From: Gammaproteobacteria bacterium
GTDB taxonomy: Bacteria > Pseudomonadota > Gammaproteobacteria > Eutrophobiales > Eutrophobiaceae
NCBI GenBank assembly: GCA_963422205.2
Contig: CAXMWX010000005.1
Span: forward strand, 772,316-836,315
Direction of reading: 5' to 3'
Length of the DNA: 64,000 nt
Position 1 is the first letter of the stretch; every line of letters starts with the position of its first letter. Below the pieces are notes generated by a model. That model saw only the letters and a program-made list of their open reading frames with translations, was not told where the DNA came from and did not search any database. The position numbers and the translations under genes are program-made. Shown here in pieces: positions 1 to 64,000 of the stretch.

Positions 1-1994
1 AAATTGCGTTCACAATATCAAAATGAAGTTTCGTGCCTAGTTGCGAAAACAACTATGTGTGAACGCAGCCTGAGTCGGGGTGGTAAAGGTCATCGTACTC
101 CAGAAAATTGTTCGTACCCCAACAAAATTCGAAGACTAAATCGGACATTCTACTGGAACCGTTTTTTTGTTTTTTTTTTCGGTCATTTGTCGGTCATTTT
201 GGCAAAGATCGAATTTTTTTTTCGGTCACAATAATGACCGAAAGAAATTTGCAATTATCTTAGTTTAACAATTGCTCTTTTCTTCTGGTGATAATAATAG
301 CTATTATACAGGTAATGACATAAAGTGTTTTTAATACGTTGCTCAGTTCCCTACATAACTAACTATTTGTTTGTACCGTTTGTTTCGAGAATGTACTGTT
401 AATGTTTCGAGAAAGGGTTAATGTTTCGAGAATGTGCTATATTGTACCCCTTTCGCCTCCTTTTCGCTCTTCGCTCCCTGGTGTTTCTCTTTCGCCCACA
501 AGGGGCCATATCGCCCACTTTGAAAAACACTGATTTAGACTAGAACTATTCGCTTGGTCCAAACAATAGTTTCCTAAAGTGAGTTCCTAACAAACTGAAA
601 AGCCAAGAAAATATCGAAACGTCACAAATATTCCCAATTTTTATGTATTTAGAGGCAAAATTATTTACGTAGGCCCAGGGCCGGATTAACGGTTTCAGAG
701 GCCTGGGGCTATACCGTAGTCAGGGGTCTATATTACCCTTCAATTGAACAACTGCTGAAATATGTAGCCTACATATCGGTATTAAACACATTCATTCGTT
801 CTTGTTTATTCGCACACCAAAATAGAACAATATTGTAATTATTTTTAAAAAATAACACATTCCAAGATCATATTTTCTAAATTTGTTCTGTCTAAATTCA
901 GTTCTAAGAACAGTGTTCTGTCTAGTATCAATTCTGAGAACACCCTATTTTGAACGTTTGCAAAGTTATGACATACCACGAAGCCCCAAATCCAGCAAAT
1001 ATGTTTTCTATCTGTTGTTTTGTAAAGACTTCTACGATTATTTCCCACCAAACCTCGCAAACTTAACGTTAACTTCCTTCCTATTTGGTATCCTAATGTC
1101 CCTTCACGTGCCAGTACGAAAAATCGTACGGCATTTTATGTAAAACTATTTTTCATTTATGCTACTGTCTATGAATTATTACAAAAAAATGATTATAAAT
1201 TTCATCGACTAGCCACAACTGCGACGTTTTCTCGGAGCTGTATTGCCCAGGCGATAAGCCGCTAAAACGGGCCTCAGCATACGTGTAACGCTTCAGCGTT
1301 ACTTTAACTTAATGAAGATTTGGTTTATTTTTTTTAGTTACAGAAGAAAACGTTACATAACATGCTGTAACTGATGCTAGGCTACTGATAGCATTTGCTT
1401 ATGATTTTTAGCAAAATTTACACAGAAATGAACATTTTATATCAATAATCATTTTAATTCGGCCTATCCAGTTGAATTCTGTTTCGAAAACCGTCAAAAT
1501 CGTTGCACGATATTTCCTGTAGAACATTCACATTGCGTCATAATGTTTTCACTCAACTTATATTTTTGGCATTTTTTCACTTTCTGCAATTTTCACCCAA
1601 TACAGGGGGATTTGATCGGTTGAAAGCAGGGATTCAACCAATGGTTGAAAGCTGGAATTTAATTGGTTGAAAGCTGGAAGCGGAAGCGCGAAAAATATGG
1701 CGCTTCCGCTTCAACATCATTCAAAAAAGCATCCTGTAAATAACTTATTAGATATTACATTTTATTCAATTTATTAGACATTATTGTACCATGCTAGATT
1801 CGCATGAATGCCAAATTTCAGATTATAGGCCATTACTTTTCGCTTGATTTTCAGATAGTACTAACGTAGAATCGCTTTTTCTTTCAGCTTTTTCTAAGTT
1901 TTAAAATAAAAGCAACTAATTTATCAATAGCGTTAAATGTAATAATTGACTCTTTTCCAATTATAATCGTATCATGAAATAGATGGGGTGCTGT

Positions 1995-2588
1995 CAGGAG
2001 CGTATTTCGGGGGTCATTGTACCATCGTCCTCCCCTTTTGACTTTGTCTTTTAGAGAAAAAGAACAAAATTAATGGTACCAAGTGACTGAAATATGCCAG
2101 ACTTTTTTAATGGTTTTTGTAGCTTATGGCCAGGGGCGGGTCCAGGGGGGTAGGATGAGAGGAATGCATCCTCCGACCAGCCATTTTCAAAAACGTTTTT
2201 GATGCATACAATTTTTCCATAATTTCCAATCTTTTCGATAGCGATAAGCCTCGATCGAAAATGCGCCGTGCGAACAAAATGCGCCGTGCGAACAAAATGC
2301 ATCGAAAATGCGCCGTGCGAACAAAATGCATCATATTTGGCAAAGCACTACGAATTAGGGTCAAAAATTTTAAACAAAATTTGGCTGAAAATTATTCAAA
2401 AAGCGCTAAAATAGCCGTTAGAGCATGTACATTTTCAAAAAATTTCCGGGGGAGCATGCCCCCGGACCTCCCCAAAGCCTATCTTGTTTCTCAATCAGCT
2501 TCAAATTAGGTCTGCTAAAAAAAATACGCTTGAAAACAATGTGGAAATTATGCCCCTCCCCTATTTAAAAATTCTTGCCATGCCACTG
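1995..2588 (+). mobile_element. hAT-type MITE of an abundant ~600-bp family (related copies 2686-3594, 27638-28187, 35752-36382, inverted ~49630-50168, partial ~19560-19923 and ~23740-23960)
   Basis: Termini CAGGAGCGTATTT...GCCACTG; TSD GGTGCTGT/AGTGCTGT; internal sequence shared with the other copies. Confidence 0.8.
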
Positions 2589-2685
2589 AGTGCTGTGTAT
2601 CAGCATTTTTCTAATGAAGCGAGGAAGTTTCGTAGCAAAGTTGCAGTAAAAAACTCCCAAGAGTGTGACGCAATTTTGTGACTCA

Positions 2686-3594
2686 CAGGAGCGTATTTAG
2701 AGGGGGGAGGCATTGTGCCATGCCCCCCCCCTTTTTTTGACTCCGCCTTTTAGTAAAAAAGAACATCGTACTGCAGAACTTTTAGTAAAAAAGTCGGCAG
2801 CGTGGCGTAAGTGGTTTGGAGCGTCGTTTTTACGACGACCATGATCGCAAGGTTAATTGTTCAACTCCCAACCTAGTCTCGTTGTTGGATTCTTGGATAA
2901 GGTGCTTCACGATGTTTATTTCTGCTCGGTAGAATCTGGAAAGCAGCAAATTTAAGAAGTCAGAAACAAAATTCAACCGGAAAACTTGGAAACAAAGGCA
3001 ACTCCTAAGCGAGTCTGGATTCGTTCTATGCAAAAACGCCTTCGCCGCTTTCTCGTGATAGGAGGATAAAGGTGAAGAAATCAATCCATCAAAAAGAACA
3101 AAATTAATGGTACCAAGTGACTGAAATATGTATGGTTTCTGAGGCTTATGGCCAGGAGCGGATCCAGGGCGATAAAATGAGGGGTATGCATCCTCTCAGC
3201 TCTCACCAGCCATTTTCAAAAACGTTTTTAATGTATACAGTTTTTTTCGTAATTTCGAACCTCTTCGATAGCGATAAGCCTTACGCCTTAAGAACGCATA
3301 ATCGAAAATGCGCCGTGCGAACAAAATGCATCATATTTGGCGAAGCACTCAGAATTAGGGTCAAAAACTGTACACAAAATTTGGCTGAAAATTTTCAAAA
3401 AGTACTTAAATAGTCATTAGGCTTATAGCATGTAAATTTCCAAAAATTTTCCGGGGGAGCATGTTTCCGGACTCCATAGAGCTTTTTTTGTTTCTCAATC
3501 CCCTTCAAATTAGTTCTGCCGAAAAAAAGTTCGCTTGAAAAAATGTGGAAATTATGCCTCCCCCCCCCTTTTAAAATTTCTCGCTACGCCACTG
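2686..3594 (+). mobile_element. Second copy of the same MITE family, carrying a SINE insertion
   Basis: CAGGAGCGTATTT...CGCCACTG; TSD GTGACTCA/ATGACTCA. Confidence 0.8.
2794..3085 (+). mobile_element. tRNA-derived SINE, family B
   Basis: A-box-like TGGCGTAAGTGG, B-box-like GTTCAACTCC; 3' tail GGCAACTCCTAAGCGAG...CGCTTTCTCGTGATAGGAGGATAAA shared with SINE family A. Confidence 0.7.
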
Positions 3595-4967
3595 ATGACT
3601 CATTTCAATTATTCCTTTACACTTTTGTTCGCTCTTTGCAAATTATTATCTTAAAAAAAAACGTTTGCTAAAGTTTGACCAAAAGCTTTTAGTGTGCTTG
3701 AAAAAAAGCTGCGGTTTACGCCATCGACTATACCAACGAACTGGTCGTATGTTACTAGCAAAATTTTGGTGAATTTTTTGAAAGCGGAAGCGCTGGAAGC
3801 GAAAGCGACAGGTGTGGAAGCAGAAGCTGTTTGCAAATATACCGCTTCCACATCCCTGGTTTAGAGGGTCTCAAAAAATTAAGGCAGCTTCTGAACTTTG
3901 TTTCCCGCGCCTTTGAATATCTCAATCATTGGACTGGTAGCACGGTACTGGCCCGAATCTCGCAACTCCAAGTACAGTTACGTCCGAATCTCACAAGTTC
4001 ACTACTCGAAATCAGTCTTTTCTAAAATTTTTCGTTTAATTGCCTGAGATCTTGTGAGTCAATTCAAGTGTAAATTCGTTGAAATTTTTGGCATTGATAC
4101 AATCTTGAATCAGTTTCTTAATCTTATCCGAAACTGGATAGACAAGGCCTGTACAACAAAAAGTTAATCACTCGTAAGTACGGTATTATTCATTTTTATA
4201 ATAAAATGGTTGAGTGATGAGAAAATTAGTCAGTTGTTCCTAATGCGTTTGTAATCGAAAGACCTATTTCCTCCGTGGGCCTAGGGTTGCAGCCCCATCA
4301 GCCCCCGCCTTAATCCAGCCTTGCGTAGGCTATATTGAAGTTCATCAAAATAAAGGAATTGTGAGCAAATTACCGCAAAAGAGCTTCAACTAGGCCTGTA
4401 CCTTGACTTGAAGACATTACGAACACCTGGAAAAAGAACTAGGGCATTTTGAAAAAGACCCTGGGCATTTGCTGCCAAAAAAAGGCTTAGTTACGCAACT
4501 GCTCCTAAGCGAGCTCGTGTAGCGAATTGATTGCTTTCTCGTGATAGGAGTATGAAGATGCAAGTAAATACAACTAAACACAAAAATTCGATACTTACAA
4601 AAGCAGTAAACAAAAACTGTGGCTACTTTTATTCTAAGCAGCAAAAAATTTTGCGACCTGTATTTTCTTGCAACTAAAAAAGTGAAACAAAACTGCTTTT
4701 AGGGACTGAAAAGTTGAAAACTAACAACAGAGTCACCTTAATAGGCTACACTTGTTCAAGTCTTTGTAAAAATTGAACTTTTGGAATCCGTTTTTTCATC
4801 CATCATTAAATAATTGGAAACTCTGACATAGTTGCTATGCGTTTGCATAAATAAAGTTTAAATCCGGTGGTTTGAATGTTACACTTTAGTCTAGCGTACA
4901 TCGACTTAATTGCGTAAAAATTTAACAAAATTTTAATTTGGCGCATCACATTAATGCTTAATTTAGC

Positions 4968-5985
4968 AGTTCAGATCGCTGAGTGGTAAGAGCATCTGCC
5001 TCTGGAGCTGTAGGCTCTAGTTTGATTCTGAGTCTGGTCAAACCAATAACTTAATACTAATAATAATAATAATGTATTTCCCGAATTCAGTGCACACATG
5101 GCACTACGGGACGACAGCCATAAAACCAAAGAAATGTCAAATAACATCAAATGAAACAACTAACCATAAGACAGAGTGCATCCAGCAAAAATAATGAAAA
5201 AGATGAGGAAATGACAAAAATCAAAAAAAAAACAAAGATGGATCTACTGACAATTCGATTACTCTAACCAAAGTGTATCTAGTAGAACACACAGTGCATC
5301 CAGCAAAAAATAATAAAGAAGATGAAGAAATGCCAAAAAAATTTAAAAAAGTCAAAGATGGATCTACTGACATTTCCGTAGCTCTAACCACAGTGAATAA
5401 AATAACAAACAAGAAATCAACACGCTCATAAATTAATAAATAAAATCGCTTGATGCCTAACTGCATGCATACCATTAGCTAAACTTATGAACTAGGAGGA
5501 GTAGGCTGCAAATATGCACATATGCAAATTTAACGGAAATTGCACTGGTAAAAAATAGGGATAGGCTGCTAATATGTAGATACGCAAATTTAACGGAAAT
5601 TGCACTGGTAAAAATTAACAAAAAATCAATCAGTCAAAATAAGAAATATCATGACAATGCTAAGGATAAAAAACTAGCAGTATTTAGAAACAAGACGTTT
5701 GAATTGAGAAACAGAAGTACTATTCACAACATTCCATGGCAAATTATTCCAATCCTGTGTACACCTTTGTGAAAAACAATATTTTCGACAATCAACTCTA
5801 ACAAAATTTGTTTTCAATTTGAATAAATGTAGTTTGAATAAATGTGTTTTCAATGTTGAATAAACTTTACAGCCTAATTCTGAATTGGTATTCACAGCTT
5901 CCCTGCTTGTTGGTCATCTTTAAACTGTTAAAGCGACTATGCGGAGAACAAGCCAAAAAGTTTAGTTGTTGTGCTGTTGAAAACA
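4968..5985 (+). mobile_element. SINE family A copy split by a LINE fragment (SINE parts ~4968-5052 and ~5886-5985)
   Basis: Head GAGTGGTAAGAGCATCTGCCTCTGGAGCTGTAG matches the copies at 13452, 31447 and 48796; sequence resumes as TATTCACAGCTTCCCTGCTTG after the insert. Confidence 0.7.
5052..5885 (-). mobile_element. 5'-truncated CR1/L2-type LINE 3' end
   Basis: ORF 5674-5895 has the typical ORF2 C-terminus (RKYCFSQRCTQDWNNLPWNVVNSTSVSQFK); (TAA)n tail at ~5055-5072; internal ~130-bp and 60-bp tandem duplications in the 3' UTR. Confidence 0.7.
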
Positions 5986-6270
5986 GAACGGTTAATTTTT
6001 GTTATTTGTGACAGAATGCATAGACGAGGCGAGTGGCACTCAGCACATTAAGACAGTAAGATGTTGCTTGATGCAAAATATAACACTGACATTGTCGCGG
6101 AAGGTTGCAAAGTGACTATTTAGTTGACCGGTAGGTCTTCGCGTCGAGCAACCATCCAAAAATCATTAACCTCGTAAATAATTCTTGAATTTATTCTAAT
6201 TCAGAAGTGAAAATTTTTGATGTACACAGTACAGTACGATACTCTGGTACTGGTACTCAGTACTCTGTAC

Positions 6271-6473
6271 GAGGTTAGATCTAGTATAGGCCCCCAGGTT
6301 CGATTAGGGTTAGGTTTGGTTAAGATTAGGTTCAGTTAAGGTTAAATTTAGTTAGGGTTAGGTTCAGTTAGGGCTAGATTTGATTAGGGTCATGTTATAG
6401 TTAGGTTAAGGTCAAAGATTAAGTTAAGGTTGGCAGACAAAAAAATTGTGGAGGCTTTTTCTAGATGAGACCC
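6271..6473. mobile_element. MITE with internal degenerate (GGTTA/TTAGGG)n telomere-like array
   Basis: Perfect 8-bp TSD CTCTGTAC (6263-6270, 6474-6481); imperfect TIRs GGTTAGATCTAGTATAGGCCCCC versus reverse complement GGTCTCATCTAGAAAAAGCCTCC; repeats at ~6297-6432. Confidence 0.65.
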
Positions 6474-6580
6474 CTCTGTACATAAAATTATTGACTAAGT
6501 TCTTCAGTACTCTGTACATGTAATAACTGATTAAGTCCAACTGTGGTATTTGTGGGTTGGTGGAGTAAAAACATCACGTA

Positions 6581-7587
6581 GGGGAAGGTGGGGTCATTTT
6601 GGACATAAGGCTAGCAGGCTAGTTTGGACCAATCACTTCTGGTTTTATTTTTGCAGCATCATGCGACCTGTAGCAGTCACCGCAATCGTCTCTTTCAGTC
6701 ACCATATGGGTTAAGTAGCAAAATCAAGTAGTTTTTTGTTGAACTTCATATTCACAATTTTGAACAAAAAACTAAAATCAGATGAGATGAAATTGTAAGG
6801 TTTTGTGCTAGCGTGGTTACTGTTTAAGCTGAAGTCTGGCATTGGTACTAGTCAGGCATGTTTGAAAAACACGCATACAACATGAATTTAAAAAAAAAAA
6901 ATGAAGTTATGCAGGAAGAGTTTGCCATTTGCTAGTCTTGCTGAGTGTGGGGTTACTTCGAGCATATATAACAAACCATTCGAAATAGCATGTGAAGATA
7001 TTGTTTTCAAATTGGAAAATGATATTATATCAAGTATGAAAATAAACTTAGTACGTGAAGATGTTGTTTTCAAATTGCTAGTGCCACAAATTATCGGGTC
7101 TTCTCGACGCCCATTTTTACGCTTTTTAACTTGAATTTTGAACAATCGAACATTTAATTTTACCAAACTATTGAGATCATGCGTAGTCTCTTTTTTTCAT
7201 TTGGTTAATTTCGTTTGAATTCTTTGTTGTAAACTTTTGAAAACCTTGTATGTGAATTTAACTGAAACAAGCTGTTTTTTTCTATCAGCGGAAATTGATG
7301 CAGAGTGCTTTTTCATCACAATAAATTTGCCTTCTTTTTAACGTCCGAGACTACCCCACTGCTTGTCCAGACTTACCCCACTATTGGGGCAAGTTCGGAC
7401 GTGCTAGACCATCGTGCATTTGTGTAAGTAATAGCCTAATGCTTGGAGCTATTGCAATTACAAACAATTTCATATTGAAATCAAAGGGCTATCTACAATT
7501 TTGTACAAAGAGTTGGTAATTGCTTATTCCTTATCTTGTCTTAGAGTCACAAAAGCAAATTTTGTCCAAAATAACTCCACCTTCCCG
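6581..7587. mobile_element. pogo/Tc1-mariner-type internal deletion derivative
   Basis: TA then GGGGAAGGTGGGGTCATTTTGGACA; right end TGTCCAAAATAACTCCACCTTCCCG is its reverse complement; the TIR motif recurs internally at ~7345-7400. Confidence 0.7.
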
Positions 7588-8989
7588 TTACCCTAAATGT
7601 TATGCTAGGCGACTAGTGTATGGTTGATGTTTGATCAAACCGTTAGGATCATTTATTGATACTTTTTGATCAAAAAAAATTTCATATGAATATTGAATTA
7701 CAGATTAGCAAAAGACATTGTCTATTTTGTCGTTAACGGAAAAATAGTTTCTAGGTCTATTTTGTCAGCAGTAGGTAAAGTCAGCATCTACTGCCGGAAA
7801 AATAGACCTAAAAGCTATTTTGCTGGTGCTCAAAAACAGTTATGAGTGTCCACACTATACTGCTATATGGATTACACTATATCTGGCGAAATAGAACTAG
7901 AAACTATTTTGTCGTTAGTTACAAAATAGACACTTCCTTAGCAAAATGAGCATTTTTTAAGGGATTGATGTAGACTATTCCATATTTTAATGCCTTGAAA
8001 TTTAATAGACTGTAGATCTTTGAAGATTCTAAGTTCCAAAAACACAGTAAATAAAAGTTAAATTTGTTATTTTGTCGGGTAGAGTGATTATGAATTTTAG
8101 TTGATTTAATAAGGTCATTAGAAAATGTTGATGGAGCTTTATTGCAAAGAAATGGTGCCTTAATTTAGCAACTTCTATGATGTACAGGTCATCTAATTTT
8201 AAAATTTTAAGGATTGATCATGTTTCTCCCACTGTCAATTGCTGTGACAGCATTGTTTTGCAGTGCTGAGTATGCAGGCTATATATGATGCGGTAGCAGT
8301 ACCTAAGATTTTTAAGATTGATAGATATAGCTGTATTAGAGAATATCAAATGCTGATAAGAGTTTCAGGGGGTAGACATTTCTTAGTTTTCATATAATTC
8401 CCACTGACCTAGACATTTTACTTTCTATGTAATGAATATGGTCCTAAATGAAAATACTATTATCTAGCATATAAACTGTATAGTGCCAAGGCTGAAGGTA
8501 TTTAGTAATTTGTGGGCAAGGTATTCCTGCATTATTCAATTGGATGGTGACATTATTTATAGTTTTAACATCAGGTTGAGGTTTGGGTGTTGCGACCATG
8601 TCTGCTAATTCCCTCATCTTTAAGTTTCTCTTGCTAGCATGTTACAGCGTTAATCGTTTTGTTGCTTCTTCCCTTTTCTGTGTCTGTTTGTAGTTGAATT
8701 CCTATATTGCTGTGTTCTATTTTTTTTGACAGTACAAAAATAATAGACACCGCTACTACTACTAGATTTACTTTTCATCAGCATCTTTTAGGATTTTACC
8801 TTTTGGTATTTATAGAGAGTATGTTAGCATGCATCCAATTCTAGCATTATTATTTCATCGCTTATCACTTGTTTCAAAAGATTGCTCTTTTAAGCTTTTA
8901 AAAGTAAACTGGTTTCGTCAGTAAATAGTCGTGGCATAGTGCTCAGGTTATTAGCTAGATCATTGATATAGATAGCATAACGTAAAAAT

Positions 8990-9213
8990 CAAATCAATCC
9001 TTCCATATACTTGCATTATTATGTCGAAGCGTGTAACAAGTGATGCAGGATGGGGCTCATCTTTGTGGCTTTGCTACTCAGCAACACAGCTTTCAAGAAA
9101 TGTCACAGTGGTGGCGAGCCATTGGCAACAGTATTTCCAAATTGACCAACTCGGGATTTGAACACCAGACCTCCCATCGATAGCAATGTCTTAACAGCTG
9201 AACTAACCGGCCG
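8990..9213 (-). mobile_element. tRNA-derived SINE, family C (other copies ~1210-1322 +, ~16932-17150 +, ~17500-17643 -)
   Basis: Shared core CGGTCAAAT...CCAAYGGCTCGCCACCRCTGYGACRTTTCTT...GCTGTGTTGC and tail ACRCTTCG...AAGATTTG; B-box-like GTTCAAATCCC on the minus strand. Confidence 0.65.
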
Positions 9214-9309
9214 GTTGAAGATAAAGTGAGAGGCCCAAAATATATCCTTGAAAAACACCCATTTTGCCTTATGTAATTTATTTTTTTTGGTTCCATTTAT
9301 AGATACATA

Positions 9310-10222
9310 GGGGAGACCGGGCAATACGAACCAGAAAAATTTGCACTGCCCTCAAACGGTCCCTAATCAATGTAAAGCTTTGAAAATTTCAGGTTACATA
9401 GTCGCCAACATTAGCCTAAACATGTCACAAATGAGATAGCTTAACTTTTCTATTCATTTATTTATATTACTGCATTTTTTCCTTAAAAAATTACCTGAGG
9501 CATTATAAACCTTAATGGGGCATTATGAACCAGTTTCGAAATTGACTTCACATTACTTAATTAATCATATGTAGAGACAAACTACTGGCATGCAATGCTA
9601 TAAAATGAATGTATTAGCATTTTTAACAGTATATTGTCACTTGCTGTGTACAAAAAGATATAAGCATTCACACTTATATAAAGAACTGTTCAGGTTCACA
9701 GCTGTCCACTTTGCTACTTCATGCTCAGTGTCAAAAGCACATTCAAATTTAACTAAGCCAAACGCTCTGGCTGTTTCTCCAGTGAATACCTGTACTGGAT
9801 CAGGGAGCTTCTGCACAATTTGGCTTTTTTCAATATATTTGACATCTCCAGTAACCAATTGGTTCATAATGCCCCGACTGAAATGATCTTATATAAATTA
9901 TTTTGCAACAAAATTTTTAGCAAACACTATCAAAAATCGATCTGCAGTTGTTTGTCCTGACCATGTCTTATCCATAAACGAAAATGTGGACTTTTAGAAT
10001 ATCTCTGAAAAAATGTCAGTTATTCTAAAACAAAAACCTAAACTTACTTTTAACCTCCAAAATCACATTTTAACTGATTTACTGAAAAAGAAGAACAGCC
10101 GACCTCAACTTTTAGCATCAAAGAAAAGCTGATAGTCATGTGACCTAACTGTGCACATCCGGTCTCAAGATTGCCAATCAGTTTTGAAATAATGCCCTGG
10201 TTCATAATGCTCCGGTTTCTCC
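9310..10222. mobile_element. pogo/Tc1-mariner-type internal deletion derivative
   Basis: TA-flanked TIRs GGGGAGACCGGGCAATACGAACCA / TGGTTCATAATGCTCCGGTTTCTCC; internal GGGGCATTATGAACCA repeats. Confidence 0.75.
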
Positions 10223-10952
10223 TATTGTTCACGATTTCATGGGTAACTAACAATAAGATCATTATAAACCCCTCTAATATCATAATGTTACCGAATCAAA
10301 TGCTTTCCTCATGTCGAGGGTCATTTGAGTAAGCATGTCTTGGTTTTGGATGGTGTCATAACATTCAGATACTGTAAAGTATATACAACATGAATCATTG
10401 AATGTTTTTTATGATAACCGAAGTGGTAGGGATTATGATACTATGCTTGTCAAAAAACTGACTGAATAGGCCAATATAGAGAATCATTTTTTCTAAGATT
10501 TTAGATAAGCAAGGTTGAATTGATATCAGTTGATAATCATTGGTTAAATTATTAGTAAACTAACTAGCGATAAAGGTTTTGAATAGTGTGGCATGACTGC
10601 GCTGAAAAATATTGACAATGAATCATTTGAAAAAAAGAGTAGGCCTACTCTTAGTACGAAACAAAAAACTGAACAACTACTCACGTTGCCTAAAACACTG
10701 CATTGCACCTTCAAGGGATGCGAGACTCGAATTGGAAAACCCTGCATTTGTGGCACCGTAGCATAAAGCTCAAATTTGACTTTTGAGTAAAAAATGAATT
10801 TTATTAGTTTCATGTGATTCGGATTTTTTGGTTTATTTTATGGTTAATAATTATTTTTGGTTTCAAGGAAATGACAAAAATTTCAACAATTAACATTTTT
10901 TTCCAGGTGATTAAATTTAGGTATCGTACCAGGCAATCATTTGACCTTAAAA

Positions 10953-13235
10953 ATGAAATTAAAGTTAAGTGTTCCCAAAGATAAAAGTCACGAAGATGTG
11001 GCTACTTGTGTTGCTTGGACTAATGCAGATGGAGTACTGTCAGGAGGAGATGATCACAAAATATTACGATGGAATCTTTTGACTGGAGAGCACACGGTAG
11101 CATGCAAACTGCCTTCAGATGTATACCCTACTCACATGTCACTTTTGCCCAGTCAGTCAAAAAGTGGTAAAAGTCAGGCATCAGATGTGATTGCGGTCAC
11201 TAGCTCTGATGGAAAATATCTCATTCTCTCTGGTGCTGGTCGCATTGAAAAAAGCGTAGAAGCTCACAAAGGAGCTGTTTTAAGTGGAAAATGGAGCTAT
11301 GATGGCAATGCGTTTTTGACAGCTGGTGAAGACGGCCAGATAAAAATATGGTCTCGATCAGGTATGCTTCGTTCCACTCTTGTGCATTCAGTGATTAGCA
11401 TTTATTCGGTTGCATGGAGTCCAGAGTCTGATCAAGTTTTATACACTTTTGGTAAAGAGTTGGTTATCAAGCCACTGCAGCCATCAGGCAAGGTTGTAAG
11501 TTGGAAAGCTCATGATGGAGTTGTATTGACAGTGGACTGGAATTCGGTCACTAATTTGATACTTTCTGGTGGAGAAGATTGCAAATACAAAATATGGGAT
11601 TGCTATGGACGACCTCTTTATTCAAGCACTTCACACGATTATCCAGTTACCTCAATTGCGTGGTCTTTTGACGGCAATGTATTTGCTGTTGGATCTTTCA
11701 ACAGCCTTCGTCTTTGCGATAAATCAGGTTGGTGCCATGGTCTGGAACGAACATCCACTGGAAGTATTATGAATGTAGCTTGGAGTGATGACTGTACTCA
11801 AGTTGCTGCTGCTTGTTTTGATGGTAAAGTTGTTTTTGCTCATTGCATTGAAAAGCACTTACATTGGCATGAATTTGAAGTTGTTCAAGTTAGCAGGAAG
11901 ACTGTCACTGTTCGAAATGTTTTGAACGATGCTTCTGATATAGTGGAAATGAAGGATAGGGTAATTATGGTTTCACTTGATTTCAGCCATTTGATTATTG
12001 TGACCTCTTCTCAGTGCCATGTTTACAGCACCAACAACTTCAACACCCCTTCCATATTTGAACTTCGTTCAGGCGGGGTTTCCTTTATCAAGCAAGCTCA
12101 AAAACACTTTTTGTTAAACACTGGAGCTGGTATTTTTGTGTATTCATACGAAGGACGTCAGTTGTGCAATCCCAAAATCCCTGGCAGTGTAAACACATCA
12201 CTTTTAAGCTATCGATCTGTGTCTTTGAGTAATGATGTTTTAGCAATAAAGGCAGGCCAGGATGAAAGATCAGTTTTGCTTTTTGATGCTGTCACTGGAA
12301 AGTTTGTTGGTGATGGCTCTCCACTTGTTCATAAGCTAGAAATTCAAGACATTCATTTGAGTAAGGTTGGATCAGTGGTTGATCGTTACTTGGCTTTGAT
12401 TGATAAAAATCATGACGTTTACCTTACATCGGTTCAAAAATCTGGTGCTGATTACAATCTCGTTAAACTTGCTTCAATGGTACAATCTTTGGAGTGGAAT
12501 ACATCTGTGAATATGCTTTGTGGTCTGTGTGATTCAAGTGTAATGGTGTGGTTTTACCCTCCTGTTGTTTTTATCGATCAAGCAATCTTGCCATTAACTC
12601 TGTATCAAAAAGAGCACAACGAATTAGGCAAAAACCCAACTCTTTCTTCGTATTATGAAAATACTGTTCGGGTTTCTCGAGAAAACGGATCGTTGGTATA
12701 TGTACCGATAACACCTTATCCAGCTATTTTACATCGCCTGGTAGCGTCAGGCAAATGGAATGAGGCCGTCAGACTGTGCCGTTTTGCAAAGGAGAAAACG
12801 CTTTGGGCTTGTCTCGCTTCCATGTCAGTTAAAGAGAAAGATCTCAACACCGCCGAAGTGGCGTATGCTGCTATTGAAGAAGCTGACAAAATTGAGTGCA
12901 TTGGTGACATCAAGAGTCTTCCTTCTAAAGATGCGAGAGCAGCAGAAATGTCCCTTTTCTGTGGGCACATCACTGAACCTGAAGCTGCGTTTTTGCATGC
13001 TGGAATGATCTACCGAGCTATACAACTGAACATGGACTTATTTCGTTGGGAAAGAGCGCTGGATTTGGCAATAAAGCACAAAACTCACGTCGACACTGTT
13101 CTGTGGTTTAGGCAAGTGCATTTGCAAAGATTGAACCGCAGTGAAACCAATCAAAAATTTAAAAAATTTTCCCACGGAGTTGAATTAAACTGGGAAAATA
13201 TACAAGCAAAGATAGAACAAGACCTCACGGGCTAG
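10953..13235 (+). CDS. IFT80: Intraflagellar transport protein 80 (WD40 repeat IFT-B subunit), 760 aa, single-exon CDS
   Basis: Uninterrupted ORF from ATG 10953 with recognisable IFT80 motifs: GEDGQIKIWSRSGMLRSTL, WKAHDGVVLTVDW, ILSGGEDCKYKIWDCYGRPLY, FAVGSFNSLRLCDKSGW, WERALDLAIKHKTHVDTVL. Confidence 0.96.
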   Translation: MKLKLSVPKDKSHEDVATCVAWTNADGVLSGGDDHKILRWNLLTGEHTVACKLPSDVYPTHMSLLPSQSKSGKSQASDVIAVTSSDGKYLILSGAGRIEKSVEAHKGAVLSGKWSYDGNAFLTAGEDGQIKIWSRSGMLRSTLVHSVISIYSVAWSPESDQVLYTFGKELVIKPLQPSGKVVSWKAHDGVVLTVDWNSVTNLILSGGEDCKYKIWDCYGRPLYSSTSHDYPVTSIAWSFDGNVFAVGSFNSLRLCDKSGWCHGLERTSTGSIMNVAWSDDCTQVAAACFDGKVVFAHCIEKHLHWHEFEVVQVSRKTVTVRNVLNDASDIVEMKDRVIMVSLDFSHLIIVTSSQCHVYSTNNFNTPSIFELRSGGVSFIKQAQKHFLLNTGAGIFVYSYEGRQLCNPKIPGSVNTSLLSYRSVSLSNDVLAIKAGQDERSVLLFDAVTGKFVGDGSPLVHKLEIQDIHLSKVGSVVDRYLALIDKNHDVYLTSVQKSGADYNLVKLASMVQSLEWNTSVNMLCGLCDSSVMVWFYPPVVFIDQAILPLTLYQKEHNELGKNPTLSSYYENTVRVSRENGSLVYVPITPYPAILHRLVASGKWNEAVRLCRFAKEKTLWACLASMSVKEKDLNTAEVAYAAIEEADKIECIGDIKSLPSKDARAAEMSLFCGHITEPEAAFLHAGMIYRAIQLNMDLFRWERALDLAIKHKTHVDTVLWFRQVHLQRLNRSETNQKFKKFSHGVELNWENIQAKIEQDLTG

Positions 13236-13451
13236 CAGGTATGTTCTAACAGCGAAGTATTAGTATTGTTTTAGTATTCAGTGCTTTTGCGTGTTGCGAT
13301 AGTTTACACGTACTGGTGCTTACTTGTCTCTAAGACAGACATTTTTTGTGAAACTTTTTCGCCTGCACTGTTATTTTCATTGTAATAGTTGTTACAAAAG
13401 TATTTCGGCTCTATTGCTATTTGAATGATTTTTAGTTTAGCGCTTAAACAA

Positions 13452-13758
13452 CGCTGATGCCTAGTGGTAAGAGCGTACGCCTCTGGAGTTGTAGACACTG
13501 GTTTGATTCCGAATCGGGTTAAACCAATGACATTAAAATTGCTATTCACAGCTTCCCTGCTTGACGTTCAGCATTAAAGGAATAGTGTGGACAAAAAACC
13601 GGCAAGTTTACTTGTTGTGCCGTTGGGAAGGGCACTAAGCGGGATCCCCCCATTTTGGTGTGGTAGACAGATGGCTGGCAACTCCAAAGCGAGCTCGTTA
13701 AAGCGCTTTGATCACTTTCTCGTGTTAGGAGGATAAATATGCTTGCAACTAAACTAAC
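13452..13758 (+). mobile_element. tRNA-derived SINE family A, full length (also ~31447-31758 and ~48796-49050; tail-only fragments ~4500-4580 and ~23975-24062)
   Basis: A box TGGCCGAGTGG (clearest at ~48804), B-box-like GTTTGATTCC, conserved body and GCAACTAAA tail across copies. Confidence 0.8.
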
Positions 13759-15821
13759 ATTTTTATTTGCAGTAAGACCTTTAAGTAGATTTCGTTGAAA
13801 AAATACTGACATGGCGAAGTAATAGTCTTTTTTTCTGTGGTTTAACTCATTTTTTATTGTTGTAAATGTTATTAAAGTTTTTCATTTTGATCTAACTGTC
13901 CAGTGCCTCCAGCAGAGATTTCTACAAAAACGTATCTCTGTAGTGCTGCGCTGATTTAGACTGTGACAAACTATCGGCTTTGTTTGTATGAATATATGAC
14001 TCTTCTATTTGCAAATATGCGGCGTGCTACAATTGATTGCTCTGTAGCAGGTTTTCAGCTGCATTTCTTTTTAAAATAACATTTTAAGCCTTTTAATTTG
14101 TTTTTAGGCTACTCACTGGAATCGCATGGAGAACTCCATGTATGAGCATGGTGAAAAGTGCAAGTAGATTTTATGGCGGTATTGCTTCATTGTCAACTTT
14201 TCTGACTCTCTTAAGCGTTGTTTTATTTCGCATTTTTTTATCGACAATTTCTGAAGCTTTTTATATTTGTTATGGCAAACTGTAAATTGTATTTTCAAAA
14301 AGTTATTTTGTTATGCGATTAACCCTTGTCTTTTTGTAAGCGATAGGCTAAAATGGGACTGACCTATGACCATAGCTTTGACACAATGAAATCTTGAATT
14401 CAGTTTTTGTTTCACCAAAAAAATTCTACGGTTCTATTAGGTTTAATAAGCGTAGAATGTAGATGACGTGTTTTTGGGCCGTGTCACCGTGGTAGCTTCG
14501 TTTTTTTTTTTTACTTTTTTTTGACTCCGGAGAAATAAAAACGGTCTGCGTTTTTAAAAACTGTTTGACGTCACAGTTCGGAATGTATCATTCGTTGGTG
14601 TTCAGTCTGTATGGAAATTGCATTTTCTGTCAAAAATCGTTAGCTTAATTTCAGTTTCAACAGAGGTAAAGTTATGTCCAAATGTTTGTCATGCAAGAGG
14701 TAATAATCAACTGTATTAATCGCATGAATCTTTTTTTCGGGGGGGGCGCGTACGTCTTTATGGGATTTAGTGATTGATTTTTAGCTAAGATCTTTCGTGA
14801 GTTAGTTTTCTTTTGCACGGAGATAACATGTATCTAGTTCACTGAAAGCTGGCGGTGAATTTGTTGAAACTTGCTGTATTATGCTGTATGCTTCTGCTTT
14901 AGTTTAAATTTTTTTTCTTGCTGTCTATATTCCTGTGCTCGGCTGTTTTTTTAAGCATTCTAAAATGCCTGTGTATTACGATGTGCAGACGAAAGGTGCT
15001 CAAGGAATAGTGCTGAACTGCTCGTTTACATATTTTTGAATTTCGAGTGCAAGTTCTACGGCAAAAAGCGCAATTCGTAAACGTCACAACTCGTCTTTTA
15101 ATGATTTTCATTACGAGGTTGTTTCTGGTTTGTTTTAAATTTTTAGAGTTTTGATTGTTTTGACGCGAGTAAACTGCAATGGTTTGACCCAACCCTTACT
15201 CTCTTAAACGTAGATATTTCCGGTTTTCAGTGGTTCTACAGTACATTAAGTTGCATAGTAATGCCCAAACTTCTAGCTTTTTTTATCATAAATTTGTTTC
15301 CAGCGATATTTAACATTAGAGATAATTTTGGAAGTAGCCCTATTTACATAAGCTTCGGTACGAATTTCTAGCTCAATTGGTAAAATTTTGTTTTTGTTTT
15401 GCTACAAATCTTGTTACTGTGATGTTTGTTATGTTATTTATAGTTTCTAACTGGGTTGTACAAAACAATAATGAAATTTTTGAAAAAATTAGTTTTACCC
15501 TGGAACTGACTTCAGACTTCTGTTGTATATACTGTAGCTCTGCACATTAAATTGACTTTAGTTAAGATTGGTTTAGTTAGAGTTAGACGTACCAAGTTGT
15601 GATTGTAAAGTTGTCCTTTAAAAATCTTAATGAAGAAGTTCTGCTTCTCACAACTTTCTACGGTTAGCGCGAGCGATTTAATCTCGTAAACACGGTTTAA
15701 AATGCACCATCGATTTGTGTGTAAATGGTCAATTTAGGCAGTTTTGCTTTTACTTGCATCGCAAAGCCCAACTTTGTCTGCGACATTTTGCGTGGTGGTG
15801 CCGCGCATGGGTAGACTAAAT

Positions 15822-18691
15822 CAGGGGTCCGTAAATACTTTTTGGCGCGACCCCAAAAAATTGCCCTAAATTCACGCGACCCGAAAAATTTGGAAGCGTT
15901 ATTTTTGTTAACATTATTTATTTTAATTACTAATTTTAAGGCTACTGTCAAACGCAGCAATTTTTACAAACAGGAGAAAGTTAGCATCGTCGTAAAGAAT
16001 GAACCATTGCGTTTATTCTTCTAGTGAGAAGTATGAGCTTTGCATTTAGAACACAATAAGCAAATTCGCGGATTGATGCGGGAGACGATCCAAAATAGAG
16101 TGAACGGTTCCGGTTTGGAAAGTCAAAACTCGCGAACTGTGCAAATCCAATCCAAGTTTTCCCATTATATTCAGTCATAAAATCTTTGCTGTTCTTTCGT
16201 GTATATAGCGGGTTTGGCCGCTGTCCGTGTTTTTGAATCATTCGTTATTTAGCAGTTTCTCAACATTTGTTTATGACGACCCAAAATACCAGTAGATAAA
16301 ATTGATTAAAATAAAGTTTTATGTTCAAGTCCAAGAAATGCAGGCCGAGTTCAATTCCGAGATAGACGAAATGTTACGTGTACAAAATATTTCTAAAGTT
16401 TATGGAAGGCTTATCACTGTACAGTCCGCAAGTTGCCACCGCGCTAATACTTTTTGATGTTGTGCTTGCTATGTTGCTGTCAATAGGCACTAAATATGAA
16501 ACAAAAAAGTGAATAGTTAGGCTATCTCATCGTTAATGATTCTGCTCAAAGAACTTATAATGTTTTTAGCATCTTTTTTGCGAAATATTGAACTGCCTAA
16601 CAGCCTAGCTGTTAAGCTAATCCTAATTTGGTCAGGCATTTTTCTGTTTAGCCACTTATTTGTGTATGCTTTATCAGACTACTAACCTAAAAACCGCAAT
16701 GCGCTTATATCATCCCTCAGATGCCAATAACACAGCTCAAAGTGAACTGAGATGCGCTAACAGTGACTAGCAATCAGTGGCGCACGCAGGATTTTTCAAT
16801 GGGGAGGGGTTTCAGTGACGTTACATCGTGATGACGTAAAACACTACGAAATACTACGTCATCACGATGTGACGTCACTGGCAGTGTCAATTTAGATTTT
16901 TAACGTTTATAATAATTTTTCATCAAACATAGCGTAGTGTTACAGATGTCGCTATCAATGTGGAAGATTTTGGATATAATTCCCAGGCCGGTCAAATCAG
17001 ACTATGTAGCCAACGGCTCGCGAGCCTGCGACGTTTCTTCGGACCTGTGTTGCCCAAGCGCTAAGACGCGGGATCGGACCCCGCCACTCGCTACCATGCT
17101 TCGGTATTGCAGCGAGTTTAATGAAAGAAGTATAATCAAGATTTGATTTAATTTAATAAAAAGATTTTTGTGCAGCCATAGCTACTGCAGAGACACCGTA
17201 TTTAAAGGAAACTCCTACTAACCAACTGCTTCACAGCAGCAGCATCAATGACAAAAATGCAGTTCAAGTAAAACACATGAAAAGTTGGACTACCATTGTT
17301 GCATATCGCATCGTAATGAAAGTTTCCCGAGATTAAATTTGAAAGTTGGACCGAACAGAAAAAACATAATAGCAATTTCGGCAAGCTCCGCACGAAGAAA
17401 AGTCGGTTTGTTTCAAAATTATATAAGAATTAATTTTTTCTGCTATTGTCAAGGGGGAGGTGACTCCCGGCCACCTCCCTTGCATACGCCACTAGGGGTC
17501 ATCTTAGCGACTGGGGAACACAGAAACGTCGCAGCATTGGCGAGCTGTTGACGAGACTGTGCCGATTTGACCGGCGCGCGAATCAAGCCCCAGACCTTTC
17601 GCACCGATAGTCTGTGCGCTTGCCCACTAAGCTAACGACCGGTACCAGCCCACAAATCGAACCCAAAACCTCCCGAGCCGATCGCGATGTCTTTGGTTAC
17701 CCCCAACTGGGTGGTATGGTTAACTCAAAGTTGTGACATCGCAAGCAGAACATCCGCCTACCTTGCAACCATTTTCTGCGCTGGAACGTTGTGTTGTCCA
17801 GCCTTGATAGCCGTTGAAAACAATCGCTTGATGACATCACAATACGACTCCAGCTTTAACAATACCCATTGACTTTGTCCTGGCTTGAATTTTGTGTTAG
17901 TCGTTGGTTCAAGCGCAACCCACCAGAAAAGTTTGACTACCGGAATTATTGCATCACAATGAAAGTTTCTCTAGATTAATAAGCAAGTTGGATAGCACAG
18001 AAAACATGATAGCAATTTCGGCAAACTCTATATGAAAAAAGGCGGATCGTTTCAAAAAGAGAGGTTTTTATTGTTTTTTAAATCGTCGATGGGAAAGGGG
18101 TTTGACTCCCTGTGCGTACGCCACTGCGTATATGCCATTAAAGGAAACTCCTATTTATTTATTTATTGCTTCACAGCAACAGAAATGACAAAATGCGGTT
18201 CAAGCGACACATCGCAAAAGTTAACCTACTGTTACATCACAATCATAGTATCTCGAGATTAGAAAAGAAAACTGAATGGAACGGACGAAGCGTTGGAAAT
18301 TTTTGCAAGCTCGAAGAAAAGGCGAACAAAAAGCGCATCATTTTAAAAAAGTTAAGTTTTTACTGCATCTCTAATCGACAAGGGGGGGAGGTTTGACCCC
18401 CGAAACCCCCCATTGCGTACACCACTGCTAGCAATAAAGACGTGGAAATTCTACATGCAGCGCCCAATTAGTTATTATTCGTTACAATCAACACTTGTTG
18501 CGGAAGAATCATATTTTAAAACTTATCACTCAAAAGATAGTCAAAGAGTTCCAAACAAAAAAAAAACTGAAGCAAAAAAATGTCATCATGTCAAAGTGAT
18601 TATGTAGACCTACGTTTAAAATTTTTGCGACCCAAAGTCGAAGGTGTCGTGACCCAAATTTGGGTCGCGACCCACTATTTGCGGACCCATG
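15822..18691. mobile_element. Non-autonomous hAT element (Buster/Charlie-like target site) with nested insertions
   Basis: TIRs CAGGGGTCCGTAAATA / TATTTGCGGACCCATG, subterminal CGCGACCC motifs, perfect TSD GACTAAAT (15814-15821, 18692-18699). Confidence 0.8.
16775..18427. mobile_element. hAT-type MITE with triplicated 3' end and an internal palindrome
   Basis: CAGTGGCGCACGCA...TGCGTACACCACTG; perfect TSD CTAGCAAT; terminal unit repeated, ending at ~17494, ~18126 and 18427. Confidence 0.75.
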
Positions 18692-18699
18692 GACTAAAT

Positions 18700-20389
18700 C
18701 ATTGCTCTTCAACCAGAGTGCACGGTGAACCTTAGGGTTCACGACAACTGCCACTGGAGTGCATGAGTGAAATAGGGTGCATAGGGGTTCACTACAAAGA
18801 TTTTTGTTAAGGTTGATTACGGATGAAGACATTTTCTTAGGTGAAACTTGTAGAAGAAATTTCGCTATTAGGCCTACCGGTATACCAATAAATTGATTAA
18901 AAGTTGTTGCTATTACACATATATATAAATATAGCCTATTGGGAAAAGCGGTTATGTGGGGTAAAGCGGACATCTCCATGCTATCACAAAACCAAAAGTC
19001 AAGAATTCTTTTTTTGTGCCTAACAGCTAGAATTAACTGCAAAAGCTTTGACAACACTGCTTTTCTTTGTTTCGAGGTAATCAACTTTTAGTCTTTTATG
19101 CAGTTGTGATGTAATAAAGATGTAGCATAAAGAGGATATTTCTGTGGTTTTATTATGAATTTTTGAAAGGTTTTTTAGTTTTTGACAGTTATTAATGCTT
19201 TACCCTTGCACCAGATTTCATTCGTTGAAGGTTAGTGTTTTTTTTTTTTTTTTCGGAATGTAGCATTTACATAAATTTCAAGATTGCAACTACACAGGAT
19301 TTGATTATTTTTTTTTATACTTTGCTCCAGGGGCGCACCCAAAAAATTTCAAATGGGAGGGGGTCTAAAAAAAAAGTCGATCCCGCACTCAGGAGCGGAT
19401 CCAGCAAATTTTGGTAGGGAGGGGATGAAATTTTGAATTAGCTGAAGAGTCAACTAAATACAAAGACGTTAAACCCCAAAAAAGCGTAAAAAGCCCTTTG
19501 AAATGTTTTCATGTTTGCATCGTATTCAAGAACTTTTTTCAAGGAGGGGGCACCCAATTTTGCCATATTTTCAAGCATAGTTTTTTCGGGCAGAATCATT
19601 TTAAAGGATATCGAGAATAAAAAAAGTTTTAGAGGGGTCCGGGGGCATGCTCTCCCGGAATTTTTTTGAGACTTTACATACTGTAGCCTAGTAGCCATTT
19701 TAGCACCTTTTGAACCATTTTTAGGCAAATTCATCAAACATGATGCAAATATGTTTCACCAAATATCAGCAGCATTTTGTTTATGCATTTTCAATTATGC
19801 GTGCTTAGGGCGAAAGGCTTATTGTTATCAAAAAGGTTCAAAATCATGGAAAAACTGTATTCATCAAAAAACATGTTTGAAAATGGCTGGTGGGGGGATG
19901 CATCCCTTTTGGATTCACCCATGCTCGCACTGATAACAACATCTCTTACCACTACACCAACCAGTCGATTTGGTTTGATGCGGGGCAAATTCTGTCAAAG
20001 CTGTTTTGAAATATTAGCACGTGCTACACTTGCATAGTTTGGACACTTCACTTTAAAAACAAGGGTTCGGTTTCAAAAGGAGAGGTTTTGACCCCCCCCC
20101 GCCTGGGTGCGCCACTGCTTTGCTCACTTTTTATGTGTATTGTGTATTTTGCATAAATGTGTTTTGATAGGGTTTTTGCATAACTGTATTATCAATTTCT
20201 CGCCTATTGCTTTTTTAATCTATACCTATGTCTATAATACCAGTAGGTCGTGATAGTTTAAGGATACTCAATAGAAATTGCGGGTTTCGCAAAGCTTTTT
20301 TAGACTTTGAGTAATTTTATCGCAAGAGTGCATGAAATATAAAGTATTTTTGCGAAGGTGCACGAGAGAAAAATGGTTGAAGAGCCCTG
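18700..20389. mobile_element. Non-autonomous hAT element containing nested MITEs (19328-20117 and 19390-19923)
   Basis: TIRs CATTGCTCTTCAACC / GGTTGAAGAGCCCTG; TSD GACTAAAT (18692-18699, 20390-20397); nested TSDs CTTTGCTC and CCCGCACT/CTCGCACT. Confidence 0.8.
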
Positions 20390-20406
20390 GACTAAATAAC
20401 AGATTA

Positions 20407-22834
20407 CACTGGGCAACAAATTTTTTTAGAAATGTGTTTAACATAAGACCATAATGTTTTTTTATGTTTTGGGGGGCGCTGATTTAGAAAATGATAATGA
20501 AGTTACAATTTCATGTTGGTGTAATACAAAACTTATGGCTATTATAATTCGACATATTACACACAAAATTTAAACAACTCACAAATATGCAATTCAAAAG
20601 CACTGCAATGTCAAATATTAAAAATGGACATTTAAATAACTTTTTCGCTTGTATGTGGTGTTGCATTTCCGCACTAAATTCCATACATAGTTTACCATCA
20701 TGGCTTTGTCTCACCTCCCTTGATAGCGCTTTTCCATCACTTGGATAACTCGGTGAAACCTTTCACCATGCTCTTCACTTGCGCTTCCCAAGTTGTCTCG
20801 AAAGAAATCCAAGCGAGAATGCAAAAGATGCAACTTGAAGGACATGCGGCAATCAAGCTTTTCATAACTTTTAATCAAATTTGACACCAACATTGCATAG
20901 TCGTCTCTTTCATGTTTTCCTAGAAATCCTTCCACAATCACTCTCAAAACTTGCCAAGCATTTCTTTCCAAATCAGGCATTAGTCCCTCCAGCCCTTCAG
21001 ATGCCAACATTCTTCTTATTTGTGGCCCCACAAATATACCTCCTTTGACTTTTGCCTCAGATATGCTTGGGAATAACTGTCTAATATAGCGAAAGGCACG
21101 GCTTGTCGGTTTCAAGCTCTTTACAAACTGTTTGGCCAGTCCGAGTTTACTATGCAATGAAGGAAGTAAAATCTTGCTCCTTTCTATAAGAGGTGAGTGT
21201 GGAAGCCTGGTGTGAGATCTTCGCAAGGTGACCAGTTTTGACCACGTAGTGCTGCTCATCCGCTCTGCTATTCCACAAACAAAGAAAACAAGAATGTTTC
21301 GTATAAACCTCCTTGCAATCCCAAAAAAATGCTATCATTTTGAAATTTCCACAAACGTCTCAATTATGATTAATGTATCGAAATAATTCAAGTAATACTT
21401 TTACGGATTCACTATCTTCCTTCATTGGACCAGAATGTGCAATTGAAATGGATGGATACACATCACCATTATGTAGAAGAACAGCTTTCAAACTTTGCTT
21501 TGAACTGTCAATGAATAAACGCCAATCCAAAGCTGAGTACACAGTGCCAATCTCCTGAAACAAGCCCTGTGTGTCAGTACAATAACAAAGTGAAGGATGA
21601 TCCGAATCCGAGGGCATTGTATAGAAATTTGCAAAGGTCACGTGCCGTTTTCTTGGCATGGATATCTTGCATGAAGGAGCAAGCAAATTCCACTCTTTGA
21701 GGCGGGAAGAAAGTATCTCTGCTTTTGCTTTTGTAAGACCTAAGTCTCTAGATAAGTAATCTAATTCATCTTGATTCGGAAAATGAGGATCTTTGCTGGA
21801 ACAATTAGTGTCAACCTCAAAACCAGTATCGTCATCTTCCGATGAGGTTAATGATATAGCATGCGTTGTTGAAGGTTGAGGAATAGGCAATTCTGCGCCA
21901 TGGTTGACAGGCGCAATGGATCAAGGTATAATTGGATAAACAATCTTATTCCTATCCTTTGTTTTTTTGTATTTGGAAATATCCACCATGCAGAAATAGC
22001 AGTTATCATGATGATTAGTGAATTCTCTCCAGATTCGGGGAATCGCAAACGGCATACATTTACGACATCCTTTTAATGTGGATCTGCAACTTCCACAGCC
22101 AAAATGTGGGGCCCAAGATTTATCTTAGTTACCCGTCTTCATGCCAAAATATGCCTCATAGGCTTTGAAGAATTTTGTTTCTGATATGATTTTGTGCTTC
22201 GTTTGCCGTGGATTAATGTAGTAGCCACAAACGTAGCAGAAACAGTCAAAACTAATTTTGCGGGGTCTTTTTAGACTCATATTTACTGAAGAATTTAAAA
22301 TGTCAATAGCACTAGATTTAACCTTCAAAATCAAATAAAATATAGCATATTTCTAAACTAAGCAACTTCACTGTAGGACTAACTTGCAATATGTCAAGCA
22401 GTTAAACTAAGAGCAATTGCTGCCAGATTCAACGATCCACCTAGAATAATATGCCTACAGCCTACTCTGTCTTGTTGGCTGTCCTGGCACTGGACCCAGT
22501 TCAGACACGTGCATTAGAAGCCCGCCAAAATTGTGTCGAATCACGTGAGAGTGAATGACAATTTGCTTATTTACATCTTTAACACCATTTAGAGAGTGAT
22601 AAAAACAATAGCAAAATGTCATAAATGATATAATACAAGACTGAAAAGTACTGTAAATGTCACGTATTACTAAAATTGTATAATTATTTCGTATATTAGG
22701 AACTTCAATTTGTTGTAAATATTTTCAAAACCATTGACACTACGCGAAAACTAACTCCAAAATCGGCATCAGCGACCCCCAAAACATAATAAAACACTCA
22801 AAAAAAGAGATTAACAAAAAATTGTTGCCTAGTG
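20407..22834 (-). mobile_element. Chapaev3-type (CMC superfamily) DNA transposon, both ends present, transposase decayed
   Basis: CAC...GTG termini (CACTGGGCAACAAATTTTTT / AAAAAATTGTTGCCTAGTG), TTA TSD on both sides, shared subterminal TTATGTTTTGGGGG.CGCTGAT; frameshifted transposase pieces FCYVCG...YEAYFG, WRLFIDSSKQSLKAVLLHNG, LHSKLGLAKQFVK, EEHGERFH...MEKRYQG. Confidence 0.8.
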
Positions 22835-22954
22835 TTATTCGCGATGAGTTTAATGAGGGGCTGGAGCTGATCGCGCATGACATTTTCGGGTCGTCGCTGA
22901 TTCAAAGAGTGTAAGCTCACTTCGTAGTCTCCATCAAAACACTGTGGACTTTTC

Positions 22955-25403
22955 CAGAGGTGGGCAACAACTAGTTACTATTTGAGTAATTGTAACGGTA
23001 ACTTTGTTACTTTTTTGAAACTGCAACGAAACCGGTAACTAGTTACAAAATTAGACCTGTAAAAGTTACAGTTACTTTTTTTAGTGACGACACACGCATG
23101 CTGGACTACGTTTCGGCTCACGCGTTAAGTTCAATACTCCTCTGCCCTCAAGCGCAGCTGTGGAAAGGCTGTTCACCCGAGGAAAAGACAATTTAAAACC
23201 AAAAAGAGCTGGTTTGACCGACGAGCATTTGGAGATGCTTGCCTTTTTGAAAGGTTAATTTTTGATAAATGAGTTGACGAATGTTGTTGTTTATATGAAA
23301 AGTTTAGCATAGGTGCAGTGGCGCCGCCGGGAAAAAACATTGGGGGGGACGAAATGACGTCATAACTTGTGATTTTTGCAGAGCTACACGAAAACATGAA
23401 TAAGACGATAAGACGCATTAGCTTTCCGTAGGTGTAGTTTAATCGGCATTCCTGAAGTAGGCTATTGCACTTCTTACTGTAATTTTTTTTTATTTCGAAA
23501 TTTTTCATCAAACCAACGTTCTAACTTTTGCAACTTTGTGACAAAAGTGAACAAAATCGCAAAAACTGCTAGATTTCCTTGTACCTTAAGTATACAAAGC
23601 TCTTAGAGCTCTATTATGATGTCACAATTAAATTTTCTCGAATTTTAACGGAAATTTAGAGCAAATAACAGCGAAACATCAAAATATCAAATTAGAATTA
23701 CTGTGGCTAGCTTACCCTAAAATCAGTAAAAATTGAAAAAAGGGGGGAGCATGTATTCCACATTTTTTCAGGCGTATTTTTTTCGGCACAACAAATTTGA
23801 AACTGATTGAGAAACAAAAAAAGCTTTAGGGGGGTCCGGGGCCATGCTCCCCCGGAAAAATTCGAAAAATTTGCATGCTGCGAATGGTTGTTTTAGCGCT
23901 TTTCGAATAATTTTCAGGCAAATTTTATTTGAATTTTTGACCTTAATTCTGAGTGTTTTGCAAAATTATTATCCTTAGCGAGCTCGTACTTTTCTAAGCG
24001 AGCTCGTACAGCGCATTGATCGCTTTCTCGTGATAGGAAGATAAATAATATGCAACTAAATACATTTACATTCGATACAACAGCTGGAAAAAATATACGG
24101 TGTCCATAACGTCTTGTTGCAATTTAAAAGAAATTTCTCTTTGTTTTGAATGCCACAGCAGAGTTCGTGGACTGTTCTCTTTTTTTGAAAAATATAGCAA
24201 AACATTTTTTTGCAATTTGACTCACAAAAAACATCGTCAAGCCCAATGAAAATTTACCGCAACATTAATTTATTGAAAAAAATTATCGGCGATGATTTAT
24301 CGATTACCGATATCGTTTAAAAAATTGATATTTATCGGTATCGCTTAAGGTTTTTTGAAATTATCGATTATCGTTATCGCTTTACTACAGAAAGGTTTAT
24401 CGTGCCCATCACTGATAGTGGTTGTGGGTCTGCAATCTGCATGCTTCAACGGTTAAACATTTTGTTACGCCTTCCTTTTTCTATAGGCCTACCAGCTTTT
24501 CATCCTTTGCTTACGTCTGAGTATGTTCTGCGCAGAAATAAACAACAACAAAAATATTGCTGAAGCGCAGTAAATTACATTCTGCTTTGGATTGCCAATC
24601 AATCTATGTATAATGAATACTTGCTAAAACTTAAAAGATTTCTGATTTTGAAAAACCCTCACTTGCACGCTGCTGCTTTAAATATCTCAAAACGTTACAC
24701 TATATAGCTTCGTGAAATTACAGTACGTGAAGCCAGGTATGATTTCACAAAGTATTGAAATATCTTAGGGGGCTTTTATAGTACAACAGCTGGTCATTGA
24801 TACGAAATGTAACCATTGTCTTTTACAGTAAGCAGCGATTGCTTCTGTTACATGAGTTTGCAAATTGCGAAATTAGGAATGTCAAAAAATATTAGAACAC
24901 GAGATGGAGCAAGACATTTTGTTACAAAAATTACATTGCCGAAAGCATCTGACGTAGCACATTGGGTTGACCGAGTGGTTGGTGCATTGGGCTCCGAAGC
25001 TGGCTTTGCGGGTTTGATGTTCAACTAAGTGATCTTTCTGATGCTTGTACTTCACTACCACAAAAATCCTAAACTGCAATTAAGTGGCTTGAAAAAAAAA
25101 AAAAAACGAAAGCATCTGACGTCACCCCCATCCCTTGAAAAAAAAAAACTCTGCGGTTCTAGGCGATGTGAAAAAATGATCAAAGAATTATTGTGGGGGC
25201 GGTCGCCCCCTCGTGGCGGCTCCCCTGCATAGATGATGGATGTAATCACAAGAGATAGAGAACTTAATGCTTTGGGGTAAAATTTTTGTTTATCGAAAGT
25301 AACGGTAACCAGTTACTTTTTCAAAACAGTGACTGTAACCTAGTTATTTTTTCCCAAGTAACTGTAACTAACTTACATTTAGAAAGTAACGGACCCACCA
25401 CTG
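22955..25403 (+). mobile_element. hAT deletion derivative retaining the transposase C-terminal dimerisation domain (23124-23258), with nested MITE and SINE fragments
   Basis: TIRs CAGAGGTGGG / CCCACCACTG, GTAAC subterminal arrays, TSD GACTTTTC/GGCTTTTC; peptide VKFNTPLPSSAAVERLFTRG...LTDEHLEMLAFLKG*. Confidence 0.8.
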
Positions 25404-26516
25404 GGCTTTTCTGCTCTGTGATGATTTGACACTAATTTTTACTGAATATGCTAGTAGGCCTAATCTTTTGAGCTAATTGTACAGCAATTAGTTTTGACTG
25501 GTTAGTAAACAAATCAATGCGACGCTTGTTTGTCTTCGACTCAGTTCTCTATAGCTCTATGCTAATGTAGGCCTATACTTTTTCCAAAACGTTGATTCGG
25601 CAAAAATTATGTAGTCTTACCCAATACGCCTAACTGCTTTTTTCTAAATTCAGAACAACAAAGTCAGCGTAAATCATTTGCTTTATTACGTAATGTCATT
25701 ATACACTATTTGCGTTAATGCATTGAAAATAATATGTACCAGCACACTAACAGCTGGTTATTTGCAAGAAAGTTAAGTTTAGTCAGGTTGTTAATCTGGA
25801 TTTAAATCAGTATTATTAAATGACATTTTAGTTTAAATACAATCTTTTTACCGTTCGATGTAGCCTACTAAAAATGTGTGGGCCTATTAATTTTTGCATC
25901 TTATTTTATTGTGTCATTGAGGAATTTAACCACGTCAAGTTTTTTGCTAGATGATATCATTTTTTTCACATAAAAACTGAAATTGCAGAACAAGAAAATG
26001 CAGCAGGCTGTGCCCCTAACACTAAATTTCATTGTAAAGAAAATTTGTTTTTGAAGGAATTAGTAATACTAACCTTTTCATTAAAAATCATTGTGCTTTA
26101 TGTTATTACAAATTTTAGATATTCATCGTTGATGCATTTGATGGCTATTTTGTCGAACAGCATAAGCACATTTCCTCAGTAAATAATTAATTTAAATAGT
26201 CTAAGTTTAAAAGCATCTTATATACAGTTCGATGTTACTGTAAGTAATAGTTGTAATACTCGATGTTACTGTAAGTAATACTTCATGGCAATACTGTAAT
26301 TCTCTTAGTAGCCTATTGATCGCAATCATGATAAATCAACAAAAATTGGTCAAAGTAGAAAAAGACAAATGATTCGTAGATTAACAAGACCACACATGGA
26401 CTAAGTTAATGTTTTGCGGAAGAATCTGCTAGACTGGGAGAGAGTTACAAATGTATAAAACTGAGTAAATACGTTTGTTTAAAAGCACCTATCATCCATG
26501 ACTATTGCATTTAGTA

Positions 26517-26693
26517 TTATTCTTGTGTGATGCTTTTCACCCAGTCCATCATCACCATCAAGTTTGTATAATAACCGGGAACTTGAGTGTCGACTCCTTG
26601 TACAGGAACTGTTTGGCCGCATCCCCAACCCCAGCTGACTATGCCAGCCTGGACCCAGCACCGCTTTATCTCGTCTCCGTCGAGATAAGCCAC
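26517..26693 (-). CDS. CFB: Bf-like terminal exon
   Basis: WVQAGIVSWGWGCG...PGYYTNL...WVKSITQE*. Confidence 0.92.
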   Translation of the reverse strand: MAYLDGDEIKRCWVQAGIVSWGWGCGQTVPVQGVDTQVPGYYTNLMVMMDWVKSITQE

Positions 26694-29600
26694 CTGAAAA
26701 AAATTTATCGCATTAATTTTGCGAAGATTAGGCTATTGACGAACACAAAAGGTATCCAGCTGAAAAGCCAAAACCTTCCTAAATTTTTTGTTATGCCGAT
26801 TTATACACGCTACATTGATGCCAGACGCGCAAAACCGCAAAATTACTTGGTTTTATCCCTCTTATTTAAAAAAATCCTGCCAGAATCTTGAATTAGAAGT
26901 GACTTCATTAATGATCATTCCGCTTACTTCTCGAACAAGCGGCCCACCGCTGTCTCCGTGGCATGAGTCAATATTTTGATTAGCAATTCCGCTAGAAGCA
27001 CATATCATTCTGTCAGAGAAAGGTATCCCAACACCGCCTTCCCACTGTATATGCCTGTCGGTAAACTCTCTGCACCTGTAACAAAGCAAAAAGCTGTTTT
27101 TACCCTTTAATTTTATTATGTAAAAATCGACTACTCTACTGGCCTAACAATAGTTACAGTATAACTGGACAGAAATTGTCGAATCTATTTGCTGTGAACG
27201 AAACATGTGCAAATTGTGCATCCTTTTCTGTAAAGTCTTTAGAAGTTTAAGTCGACCAAATTTCACACAAATCTATTTGTTGACGACACTGTTTTATTAA
27301 TGAAAGATAAAAATGTTAATAATTTGCGAAAAATGGTAAATGAAGAACTTCAATTAATTGATAACTGGATGAAATTTAATCGTCTGTCCTTGAATTGCGC
27401 TAAATTTGCATTTTTTCCAACTGGTTTAAACCAAAAAAATAATTTTTTTGAAAACTTTTCGATCAATGTAGGAGGTTCTGATATTTTATGCGTAGAAACA
27501 GCGAGATACTTAGGAATTGTAGTAGACAGATCCCTAGCATGAACTAATCAAGTTATAAACAAAATTGCCAAAGCAGCTGGAGCCTTATCAAAAGCGCAAG
27601 ACATTACGTCAATAAGAAAATGATGGTTCAACTCTATCAGGAGCGTATTTAGGGGGGTATTGGGCCATGTCCTCCCCCCTTTTGAATGAGCCTTTTTAGT
27701 AAAAGAACAAAATTAATGATGCCAAGTGACTGAAATATGCCACACTTTTTTGATGGTTTCTGTAGCTTATGGCCAGGAGCGGATACAGGGGGTTAGGATA
27801 AGGGGTTTGCATCCTCCCACTAGCCATTTTCAAAAATGTTTTTGATGTATACAATTTTTTCATAATTTCGAACCTCTTTGATAGCAATAAGCCTTACGCC
27901 TTAAGCATGCATAATCGAAAATGTGCGAATAAAATGCATCATATTTGGCGAAGCACTCAAAATAAGTGAAGCAATTTAAACAAAACGTGCCTAAAAATTA
28001 TTCAAAAAGCACTAAAATAGCTGTTACAGCATTTGAATTTTTAAAAATTTTCCAGAGGAGCATGCCCCCGGACCCCCCTAGAGCTTTTATTGCTTCTCAA
28101 TCAGCTTCCAGTTTGTTTTGCCGAAAAAAATACGAAAAAAAATGTAGAAATTATGGCTCTTTTTTTAAATTTCTCGCTACGCTACTGACCTCTATTACAG
28201 TTTTTTGTATTCTTACCGAAAATACGGCATTGTAGCATGGGGGATATCAACAGAAAATTAACCAAGTAAGTCCAAATATTACAAAACAAAAATTTAAGGA
28301 TTATTAAATTCATCCATTTTAATACAAATGCTAATGCTTTTTGTGATTATCTAAATGAAATCTTATCAGACCTCAACATGAACAAAAATATTTTTTGTAC
28401 TCAGTGATATAAATATCCAATTATCCATTTTTCAAGTAAATCCTCAAGCTCTGCTAAGGCTACGGACTGTTTAAACATGTTAAATGCCAACTGTTCCACC
28501 TCTATTATAAACAATCCTTCAAGAATAACATCCAGCTCTGCAACAGTGTTGGATCACGTTATTACCAATGAAAACAGGCATGAAATACTTCCTTCTGTAG
28601 TAAAGTATGATATTACTGATCATTTTCCAATTATAACTATCATAAAAAATAATTTTATCTCCAAACCAAATCAACAAAGGTTATAGTTAGATCTTACAAT
28701 AAATTTAACAGTAAAAATTTTAATAATGATTTATTTTCCTAACTAGAAAGTTTTGTCCCTAAATTGAATACTGTGACCGGAGAATATATTAATTATTATC
28801 TATTTAAACTATATTATTCTTTGATAACTAAAACCATTGATATGCATATCCACTTAAAAAGCTCTCTAGAAAGCAACGGCGATTAAAATCCAAACCCTTG
28901 ATTACTGTAGGCCTTCTGATATCAATAAAAAGAAAACAGAAGCTGCATAAATCACATTTTATTAATGGATCTCCGATAGCAAAAAACTACTACAAGGTTT
29001 ATTCGAATACTTTAACTAAAATTAAAGATCTTGCAAAGAAATTGTATTACCGTCAAAAGTTAAATAAGTAGCCTATAAAAATAACCCCTCAAAAACGTTG
29101 AAAATCTTGCGCACTATTCAAACACAATTCCTCAACTCCTAATCTTATTACTGTAAACAATTCATTAATTTCGGATTTGAATGAAATCGCATAAGAATTT
29201 AACATTCATTTTTCCAGTGTTGGCAAGTCTGTGACAGCCAGTCTAAACAGGCTAATGACACGAATACAGATGAAAGGATATATTTAAAAAATCCCTGTCT
29301 TAATTCTATCTATTTGCAACCAACAACACCAACGAAATTATGCAGCAAATTAATGCTTTAAAGTTGAATGAAGTTAGGGGCCATGATGACATTGATGTAC
29401 ACTTTCTAAAAGTTGTTTCTCTTATTCTTGCTCATCCTTTGTCAATTATGCTAAATCATTGCTTAATTTTGGGTATATTTCCAAACAAACTAAAACTTGC
29501 GAAGGTTGTTCCTGTTTTTAAAAAAGGATCTAGGCTACTGATCAACTAAATTCTTATAGACCCATTTCGCTTTTAACTTCCCTATCAAAACCTTTTGAGC

Positions 29601-32600
29601 GCATCATTTATAATAGGTTTCTATCTCTTTGTGAACGCAGTAAAATCATTATATCAACTCAGTAAGGCTTTAGGCATCATCTAGAGCCGGCGCCAGAGCA
29701 GTCGACCTAGGGGGCCAAAGTTTGAAATTAAGCACAAAAGCCGCTGTTTTTAAAAGAGTAAGCTTGTTAATTGGGGGGGGAGGGCATGCCAATCGGGGGG
29801 CCAGGCCCCCCTAGGCGCCGGCCCTGGCATCATCACTCTACTTTACATCCTATATTAGACCTAATCACATCTTGCTTTGATAATATTAACAATAAGCAAT
29901 ATTGTTCTTTATTTTTTTTTAATATTAGAAAGGCATTTGATTCAGCATCACATGTTAAGTTAATCAAAAACTGGAGCACTATGGTATCCGAGGTGTGGCC
30001 AAATCTTTGTTTGAATCGTATTTGCATGATAGAAAACAATTCGTTTCTATTACTATTGCTGATGCCAATTAATCTGATAAAATAATTGAATATGGAGTTC
30101 CTCAAGGATCTATTCTAGGTAAACTTAACGTCAGACCGATCCACTCAGCTGACAAGTGCCCGGTATATCTACATGTCCCATGGCTAGGAAACGTTTCGAC
30201 GAGGTTCGAAAAACAAATCAGCTCTGCAGTCAACTGCTACTGTTTTGCCGTCAAACCACGAGTTGCTTTTACAACCCAACAGCTCTTGCCATCTCGAAGA
30301 AAGACGTGTTGTCTTCCCATCATTGTAGCAATCTCGTTTACCTATTTGTGTGCCACTGTGATAGTCGGTACGTTGATCTCACGTCTCAACGTCTTCAAGA
30401 GCGTATCAAACAACACATTCCTAAATTCACCAACTCAACCAGCCGAAAAAGCCTTCTTCGCCGGTGTAAAGCCAAAAGTTTTTCTCGGCAATTTCATGAG
30501 TCTGCTATTGGTCAACATCTACTTGATAACCCTGAATGTGCTTCTCATTACAATGTCGACAAATTTTTAATTCTTGCCCGAGGTCGTTCTCACTTTCATC
30601 TTGCCGCCTTAGAAGCTACTTTTATTAAACCTCTCAAACCTATTCTCTGCAAACAAAAACAATTCGTTTATTCTTTGAAACTATCTTAACTCTCTTTCCC
30701 TTGACTTTCAAGCCAATCAGAGCTCGTCCGTCAAAAGATTTCTATTGGCTACCTCTAACCAACCAATCAGAGTTCTCTATTTCTAACCAATCAGAACTTT
30801 TTTTTTCCTTTATAAATCAGTTCGGTTCACTTATTCTTCATTCTGACGATTTCCCCTGAAGAGTGTCGGATGAAAAGCTTCGGGAAAACGAATCTTTTCC
30901 TTCAAGCCATCTTCAAATTCTGTACCACAAAACGTCTGTTCAAAAATTATTATATCACCACTGTAAAATGGAATAGGCTGTTGTTTTGCTAGGATGCATT
31001 TAGCAACAACATGCACAAAGTATATACTGTAAGTTTTAGTTATTAGTTAACGTCGTGCATTGTTGTTAACCGCCATGCCAAGAGGGTACGAATTCGTACA
31101 GCTGCTGTTTTAATAATTATAATTCATTCTTTCAACAAAGTGCTTACTTATTGTTTTCCAACAGCTTGAGTAATCCTTGTTGTAAAGTTTCTGATAGCAA
31201 AATTGCCGACCGACTGCTAGGAACAGGATTGCTCCGTTCTTCGGTAGATCCAAATCCCGTTACTACAGCCAGAAGCGATTTATCTGCTACTCCAGTTTCA
31301 AGAATAACTTCACCTAAAATCAGTTTGTACTGCATTTAGTAAAAATTCTTCGCAGGTATTTATCAAAGAGAAACATCAAAGTTTTTGTTATTTCGTGTGA
31401 CCTTCGTAGCTTAGTTGCAATTTTTATAATAGCTCTTATTTCAAAAACTCAGATGGCCGATTGGTAAGAGCGTACGCCTCTGGAGCTGCTGTAGACTAAA
31501 GTTTGACTCCGAGTCGGGTCAAAGCAATAACTTTATAATTGGTACTCATAGCTTCTCTGCCTGACGTTCCGCATTGAAGAGGCAGTGTGGAGAACAAGCC
31601 GGCAAGTTTACTTGTTGTGCCGCTGGGAAAAGCTCTCAGCGGGATTCCCCATTTTGGTGTGGTAGACAGATGGCCGGCAACTTCTAAACGAGCTCGTTGT
31701 AGCGCTGTGATCGCAGATCTCGTGATAGGAGGATAGATGTGCAACTAATACAATACAATGACTCCCGAAGCAGCGACTTTGAATTGAACCAAAACTAAAA
31801 TCGGACTTGACGTAAGCGAAGGCGATGTTTAGACACGACTTGATCTGAATGACTTCAGAGGCTCAATTGAATTAAACTCATTTCGCGACAAAATTCACTC
31901 TTAAGTAATGTACCGGTAACGTAATGAAAAAGTATTTGATTAAAGTTTAGTTTAATAGCTACAAAAATATTTGCTAAGCAAGTAAAAAACACATGACATT
32001 ACATTCTTTTATTGTATTTATTTATTTATTTTGTATCAGACACAATAATCGGTCTCAAACATTGCTAAAACCGCTTAGTCCAGAGAAAAATAAAATAAGA
32101 AACAAAAACGCAAAAAAAGCATTTTTACAAAGAATCGCTCTCAAAAAAAGGCAGACAGCGGTTTTGCAGCATACGTAAGATTATTGTAATTGATAAAAAA
32201 GACTGAATCATAATAACACCCTAATGACATCACAGCTCGAATAAATTTGTTAACTGTACTGGAGCAACGGCGAACGAATGAAAAAGTGTATTTGCGTAAA
32301 ATATCATCAAAAGTGTTAACACCATGTTCTATGTGTAATGTTCGAGCACTGCAGCATTGTGACAAATTGTGGAGAATTAGCATTTAAGTGAAGAACTTTT
32401 ATGTCCTCTTTTTGTTTTTTTTCTGGCATGAATGCAGTGGGCTAGGCCCAACTGGTTTCGAAAGCTCTGAGCACAGTGAGCAAATGTACAAAATGATATA
32501 CCGGTTACTTAACTAGACTCCGTTAAAATACTAGGGGCTAGGCTATTCAGTTTGCTTACTCAAAGCGTTTCGCCAATTGACATGAGCTGCTATAGTTACA

Positions 32601-35600
32601 GTGGAAGTAATTACTTGCGATTTGCTTTGAGACTAACTATATCGTTCGAAAAGAACAAAAACTTACTCTCTATTCTACATCGTTCCGAAGAATTTTCATT
32701 TCCTGTTATCAAATTTTCCTGAAGTAAATACTGACTTAGACAAGCGCTTTCAGCGCAGGGAAGGCAAACTGGTCTTATAAAAGCGGTGTAATTGATAAAA
32801 CCACCCATGCCGGTCGACTCCAGCCTGCCAAAGACTGTCTGAACGTACCGCGTTCCAACTTTGATCTAAAGAGTTAAAAAATGTTGAGGCTGTTTTGAGA
32901 TAATATCAGTGATACAGTAGAAGCTCTTCATGATGAAACCAGTGTGATGCTATTGATTGACGCGTGCAGAGCTGTAACATGCCGACCAGTTTTGGATCAA
33001 ACCGGACTGAAAGTGAAGTTCGATTTAAAACACTTAAATGTTAGATTTTTTATTTCTTCAAATGGGCTTTGAGGTTTTGGTAACCAATTATCGCAGTCAA
33101 AAACAACAAGTTATTTCGAGCTGAAAAAAGGTGGTGGCATGTTTGCCGCACACTTGACCCAAATGAGATTTTCTCAAACTTAGACGGTAATCTGATTCAA
33201 AAAATCAAGGCCGACTTACAACTTTGACAACGTGTTTATGCAAACAGTGCATTATGTAAACAATTTGAATTGATACCAATTTAATGCACATAAAGATTTA
33301 CCAAGGCGATATCGTAGTCAAACTTAAAATTATTGAATTGTGGATGAGCGTGGTACTCGCTGGCTACGTAAGTTTCCACTTGTGGGGCCAACAGTTCACC
33401 AAGGTTAGGTCGTTTATGTAGCCCTGAACAAAATATAACTTTAAAGATTAGGCATAGGCTTGAGCTATTTTAAAATAAGTCATTGGCATTTTTATTCAAA
33501 TTCTCGTCTTGTTTCCTATCAATTACTTAAATTAGCTCTTAAAAAACAGCAAAAACTTCCATTTACAAAGTGAACTAGGCGAATAACCAGGAGCAGAGTC
33601 AATGGTTTCCAAATCTCATCACCCTGAAATATGAAGGCCTATTTTGCAAAAACTCAGAAATAAAACTGTATGGGCAGAACAGACGTTTAGGCAATAGTTT
33701 TCTTTTTATGTAGGCCTACTGTAGTTACAAAATTGACTTTCTGTAAAAGCGTACTATTGAAAAGTTACCGAATGTCAGTAAAATTCGATCAAGCCAGTTT
33801 CGATCTTGATAATCGTTAGCAAACAAGTGAGCAGCCGTCAAAACCCATCGATGATTGATCAAACTGCCTCCGCCGATAAAATTCCGGGTTGCATATGCCT
33901 GAAATGCATTACAGTAACATTGTTCATCACAAAGCACGCCTTCAGATGAATTTTCAGCTTCCATTGTTTCAAAGTAGCTGCCACATTTTAGGATGGTAAA
34001 GCAACCCGAAGGCAGCAGACAGACAACAGCAGCCAAATAATTACCGTACTGATGTTGGTGAGCCTATAAAAGTCGTCTCAGAACCCGTTGGCAGAATTGA
34101 GACCTCGGTTGGGTATCATCACGAAATTCCACAAAAGCATCTATCTCTTACTGCCAGAAAATGAGATAGTTATACCATAGTCCGTGACCGTGGTTATACT
34201 TATGAAATTCTGTTCCACCCAAGACCAATGAGAGGGAGTGCAGGGGGGCAAATAACCCCTGGATCCACAAACGGACATTAAGATTTTTGCGAGGTGACAT
34301 ATCACGCTTGCTTTAACTCTACATTGAAATAAAGCTTTAGCTTTGGGTCCTTGATAAGTTCGGAAAATGTGGGACGTGGGTCCTTGATAGGTTTGGAAAA
34401 TATGGGACTTTGATCAGGAATGCATACAGATTTGGAATGTATTTTGTGTTTAAAATGCAAAATACGTATTTGAAATACAAAATGGGCCTACTGCATGTAT
34501 TTTGTGTTTGTATTTTACATTTATTTTAATGTATTTTGTATTTAAATACTTTTTACAACAAGTATTTGTAATTCGTATTTTAGATACATTTGTTCCACGC
34601 AATCGATAACAAATAACCCGGAACAAAGCTGCCGCCCGAAATAAAAACGCCGTATCTAGAACTAATTTCCCTTTTTTCTAAATTTTAATAGTACTCGAAA
34701 AGCTATATCTTGTAGAGTTTTTGGATTTTTAAAATTTGCTTTGGTTCAAATGTTTTTTGTTTTTCGAAAAATTATTTTCAAAGTATTTTGAAATGTAATT
34801 AAACATTGTTAAAGTATTTGTATTTTGTAGTTACTAGTATTGCCGAAAAGTATTTTGTATTTGTATTCAAATACTTTATCGTCAATCCATTTTGTATTTG
34901 CATTTAAATACATTTGGAGAGTATTTTGCCCAAGTCTGATTGTAGGCCTATACAATGAACCCGGGCGGCGTTTTTTTAACCAAATGGAATTTAATGCACT
35001 AAATGACAAAAACTTAAGGGCTTCGTCTCATGCCCTGTGACTGTGAGTGCACAGTTGCTCTGAGCGCTCGTCTACTAACAAATGCATAACTAGTTTACCG
35101 TGGCTTAAGCACATGTTGTACGAAACAAGTTTTTATCAAATTTGCATGTAAGCACTTCGCCCACGATCTCGATTGTTTTCGTCTTCAGCATCTACTAATA
35201 TTTCCGCAGCTGTTCGTTTGGCTACCTGCTGATTGATGAGTTAATAAAAAATGACGCAAGAGTCACAGTCTATATATGGATATCATTAAAATGCTTAGAC
35301 ATGAAGAAGCCCGTGTGGAAGGTTGGTCATAAGACCTGAAACCGGGCAAAAAAAGCTAATTTCAATAAAATTGTGAAAGAATGTACTTCGTACATTGAAC
35401 GCACAGTACACTCGACTCACACATTGCTATCATTTTGTCATACAACCGGATAAATGATAGGCCTTGAAGACTTACTAAATAAACGCTGTAAACACCAATT
35501 CGACGAGAAGTTTCGCGGTTTGATCGCTCATCAGGTAGACTCAGGTTTTGAGCCCAGGACCTTGTGATTGCGAGGTTTATTTCCCTCACCACTCGGCCAC

Positions 35601-38600
35601 CGGGCTCACTATGTTTTTAGTGAATTTTTAGCCATACATACTCAAGCCCCTGCAACTGCACGCTTAGCATCGAGCAGTTAGCCTAGTTGGCATGTGTCGG
35701 CAATGGCAGGCCTGATTTTACAAGTATTAAAATAAGTGGAATCGATGTAAGCAGTAGCGAATTTAGGGGGGGTTCATTGTATAGGCCTACAATCAGACTT
35801 AGGCAAAGTACTCTCCAAATGTATTTAAATACAAATATGCCCCCCCCCCCCTTTTGACTACGCTTTTTAGTAAAAAAGAACAAAATTATGGTGCCCAGTG
35901 ATTGAAACATGTATGCCACACTCTTTTGATGGTTTCTGTAGCTTATGGCCAGGGGCGGATCCAGGGGGGTAAGATGAGGAGTATGCTTCCTCCACCAGCC
36001 ATTTTCAAAAATGTTTTTGATGTATACAATTTTCCCAGAATTTTCAACCTCTTCGATAGCGATAAGCGTTACGCCTGAAGCACGCATAATCGAAAATGTG
36101 CGAACAAAATGCATCATAATTGGCGAAGCTTTCAGAATTAGGATCAAAAAATTTAAACAAAATTTGCGTGAAAAGTATTCAAAAAGCACTAAAATAGCCA
36201 TTACAGCATTTAAATTTTCAAAAATTTTCCGGGGGAGCATGCCCCCGGACCCCCCTAGAGCTTTCATTGCTTCTCAATCAGCTTCAAATTAGCTCTGCCG
36301 AAAGAAACACACGAAAACACGCTTGAAAAAATTGTAGAAATTATGCCCCCCACCCTTTTTAAAATTTCTCGCTACGCCACTGGATGTAAGTCTGTATATA
36401 TGAAATACAACTGGATAAATCATAGGCCTTGAAGACTTACTAAATAAACGCTGTAAAAAACAATTCTACGACTAGTTTCGCGGTTTGACCACTCATCAAG
36501 TAGACTCAAGAAGACTCAGGTCCTGGGTTCAAAACCTGAGTCTACCTGATAAGCGGTCAAACCACGAAACTAGTCGTAGAATTGTTTTTACAGCGTTTAT
36601 TTAGTAAGTCTTCAAGGCCTATGATTTATCCAGTTGCATTTCATATATATAGACTTACATCGGCTCCACTTATTTCAATATCATTTTGTTGCAAAGGAAG
36701 GAGAAACTCGGCCGGGGCAACACACTGCAGGGCGCAGCAGATAAGAGTGTAAATTGTTTTAGTGGTTACCTCTTGACCTTTTTTTACGCTTTGTCGCATC
36801 ATTCTCAGAAACTCGCCATGAACAGCAGAAATCTTTTCTCAGAATGACAGCAAAGTTTAAACGTTAAAATTCACGTAGACAAATCGCCGCGTCATAAAAC
36901 GAAGCTACTAAACTGAGATGTGCAACGTGAGCGCGCTGCAGTTTGCAACACTTAAGCAGTTACAATCCCACAGCGTGAGAAACAAGACTATGCAAATGAG
37001 AATTGTGAAATAAAGTAAGATTAATCTTGGGACGCGAGTTCGAAGCTGAAACATAGCGCCCCTGAAAACGGAAAATAAAGTGACATTTCAACAAAACCAA
37101 AAGGTAAAAGCGTAACGAATCGCAAACATAAAACATATATAAAAAAAAACCTTCATAGTTTCTATGTACCCAAATTATAAGTGCGTAATAAAGTGTCACG
37201 AATAAGCGTATCAGCGAGTAAACTTGGATAGAAACAAGGTATGTTGTATTTACACACACAATAAAAAAGAATACATACTGTATAAACATGAAATCGGGCG
37301 ATTATTTTTGAAAACAAAAAGCACAAAATGACTTCATTTTCTAAACTGGGGCAATTTTAGAGAGGTCTCCAAGGATGTATTTAATCACTGTTTCACCGGA
37401 GTCTGGATTTCTAGCAAGAACAGCGACTGTGGCCCGCCTCACAATGTTACGCCCTTTACGGACTTGAGGGTGCAAGCAGTGAACCCTACCTAACCGGTAC
37501 GCTCCACGCTTCGACAAGTCTTCGGCATCACCGACAAGCACCAACTGACCGACGCTAAGATTATCACGAAGGGTTCTCCACTTGCCTCGACTTTGAAAAG
37601 CTGGAAGATAGCTTTTCATCCAACAGGACCAAAACTTTTGGGCAAGTGAAGCATTATAAAGAAAGTCCTGTCTGAGATAGCTTTTAAAGAGCAGTGTCCT
37701 TCCTGGCCTACCGCACGGGAAGTCGTCCTGACTTCCCGTCCGGTAGGCCAGGAAGGACACTGCTCTTTAGTTGCTTGCTCTTCACCCTGGCCACGTAAAG
37801 AGTTTGACTGGAATGGTGACGTAGCCACACGAGTGGATATGCGTACCACAAAGGTTAAATTCTTTAAGAATTATTTATCCGAAGGGATGAGTGATCCTGG
37901 CAAGATCATTCGTCCTGGAAGATGAATGTTTCTTACCTGAGGGCGGCTGATGAAGGCTAATAGCCAGAAACAGCGCTGTCTCGCTCTACGGTGCGGTATA
38001 CTGGAGTGCTTTGCACTGTTGGTGATGGAGTGCTGTTATAGCCTCTGACCCAACAAGCGGAAGTCGTCCTGACTTCCCGTCCGGTAGGCCAGGAAGGACA
38101 CTGCTCTTTAGTTGCTTGCTCTTCACCCTGGCCACGTAAAGAGTTTGACTGGAATGGTGACGTAGCCACACGAGTGGATATGCGTACCACAAAGGTTAAA
38201 TTCTTTAAGAATTATTTATCCGAAGGGATGAGTGATCCTGGAAAGAACATTCGTCCTGGAAGATGAATGTTTCTTACCTGAGGGCGGCTGATGAAGGCTA
38301 ATAACCAGAAACAGCGCTGTCTCGCTCTACGGTACGGTATACTGGAGTGCTTTGCACTGTTGGTGATGGAGTGCTGTTATAGCCTCTGACCCAACAAGCG
38401 GAAGTCGTCCTGACTTCCCGTCCGGTAGGCCAGGAAGGACACTGCTCTTTAGTTGCTTGCTCTTCACCCTGGCCACGTAAAGAGTTTGACTGGAATGGTG
38501 ACGTAGCCACACGAGTGGATATGCGTACCACAAAGGTTAAATTCTTTAAGAATTATTTATCCGAAGGGATGAGTGATCCTGGCAAGAACACCGTCCTGGA

Positions 38601-41600
38601 AGATGAATGTTTCTTACCTGAGGGCGGCTGATGAAGGCTATTAGCCAGAAACAGCGCTGTCTCGCTCTACGGTGTGATAGCTTTTATCATGAAATGTACT
38701 AATAGGAGTATTAGGCGCCAAATGCTGGCCTAAAAAACATGAAGGAGTAAGTGGTTTTTATCAGTGGGCTTTTCGCTCAGAGTGGTTAGGGGACGATCGT
38801 TTGCTATTCTCACGGCGTCTGAAACAAACGTTTGAAGCTCGATTGTAGAGGGCTTGCGTCGTACTTCCCCATGATGTAACGCATTTTTGATTAGTTTTAC
38901 CATACTTTTCCAGCTGCCGGCCTGGGAAGATGCGTATTCGCACCCAGTTGGTGTTACGCCGGCGCAGGGAATTATGAAATTCAGTAGAATCAATAATTAA
39001 AGGCAGCTGCTTTTCAGCAGCACAAAACGTTTTGCCATTATCTGAAAAGAAAGTGTCCACCGGCCCTTTTAAATTGGTGAATCTAGAAAAGGCTAAAACA
39101 AAACCGTTCAAATCCATGCTTGTCTATTTCAACATGTACACGAGTGAACAAACAAGTGAATAGGATGCCCCAAATTTTACATAAATTCCTGTTTTGTTTG
39201 CAAAGAAACGGACCAAAATAATCAGTGCCGCAAAACTTAAATGATTTATTGACAGCAGTGACCCGAAAAGACGAAAGGTTTGACATCAGCGTCGTCGAAC
39301 AGGTTTGACTTTGTCAAGTGCACATTTACCGCGTTCTGTTAAGCCGCTTGACGCTGGAGATGCCAGAGTCGATAACATTACCTTTGAACCAAATAATTTG
39401 AAAAAGATCATGTTGTGCTCTTGGAAGAGACACCTGAAAGAAACACTTGCTCAAATCAGCAATGCAAGCGTATCTTCCTAACCGAAAACGGATGAGAATC
39501 TTTATCAAATTATTTAAAAGGTTAGCACAACCTAAAACAGCTTGATTCAAAGACATACCGCTGTGCAAGGCAGCGCCATCATACACAACTCAAGCCTTTT
39601 CTTGCTTAGTGCCGGAGAAAGGAAGGTACCATTTGGGGCCACTAGAAGAGTTTTTTTCCACCGGAACAATCCATTCCTCGTCAATAAGCTCGCCAAAAGT
39701 ATCAGTTAACCACCTTTTTTAAATCAAAATTTTTTAAGGCTGAGCGGCGCATCGACACAATGCGGTCTAAAACATTCCGATAATTATTAGGTAGTTGTTC
39801 CACGATCGCCATATTGAGAGGCACTGGAATCCCATAACGATTATCAACAACTTTAATTTCACTTTTAACAATCTCTTTAGCCCTCTCATCGTTTCCTGAG
39901 GGCTGTAATGCCTCGTTATCTAGGCTCGATTCCCGCAAAGACTGTTTCAAATCGGCAACCTCTCTTTTAAGTTTAACGCAGCAATCCTCAATACAATCAC
40001 AATTAGCATTTAAGTTCACTTTTAAGCTGGTATATGCGCTAGTGGCGGAAGGAACACGTCCAACCATTGCCGGCAAGAGGACCAAGTTTCGTCAAAACAT
40101 AATTAGGTTTATTCGGGTCCAAATTCTCATTCTCATGCAAAACAGTAAGCAGACCTTTGTCCGTCAGACCGATCAACACGTCGATGCATTTGCGCTCAGA
40201 AATAGTCGAGATTTCAACATCATTAAAGTTGTCTAATCCTGCCACATCAACTGAGTGAGGAAGACTGCTTTCATCATCAGTAAAGTTAGAAACAACCAAA
40301 GCATTTTTAACAGAAAATTGCCTCCAGTGTAAAGAGATTCTAAACTGAAGTCTGTCCGACCCTCAGTGGTCGCGGTTTGGCCAGTCAAGATTTTAATGAT
40401 ATCAGTGGGGTCGCTCACAGTTTCAAGATGAAGTTCATTTTTTAGCCCTTCAGATATGAGGGTGGGTTGTGACGCGGTGTCGTGCTGTGCATAAGCTGGG
40501 GTTGATCTGCCCATTACTGGGTTAATCGCCCTCACAACACTAGTACGCAAAAGAACAACACTTTTAGTAGTGTCACTATGGTCTGAGATTTAAAAATACT
40601 GACCTTTTGTATGTTATCGCTAGTGTGTTTTCCATCTTCTCCATTAGGAGAAGGCGCACCAGATGCTGAACCCTGTCTTCCACCACAATCGCCCCGGGCA
40701 CCTGCAGAAGCAGGAAGCTCGAACCAATCGTGCAGTACCGCGTAGTGTTTTCTACTGCAGCTAGGTCCACACTGACGACATTTAGATGGTTGTTTACATT
40801 TACGAGCAATATGTCCCCGTAACAAACAATTTAAACAGCGGTTAGAATCCACAACAGTTTTACGTCTAATGTGTGGAGTAAATGAATTAAACTTATTGCA
40901 GTCAGCGTAAAAATGTCAACTTTTATTGTTATCACGAACAAAACAAAGTGGAGGAAGCCTCAGATTCGAATAGTTTTGGTTATTCGAGTTCTCCATAGAT
41001 CGTTCCGGTCCAGAGTTTATGTGGCTAGATCGTAGCCCCTCTTCAGACAAAACCACCTGGCGAACACAAACTTGATTATTTTTTGCGTCCCCTAGATCGA
41101 GCGTCCAGCGACTTACCTTAGTCATCGCTCCCAAAAAAGGTCTGAGCATAATCGGATGTTGACACACTCAGCTCGTGCGTCACGAAACTTTTCAAAGCGT
41201 CAAAAACTGGGCGATTTTTGTCGGACCCGATTTTTGTCAAATAGTCCAAATAATGTCTCTTTAAAAAGTTGAGCAATCGATTAACCGAATCTAGCGTAAG
41301 CTGGCCAGACAGTTTCTCAAGTTCGTTATAAGCATAGGCGTACACCTCAAGTAAGTTTAACTCCTCATCAAAGGATTTTAAAGAAGCAGTTTTAAAGGAG
41401 ATCGAAGGGTCGTGACGGATTTCTCTTACTTTAGGCTCTAAAGTAAGTCCGGCAGGAACACCGTATCTCTCCTTCAAACGTGCCAACGCTTTCTCAAATC
41501 ACTGAGACGTCGTCATAGCCTGCATGGGAGCGAAAAACAAGTTAACTATTTCCCTTGGCTCACCCACACAGGACGCTCCTAGATCTTTGAAGCGTCGCTC

Positions 41601-44600
41601 AGGGTATGGAATTTCGTCCATAAGACGCCGAATTTGATTTTCGTAAAACACGAAAGCCGTATTCGTTCCGTCATATGCGATCTTAGAGGCCAAGTTTGCA
41701 TATTTGTTTCTCCCTTGTCTGTCAAGATAAGTCTGCATTGCCGACTCACAGACCAAAGAGTTAGTAGGTACATTAGCAGGAACGCACAAAATATTATCAT
41801 TGGATTTAGCAAATAAAATATCGTTATGACTATTAGTCAATAATGCTACATCATTAGCTTTAGCATTCGCGCGAGCACAGCTGTTGGCCAACACAATCTC
41901 TTTAGCGGTAGGATTAAATGCGGTTTTACATTGTCTCTCCCCAAGTTTAGCATTAGCAGGTTCATAAACAGCAAGATCGCAACTTCGACAGGTAAGCGAA
42001 GTTTCATGCAAAGGTTTTCTTTCAACCCTTTGAACATAGTTTTTGGCAAGTTTACGTGGTTTGGTAACATGGTAGTCTAGTGAGCTAATGTTTTTCAGCT
42101 CCGTAGTTTTCGGTTTAGCGGCAGTATTTATTGCGGTTTTTGAACAACAGCTTTCAGAACTTCGCTAGCTAGTCACCAACGAATCACGCTCAGAGCAAGT
42201 AAGCAATTTTTTTCTGCGTCTAACGCAGCCTGTTCCAAGCGCGGTTTAGCCAAAGCTTCGGCTTCTTCAGCCAGAACTTTTATTTTAGCTTTTTGCAATT
42301 CATGCTTTATTTCAAGATTAGCGCGTCTTTTATATATTTCGATTTGTTGCATGGTAGACCGGTTCGAAACTCTGATTAGATCACTAATTCCACCGGATAC
42401 TTGAGAAGCGCTGTCCGAGGGTTCAATGTTGCATCCATTATCATTATTTTCATTAGTTTCGCTAGCTTTAAGTTTATCGTGGCTCTCAGAAAAATACACC
42501 TTTTAAGAAAGATGTTAACTTAATTGTATTGGGTCAACTTTGGCTACAAAACTTTCGACCCAAAGTTTTTCGGTTAGAACGGTGTTGGCATAATTGTATT
42601 GAATCAACTTTGGCTGCGACGATTTTTAATATTAAGTTTTGACCCAAACTTTTTCGGTAAGAAAGATGTTGATCTAATGGTATTGGGTCAACTTGTCTCT
42701 TGTACCCAAAAAGAAATTGCTCTACCCAATATTTCATAGCGACCCAATTATTTTGACATTAAGTGTTTGGGTCAAAGGCCAATGACTAAGAAGTATTGGG
42801 TTGGCTCGACCCAAAAACTTTGACAGTGTAGATGGCTCAACATATATTCACTTTCAAGTTCGTCGAAACGGTTCATACACTGATCGTACTTACCGCAAAT
42901 TTCATCCGAGAGTAACCGGAGCCATTTGGAATCATTCATGTCGTTTATTGCCTCGCGATGTTGTGAATACGCCAAACGCAAGTCAACGCACTTTGAAATT
43001 TGTTCAGAGAATTTTTCATTGCTGCGACTAGACTTTAGGGCATTATTTAAACTTTTAATGTCAACCAGTAATCGCATGCGTACAGAGTCAGTAGCTTGCG
43101 GCCAGCGCGATCCTGTGCGATAGCGTGAGCCTCATTAGTCTCGGTAAGAGGATCAGCCGGCGACCCCTCCAAGTCACCAGGACCCTCAAAATCACTTGAT
43201 TAAATTTGCATTTCAGTCACAAACGTCCTTCCACTAGCCCTCTACTTGGGGAACAAGTATGAAAAGACTTTTCGGTCTCAACATCCGAAAGTGCATGTGC
43301 CAGAGCACTCGAATGAAGCCATCTCACTTAACCGTTAAACCGTACTCATGGCCTCAACAAAAAAATTAGCTGAAAACTATTTTTTAAATTTGCTAGGAAT
43401 CATACTAGCAAAAATATAGATTGCAACCCAACCAAATTTTTAATATAGATGGAGCTAGTATCACATGTGTCCACAAACCTGTAAAAATACTGGCCCAGAA
43501 AGGAAAGCACTCTGTTTTTTCTGCCACAAGTGGGGAAAGAGGCGTAACAACAACCATCATGGCATGCTCTAATGCAGCTGGTACTTAAGTCCCCCCAATG
43601 ATGATCTTCAAATTGTGGGGCTATTAAAAGTTTCTTAAATTGATCCCAAATCACTCCCAAAGTTTGTTTTGGCTGCCTTGACTTATGGTTAAGTCTAAGG
43701 TGAAAGCGTAAATTGTTTTGTCATTATCTTTTTGAAGTACCGGTATTGTTTTTTGTTGTAAGTTGCAAATTTTACTGAGGATTCAATCAGGTTTTTATCA
43801 GCTATATCCCGTAGCGCAGCTAGGGGGAAGGGGTTGCAGCCCTCCCTCATTGTTATGTCAACTATTTGCACTTGAATAGTGCTTGCAAATTAATGCACCG
43901 TCGTTTTCGTCAGTAGCACAGCTGGGGGGGGGGGGGGGCTGAATTATCCCCATCCGTTATATTAGTATGCCAAACCATCTGCTGTAACTTTGGATGATGC
44001 TTACAAACTGCTGCACCATTGTTATCGTCACTAGCGTAGCTAGCGAAGGGGAAACTTCAGCTCTCCCACACCCACTAGTATGTTTCTCTAATTTTGAAAA
44101 GCATTATTTCCCTAATTTTTTGTCACATTACATTTTGCCTATCAGTATTTACAAGCCTACAATTACTGCATATATTTTACATGGGAGCTAAGAAAAGTAC
44201 TTCAAAGCAGCAATCATTGTGACATTAAATTGATGAGGCATGAGGTTACTTCTCTACTTTTCGCCATAGAGCAGTACTTCTCGATCAGTGGGTAGGAAGA
44301 GCTCTTAACAGAGAACCGCAAACCATTCCAAAGTTTCTAAAGTTGGAATACTAAAAATTAAGGCTGGGTTAGCCTAGAGCAGAAGTTGATATAATTTATA
44401 TTGATGAAAGGTTTTTCAGATCTGATAGAGGGACCCAGATACATTTTTTGTAAAAGTAGAGAGTGGGTAGAAAATGATGGGGAGCACTGCATTAGAGTCT
44501 TATCCAAAATATTTAAGTAGCCTGTGATAGACTTTTTTGAGGTTAGAGCCTCGTTATCTTTTCACAGTTCCCACTTCACACTATGGCTGCAAATTATTTT

Positions 44601-47600
44601 TCAACCACCTTTCAACATAAGACGATTTAATCGACAGATTAAAAAGTATGAGCAGTCTAGTTTTTGTTTTGTCGTATTACCGATAGTTTAACTCTAACAG
44701 GCTATGCATAAAGCCAAATAAGTCACTCCACCCGAGCTGCGAATCAACAAGAATGCATCCAATATTGCAGCTACAGTCTGCTCTGCAGCATAACATACTG
44801 TAACAGCTGTATGTTCAATATAGTATATAAATCATACAATGTCAGAGCATTTTGTGTTTGTATAATACATAATATATAAGACATTGTTACAGCACAGTTA
44901 AACGCACTAAAATTTACTTTTTTTTTTGTAAAAAATAAAAAAAATTTCAGCGGTTGGGGGCTCAGCCCCCAGATTCCCGACACAGTCTCACCATTGCGAA
45001 ATCCTGGCTACGCGCCTGGCAGCCTGGCTATGTCCATCTAGATTGAATTTGGCCTATTGCTAAAAAGTTTATTGTTGGCTGTACTGCTTGATTAAATTTT
45101 TGAGATTGAGACTATTTTTGATTGTTTTAAGCTTCAAATTGTTTCGTGTGTATTGCATGTTGAAAAAATAAAATCTGTTTCTGTTACATTCTTTTTGATT
45201 TTCTTAAAAAACACAGGTCCGATTTTGATTAAATTCTTTCCAAAACGATAAACTTTAGAGTTAGATTGACCCCTGTTTACAAGCAATTTTCTTTACTTAA
45301 GTTGCCAAATATATTATATATGCAACGGAAATCTGTAAATTTTTCTACCGATTTATAATCAAGAGACTGCCCAAACGCTTCGATGACTATTTTGTTATTC
45401 CCTCAAATATTCATAGACACCCAACTGATTATGCACCGGATAATAACTTCTCTATACGTTGAGCTAACAAATCTACAACTAAAAGATCCATTAAAATAGC
45501 TGGTGTTAAAGTCTGGAATGGTTTGCCGACAGCTTTAAAAAAACCTACAAAAAACAGCAAGCACACATTCAATAACTATATTAAAAAACATTTTATAGAT
45601 CAACGATCAGATGTAACTGTTTTTTGTTCTAGAGTTTACATATTTATTCTTTCTTGCAGCGTTTGTGTAATATAATGTTAATAGTGTATAGTGTAGGCCT
45701 ACTACTTTCATGTAATGTAATTTTTATTCTTTTTATGTCTTCTACTTTTTCTTTTTTCTTCTTTGCTTTGTTGTTCTACTGTTGTAATTTTACGTTGATT
45801 AACATTCTCGAGGAAATGAGAGGCTGCATACTCGGCAACCGCGCCAATTTCTTTCGTGGAATTGGACCAAAGGTCTTTCGCAGCCTTTCATTGAAAAGCT
45901 ATATATATTATTAAATGTGTAAGTACGAGTTACTATCTATTTATCGCTTTTCAAAAATAAATGCTGTGATCTGTTCTGATTTGCCATAAGCTTGTTTATC
46001 ACTTGCTATTAGATGAAATCGTGAAGCCCTGTTTACATCTACCGGTATAAAGAGGAAGCTGGTAGTAAATTAAAATTGATACTGTTATCTATGAAGAAAG
46101 CACATGTTGTAGTACCACTCAAGGGAATTGTTTTCAACCGTTTTGATGATCCATATAAGGGTGACCTGTTTTGCCCCGCCTACGGAATAAAATAGGTTAG
46201 CATACCACCTAGCATAAAAAGTTGTTTAAGACCTGAACTACTATCTCTTTTTTTAAATGCGTGCTGTTACAAACATGAAGGTCCACTGCAGACATTCCAT
46301 TAAAAAAAAGGGATTTCTTATCGGTTTTTGATTAGCTGTGAGCGATTGCGTCAAAAATGCGACTTATTTTGCCCCGTATTACCCTAATTCGTCCAGCATA
46401 AATGGACCTCAAAAAGTAGCCTATGGGCAGAGATGGGCAAGATCGTTGGTTTAGTGACAGAGCCGGCGGCAGAGCAGTCGACTTAGGAGCGCCAAGCGTT
46501 TATCAGGGGGGGGGGGGGGGGGGTAAAAGTTTGAAATTAAGCACAGAAGCCGCTGTCTTCAAAAGAGTAAGCTTGTTGATAGGGGGAGCCAAGCATGTCG
46601 ATTGGGGGGCCAGGCCCTCCCTTGGCACCGGCCCTGTTTAGTGATCTTGCGTGTCAATACTTTGGTTGGTTTTCTGAATCACCCTCAACTTTGAACTTAA
46701 CAGAATTACCCTCAACTTTGAAATTAACAGATTCTATTTGAATAAGATGACTGACGATCACCTATAAGGTCGAAATCGATTTTATCTTTGATTGGATTTT
46801 ATTACACTTTTATTAAATTTTTTTGAAACTGGTTTTTTAGCTAAGAAATACGTGAGAGATCTATTCACGATACGACTGCGTAGAAACCGCTTCAATTTTG
46901 TCATGATTCTATTTGAATAAGATGACTCACGGTGACCTACAAGGTCGAAATCAATTTTTTCTTTGATTGGATTTTATTACACTTTTATTAAATTTTATCT
47001 GAGGCTTTTTTTAGCTAAGAAATACCCGAGAGATTTGATCTTGCGTGTCATCTGCAAAGATGACTGTGATAAATTGCGAGAATTGAGGTATATCGTTAAT
47101 ATACTTAAAAAATGTACAGAATGCTGAGGGTCCTAAACGTATCATCGTAGAATACTATTGTGGTTCGTAAAAAATTACCACAACACTGTCCATCTTGCAG
47201 TCTGTTAAAGATAGATTAAGTAGGTTAGGTCCATCAATAAAAGTCTTGTATCATGGATACCGATGTGGCACAGTACAGTAGATTAAAACTTCGTTTACTA
47301 CGGCCATGACTGCTGTCACAAAATTGCAGCGGAACTCTCACCCAAGCTTTGCAGCTGTTCCCTTTGATAAAAAGCTTATGGGCTAGCGTGTTCAATTTAA
47401 CTAGTCTAGAAAGATTTTGCATTACGTCCATCGAATGAATGCTAATGCAAGCTATACCATTAAATAAGTGATGTATAATACGTAATCGTGTTTCATGAAT
47501 TTTGCTTAGGAAAGTTTTAGAGTGTTTTTGATTAATCCTTGCCTTCTTCTTTACCTAATACCATCACTGCTAGCTTTAAGCCATTTTTGTCAGAAACAAT

Positions 47601-50600
47601 TGTCATTTGTAAGTTAAATAACTATCGATCAGCTTTTGGGAACGAATATGGTTACAACTAGCTGATAAAATGAAGTTAAACGACGAAATTGAAATGGTAC
47701 CAGTAACTATGTTGATACTTTGAGGTGTCAACCATATTTAGGCTGCATTTAACGTTTCAAGCCTACCTCTGATCCAATTGAACGGAGCCGGGTAATCGCA
47801 ACTTGCCAAGGCCATGAATATAAATCGGCATCAAATCCTCCGCTAACGCGGCCAATCCTGGCTTGCTGTCTTACGCTGCCAACTTCTCCAGCTTGTCCAC
47901 ACTGACTGTAATCTGTCCGTAAAAAGAGCTAAATCAGAACTGAAGTTGAAGTAGGGATGTGCCTCAAGAAAAATTACTCGGACTCGCCGAGTAACGAGTA
48001 TTCACGACAATGCTCGGGCGAGTCCGAGTATCTACGACGTAAAATATGAACTCAAAATTAGGTGAAGAGCAAAAAAAAGGTCATCACGTCCGTAGAAGTC
48101 CTAATTTCGACCCAAATTCGGATAAAAAGCAAAAAAAAGTCGAAATGATAATGGTTTAATACTCGGCAGAGTATCAATTAATACTCGGACTCGGCCAAGT
48201 CCGATTAATGCCTTATTACTCGGCCGAATACTCGGACTTGACTCGGCACATCCCTAAGTTGAAGCTTTTGGATTTACTGTAACGACTACAAAAACGGTCT
48301 TCTCGATGTTCATCTTGTAAATGAAACAGAAAAAAAAACAAAATCTTTTGCAATAAAGAAAAACAACAACAAAGAAATTTTGAAATCGAACAACGACACC
48401 GTGTTTAGTGTTGAAGGAACAGCAACACATTTGATTCAATTACAACAAAAGGTTTAATCAAGCAAAGAGTTTTATCGACGACAAATGATGGACTTTATGT
48501 GCGCATTTTACGCCTGATAAGATTACAGAATGGTATTCTCACAACCATATTTAGATCTTACCGATGGCGGCATCGGTTACTTGGTCCAGAAGCTCAGAAA
48601 TTTTATAAAAATTGTCGATTAAAATGAAGTTGTCAGGATTTCCTCCAGCAAGACCCAGCAGTTCTTCGTAAGCTTCTGCCCCTGTTGCTGGATTAGCGCA
48701 TTCAACGCAGGTGGTGATGCTGTAAAACTTAACAAGATCACAAAAATTAGCAGGTTGGCTTAAAGGCGTCGGGTGCACTTTACGTTTACACTAACAGCTC
48801 AGATGGCCGAGTGGTAAGAGCGTCCTCCTCTGGAGATGTAAACTCGAGTTTGATTCCAAGAGCTTCCCAGCTTGACGTTCAGCATTAAAGGTACAGTGTG
48901 GAGAACAAGCAGGCAAGTTCACTTGTTGTGCCGTTGGGAAAAGATTACCCATCTTAGTGCAGAAGACAGGAGGCCGGCAACTCCTAAGCGAACTCGTATA
49001 GAGCTTTGGTCGCTTTCTCGTGATAAAAGAATAAATATGCCACTGTAAAATAAAAAAATACTCTACACAGAGCCGGCGCCAGAACAGTCGACTTAGGGGG
49101 GCCAAACGCCACTGTCTTCAAAAGACAAAACTTGTTAAATGGGGGGGCAAGCATGTGAATTGGGGGGACCAGGAACCCCTGGCTCCCCCTTAACGCCGGC
49201 CCTGACTCTACAACACAACCTATATCTCCCGGCTTGGAAAAAAATTTAAGATGATTCAGCGTGGTAATATTTTTTAAACTCTTCACACTCACAGCTTTTG
49301 CTTGCAGGACTTAGAATTTTACATGCAGTACAGGCAATTGTTGAATGGAGCGACTGCACATTTGTTTTCACGATAGCATTTTTTTGAATTAATGTATGTT
49401 TCAACACGTAGGCTATCGTTTTGTCACTGTAACTTATTTTCCTCTATTGCTTCTACTTTTCGTTTTTCATTGTAATTTTTTTGCTTGGTTTCTACTTTCG
49501 CACAGTTATGTTGAGCATGGTTAAGCAAAGACGCAGCTATGAATAGAGAAACATCAGATTTGACCCGACTCAGAATCTAACCGTAAATCTACCGCCTCAG
49601 AAGCAAATGCTGCATCACTTGCATTCATGGGCGACCGCAGAATTTTTTGTAGGGGGGGAATTTTTAGTTGGTCAAGTTAACGTTTTACGGTATCAGTCAA
49701 TCTGCTTGATTTGATTTTAATCAGCACCATCAGATGAAACGGCATGCTCCCTCGGAAAATTTTTGAAAATTTACATGCTGCAATGACTGTTTTAGTGCCT
49801 TTTGAATAATTTTCACACAAAATTTGTGTAAATTTTTTCACGCTAAATCTGAGTGCTTCGCCAATTATGATGCATTTTGTCCGCACATTTTCGATTATGC
49901 GTGCTTACGGCGTAAGGCTTATCGCCATCGAAAAGGTTCAAAATCATGGAAAAATTGTATACATCAAAAACGTTTTTGAAAATGGTTGGTGAAAATCTAT
50001 TTTGAAAATCCTACCCCCTGTATCCGTCCCGGGCCACAAGCTACAGAAACCATCAAAAGAGTGTGGCATATTTCAGTCACTTGGCAGCATTAGTTTTGTT
50101 CTTTTTTACTAAAAAACAAAGTAAAAAAGGGGGGGCATGGCACAATGCCCCTACCTAAATACGCTCCAGCATAGGCCTTATCAGTTATCATTATATTCGC
50201 AATTATATATATATATATATCGGAATACAATAAATATGGGACGAAAATAGATAAAGGAGGAAAAGTAAAACCACAGTAAATTTTAAAACTGGACACTTCG
50301 ACAACATATAGATTCAGCTGTCATCTGCAGCAGTATATGCATGGCAGTACAAAACTGTTTTGTACTGCTTAGAAGTAAGTATGTAGATTAAATGAAGCGA
50401 AGTGAAGTAGGTTTTGGGTTTAGTCCTTGAAAAAATTCACCCTTGACATTTTAACTCTTTCACATAGGCGTATCTCATATTTTGGATTTTTAAAGATCAC
50501 TTGATTTCACCCAAAAGTTTTTGCAGCTTTTTTTTTACAAATGTACGGTACTTCTCTCCTATCGATTGTCACCTTAACGTGGAGGGAGGTTTGAGTTTGT

Positions 50601-53600
50601 AATGATCCTTAGAGTAATGCCGTCGGTAGTGTTCAATCACTTCCATCAGAGTTACCCATAGCGGTAAGGTCGAAGGAGAGAAACAGACTAAGTAACAATG
50701 TAATGCTGTAGCTACTCAATCTCTTGACAGCCACTGTTTCGACTTCAATGCTGTAGCTAAATGGAAAGTTGTAACAACAATATTCATCTTACTGCATTGG
50801 ACGGCGCATAGGATAAAAAGGTCCGTGTTCGAGTTTTAGGCAGAGGGACTCGTTCGAAAAGTACGCTACAGTCTCCCCCACAAGCTGACCGTCACCGGAA
50901 ACCCACCTAAGCAGTCGCTAAGAGTTTGGGGAGGCAAATGGGTGCAGCGCACAGAAAATGTACTGGAGTTGGACCAAACTGCCGGGATCATAGCTATCGG
51001 GAACTGGAACGTTTCGTCACTGACAGGAAAAGAGCAAGAGCTTGTTTGCGAAGCCCAGCGGTATCGCCTTGATATTAAGGGAAATTCATCAACAAAGCGC
51101 CGGGGTTGTGGAACTGACGAGTTGAACGGTGGGTGAAAAATTTTCTACTCCAGTGTTGATGCAGCAATATTTGCTCAAGCTGGTGTTGGCTAACTTGTGA
51201 GTCCCAAGATGGCTGAGTATGTCACTGACTGGGTACCACTCGGAAAAAGGGTTTGTCTTCTCAAGCTAAGGCTGCAGAAGCGATTTCTATGTCTCTTGTA
51301 GGTGTATGCACCTAACATAGAATCACAGAGGGAAGCCTTTCTGGAGGAAGTTGAGGTTACACTGGGAAAAGCGACTTGGAAAAAGAAGGAAGGTATTTAT
51401 TGCAGTTCTGTGCCACCAACGGATTGCACATAATGAACATATTTTTTCAGCACAAAAGAATTCATAAGTACACCTGGTACAGAGACTTCTTGGGACCTAG
51501 CTCCCTGATTGATTTTTGTATCGTTTCGGTGGACTTGTTTTCCACCGTGTCTGATGTTCGTGTTAAAAGAGAGGCGGAGATGCCAACTGATCACCACCTA
51601 GTTGTCTGCACTTGAAAGCTTTGAAACCCGTGAGAAAACGAAAGACTTTTTGACCAAGAAAAACTTAGCGAATCCAATGGGAATTTTTGGCTGACAAAAA
51701 GGTACGAACTGTATTTGCATACAACATTGCATCTAAGTTCCAAGAACTTGCGGCCTCTACTCAAGACATTGAAGCTGAGTGGTGTTTGTTTCAAACAGCA
51801 GTCATTACGTCCGCTACTAACTGTTGTGGAAGTAAGCGTGTTGGAGGGACGAAAAGTAGAGAGAAAAGAATTCCTTGGTGGAACCAAGAAGTTAAATAAG
51901 CTATTCGTGCAACAGAAGTGGCCTATAAGGCCTGGTTTGCAATTAAGTCATCAGTTGATCTTCGTTCGCAGTACTCTGAAGTACGTAAGGCGGCAGCCAC
52001 AAAAGTTAAACTGTCTAAGGAAAGGGCCTAAAAGGAATTTAGAGAAAGGCTAGACAACGATTTCAAAATGACAAACAAAGCATTCTGGCAGACCATTCAC
52101 AGTTTGCGTGGAAAAAGATCTCAAGCCGATTTCTACATCGAAGGTTTATGTGGCACCACTTTAAAAAATGAGGATGCTATTTTGAATCGGGGGAGAGAAT
52201 GCTTTAGTGATCTTTTAAACCCAGTTGATGCTACATCGATTCAAATTCACGAGGAACTGGTTGGGGAAGATATTCAGACAACCCAAGCAGATGTGAGTGC
52301 AGTTATCAAATCATTGAAAACTGGAAAAGCACCTGAAATGTTAAAAGCAATGAACTTGTGTGGTGTTCGTTGGCTGACTCGTGTTTGTAAGGTGGCTTGT
52401 ACGACTGGGAAGCACCAAAGCAATGGCAAACTAGTGTGACAATACCTATCCACAAGAAAGGAGACAAGAGAAAATGTACCAATTGTAGGATCATATCTCT
52501 CATCAATGTCCCGGGTAAGGTCTATGCTAAATGCCTTGAAAAGAAATGCCGAGAAATAGTCGAGCCTAAACTAACGAATGTTCAGTGTGGCTTTCGTCTT
52601 AACCGAAGCACAATGGACCAGATCTTTGCTTTGCAGCAAATCTCTGAGAAGTCGTGGGAATATGCGAACGAGGTCAATGCATGTTTTGTTGATCTTGAAA
52701 AAGCATATCATCGCATTCCTAGAAACAAGCTTTGGGCGGTGCTGTTACAGTATGGCATTGGTGGCCAGTTAGTAACTGCTATTAAGTCGCTGTACATGCA
52801 TTCCGAAGTCTGTGTTCGTGTTAACAGCGCAAGGGCGATACCTTTCTGAGTAAGTGTGGGACTACGGCAAGGCTGCTCACTTTCACCTATTCTGCTTCTT
52901 ATTTATATGGATAAAATAGTTACGAAAAATGGGTGTTATCGCGGAGTTAAGATCGGTGTTGCGCTGTACAACGTCTGTTATTTGCAGATGTTCTTGTGCT
53001 ACTCGTCTCTACCCAAAATGGTCTCCTGCAAGCTCTCGACAGGTTTTTGGATGCATGCTCTGTGGCCGATGAAAATCAGCGCAACAAAAACAGTAACCAT
53101 ATGTGCCTGTCCAGACAACCAAAGCAGTGCTCTCTCCAAATTGGTGGAGTACCACTAAAACAGTCTGAGAAATTTAAGTACCTCGGCGTCTCATTCACAA
53201 GTGATGGCAGACAACACAGCGAATTGGATATCCGCATCGGAAAAGCAAGTGCAGTAATGCGCCAGCTCCACCGATCTGTAGTACTGAAACGGGAGCTTTG
53301 TACCAGGGCAAAGCTTCCCATGTTCAGATCAGTCTATATTCCTATTCTGACTTATGGCCAATTGGCCTTGAGTGTTGGATGATGAATGAGAAAGTGAGAT
53401 CTCGAGCTCAAGCAGCCGCCATGGGATTCTTGCGAAGAATTAGCGGTTTGACTTTGTTGGACAAGGTTAAAAGTGCAGATATTCGTGAACCTCTAAACAT
53501 CGAAAAGCTGCTTTTCCGATTAGAAAGATCGCAACTGCGTTAATATGGACATGTGACCCGAATGTCCCACGAAAGAACAGCCAAAAAAATGCTCTGTTCA

Positions 53601-56600
53601 ACACCGATTGGTCGAAGGCCTAGAGGCCATCCCAGAACTCGATGGCGAGATTACGTAGATCTTAGTTGGTCTCGCCTTGGCATCCCAGCAGAGCATCTAT
53701 CCTTTGTAGGCTTGTAGCAGGGGATCGAGATGCTTGGAGGCTTCAACTCGAGCTGCTGCCCCCGCGACCTCCCAAGAATAAGTGGGTCTACAAAATGAAT
53801 GAACGTACAGTACTGGTAGCATATTCTAGTTTATTGATTGATTGATTATTTATTTATCCATGAACTAACAATTAGACCAACAAATACAGATAACAATGGA
53901 AAAATAAAACAAAATAAAATAGAAACAAAGCAAAAAAGAACACTAACAAAGACCACCAAATATAAATAACAATGCACGGGAGACTGCGAAGGGACCTTAG
54001 GGTCATGGAGTCAAGCAGCCATCCTTACTAAAGCGGATAAGCTAAAATTTAAAGCGTGGCATAATTTGCATACAATCCATAAATAAACATTGTATATAGA
54101 CAGTTTATTCACCTTACCCTTCAGGAACTCCATCATCAAAGTTAATTCTTCACAAGAAAATGAAGTTTAAGTTTTTGATTAAACCTGCGCACAGAACTTG
54201 ATTTTATGTCATCGGGAATATCATTCCAAATCTTGACGCCTTGATATTTAAGTGAGCGTTGCAACTTCGAGGTGCGATAGAGTGGAATCTACTAGTTACA
54301 ACAAGTTGCTTGTAATCTGGTTTTTACTGGGTGATGTTCGTTTAGTTTGACGAAAAAATTGTTGAATGGAGTAGGGAGCATATCTTTGAGGTGAGAATAG
54401 ACAAAAAGACCCAATTCTGATTTCACAAGGTCATGGAGTTGCAAATGTTTAATGACTTATAAATGCTACTTAGCGCATAATGATGAGCATGTTTACCACA
54501 TATTAGTTTTATTGCTTTGTCTTGGAGTTTGCTGATCGGGGCCGTGTAAGTTTGGTACGTGGAAAACCATATTGTAACGACGTATAACAAGTGAGAGTGG
54601 AAGAGTGCAAAATACAGATGAAGAAGGGATTTCTTAGGGAGATAATTTTTAACTTTCTGCAAAATGCCCAATGACCGAGAGAGCTTCGTATAGAGAAGTT
54701 TGATGTGTGTTTTGAAGTTAAGCTCGTCATCGATATAAAGCCTAAATATTTTGCTGATTTGAAGATGGTGATAGGTGATCCATCATAAAATATGTTAATT
54801 TCGGGAGAAGTTGATGGCAAGTTGAATTTAGGTGGTATGATTAACAAATTTGACTTTTCGGAGTTGAAAAGTTGGAGTTGAGTGATCATGATTAATCAGT
54901 TTTGAAAGACTGTCAATTGTATCAGCACTGTGAACTAGACACGTGTCATCCGCAAACAGACGAGGTTTCACCAAAGTGCAATTGTCCAGATCATTGCTGC
55001 AAAGTATAAAAAGAAGAGGACCAAGAGTTGACTCTTGAGGGACTCCCCATTTGATAGGGACGAGTTTAGAGGATTGTTCATCAATCACAATAAACTGCTT
55101 TCTTTGCGAAAGATAAGATTTTAAAAGATCATTTGCAGTACCTCTAATCCCATAATGCTCCAATTTATTAATTAATATATCATGGTCAACAGTATCAAAT
55201 GCTTTCTTGATGTCTAAAACACTAACACCAGTGAATTTTTTATCGTTGATATTATCATTGGCCATAGTAATAACATCAGTAACTGCATGCTTTGTAAAAT
55301 GCCCAGCTCGAAAGCCATATTGAAACGGTGAGATTATGGAGTGCTTGCGGATAAAAGTGTCCAGTCGCTGATACAACAATTTTTCAAAAATCTTGCAGAA
55401 ACTAAAAAGAAGGGAAATAGAACGATGGTTAGTAGCTACACGCTTATTGCCAGATTTAAAAACAAGAACCACTTTGGCAAGTTTTAAAATGTCGGAAAAT
55501 ATTCCGAAAGCAAATGAGTAGTTCACGAATTCTGAAAGAGGTTCAGAAACTATAGCGGCAGCAACCTTAATAAAGTAAGGCGAAATATTGTCGGGACCAC
55601 AGGCTTTTTTATTGACAAGGGCGTTGTTAATTAATACGAAAACTTCAGTTGGAACTGTAGGTTGCAGAAAGATTGAGTCAACCACTCTATCGTGAAGGAA
55701 TTCGTTAAAACTTGAAGAATCGGGCAATATATTCAAATTATCAACGACTGTAGTAGCTACTGTACTGAAATAATCACCAAAGTGTTTTGCAATTAATTTG
55801 GGATCATGGACAACAGTGCCATCGCTTGCTTCAAGCACTTGAATCGTATGTTTCGCAGTTTTCTTGGGCAGCAAGCTTTTAATGATGTCCCATGTTCTGC
55901 GAATATTACTCTTGCAATTATGAAGTTCGCTCCCAAAATAGCTTTTTTTTTGCTGCGTTTAGCTTCTTCAGCTTTGACGTCAAGTTTTGTTGCGCAATTT
56001 TACAACCAAGATAAAACCCAATGAAGCTATGGAGCAATATATTGTGCACTTCTCATTCAAAGTCAGAGGGGCAAGTACCGAATTGCCCCCTCCACAGACG
56101 CCTACTTGTGTGTGCATATCAATTTGGCACTTTTAGCTTTGCATCAAACTTTGTTGTGCATATTATAACCAGGGCTGGAAATCGATACCCAAAAAAGTAA
56201 AGAAATAATCGAGAATAATCGATTTTGATGGTAGTTTAAGAAAGCAAAGAATAAAGAATATTGTAATCGATATCCGATATTACATTGAACATTTAGCGAT
56301 GTACTCCACACATTTTTTGTGATGTCCTCACATTCATGCGGTAACTTAAAGACAAACGACGGACAAAGTATATGACATTATTCATGCGAAGCAACTTTGC
56401 TTTAAGCATTTTTTGGCACAAAAAAATTATCAGATAAAACAAGGTAATGACATACCGACGATTATTTTAAATTTACCAAAATGAGATAAACTAACCTGGA
56501 CATAAAGAATCGAATATGGAATATCGAATTGAGCCGAAAAAAAAGTAAAGACAAGGCATATTCGATACTCATTCAAAAAACTAAAAGCTCCAGTGCATTG

Positions 56601-59600
56601 GAGAAACAAAAAGTAAGGAATATCGCAATCGAATATCGATTTTAATCGATTTTTCCCAACCCTGATTATAACTAAAATAAATGATATTAAAACCACAATG
56701 CGGTTGCGCATTTCTCACTTAAAATCCAGGTGGGGGAGCAAGTGCCCCCCCTTCCGGCATCCATGCTCGCATTGCACATCTTGTCATATGTAGAATAATG
56801 CCTTCTCTAATATGCGCCTATCAAGGTATCGGACTAGTAACCGCAGGAATGAGTAGCGAGATTCCTATTACTACGCATTGCCATACTACAACACAACTCA
56901 ACGAAAGAACTCAATGTCTATGCGTATTTCTGTTTACCGTTATTGGATAGGGCAGCGTTAAAATTTCGGCCACTTTATCTTGCGGTGGTCTTCCTTCATT
57001 ATGCTTACCTAAAATAAAAGTCAGAAAATGATAACAAAGACACCTCTAGTCAGGGCTGCGAACTCGATCGATTTTTAACCGAGTTCAAGTCCGAGTTCGA
57101 GTTCTAAGAATTTTATTTTTCGAGTTCGAGTTTGGCAAAAATGACCGAGTTTAGAGAGTTCGAGATCAAGTTTGAGTTCGCAGCCCTGGACTTTATAGGT
57201 CGCAATGGCATGAACAAATAAACGACATGCAGCTTTTCTTTTGGTAAAATCATAACTTCTATTTACACGGATTGTGACTACTGGAACAACAAACTATATT
57301 TCGTAGTGATCTTTTACTTCTTTTCAACAATTTAAATATCTTTCCAATGAACTCGAACTGAAACAGTTTTATGCGACTTCAAGTTCGAATTCAGAAAAAC
57401 TATTTTTTCGAGTTCAAGTTCGAGTTCAGCAAAATGATCGAGTTCAAGTTCGAGTTGGCAGACCTGCCGATAGTGAGCAGTGAGTTTCAACCTCATGGCA
57501 TATAATTTTCATTTGGTTTCTGAATCCAAAACAGCACAACAAAAACAAAATTTAGTACACGAAGCGAGTTTACAGCTCGAAAACAAAAAAGCACATTTTC
57601 AGCATGAATAATTCCTATACATACTAAACAATTTTCCGAAATTTCTCAAAAACGAAGTTAGCTCAGCAATGTTCACGCAATCATCGTTACTCACCATCAG
57701 TGAGTATAAACACGTGTCGCTGACGTTCTCTGGAACCATTTTGCTGAAGGGAAAACAACAGCTTAGCGTTTAGCATATTAAGAGCTAATATGGTGTGTGT
57801 CCCGCTGCGTAATTGTCTTTTCTTCAATATTTCTAAAAAAAGTAAAACCTAATTTGAAGATATGGCGACTGCACAGTACAGAAAAGATTGTGAAGGTTAA
57901 CAGCTTCATGTGATTGCGATACAAAACTTCTAAGAGCGATGGGTGCAATTAATTTTATTTTAGCAATAAACCAAAGCTCTCGATGCGATTTTTCATTAAA
58001 TAGGCCTTTTAAATTCTATTTGTGCTGTTTAAAACTTTATATTTGAAAACTGTGGTAGGTAAATGAAAGCATACTGACAGATGTCGCGTGCCGCGACGGT
58101 GCCAAATTCTCACATTTGGACATTTTTCGGTGATATCGAGAGCATTCATTGCCATCATGTAACTGAATTGTGATGAAATGCCTGCTTTTCGCTATTAATC
58201 TTACCACAAACACTCTTTTTCTCAAGTTTATTTAAACAACTTTGTTGCCTTATGATTCTAAAGTGAGGACGGTTTCTTTGCAGAAAATTTTTACAACAAG
58301 TGAAACCAGAAGATTTTCCTTGTTTTAACATAAGTATGGTGCCGAAAAATGCACACCAGCATCACATGTCTATTTTTATTATTGTAATCATACTTGGCCT
58401 ACAGTAATAAGGACGACTAACCTCTGTTTAAGCCAATGTTGATCAATTCTTGTATGGTCTCTTGCGCAGTTGGTTGCGATCCGACAAATATATCTTTAGC
58501 GGCAGAAGCGAAGACTATTATTCCATATTCGATTGCTCCAGTTGCATTAGCTGTCAACTGAATATAGAAGCAATTATCCTTTAGAATTTATTTGCATTTA
58601 GAAATGATTACAAAATATACAAGGTTTAATGCCAATCAATGATATCAATTCCAGGAACCGGGAAGATGACATCACTGGGACAGGGGCATTGTGAAACGTA
58701 CCGCGGCCCGGGCGTTATAAAATTGCTTTTTTAATGTTGTCATAATTTATTACTTGCTTTGATGCTTTAACCTTTAAAAAACGTTATTTTGTTTCTCTGA
58801 GTTAAATTTTTTGATCGTGACATCTGTCTACTGCAGTATGCAATTTGTTCATAACTTTTTCACTATAAACTTTGCGGTCTTAAATAATTTTTTGATATTG
58901 CCCGCAAAGCTTTTGCACGAAACAGCAGAACCATTACCCAAATTTTCGTAAAACGCTACGCTTACTCTTTCAATCAGCTTTACAGCAAAAGTGAGAGAGT
59001 GGTTGAGACTTTCATCAGTTACACTTCTGGAAAGATCAAATAAAAAGTATATTTCATGCCCGGGCGAAAAGCTGGCAGAGATGAAACGTCCAATGTTCAG
59101 CTGTGGTATGGACGATCGAATTCTGGAAGTACTCTCAACTAGTTTTTGCACTACAGAACTCGCACTGTCTCGAATAGTTGGATCTGCATGTATAACTGTA
59201 TTAAAGGAAAGATTACACTTGTTGGTAAAAATTGGTGTGTTTAGTTACCTATGCATTTTGGTGCAGCAGATCCACTCCATTGCCGAAAAAATAAACATTC
59301 TTGTTCAGCATCACCGACTAAAACGTATCTTCTATCACAAGAAAACCTAAGTATGCTTCCCACTGCAAAAGTATGGCCTGTACCTATTATTTTTCCACCA
59401 ATTGGAACGCCAGGATGCAAGCAACGGTCGGACACATCTGTGAAAATAAAAACCATATAGTTTTAACATGAATTTTTGCATTTGGTGTGTTAAGTACTGC
59501 AAGGATATTTTTCCCATTGCGGGGACATCAATGAAACCAGTACTGTGGCGTCAATTCTGCTACAAGATTTTATCAGTGAATTTTATTTGCTATGGTATTT

Positions 59601-59909
59601 GTTTAGATAAATCTGTTTTCGATCTCTCATGGACAGACATATGTTGACTCATCTGATTTGTTTTAAAAACAACGGCTATCAAAACTAGTGTGTGGCCTTT
59701 TTTTAAATTACCTAAATTTTCACAAATAGTTTCTCTTCCACTCCACCGTCCATTATTCATGCAAATTCGCCATCTGGAACCACGAAGATACTGATATGAT
59801 CTGCAATTAAAGGTTAAGTTGGTTCCAACATAATAAGGCGGAGGACTCCAGTTTAAAATTTCACCCGACATTGCCTCAATAGCATTTTTAGGATCTTGGC
59901 AGGCGACTC
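26517..59909 (-). CDS. CFB: Complement factor B/C2-like protease gene (CCP-CCP-vWA-trypsin-like SP), 14 exons visible, 5' part not seen
   Basis: Exons 59712-59909, 59249-59437, 58966-59195, 58422-58557, 57695-57832, 56938-57008, 48562-48727, 47767-47912, 33769-33898, 33302-33423, 32667-32865, 31148-31313, 26928-27075, 26517-26693. All are GT-AG with consistent phases, giving ~738 codons without an internal stop. MIDAS DLSRS...SGTHT...LTDG; triad TAAH, DYDIAL, GDSGG. Confidence 0.9.
26928..27075 (-). CDS. CFB: Bf-like exon: catalytic Ser
   Basis: MICAS...IDSCHGDSGGPLV; Ser codon AGC; phase 2-0. Confidence 0.92.
27270..30120 (+). mobile_element. Decayed CR1/L2-group LINE fragments (endonuclease and RT) interrupted by MITEs
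   Basis: PSRITSSSATVLDHV...ITDHFPI (AP endonuclease end), GIFPNKLKLAKVVPVFKKG, KAFDS, YGVPQGSILG; a separate post-RT fragment at 27270-27637. Confidence 0.8.
29682..29826. mobile_element. Short hAT-type MITE (also 46458-46636 and 49068-49204)
   Basis: YAGAGCCGGCG...CGCCGGCCCTG termini; perfect 8-bp TSDs GCATCATC, TTTAGTGA and ACTCTACA respectively. Confidence 0.85.
30713..30818 (+). promoter_or_regulatory. Putative pseudo-LTR promoter: clustered CCAAT boxes and TATA box
   Basis: CCAATCAGA three times plus one inverted ATTGG, followed by TATAAA at ~30811. Confidence 0.5.
30850..30887 (+). ncRNA. Minimal type I hammerhead ribozyme motif
   Basis: TTTCCC-CTGAAGA-GTGTCGGAT-GAAA-AGCT-TC-GGGAAA: 6-bp stem I, very short stem II, palindromic AAGCTT stem III; predicted cut after 30881. 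Confidence 0.65.
31148..31313 (-). CDS. CFB: Bf-like exon: protease
   Basis: AVVTGFGSTE...SETLQQG; phase 1-2. Confidence 0.85.
32000..32385 (-). mobile_element. LINE 3' end fragment
   Basis: ORF2 C-terminal-like peptide (CSARTLHIEHGVNTFDDILRKYTFSF) and (AAAT)n-like tail. Confidence 0.5.
32667..32865 (-). CDS. CFB: Bf-like exon: protease
   Basis: FIRPVCLPC motif characteristic of Bf/C2; phase 0-1. Confidence 0.9.
33302..33423 (-). CDS. CFB: Bf-like exon: catalytic Asp
   Basis: YHAHPQFNNFKFDYDIAL; phase 1-0. Confidence 0.9.
33769..33898 (-). CDS. CFB: Bf-like exon: catalytic His
   Basis: NFIGGGSLINHRWVLTAAHLF; phase 0-1. Confidence 0.9.
34427..34938. mobile_element. MITE with GTATTT/AAATAC subterminal arrays
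   Basis: Termini CAGATTTGG / CCAAGTCTG; dense GTATTT repeats at both ends; TSD not clear. Confidence 0.55.
35500..35539 (-). ncRNA. Type I hammerhead motif (326-nt element, copy 1)
   Basis: TCTAC-CTGATGA-GCGATCAAACCGC-GAAA-CTTC-TC-GTCGA; core intact, single mismatches in stems I and II. Confidence 0.75.
36465..36504 (-). ncRNA. Type I hammerhead motif (326-nt element, copy 2; C3U change)
   Basis: TCTAC-TTGATGA-GTGGTCAAACCGC-GAAA-CTAG-TC-GTAGA. Confidence 0.7.
36541..36580 (+). ncRNA. Type I hammerhead motif (326-nt element, inverted copy 3; G8A change)
   Basis: TCTAC-CTGATAA-GCGGTCAAACCAC-GAAA-CTAG-TC-GTAGA. Confidence 0.7.
37940..37987 (+). ncRNA. Type I hammerhead ribozyme (341-nt element, copy 1)
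   Basis: AGGGCGG-CTGATGA-A-GGCT AAT AGCC-A-GAA-ACAGCGCTGT-C-TCGCTCT: 7-bp stem I, 4-bp stem II, palindromic stem III, GUC site ending at 37980. Confidence 0.85.
38281..38328 (+). ncRNA. Type I hammerhead ribozyme (341-nt element, copy 2)
   Basis: Same motif with one stem II mismatch (GGCTAATAACC); GUC ends at 38321. Confidence 0.8.
38621..38668 (+). ncRNA. Type I hammerhead ribozyme (341-nt element, copy 3)
   Basis: Same motif, stem II GGCTATTAGCC; GUC ends at 38661. Confidence 0.85.
42497..42828. mobile_element. CACTA/EnSpm-like MITE inserted in BEL gag
   Basis: CAC...CAGTG termini, TA on both sides, internal TTGGGTC/GACCCAA repeats. Confidence 0.6.
43520..43609 (+). pseudogene. pogo/CENP-B-type DDE_1 transposase fragment
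   Basis: Translates as SATSGERGVTTTIMACSNAAGT*VPPMMIF, with an in-frame stop. Confidence 0.7.
45270..45985 (+). mobile_element. CR1/L2-group LINE 3' end
   Basis: RSIKIAGVKVWNGLP-type C-terminus, 3' stem GGCTGC...GCAGCC and AATAAA tail; similar in layout to the 3' end at ~53830-54030. Confidence 0.6.
46731..47035 (+). repeat. Tandem duplication, ~175-bp period
   Basis: ATTCTATTTGAATAAGATGACT...GCTAAGAAATAC occurs at 46731 and ~46907. Confidence 0.8.
47767..47912 (-). CDS. CFB: Bf-like exon: protease N-terminus
   Basis: DYSQCG...IGR-VSGGFDADLYSWPWQVAI; phase 1-0. Confidence 0.9.
47952..48256. mobile_element. hAT-type MITE with ACTCGG arrays
   Basis: TAGGGATGTGCC / GGCACATCCCTA; perfect TSD AGTTGAAG. 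Confidence 0.85.
48562..48727 (-). CDS. CFB: Bf-like exon: vWA end
   Basis: FYSITTC...YEELLGLAGGNPDNFILIDNF; phase 0-1. Confidence 0.85.
50553..53804 (+). mobile_element. Near full-length but decayed RTE-clade LINE
   Basis: AP endonuclease GNWNVSSLTGKEQEL, TDHHLV; RT QCGFR...TMDQIF...FVDLEKAY, GLRQGCSLSP, FKYLG; GAAT-repeat tail; approximate TSD GTACGGTACT/GTACAGTACT. Confidence 0.9.
53825..56020 (-). mobile_element. 5'-truncated CR1/L2-group LINE with RT domain
   Basis: ORF 54828-55874: QYGFR, LDIKKAFDTVDH, GVPQESTLGPLLF, LFADDT; frameshifted C-terminus; (AATC)n/(AAAT)n tail near 53832-53857. Confidence 0.9.
56170..56664. mobile_element. hAT-type MITE with ATCGA arrays
   Basis: CAGGGCTGG / CCAACCCTG; perfect TSD ATTATAAC. 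Confidence 0.8.
56938..57008 (-). CDS. CFB: Bf-like exon: vWA
   Basis: (G)KHNEGRPPQDKVAEILTLPYPIT; phase 1-0. Confidence 0.8.
57051..57465. mobile_element. Two small MITEs with GAGTTC repeats
   Basis: CAGGGCTGCGAACTC...GAGTTCGCAGCCCTG (57051-57188) and a degenerate second copy at ~57350-57465. Confidence 0.65.
57695..57832 (-). CDS. CFB: Bf-like exon: vWA
   Basis: RSGTHTILAL...RHVFILTD(G); phase 1-1. Confidence 0.85.
58422..58557 (-). CDS. CFB: Bf-like exon: vWA
   Basis: LTANATGAIEYGIIVFASAAKDIF; not in the ORF track; phase 0-1. Confidence 0.85.
58966..59195 (-). CDS. CFB: Bf-like exon: linker, putative scissile GR-FI site and vWA start
   Basis: NIGRFISAS...EIYFLFDLSRSV (DxSxS); phase 1-0. 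Confidence 0.9.
59249..59437 (-). CDS. CFB: Bf-like exon: CCP/sushi domain
   Basis: RCLHPGVPIGG...FAVGSILRFSC...LVGDAEQEC...WSGSAAPKC; phase 1-1. Confidence 0.9.
59712..59909 (-). CDS. CFB: Bf-like exon: CCP/sushi domain
   Basis: VACQDPK...YYVGTNLTFNC...LRGSRWRICMNNGRWSGRETIC; phase 1-1. Confidence 0.9.
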
Positions 59910-60017
59910 CTGAAAAAAACATGTTAAAAAGCGCTAGCAGATTTGAAAGCGGCAAAGGCTTGCAGATTTACTGTAGATAAAAAATTACGAATTTTTGGCC
60001 ATAAAATATGTATACCA

Positions 60018-60425
60018 CACTGTAAATCAAATTGGGTAACGTAGACCCAAAAAAAAAAAAAAACTTGGGTTATCATTTTGGGCTCGAAGGCTGAGAAACC
60101 CAATTTGCCAACTTGGGTAATAACGACCCAATTTACAAAGTTGGGTTTGTTAACCCAATATCCATAACCCAAGTACAGTGGGTAACTTGACCCAAACTAC
60201 AAACTTGGGTCTTTAAACCTAATTGAAAATTTTGGGCTCGAAGGCTGAGAAACCCAATTTGTCAACTTGGGTAATAACGACCCAAATTTTTAATTTGGGT
60301 GTTTAACCTTAAATCTTGTAGATCAAGAAAATTGGGTAATTAATACCCAAGCTGAAAATTTGGGCGCTTTGTCCCAAAAGCTTTTAGCTAAGGAAAAAAG
60401 CCCAATTTTCAGATTTGGGTTTTCC
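60018..60425 (+). mobile_element. Terminus of a CACTA/EnSpm-like element with TTGGGT/ACCCAA subterminal inverted repeats
   Basis: Starts CACTGTAAA; more than 15 TTGGG/CCCAA motifs; ~55-bp block repeated at ~60076 and ~60230; the other end was not identified. Confidence 0.55.
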
Positions 60426-61969
60426 GATTAATATTTGTGAATGCGTTTTTGCTTAACTCGTAATCACAACAGTCGTCATAATCACTTAATAATGGAGGGT
60501 TCACAAGAAATGCACAACAAAATATTGCAATAATGCTTTATATTGTCAAAAGAAATAGGTACAAATTAAATGTTCAACAAATAACAGCATTGATTATTTG
60601 AACATGTTTAGGTTCACATATGAAGCGATTACAAATAAAACTGATCCAAACGATGTAAATATTATGCGATTATGACCTCAATTTAAATGAGAATTGCAAG
60701 TAACCAATTCCTGCAAGCACAAATAGAAATCTGCCACAACCATATGCAAACCCAAGCATTTTTAACTCACAAATGTATGTAAAAAAATAAACAATCATAG
60801 ATACGGAGCAGTTACAGTATGCTACTCAAAGAATAAAAAATGAAGTGCATACGCAGAGACAATACAAAATAATGCTTTTGCAAAGATACAAAATAATGAA
60901 GTATTATGATACATAAAATTAATTAATTTCAGTTATTATCAACAATTTACTGTGCACTTTAAGTGCAAACTATTGTGCGCTCACAAAAACAAGGTTAGCA
61001 GCAATCAAGTTTAACAAGATGTTAAAAGGCAATTACAGTAGCTCTCAACCATAACCAAAAGCTTGTGTCACGAAGGTTTCGACTATGCCTAATTATATTT
61101 ACGTTATGTCAGTCAGATATTTCGCTGAAGCAAAATTATGTCAATAAGCAACCAGCCACAGTCATGATGTTGCATAAAAACTAACCAAACAAAATAGGCT
61201 AAAAAAACATGACACCCATACGTTAGAATAGAACACAGGAAACAAAGACGGGCAAACAATGTTTAGTGCAAATGTTATACAATCGGTAAGCAGCAACACA
61301 CTTCTTTGGAATAAATTCGACAAGTTATCAGTTCAAAGTTTTCCCCCTAAAACGTCTGTTTTCGCATATTATGCATCTGAGAAGTTTTTATTTTACCATT
61401 TGTCTCAATTGTTTTTTCCGTTTGCTTTCATTCAAGCCTTTTGTGCTATTCAGGACGCATTAGATAGCATCAACTGTCTGCAGAATTTAGTGTTTCGATG
61501 CACATTCTTCGCAGAATTCCCTAAAAAGATGGAGCAATTGTAAGCCCAAATATTGTATATAAATAATGAGCCAGAAAAGCGCATGATGAAAATAAAAATT
61601 TCCATCAGATTATATAAATTGCAGTATTTGAGAGAAACCGTTTAAACTTGGGCTTATGTCCAGCAGTGCTTTTGTTAAATTTCAACTATGAAAAACAGTT
61701 TGGAATGACTGGGTAAGAAAAAGCAAACTGGAGAGCCCGCGTATCTGCTTTGGTAGGCTTTCATTTAAGGTCAAATCTTCAGCAGTTCGAGTGAAGGGGT
61801 GTCTTAGATATAGAACAAAAGAGACAATTCGGTTTTATTGTAGCGTGAAGCAATATGGTAATAACAAGACATATAGCGTTTCAAACCAAATTATTATTTA
61901 CTCCGATCTACAGTGCGAACAGGTCTTTTGGAACTGAACAGTTTTATGCGTTGATGAAAACCTTTTGCG

Positions 61970-64000
61970 CGTTATAGACAGGCAAGTAAACCAATGCCAT
62001 AGAAAGATTATAGCCAGTATATTTGCAATCATACTCACAAACGTTTCGGTAAAAACTTATACCATCATCAGTGTGAAACTACATAGGCACTAGGCTAGAA
62101 TAACCAGCACAAGAAAGAAATTATTTTAAATACAGCATAACTATTACGTCATAAACAAAGTAGTTGGGATTTACGTAAAATATAACTAAAGGGGCAAATT
62201 AAACAATTACGTGCAACTGGAGTGACTAGATTAGTAGTAGGATTATTAAGTACAAACACTGTAGGATTAATTAAATCATAACTAAAAAAAGACGTTGAAT
62301 ATAAATGGAAATTAAACACGTTACTAATTGCGATTTAGGCCTACACGAATATTGTGCGAAGTGAGCTAAATGTTAAATAGGTAGATGGGGTTGGAAGAGT
62401 CATCAATATTTAATTGTGGTTGAAGATTTTGGATGAGTAGAGTTTCTTTGATGCGGAGTTTTCGGATATTATTGCTGTGAGCTAGTATTTCGGGGGAATG
62501 AAAGTTCATCGTATGGTCTGGGTTATTTTTCAAGTGTTGGGACACATCAGTTTCATTCTTAGTTGAGTTTTTTGGCATATGGTCATTGATTCTAATCTTC
62601 AAATTTCTTTTGGTTTGTCCAATGTATGATTGTCCGCATGAGCAATTGAGTTTATACACTACTCCTGAGCTGTGTAGCAGTGTTTGACGGTCCTTGTACC
62701 TGAATTTTTGGCCAATAGTTGTTGTTTCGTGTACCATAACAAATTTTGATTTTTGGGAAAGTTTTTTGAATAGATATTGCCGAATTTCTTTTTCAATTTG
62801 ATGAGACATGTCTCCGATATACGGTAGTTTTACAATCGAGAATATGGGTCTTGTTTTGCTTTCAGAGTCTAGTTTTTCTTCGACTTCTGGAGTTTTTACT
62901 TTTTCATGCATTTTGTTGAAAAAAATTCGAATTTGCTGATTAAGAAATCCAGTCGGATAGCCGTTTTTCTCTAGCATGGTGGAAATAATTTTGAAATCTT
63001 CGTGGATAAGTGAATAGGAATTGCAAATTTTGTAAGCTCTGTGCAAGAGGTTCCTCACTAAATCAATCTTGTATTTCAGAGGCACAAAGCTTTGCCACTT
63101 GATGTAAAGTCCGGTATGAGTGGGTTTACGGTACGTTTTTAAGGCTAGTTTTCCATCTTGATTACTAATCCATACATCCAAGAAAGCCAATTGGTTGTTC
63201 TGGGCCAGTTCATAGGTAAATTGTATGTTAGGGTGAATAGAATTAAGATGTTTGTAAAATTCGGTAATGTGGGCGCGTTTTTCAAAAGTAGCAAAGCACG
63301 CGTTTTTCAAAATTATCCACGAAGATTTCAAAATTATTTCCACCATGCTAGAGAAAAACGGCTATCCGACTGGATTTCTTAATCAGCAAATTCGAATTTT
63401 TTTCAACAAAATGCATGAAAAAGTAAAAACTCCAGAAGTCGAAGAAAAACTAGACTCTGAAAGCAAAACAAGATCCATATTCTCGATTGTAAAACTACCG
63501 TATATCGGAGACATGTCTCATCAAATTGAAAAAGAAATTCGGCAATATCTATTCAAAAAACTTTCCCAAAAATCAAAATTTGTTATGGTACACGAAACAA
63601 CAACTATTGGCCAAAATTCAGGTACAAGGACCGTCAAACACTGCTACACAGCTCAGGAGTAGTGTATAAACTCAATTGCTCATGCGGACAATCATACATT
63701 GGACAAACCAAAAGAAATTTGAAGATTAGAATCAATGACCATATGCCAAAAAACTCAACTAAGAATGAAACTGATGTGTCCCAACACTTGAAAAATAACC
63801 CAGACCATACGATGAACTTTCATTCCCCCGAAATACTAGCTCACAGCAATAATATCCGAAAACTCCGCATCAAAGAAACTCTACTCATCCAAAATCTTCA
63901 ACCACAATTAAATATTGATGACTCTTCCAACCCCATCTACCTATTTAACATTTAGCTCACTTCGCACAATATTCGTGTAGGCCTAAATCGCAATTAGTAA
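61970..64000. mobile_element. Young Penelope-like retroelement, 5'-truncated, with head-to-head inverted duplicate running out of the window
   Basis: Minus copy has an open frame: IQFTYE, LAFLDV, TYRKPTHTGLY (RT), then VVYKLNCSCGQSYIGQTKRNLKIRINDH...KETLLI...PQLN (GIY-YIG). Segment 63313-64000 is the reverse complement of 62321-63009. Confidence 0.93.
62035..62076 (-). ncRNA. Minimal type I hammerhead motif in the Penelope pseudo-LTR
   Basis: TCACA-CTGATGA-T-GGTA TAAGTTTT TACC-GAA-ACGT-T-TGTGA; palindromic stem III. Confidence 0.78.

What the first reader, a model, noticed from the sequence alone, without database searches (positions are those of the whole stretch)
35428..36689. Second, unrelated retrozyme-like element whose 326-nt unit fuses a tRNA-like Pol III head directly to a hammerhead
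Seen: after removing a 631-bp MITE and its TSD, the minus strand reads hammerhead, tail, spacer, tRNA-like head (A box TGGCCGAGTGG 35599-35589; B box GG(C/T)TCAAAACC 35554-35544), hammerhead, partial tail. The two cut sites are 326 nt apart. A third, inverted copy starts at ~36518 with an intact B box. An 11-bp TSD TATCATTTTGT bounds the whole insert. The consensus TCTAC-CTGATGA-GCGG TCAAA CCGC-GAAACTAGTC-GTAGA is a perfect hammerhead with a palindromic stem III, but each copy carries different lesions. Known: hammerhead-bearing SINE-like repeats exist (schistosome Sm-alpha). Inference: a SINE/retrozyme hybrid with an internal promoter. Caveat: a T run just after the ribozyme could stop Pol III.
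Basis: partly seen in the sequence, partly recalled or inferred. Interest (0 to 1): 0.82.

Follow-up and report, generated by a model that had tools for sequence, protein, structure and literature searches.

The report
Decayed tRNA-headed hammerhead retroelement insertion
This is a dead, later-interrupted copy of a very abundant animal "jumping" RNA element whose 326-base unit joins a tRNA-style promoter module directly to a self-cutting hammerhead ribozyme, a layout so far described mainly in blood flukes.

Summary
There are three decayed copies of one 40-nt type-I hammerhead. The cut-to-cut unit is 326 nt once a 631-bp MITE and its 8-bp duplication are removed. An exact A box and a near-exact B box lie 45 nt apart and end 4 nt before the ribozyme. 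An inverted copy keeps the B box, and an exact 11-bp target duplication flanks the insert.

The window is animal-like host DNA (37% GC) joined to a bacterial MAG contig. Contigs from three public runs (one study) show every part of the unit at 10^2-10^4 times the flank depth. Their majority letters repair the three ribozyme lesions and the one B-box lesion that the table lists.

The B box-ribozyme junction is family-wide. The A-box segment has only about 1-3% of that depth, though it occurs in dozens of other contigs.

The layout (inverted truncated copy, 1.4 tandem units, duplication) matches Penelope-like-element insertions and the neighbouring retrozyme. It is best read as a non-LTR retrozyme/SINE hybrid of the schistosome Sm-alpha type in another host.

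Pol III use is untested. A T5 run 11 nt after the cut is the family majority and would stop Pol III. Neither Rfam nor ARAGORN recognises a tRNA or a hammerhead. I class it as a new member of a known kind, of moderate interest.

The parts
35428..35438 (.). left copy of the 11-bp target-site duplication TATCATTTTGT
   Evidence: exact repeat D6; printed; chance rate
35439..35504 (-). partial tail of copy A: the first 66 nt after the cut site, where the insert ends. It holds a mutated T run at 35494-35490.
   Evidence: sequence; 90% identical to copy B's tail over 104 nt (D1); majority letter 35493 C>A restores T5
35500..35539 (-). hammerhead copy A. The core CUGAUGA and GAAA are intact. Lesions lie in stem II (35524), loop III and stem I. 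The cut falls between 35505 and 35504.
   Evidence: Rfam Hammerhead_3 14.1 bits; majority letter 35524 T>C (338,756 of 344,213 depth in X1)
35541..35606 (-). tRNA-like head: acceptor-like start, A box 35599-35589, B box 35554-35544. It ends 4 nt before the ribozyme's stem I.
   Evidence: one pair in the window, 0 of 300 simulations; exact 14-nt match to tRNA-Ser D arms; no Rfam or ARAGORN tRNA call
35607..35743 (-). spacer and distal tail of the 326-nt unit (continuation of copy B's tail after the MITE)
   Evidence: I5 links 35725-35751 to copy C's tail; summed depth 137k-217k against a flank of 48 in X1
35744..36390 (.). nested 631-bp hAT-like MITE (35752-36382) with its 8-bp duplication CTTACATC on both sides
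   Evidence: 12 further HSPs to MITE copies or fragments in the host part of C7; depth up to 3 million
36383..36469 (-). proximal tail of copy B (87 nt from the cut to the MITE), with a T6 run
36465..36504 (-). hammerhead copy B (UUGAUGA lesion; stem II G-U). The cut falls between 36470 and 36469.
   Evidence: majority letter 36491 A>G; the dimer cofold gives a double hammerhead
36505..36517 (-). head-to-head junction between the inverted copy C and the 5'-truncated copy B
   Evidence: I7 and I4; alignment
36518..36678 (+). inverted, 5'-truncated copy C. It holds B box 36526-36536, a hammerhead at 36541-36580 (CUGAUAA and CCAC lesions), a T5 run, and a tail of 103 nt after the cut.
   Evidence: majority letter 36551 A>G restores G8
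36679..36689 (.). right copy of the 11-bp target-site duplication

Best explanation
This is a fossil insertion of a highly repeated, non-coding hammerhead retroelement of an animal-like host. The host DNA has been joined to a bacterial MAG contig.

Unit structure (shown): reading from the cut site, the 326-nt unit is tail, spacer, a degenerate tRNA-type A-box/B-box module, then a minimal dimer-type type-I hammerhead. The hammerhead has a 5-bp stem I, a 4-bp stem II and a 1-bp helix III capped by the palindromic loop CUAG. The promoter module therefore sits in the last ~100 nt of the cut-to-cut RNA, as in schistosome Sm-alpha.

This insertion (shown): the copy went in as an inverted 5'-truncated unit plus about 1.4 direct units, with an 11-bp target duplication. 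It then accumulated inactivating substitutions in all three ribozymes and was split by a hAT-like MITE.

How the family works (inferred):
1. [quoted passage not shown]
2. These RNAs are probably circularised by a host tRNA ligase.
3. A Penelope-like element's RT/endonuclease copies them back into DNA. This gives the inverted/tandem layout.
4. The A and B boxes would let TFIIIC/Pol III start about 7 nt before the A box.
5. The family-majority T5 run 11 nt after the cut would end most such transcripts at about 115 nt. Full-unit RNA would therefore need read-through or outside transcription.
For: Anatomy.

Host nature of the DNA:
- GC falls from 0.56 to 0.39 at C7 ~708 kb.
- The low-GC part holds APE-type LINE RTs, an IFT80 ORF, tRNA-SINEs and MITEs.

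Family abundance:
- In three runs of one study the flanks have summed depth 48 / 3 / 6-15.
- The bins of copy A's unit (35453-35707) have 115k-344k / 1.0k-8.2k / 21k-119k. Those of copies B and C (36371-36676) have 123k-476k / 2.5k-11.7k / 59k-223k.

Majority letters in those contigs:
- They repair stem II in A (35524) and B (36491), G8 in C (36551), the B box (35552) and the T5 run (35493).
- Other copies carry the A-box head. In X1, 32-38 contigs have non-window letters at 35580-35587, listed 56-74 letters from a contig end.
- One contig of another copy has letters between 36508 and 36640 that hold a still more canonical B box next to the ribozyme (table 5c).

Hammerhead class:
- Among 72 distinct environmental instances of the same core plus loop III, 55 have stem I of at least 4 of 5 pairs, against 3 in a slid control.
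- 59 have stem II 4 of 4 pairs. The 50 instances that have both stems carry 43 different stem II sequences.
- Copy B cofolds into a double hammerhead with a 6-bp intermolecular helix III.

Unit fold: z = -3.0 against dinucleotide shuffles.

Insertion layout:
- It matches the description of Penelope-like-element insertions (PMC8557442, passages).
- It recurs in the neighbouring retrozyme at 37674-38686.

Precedent: Sm-alpha is a tRNA-Gln-like SINE with a Pol III promoter followed by a hammerhead, 335 bp long (passages).
Against: - Nothing here shows any transcript.
- Rfam gives no tRNA hit. It gives no hammerhead hit above 14.1 bits. The intact neighbouring retrozyme reaches only 19.2 bits, so this is weak evidence.
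- ARAGORN sees no tRNA on the element's strand.
- Similarity to tRNAs and to the host's tRNA-SINE heads is confined to 14-15 nt around the A box.
- Per-site depth falls to about 3.2k (35580-35587) and 2.6k (35611-35620) in X1. It is 415k at the B box and 80k-255k in the spacer. Most family depth therefore has a different or strongly diverged A-box segment.
- The T5 run after the ribozyme is the majority state.
- No Penelope-like RT or GIY-YIG domain lies in the 128 kb of host DNA.
- Tandem and palindromic SINE structures are also reported for LINE-dependent bivalve SINEs (PMC11481361, passages). The layout is therefore not diagnostic.
- No second copy lies in the 2.99-Mb file, in 60 related genomes, or in either contig collection with the specific pattern.
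- All read evidence comes from one study. That study may be the source of the window.
Confidence: 0.65

Rival explanations
1. It is an ordinary LINE-mobilised tRNA-derived SINE that happens to have captured a hammerhead. The inversion arose by twin priming and the tandem by template jumping.
For: The 11-bp duplication is in the LINE range. APE-type LINEs lie in the same window. The host has other tRNA-SINE families with the same A box. LINE-dependent bivalve SINEs can form tandem and palindromic structures.
Against: There is no A-rich or microsatellite 3' end at either outer boundary. The tail shows no blastn similarity to any LINE copy in the 128 kb. An internal T5 run is unusual for a Pol III-driven SINE. 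The hammerhead type and the layout match Penelope-like elements and the neighbouring retrozyme.
Confidence: 0.2
2. The head is not a working promoter. A promoter-less retrozyme family picked up the A-box half from the host's tRNA-Ser-like SINE by template switching, in a minor subfamily. Transcription is by read-through, as proposed for other animal retrozymes.
For: The A-box segment has about 1-3% of the depth of the B box and ribozyme. An 18-nt string identical to the head's A-box region occurs as a SINE-head fragment at C7:743217. The review PMC7761336 states that metazoan retrozymes seem to lack promoters (passage). A T5 run follows the ribozyme.
Against: The B box is family-wide, and its lesion in copy A is corrected by the majority letter. 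A diverged copy keeps a canonical B box at the same place (table 5c). Loose-end letters of other copies at 35623 still read an acceptor-like/A-box start (table 7). The A-B spacing is exactly tRNA-like.
Confidence: 0.3
3. It is a chance resemblance: neither a ribozyme nor a promoter, only repeated AT-rich DNA.
For: No curated RNA model reaches its threshold.
Against: Three copies share the 40-nt block, and the listed majority letters repair three of its lesions. The motif class shows compensatory stems in 50 of 72 independent environmental instances. The A+B pair appeared in 0 of 300 simulations.
Confidence: 0.02

Closest known systems
Sm-alpha / Sj-alpha SINE-like hammerhead retroposons of Schistosoma
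   Same: A tRNA-derived Pol III promoter module lies directly upstream of a type-I hammerhead. The unit is about 330 bp (335 against 326). Copy number is high. The promoter ends up at the 3' end of the cleaved monomer, so tandem copies are needed (passages in PMC6765202, PMC2770079 and PMC8490949).
   Different: The host is a different animal of undetermined phylum. The head's A-box half resembles a tRNA-Ser D arm, whereas Sm-alpha is called tRNA-Gln-like. The hammerhead here is the minimal dimer type with a CUAG loop III. A T5 run follows the cut. Sequence homology to Sm-alpha could not be tested. The primary paper (Ferbeyre 1998) is not held.
Metazoan non-LTR retrozymes (Cervera and de la Pena 2020)
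   Same: Both have a type-I hammerhead with a 1-bp helix III and a palindromic tetraloop, units of 150-450 bp in tandem, GC under 50%, duplications longer than 4 bp, no LTR/PBS/PPT, and a structured unit (passages).
   Different: Those elements are described as lacking promoters. The passages returned hold no SINE or polymerase III mention, and tRNA appears only for processing and ligases. This unit carries A and B boxes. Expression as circular RNA could not be tested here.
Penelope-like elements and their pseudo-LTR hammerheads
   Same: Both show minimal dimer-type hammerheads. Insertions consist of a partial tandem plus an adjacent inverted 5'-truncated copy, with an extension at one end. 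Here the two outer tails end 66 and 103 nt after the cut.
   Different: This element has no ORF. No Penelope-like RT or GIY-YIG lies in the 128 kb of host DNA on hand. The partnership is inferred from layout only.
tRNA-derived SINEs of the same host DNA (window 48804, 4969-5040; C7:715942, 765667, 743180)
   Same: They share an identical A box TGGCCGAGTGG and a similar A-to-B distance.
   Different: One member of that family (window 4969-5040) is called tRNA by Rfam at 31.6 bits, and the family has no hammerhead. Only 15 nt align with this head.

Membership tests
Hammerhead ribozyme, type I, dimer-type (short helix III with palindromic loop) | Core C3-U-G-A-N-G-A9 and G12-A-A14, the A15.1-U16.1 pair, and H17 at the cut | tested here: met
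   The three-copy majority meets it, and the listed read-majority letters restore stem II and G8. Individually, copy A has an intact core, B has C3>U and C has G8>A.
Hammerhead ribozyme, type I, dimer-type (short helix III with palindromic loop) | Stems I and II able to pair; stem I open (type I) | tested here: met
   Stem I is UCUAC/GUAGA with 5 bp in B and C and 4 of 5 in A. Stem II has 4 bp in the majority. The same class shows compensatory stems in 50 of 72 environmental instances.
Hammerhead ribozyme, type I, dimer-type (short helix III with palindromic loop) | Match to a curated covariance model at its gathering score | tested here: not met
   The best hit is Hammerhead_3 at 14.1 bits against 48.5, and copy C has none. 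The intact neighbouring retrozyme also fails, at 19.2 against 52, so the models are insensitive to this class.
Hammerhead ribozyme, type I, dimer-type (short helix III with palindromic loop) | Self-cleavage | not testable with these tools
   The only evidence is a predicted double-hammerhead dimer for copy B.
Metazoan non-LTR retrozyme | Tandem units of 150-450 bp, each with a type-I hammerhead; no LTR/PBS/PPT; GC under 50%; duplication longer than 4 bp | tested here: met
   The unit is 326 nt, with 1.4 direct units plus an inverted partial unit. GC is 0.43 and the duplication is 11 bp. The criteria come from PMC7229834.
Metazoan non-LTR retrozyme | Expressed as small circular RNA | not testable with these tools
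   No RNA holder was listed.
Sm-alpha-type SINE-like hammerhead element | tRNA-type A and B boxes upstream of the hammerhead within the repeat unit | tested here: met
   The A box matches the recalled consensus TRGCNNAGTGG at 11 of 11 positions. The B box matches the pattern used (GGYTCRANNCC). The read majority restores the strict GGTTC form. The boxes are 45 nt apart and end 4 nt before stem I. The B box recurs in copy C.
Sm-alpha-type SINE-like hammerhead element | Head present in the family at large, not only in this copy | tested here: inconclusive
   The B box has the same depth as the ribozyme. The A-box segment is present in 32-38 other contigs in X1 but at about 1-3% of that depth.
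Sm-alpha-type SINE-like hammerhead element | Pol III transcription; sequence homology to Sm-alpha | not testable with these tools
   No RNA data and no Sm-alpha sequence were on hand. The primary paper is not held.
Canonical tRNA-derived, LINE-dependent SINE | Head recognisable as a tRNA (cloverleaf) | tested here: not met
   Rfam gives no tRNA hit at E up to 10 in a 146-nt search. ARAGORN gives none on the element's strand down to the 70% threshold. Only a 14-15-nt D-arm match was found.
Canonical tRNA-derived, LINE-dependent SINE | LINE-derived 3' tail or A-rich/microsatellite end; no internal Pol III terminator | tested here: not met
   There is no A-rich end, no tail similarity to LINEs in the 128 kb (a small sample), and a T5/T6 run 11-12 nt after the cut.
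Penelope-like-element-dependent non-autonomous element | Insertion as a partial tandem plus an adjacent inverted 5'-truncated copy, with unequal end extension | tested here: met
   Searches show the layout, and one search gives the criterion. The same layout occurs in the neighbouring retrozyme.
Penelope-like-element-dependent non-autonomous element | An autonomous partner in the same genome sharing the hammerhead or tail | tested here: inconclusive
   The 128 kb holds four RVT_1 matches; the ORFs examined are LINE-like and the relatives of the 376-aa one are APE-type LINEs. No GIY-YIG lies in the host part. The rest of the host genome is not on hand.

The most novel reading that the evidence does not exclude
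The family carries both a working Pol III promoter and, 11 nt past the cut site, a conserved Pol III terminator. Its main product would then be a ~115-nt tRNA-like/hammerhead RNA, not the 326-nt unit. The ribozyme can act only as a dimer, through the palindromic loop III. This abundant short RNA would therefore supply the second half-ribozyme in trans. It would cut solitary or read-through copies of the family, working as a Pol III-made helper ribozyme for a retrozyme, and it would have arisen independently of the schistosome elements.
Probability: 0.12. Interest if true: 0.75.

Novelty: new member of a known kind. Interest (0 to 1): 0.42.

Why it matters
Reviews state that animal retrozymes seem to have no promoter of their own and depend on read-through transcription (PMC7761336). 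The schistosome Sm-alpha elements are the one described case where a tRNA-type Pol III promoter is fused to the hammerhead.

A second, very abundant family with the same layout now appears in another host, with a different tRNA-like head and a dimer-type ribozyme. It would suggest that coupling a Pol III promoter to a hammerhead is a recurrent solution. It would also give a concrete system for asking which polymerase feeds retrozyme circles and which reverse transcriptase moves them.

The copy in this window is dead, so the value lies in the family and not in this locus. The finding also flags 128 kb of host DNA inside a bacterial genome record rated 0.12% contaminated.

Tried and rejected
- Rfam at gathering threshold over the whole window gave only a tRNA at 4969-5040. 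Evalue scans of 35300-36800, 35485-35630 and 36530-36600 gave no tRNA hit. They gave one weak Hammerhead_3 hit, and the B/C palindrome hit plant hairpin-miRNA models below threshold.
- ARAGORN found nothing in the window. At the most relaxed setting it gave only an opposite-strand call with an intron, which I treat as spurious.
There was no second copy of the unit.
- Collection scans with the family-specific degenerate hammerhead pattern found 0 stretches in genome contigs and 0 in metagenome contigs.
- A looser pattern found 90 and 4 stretches, none related to this family. Of the 50 well-formed instances, 0 had an A or B box upstream.
- A search of 60 related bacterial genomes gave one 38-nt match inside what I read as a bacterial coding region (RNase G-like by eye, untested). 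I rejected it as chance.
- Sequencing runs: no RNA holder was listed. All three runs laid were contigs from one study, so starts, ends, strand and expression could not be read.
- The host phylum was not determined. Protein search of a LINE RT gave unnamed relatives. Atlas look-ups gave only 'Eukaryota', with arthropod or chordate clusters commonest.
- My own hammerhead descriptor scan of the 128 kb was too crude (it missed copies A and C), so I dropped it.
- Earlier-findings look-ups by place, sequence and words returned nothing on this element.
- Ferbeyre 1998 and Lunse 2017 are not held. I know them only through citing passages.
- Supplementary figures of PMC7229834 and PMC4209133 list hammerhead families by species and could show a similar element. 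They were closed.
- Searches for a tRNA- or Pol III-headed retrozyme outside schistosomes found none in the held library.

Full report
WHERE THE WINDOW LIES

The window is G000:C7:772316-836315. Contig C7 has 50-58% GC up to about 708 kb. There GC drops within 500 bp to 34-41% and stays low for the last 128 kb.

The low-GC part holds features typical of animal DNA:
- four RVT_1 matches, the ORFs examined being LINE-like;
- an intronless 774-aa IFT80 homologue;
- tRNA-derived SINEs;
- many copies of one MITE.

So the finding sits in animal-like host DNA joined to a bacterial MAG contig. The join is either a misassembly or contamination. I did not determine the host phylum.

THE OBSERVATION

On the minus strand the insert reads as follows:
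- duplication, 36689-36679;
- the reverse complement of copy C (on the plus strand 36518-36678: B box, hammerhead, 103-nt tail);
- a 13-nt head-to-head junction;
- copy B's hammerhead (36504..36465) and 87 nt of tail;
- a 631-bp MITE with an 8-bp duplication CTTACATC;
- the remaining tail and spacer (35743..35607);
- the tRNA-like head (35606..35541);
- hammerhead copy A (35539..35500);
- 66 nt of tail in all after the cut (35504..35439);
- duplication, 35438-35428.

With the MITE and one duplication copy removed, the two cut sites are 87 + 239 = 326 nt apart.

The outer 11-mers are identical. In this window exact 11-mers 1000-1500 nt apart occur at 1.07e-5 per position pair. That is about 1e-3 even with ten positions of slack on each side.

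The three ribozyme copies each differ from their own majority at different places:
- A: stem II, loop III, stem I.
- B: C3>U.
- C: G8>A and stem II.

The core pattern CTGATGA-N6-30-GAAAC occurs 5 times in the window against 0.18 expected, and 0 of 100 shuffles reached 5.

The A box (35599-35589) and B box (35554-35544) are 45 nt apart. They are the only such pair in the window, and 0 of 300 Markov simulations gave one.

IS IT A HAMMERHEAD?

Curated models do not say so. The best Rfam match is Hammerhead_3 at 14.1 bits against a gathering score of 48.5. Copy C gets none.

The plainly intact hammerhead of the neighbouring tandem retrozyme reaches only 19.2 against 52. Rfam is therefore a poor judge of this minimal class.

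I tested the class directly by scanning public contigs for the same core plus loop III with a free stem II. This gave 90 metagenome stretches and 4 genome stretches. Among 72 distinct instances with enough flank:
- 55 have at least 4 of 5 stem I pairs, against 3 when the 3' strand is slid by 9 nt;
- 59 have all 4 stem II pairs;
- 50 have both, with 43 different stem II sequences.

That is the compensatory pattern of a real ribozyme.

Copy B cofolds with itself into the classical double hammerhead. It has two stem II hairpins, a 6-bp intermolecular helix III through ACUAGU, and intermolecular stems I. This fits the description of metazoan type-I motifs with a 1-bp helix III and a palindromic tetraloop that act as dimers (PMC7229834 and PMC4209133, passages).

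IS IT A FAMILY, AND DOES THE FAMILY HAVE THE HEAD?

No second copy lies in the 2.99-Mb file, in 60 related bacterial genomes, or in two collections scanned with the specific pattern.

Three public runs of one study hold the locus. That study may be the window's own source. Laid at 80% likeness, their contigs give these summed depths in X1 / X2 / X3:
- unique flanks: 48 / 3 / 6-15;
- ribozyme and proximal tail (35453-35554): 251k-344k / 7.6k-8.2k / 115k-119k;
- bin 35555-35605 (A-box part of the head): 115k / 1.8k / 32k;
- spacer (35606-35707): 137k-217k / 1.0k-2.7k / 21k-42k;
- copies B and C (36371-36676): 123k-476k / 2.5k-11.7k / 59k-223k.

These sums are not copy numbers. They do show that every part of the unit is highly repeated.

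The majority letters at the listed places repair this locus's lesions (40 of 142 rows were shown):
- 35524 restores stem II of A.
- 36491 restores stem II of B.
- 36551 restores G8 of C.
- 35552 restores the B box to GGTTC.
- 35493 restores the T5 run.

The B box has the same depth as the ribozyme (415k at 35552 against 344k at 35524 in X1).

The A-box segment does not:
- all-depth is about 3.2k-3.5k at 35580-35587 (32-38 contigs);
- it is 2.6k at 35611-35620 (14 contigs);
- it is 111k at 35571 and 80k-255k at 35629-35671.

No high-depth deletion joint across it is among the 15 of 451 joints shown. So the bulk of the family probably has a diverged segment of about 50 nt there, not a gap.

Several observations indicate that other copies do have a head:
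- The contigs with non-window letters at 35580-35587 are other copies. The table places those letters 56-74 nt from a contig end, which I read as the nearer end.
- Four X2 contigs that leave the alignment at 35623 continue with letters that still read an acceptor-like start and the first A-box letters (table 7).
- One contig has, between 36508 and 36640, letters whose complement is a still more canonical B box next to the ribozyme (table 5c).

In sum, the B box-ribozyme fusion is family-wide. The A-box half is shared by at least a subfamily.

HOW tRNA-LIKE IS THE HEAD?

Rfam gives no tRNA hit even in a 146-nt search at E up to 10. ARAGORN gives none on the element's strand.

Local alignment finds only the D-arm/A-box region:
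- 15 nt match the host's own tRNA-SINE heads, reached by 1-5 of 1000 shuffles.
- An exact 14-nt match falls at positions 5-19 of two bacterial tRNA-Ser genes, reached by 0 of 300 shuffles.

The 3' acceptor strand is absent. The T-arm-like stem runs straight into stem I of the ribozyme.

The head is therefore a promoter-shaped relic of a tRNA-derived sequence, not a tRNA-like fold.

INSERTION MECHANISM

The layout has three features:
- an inverted 5'-truncated copy next to a 5'-truncated direct copy;
- more than one unit length of direct sequence;
- outer ends that stop at different places in the tail (66 and 103 nt after the cut), plus a duplication.

This is how insertions of Penelope-like elements are described: partial tandems, an adjacent inverted 5'-truncated copy, and a 30-40-bp extension at one end (PMC8557442, passages). 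Such elements carry minimal dimer-type hammerheads in their pseudo-LTRs (PMC4209133). A 2026 preprint argues that animal retrozymes are their non-autonomous derivatives (abstract and passages).

The neighbouring retrozyme at 37674-38686 shows the same signature:
- 341-nt units, about 2.8 copies, the first two 99% alike;
- a 51-nt inverted arm at its 5' end;
- a 14-nt flanking repeat with one mismatch.

Against this reading:
- No Penelope-like RT or GIY-YIG domain lies in the 128 kb on hand.
- Tandem and palindromic arrangements are also reported for LINE-dependent bivalve SINEs (PMC11481361).

I therefore hold the Penelope-like partner as the more likely but unproven mover.

HOW IT MOST LIKELY WORKS

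Shown:
- the unit order: cut, tail, spacer, A box, B box, ribozyme, cut;
- the dimer-capable ribozyme;
- a unit that folds more stably than shuffles (z = -3.0 linear, -2.9 circular);
- high repetition in the host.

Inferred:
- Multimeric transcripts are cut by paired ribozymes into 326-nt RNAs.
- These are circularised by a host tRNA ligase, as shown for other animal retrozymes.
- They are then reverse-transcribed into new sites.

As in Sm-alpha, the promoter lies at the 3' end of the cleaved monomer. A lone monomer insertion could therefore not drive its own body (PMC6765202).

The unsolved point is the T5 run 11 nt after the cut. It is the family majority. A Pol III start at the head would mostly end after about 115 nt. 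Three readings remain open: read-through is enough, outside promoters make the long RNA, or the short RNA is itself the product (see the novel case).

This locus itself is dead. All three ribozymes are hit. Copies differ by 3-14%. At least 14 places listed for 35440-35751 differ from the family majority. A MITE has split the unit.

COMPARISON AND NOVELTY

The closest known system is Sm-alpha/Sj-alpha of schistosomes. It is a tRNA-derived (Gln-like) SINE-like repeat of 335 bp with a Pol III promoter followed by a type-I hammerhead (passages).

The element here has the same architecture and nearly the same size. It differs in a Ser-like A-box region and a minimal dimer-type ribozyme. I could not test homology.

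For animal retrozymes in general:
- The held review says they seem to have no promoters.
- The passages returned from the main paper hold no SINE or polymerase III mention; tRNA appears only for processing and ligases.
- Six literature searches found no tRNA- or Pol III-headed retrozyme outside schistosomes. Supplements were closed.
- None of 50 well-formed environmental hammerheads of the same class has an A or B box within 120 nt upstream.

I therefore file it as a new member of a known kind, the Sm-alpha type, in another host. It is also an unusual variant among retrozymes.

VERDICT

Interest is moderate (0.42). The locus is a fossil and the architecture has a 1998 precedent. The family behind it is abundant, and it could show which polymerase feeds animal retrozymes.

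Noticed in passing
G000:C7 ~708,000 (64 kb upstream of the window start) to the contig end; the whole window: Contig C7 switches within 500 bp from about 56% GC bacterial sequence to 34-41% GC animal-like DNA for its last 128 kb. The genome is rated 97.97% complete and 0.12% contaminated, so a marker-based check misses this host DNA.
   Followed up: partly
window 37674-38686 (+): A second hammerhead retroelement: 341-nt units in about 2.8 copies, the first two 99% identical, with intact CTGATGA...GAAAC cores at 37947, 38288 and 38628. It has a 51-nt inverted arm at its 5' end and a 14-nt flanking repeat. It shows no blastn similarity to the element studied. Rfam HH9 gives only 19.2 bits.
   Followed up: partly
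window 62043-62071 (-): A further CTGATGA-N-GAAAC match with a longer stem II. It was not examined.
   Followed up: no
window 35752-36382; other copies at C7:718169-822450: A 631-bp MITE with CAGTGGCG... terminal inverted repeats and an 8-bp duplication, which I read as hAT-like. There are 12 further HSPs in the 128 kb, and it has the highest summed read depth of the region (up to about 3 million in X1).
   Followed up: partly
window 48804 (+), 4969-5040 (+); C7:715942, 765667, 743180, 743217: A tRNA-derived SINE family with A box TGGCCGAGTGG and a conserved body. The single Rfam tRNA hit of the window (31.6 bits) is a member of it, not a tRNA gene (ARAGORN calls it only at a relaxed threshold). 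A 5' fragment at C7:743217 shares 18 nt with the head studied here.
   Followed up: partly
window 10911-13232 (+): An uninterrupted 774-aa ORF for an IFT80 homologue (Atlas score 1.00 to IFT80 clusters). It is intronless, so it is possibly a processed retrocopy or a gene of an intron-poor host.
   Followed up: no
window 52391-53382 (+) and 54831-55958 (-): LINE-like reverse-transcriptase ORFs. The first is broken into pieces; the second is open over 376 aa, and its relatives carry Exo_endo_phos plus RVT_1 (APE-type LINEs).
   Followed up: partly
window 36383-36661: Copies B and C form a long near-perfect hairpin (arms of 77 nt at 97% and 53 nt at 92%). It hits several hairpin-miRNA models below threshold (MIR2630, 93.7 bits against 144). 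If transcribed, it could be a source of small RNAs.
   Followed up: no

Follow-up and report, generated by a model that had tools for sequence, protein, structure and literature searches.

A probable retrozyme insertion with tandem hammerhead units in ascidian-like DNA of a bacterial genome assembly

The 989-nt insert described here probably arose through a single insertion, into ascidian nuclear DNA, of a retroelement that is neither autonomous nor coding and that belongs with the non-LTR retrozymes of animals. It occupies positions 37687-38675 of the analysed stretch of 64,000 nucleotides (the window) and consists of nearly three head-to-tail copies of a 341-nt unit. Retrozymes of this kind are already known from many animals, and what is new here is a tunicate member.

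Genomic setting and host

The window forms the end of a chimeric contig in a bacterial assembly, a tail that resembles sea-squirt DNA, and two contigs, C7 and C11, each join bacterial with animal-like DNA. The window contains an IFT80 gene without introns that is closest to ascidian IFT80 (Clavelina 70%, Ciona 65%), and these relatives support an ascidian or tunicate host for the insert, as well as the tunicate family that had been suggested in an earlier reading of the letters alone (the sequence-only reading). The insert interrupts an older, decayed retrotransposon remnant, annotated as follows.

37341-37675, minus strand, insertion target: BEL/Pao-type retrotransposon remnant, integrase C-terminal domain (frame 37341-37676, Pfam DUF5641, E 8.6e-14, 52 bits)

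Three public sequencing runs from one study, possibly including the source sample, were also searched (X1, X2 and X3; the evidence from them consists of contigs, and the library type is not on record). The depth of the BEL/Pao flank in these runs is many times that of single-copy contigs. No second copy of the insert flanks was found in the assembly, and a local duplication of BEL sequence, the alternative named in the sequence-only reading, is therefore ruled out.

Structure of the insert

Tandem Repeats Finder (TRF) returned a single array at 37718-38673 (period 341, 2.8 copies, 98% matches, 0% indels), bearing out the near-identical tandem array of the sequence-only reading, and the 11-bp target-site duplication claimed there was recovered as a direct repeat. 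The insert is made up of a 5'-truncated unit, full units of 341 and 340 nt, and the first 12-14 nt of a fourth, preceded by a short inverted piece.

37676-37686, no strand, left copy of the 11-bp target-site duplication (from sequence, direct-repeat family D2), the last 2 nt of which may alternatively be part of the inverted piece
37687-37717, minus strand, inverted 5' piece, 31 nt, reverse complement of unit positions 98-128 with 1 mismatch
37718-37736, plus strand, unit hairpin joining inverted and forward sequence, 7-bp stem and 5-nt loop, with the loop forward
37718-37980, plus strand, 5'-truncated first unit, 263 nt, up to the first cleavage site (TRF, alignment)
37981-38321, plus strand, full unit 1, 341 nt, the monomer if cleaved at both ends (TRF, alignment, fold)
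38322-38661, plus strand, full unit 2, 340 nt (TRF, alignment, fold)
38662-38675, plus strand, last 12-14 nt, 3' strand of hammerhead helix I, ending at major 3' end A (unit position 12)
38676-38686, no strand, right copy of the 11-bp target-site duplication (from sequence, direct-repeat search)

Unit homology stops at 38673/38674, and the end of the insert at 38675, 14 nt beyond the last cleavage site, was confirmed; computed monomer lengths were also the 341 and 340 nt given earlier. The description of the insert as tandem units holds except at its start, where the 31-nt inverted piece had been missed. This piece repeats 37737-37767 in inverted orientation, with one mismatch and with the hairpin of the unit as the pivot, and the repeat search returned the corresponding inverted pair (I3) with 51-nt arms, 88% complementarity and a 5-nt gap. 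At its outer edge, the inverted piece falls short of minor 3' end B (unit position 134) by 4-6 nt.

The unit has a GC content of 0.49, as compared with 0.33-0.44 in 2-kb bins of the window, and is GC-richer than its surroundings as had been noted; this value is at the upper edge of the criterion for metazoan non-LTR retrozymes (below 45-50%). It has no coding capacity, the longest stop-to-stop frames round the circle being 74 aa (plus strand) and 84 aa (minus strand), in agreement with the earlier description as non-coding. Apart from the units and the target-site duplication, a repeat search of the insert revealed no direct repeats at its ends. Units 0, 1 and 2 differ at 7 sites in ~945 aligned nt. 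One state is common to units 1 and 2, as against unit 0 and the C11 outgroup, and the same unit position (37993/38334/38674) reads G/A/G.

Hammerhead motifs

A core pattern (core heptamer, 9-20 nt, GAAAC, 4-12 nt, GTC) matched 4 times in the 64-kb window, versus 0.00 matches expected from 100 shuffles. Three of the four matches, at 37947-37980, 38288-38321 and 38628-38661, gave the same C17 positions as the sequence-only reading, which had assigned one type I hammerhead to each unit.

37934-37993, plus strand, hammerhead domain 1, C17 at 37980, core C3-A9 at 37947-37953, G12-A14 at 37967-37969
38275-38334, plus strand, hammerhead domain 2, C17 at 38321, with one extra change weakening helix II
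38615-38675, plus strand, hammerhead domain 3, C17 at 38661, complete to the insert end

The type I core letters (C3 U4 G5 A6 N7 G8 A9, G12 A13 A14, A15.1-U16.1, H17) are complete in all three window copies and in two of the three copies on C11, the third having an altered helix III and cleavage triplet. Helix I, which closes across the unit boundary, has 6-7 bp, a 2x2 internal loop and a 4-bp distal stem. Helix II has 4 bp in the window copies, with an A.A mismatch at its base (10.1/11.1), versus 5 bp with G10.1-C11.1 on C11. Since unit 1 of the window carries a second helix II defect besides the A.A mismatch, cleavage may be poor. One axolotl family has a comparable mismatch at the base of helix II, U.U, and its monomer cleaves poorly (PMC7229834, in part).

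Helix III is a 10-nt palindrome, predicted to form 2-4 bp in the monomer and 10 bp in the dimer. Two 65-nt domains are predicted to cofold at -50.3 kcal/mol, as compared with 2 x -19.9 kcal/mol, with an intermolecular helix III of 10 bp, and the lowest-energy predicted fold of the isolated domain is not the hammerhead fold. Such double-hammerhead pairing through helix III is the rule for animal type I hammerheads (PMC4209133, in part).

The best-fitting Rfam model was Hammerhead_HH9 (RF02275, gathering cut-off 52 bits). In a search with the Rfam models, a check of the kind proposed earlier, the window copies gave whole-model matches of 19.2, 18.0 and 16.8 bits at lax thresholds (E 0.09-0.56), and the three C11 copies full-length matches of 31.1, 31.0 and 25.7 bits (E 1.4e-5 to 7.6e-4). 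No window or C11 hammerhead reaches the gathering cut-off, which is the curators' threshold and no property of a ribozyme; hence, the hammerhead assignment rests on the core and helices. The hammerheads claimed in the sequence-only reading stand, with complete cores, whereas the A.A mismatch and the scores below the cut-off had escaped it. In a lax Rfam scan of the window and C11, the hammerhead was present on the plus strand only.

Predicted folding of the circularised unit

The circularised monomer, the folding of which had also been proposed as a check, is predicted to be compact: -127.5 kcal/mol for unit 1 (z -5.4, 70% paired, none of 200 shuffles as stable) and -122.4 kcal/mol for unit 2 (z -4.7), as compared with a weaker predicted fold of the opposite strand (-103.2 kcal/mol, z -3.0). 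The local hairpins named earlier are present in the predicted fold. Between the window and C11 units, which are 85% identical, 98% of 402 pair cells remain paired, with changes on both sides in 3 of 101 pairs.

Dispersed copies and fixed 3' ends

The family is abundant and dispersed in the host, as had been anticipated. A second copy of about 2.5 units at C11:1667-2624, 85% identical, has its own 13-bp duplication, so that duplications of 11 and 13 bp occur at two unrelated sites, both above the 4 bp of the retrozyme criterion. The stretch was covered by 5456, 3631 and 1217 contigs in X1, X2 and X3, respectively, thousands of which carry the unit, and the summed depth was 1e5-8e5 on the unit versus 22-41 on single-copy flank contigs.

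Many of these contigs leave the unit at fixed points. At the major 3' end A, 12 nt past the cleavage site, loose ends lie behind 37992 with unlike sequence beyond, and 46, 46 and 30 records in X1, X2 and X3 depart there. The minor 3' end B is located 134 nt downstream of that site, with loose ends at 37773/38455 in 7-9 records. One contig in X1 spans the 3' junction of the insert with 0 differences over 305 nt. Another, in X2, joins 37678 to 38684 without the insert (5 letters unaligned); it is an empty site, paralogous or allelic, and the target site is therefore present once there.

A hammerhead satellite, or a local duplication at the DNA level through unequal crossing-over or replication slippage and not through RNA, would agree with the very high abundance of the unit, and the hammerheads of newt, cave cricket and schistosome were initially described as satellite DNA (cited in PMC7229834). 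This origin is very improbable in view of the small size of the arrays (2-3 units), the perfect duplications, unequal in length, that flank them at unrelated sites, the empty-site contig, the fixed 3' ends with many unlike continuations, the inverted 5' pieces, and flanks that have no other copy in the assembly.

Still less credible is an assembly artefact, with a repeat collapsed or expanded in a chimera of bacterial and animal DNA. Such an explanation could draw on the mixed make-up of both C7 and C11, on the trouble that tandem and inverted structures of the type found in Penelope-like elements (PLEs) cause in assemblies (PMC8557442, in part), and on the fact that, among the matches listed, no run record spans the whole stretch. 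It is countered by the 7 differing sites, owing to which the units are not copies of one collapsed read, by the X1 contig over the 3' junction, and by the same architecture found independently in the C11 copy. The unit number could be wrong, yet the reading would be unchanged.

Proposed origin of the insert

Under the preferred reading, a retrozyme insertion, arrays would be transcribed as multimers, in which two neighbouring hammerheads may form a double hammerhead by pairing of their palindromic helix III, with cutting after C17. A host RNA ligase would then join the ends of the 341-nt monomers to give highly paired circles. On a nicked target, a PLE reverse transcriptase would begin copying at one of the internal sites, A or B, and complete more than two circuits of the RNA, which would produce the tandem. 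The second strand of the DNA would likewise be nicked, and its extension from the other start site would give the short inverted piece, and both DNA copies would meet at the unit's hairpin. The locus at 37687-38675 may itself be a source of circles, because two full units lie between its three cleavage sites.

A non-circular template for the same retroelement, either a linear uncleaved multimer of another tandem locus or jumps between monomer RNAs, is unlikely but accounts for some details. The tandem would then be inherited or made by template jumps, as has been proposed for the partial tandems of PLEs. The unit differences, namely the derived state in units 1 and 2 that is absent in unit 0 and the G/A/G pattern among the 7 differing sites, would not be expected from one pass round a single circle; moreover, neither fixed 3' end coincides with the cleavage site, the distances beyond it being 12 and 134 nt. 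The main in vitro substrate of a PLE was also uncleaved RNA (PMC11167929), which counts against the circle route. However, 7 differences in ~945 aligned nt may be copying errors or later mutations, the internal start sites are equally compatible with a circle, and animal retrozyme RNA is mostly circular where measured (PMC7229834, in part).

The window copy ends at A, with its inverted piece starting just short of B, and the C11 copy ends exactly at B, with its inverted piece starting exactly at A, an agreement noticed after the fact and at two loci only. A partial tandem with an inverted 5' piece at or near a fixed end and variable duplications is the published signature of PLE integration: the hallmarks listed for PLEs comprise partial tandems, a 5'-truncated copy adjoining in inverted orientation and duplications that vary in length (PMC8557442, in part), and a PLE protein cuts and extends both DNA strands and reverse transcribes from fixed internal RNA sites (PMC11167929). 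It is possible, though somewhat doubtful, that the two mirror-image insertions are footprints left in vivo when both target strands primed reverse transcription at two discrete positions of the same retrozyme RNA.

The insert itself is no PLE, since it has no ORF, and only its integration footprint is PLE-like. A search for a PLE, with its telomerase-like reverse transcriptase and GIY-YIG nuclease, gave none in 131 kb of host DNA, far too small a share of the genome to judge co-occurrence; three GIY-YIG matches all lie in bacterial parts, and the reverse transcriptase remnants in host DNA are LINE-like.

It is highly unlikely that the insert represents pseudo-LTRs stacked together and broken off from an autonomous PLE that lost its coding part by 5' truncation. 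Hammerheads do occur in PLE pseudo-LTRs, and PLE insertions show heavy 5' truncation, tandem arrangement and inversion (PMC8557442 and PMC4209133, both in part); Xenopus retrozymes, furthermore, resemble and are related to PLE pseudo-LTRs (bioRxiv 10.64898/2026.07.22.740005, in part). Nevertheless, both copies consist purely of multimers of the ~340-nt unit and show no vestige of a reading frame, the hammerhead marks the exact point at which the unit closes on itself, and PLE hammerheads are described as minimal (PMC7229834, in part), whereas those described here are canonical with a distal helix I.

Comparison with known elements

Retrozymes of metazoans without LTRs have units of ~220-240 nt in coral, ~350-390 nt in mussel and 330/350 nt in axolotl (Cervera and de la Pena 2020, PMC7229834, in part). 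Such elements are further characterised by expression as abundant monomeric RNA, both linear and circular, and by the presence of PLEs in the same genome. The present family shares with them tandem units of a few hundred nt (341 here; criterion 150-450 bp, dimers upward), a single type I hammerhead in each unit, its palindromic helix III being weak, the absence of LTR, PBS, PPT and ORF (PBS and PPT without a formal model), a duplication of more than 4 bp, GC below 50%, a highly self-paired predicted circle and thousands of copies. With the axolotl family it shares a mismatch at the base of helix II, in the window copies. It differs in its tunicate host, a group not named in the full-text literature searched, and the 341-nt unit had no sequence match in the collections scanned; the suggestion of an undescribed family holds within the main texts of that literature. 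The retrozyme papers, in the sections consulted, make no mention of fixed 3' ends or inverted 5' pieces. RNA circles are reported for metazoan retrozymes (PMC7229834, in part), whereas for the present family they are a prediction.

With PLEs (Penelope/Poseidon, Neptune, Naiad) the insert has in common partial tandems and an inverted 5'-truncated copy beside the 5' end (PMC8557442, in part), target-site duplications of variable length and a hammerhead near the repeat boundary (PMC8557442 and PMC4209133, both in part), and, as it would appear here, fixed internal starts downstream of the hammerhead on both DNA strands (PMC11167929). Unlike in PLEs, neither the element nor the 131 kb of host DNA contains an RT or GIY-YIG gene, the start sites are 122 nt apart instead of 30-40 nt, and the hammerhead is canonical and not minimal.

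Schistosome Sm-alpha and newt satellite 2 have been described as a SINE-like element and a satellite, respectively. They too have short repeated units and a type I hammerhead that is best as a dimer (predicted here), but the insertion junctions are resolved in the present case. As a separate observation, a tRNA-like repeat with a decayed hammerhead-like core lies at 35502-35534 of the window and resembles Sm-alpha more closely than the insert does.

In plant LTR retrozymes the hammerheads are of type III and lie within LTRs; these elements also possess a PBS and PPT and have 4-bp duplications. Viroids, with ribozymes in both polarities, are not known to have a DNA copy. A hammerhead-processed small RNA, possibly circularising, with a compact fold (predicted here) is common to the present family, the plant LTR retrozymes and Avsunviroidae; the hammerhead is on the plus strand only, unlike in viroids.

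Significance

A bacterial genome record here carries ~131 kb of animal host DNA, which matters for claims on gene content or gene transfer. Retrozymes are a genome-encoded source of abundant small circular RNAs in animals, and their mobility has so far been argued from indirect evidence. The clean junctions, with fixed 3' ends beside the hammerhead and inverted pieces that begin at or close to those ends, provide a testable handle on the copying enzyme and its start site, and a tunicate family fills a gap between invertebrate and vertebrate examples. If priming by both target strands is correct, it would tie animal retrozymes to the PLE enzyme mechanistically, beyond co-occurrence or sequence likeness, would define RNA signals beside the hammerhead that recruit this enzyme, and would do so in a chordate subphylum without earlier retrozyme reports.

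Host DNA and probably chimeric contigs

The assembly holding the window (2.99 Mb in 14 contigs) is rated a nearly complete, uncontaminated bacterial genome, with a GC content of 0.52-0.56, and C7, the contig whose positions 772316-836315 make up the window, falls to ~0.37 from ~708,000 to its end, without long open frames. Bacterial DNA (GC ~0.55) is joined there, from ~708000 to the end of C7, and also at the start of contig C11 (C11:1-~3000), to low-GC (0.29-0.48), ORF-poor, animal-like DNA. A bacterial genome record therefore includes ~131 kb of host sequence, and both joins are most likely assembly chimeras.

The only long frame in the C7 tail is an uninterrupted, full-length 774-aa frame (10911-13232, + strand) for IFT80, a eukaryotic ciliary transport protein. 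Its best named relatives are those of Clavelina lepadiformis (70% identity), Ciona intestinalis (65%) and Ciona savignyi (62%), followed by Styela clava (55%) and fishes (~55%). The best matches are thus ascidian, in agreement with the tunicate origin proposed in the sequence-only reading. An intronless IFT80 of such size suggests a retrocopy or an intron-poor lineage. The frame adjoining the insert (37341-37676, - strand), previously read as BEL sequence, does match DUF5641, the C-terminal domain of BEL/Pao integrases, and the tail further includes three reverse transcriptase remnants.

Reverse transcriptase remnants in the low-GC tail of C7 (window positions unless prefixed)
52391-53158, + strand, LINE-type reverse transcriptase remnant (RVT_1, LINE-like)
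54828-55958, - strand, LINE-type reverse transcriptase remnant (RVT_1, LINE-like)
G000:C7:767602-768042 (contig positions in the bacterial assembly), - strand, LINE-type reverse transcriptase remnant (RVT_1, LINE-like)

The best solved relatives of these remnants are LINE-1 ORF2p (E ~1e-17 for a 376-aa frame), and none is Penelope-like. Given IFT80, the LINE-type remnants and the DUF5641 frame, the insert therefore sits in ascidian-like nuclear DNA that is fused to a bacterial contig. A transfer of genes into the bacterium was rejected, as long ORFs of bacterial type are missing from the tail, which carries IFT80 and retroelements of animal type, and a bacterial promoter and terminator scan was set aside as irrelevant to animal DNA. 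Only one feature of the window reaches an Rfam gathering score, a tRNA at 4969-5040 (+ strand, 31.6 bits); it includes several non-standard pairs and is perhaps a repeat of tRNA origin, not a functional gene.

Architecture of the insertion and its second copy

Tandem Repeats Finder resolved the insert (37687-38675) as one array at 37718-38673, with a period of 341, 2.8 copies, 98% matches and no indels. Identical 11-bp words at 37676-37686 and 38676-38686 form the target site duplication. A pattern search placed C17, the cleavage-site base, at 37980, 38321 and 38661, the same place in each unit, and predicted cleavage at the three sites would release 341- and 340-nt RNAs; 14 nt separate the last site from the insert end. 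In all these respects the architecture is as the sequence-only reading had described it. That reading had missed an inverted piece at the 5' end, where the first 31 nt (37687-37717) repeat 37737-37767 in reverse complement, apart from one mismatch; inverted sequence gives way to forward sequence in the unit's own 7-bp hairpin (37718-37736). Matches to mir-1266 (43 bits) and mir-3127 (41 bits) arise because the inverted piece makes a long perfect hairpin; they fall below the cut-offs of 70 and 82, respectively, and a miRNA reading was rejected.

A dispersed copy with its own duplication, as anticipated for a mobile element, was found at C11:1667-2624, bounded by 13 bp. It comprises ~2.5 units, 84-85% identical to the window units, sits in another low-GC stretch of 3 kb at a contig end and, like the window copy, carries an inverted piece at its 5' end. 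A search with a unit profile (nhmmer) detected no further or diverged copies in the assembly beyond the two arrays and their inverted pieces; the insert flanks have no second copy in the assembly, and no empty site was found there. Two hammerhead patterns gave 0 matches in the genome contig and metagenome contig collections, and one gave 0 in the viral contig collection.

The third unit of the C11 copy (L010:2436-2624, in the low-GC stretch of C11) has an extra piece of ~23 nt directly after the cleavage site, which recurs at L010:1745-1770, the inverted/forward joint of that insertion, and a 32-nt insertion within the hairpin region. The template of the C11 copy seems to have undergone an earlier rearrangement.

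Abundance of the unit in sequencing runs

A search for sequencing runs listed no RNA run. Three public runs of one study (X1-X3), kept as contigs and with no library type on record, included 5456, 3631 and 1217 contigs matching 37400-38950. Summed word depth was 1e5-8e5 over the unit versus 22-41 on single-copy flank contigs, a measure that is not a copy number and reads only as very many copies. Among the matches listed, contigs depart from the unit at 37992 in at least 46, 46 and 30 records of the three runs, and at a second point, 37773/38455, in at least 7-9. The departing sequence varies from contig to contig (consensus agreement ~0.4 at 37992), and the run contigs show many other insertions of the unit. 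A preference for AT-rich targets, taken from the AT-rich consensus of the loose ends, was dropped because an AT-rich majority is to be expected whenever unlike sequences are drawn from a genome of 37% GC.

In one X2 contig, 37678 and 38684 are separated by five unaligned letters; this contig consists of BEL sequence with one 11-bp site and no insert. Because 21 of 158 letters differ on its left side, it is probably a paralogue and not an allele. The 3' junction is spanned without differences by an X1 contig. The runs may include the source sample of the window and are therefore no independent confirmation of the locus.

Hammerhead motif and RNA fold

The pattern searched (core heptamer, 9-20 nt, GAAAC, 4-12 nt, GTC) matched four times in the 64-kb window versus 0.00 expected (100 shuffles), and three of the four matches lie in the units. 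In covariance searches the motif scored low: none of the window copies reached the Rfam gathering score, and at lax thresholds the full Hammerhead_HH9 model did match all three (19.2, 18.0 and 16.8 bits; cut-off 52). These low scores are due to A at both 10.1 and 11.1, the pair at the base of helix II that is usually G-C in hammerheads, and to one further helix II change in unit 1. The C11 hammerheads have G10.1-C11.1 and score 31.1, 31.0 and 25.7 bits (best E 1.4e-5). In the axolotl, a retrozyme family that is mismatched at this position (U.U) shows poor cleavage in monomeric form (PMC7229834), so the A.A of the window is a weakness of a known sort and no disqualification.

The fourth match (35502-35534, - strand) lies inside a tRNA-like SINE-type repeat, in which helix I is unpaired and which has no Rfam match. 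Two more copies of this repeat (36405-36508 and 36518-36636), ~90% identical and forming an inverted pair 9 nt apart, have C3 or G8 altered. The repeat may be a decayed hammerhead-bearing SINE, of the kind known in schistosomes, or the match may be due to chance.

The predicted fold of a single 65-nt domain is not a hammerhead. In the consensus fold, the unit's two termini pair to make helix I, which is what a type I motif within a tandem or circle should show, and helix III is a perfect 10-nt palindrome. Predicted cofolding of paired domains gains ~10 kcal/mol through a 10-bp intermolecular helix III, the same arrangement as the double hammerhead that PMC4209133 describes as usual for animal type I motifs.

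For the circularised 341-nt monomer the predicted fold has an energy of -127.5 kcal/mol (z -5.4) and pairs 70% of the bases; 0 of 200 dinucleotide shuffles were as stable. Since the complementary strand folds clearly worse (-103.2 kcal/mol, z -3.0), the predictions favour the hammerhead strand as the one whose RNA is selected. When two units from the window are folded jointly with two from C11, 98% of the 402 pair cells remain paired; both partners differ in 3 of 101 pairs, and roughly a dozen pairs show a compatible change in one partner. This conservation weakly supports the predicted fold, which derives from these same sequences of two lineages only. Both in the window and in C11 the ribozyme occurs in one polarity only, and no frame is open round the circularised monomer; a viroid-like replicon and a coding circle were therefore ruled out.

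Proposed integration mechanism

The family has two fixed 3' ends, numbered from the cleavage site: the major end A, at position 12, is the final base of the helix I distal stem, and the minor end B is at 134. In the window copy the 3' end lies at A, with the inverted piece starting from position 128-130, 4-6 nt short of B; in the C11 copy the 3' end lies at B and the start of the inverted piece at A, both to the nucleotide. The two insertions are thus mirror images, although the match of the inverted edges to A and B concerns two loci and was noticed after the fact.

Insertions of Penelope-like elements are marked by strong truncation at the 5' end, partial tandems, a 5'-truncated copy lying inverted beside that end and duplications that vary in length (Craig et al., PMC8557442). 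In the work of Frangieh et al. (PMC11167929), a Penelope-like protein in purified form cut as well as extended the two DNA strands, and reverse transcribed from fixed internal RNA sites downstream of the hammerhead without target homology. By analogy, the simplest account of the window and C11 junctions would be a process of this type acting on retrozyme RNA. Priming by one DNA strand at A (or B) would lead to an extension of more than two turns, and priming by the other strand at B (or A) to one of 30-80 nt; both DNA copies would then be connected, with the palindromic hairpin as their meeting point in the window. The inverted piece of the window would also result if the nascent cDNA snapped back at this hairpin, but such a snap-back leaves unexplained why the outer edges at the two loci coincide, or nearly so, with A and B. 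No GIY-YIG domain or Penelope-like gene was found in the 131 kb of host DNA, far too small a share of the genome as a sample, where RVT_1 matches are LINE-like, and a protein atlas returned generic reverse transcriptase clusters only.

For the template of such Penelope-type priming, a circle is favoured after the accessible text of PMC7229834. The window units differ at 7 sites, six of them singletons and one a state shared by units 1 and 2 versus unit 0 and the C11 outgroup, and one unit position reads G, A, G across successive units. A heterogeneous linear multimer, or jumps between RNAs, would fit these differences at least as well as one circle, and the Penelope-like enzyme prefers uncleaved RNA in vitro (PMC11167929); the circle is therefore only what we infer.

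Relation to known retrozymes

Animal non-LTR retrozymes, as defined in the accessible text of PMC7229834, are tandems of 150-450-bp units with a type I hammerhead and low GC, without LTR, PBS or PPT and with duplications of >4 bp, and are defined also by expression as highly paired circles. The window insert is alike in every sequence feature of this definition. Inverted pieces, tails and fixed ends are not discussed in that portion of the text. Tunicates are unnamed in the retrozyme texts searched, whose supplementary lists may name more species. A search for 'retrozyme' with 'ascidian' gave no literature match, and 'retrozyme' with 'tunicate' gave general reviews only, in one of which, in the part available, 'tunicate' concerned R2 elements. 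Nine type I hammerhead loci are listed, without further analysis, for the Didemnum vexillum genome (PMC8704543).

As judged by its sequence, the window insert is real and well preserved, and represents a hammerhead retrozyme family inserted into a genome of ascidian-like character. Hammerhead retrozymes are already known as a kind, and the putative ascidian-like family is a new addition to them. The most interesting part of the insert is the architecture of its junctions, because, by analogy, it points to a Penelope-like mechanism of integration.
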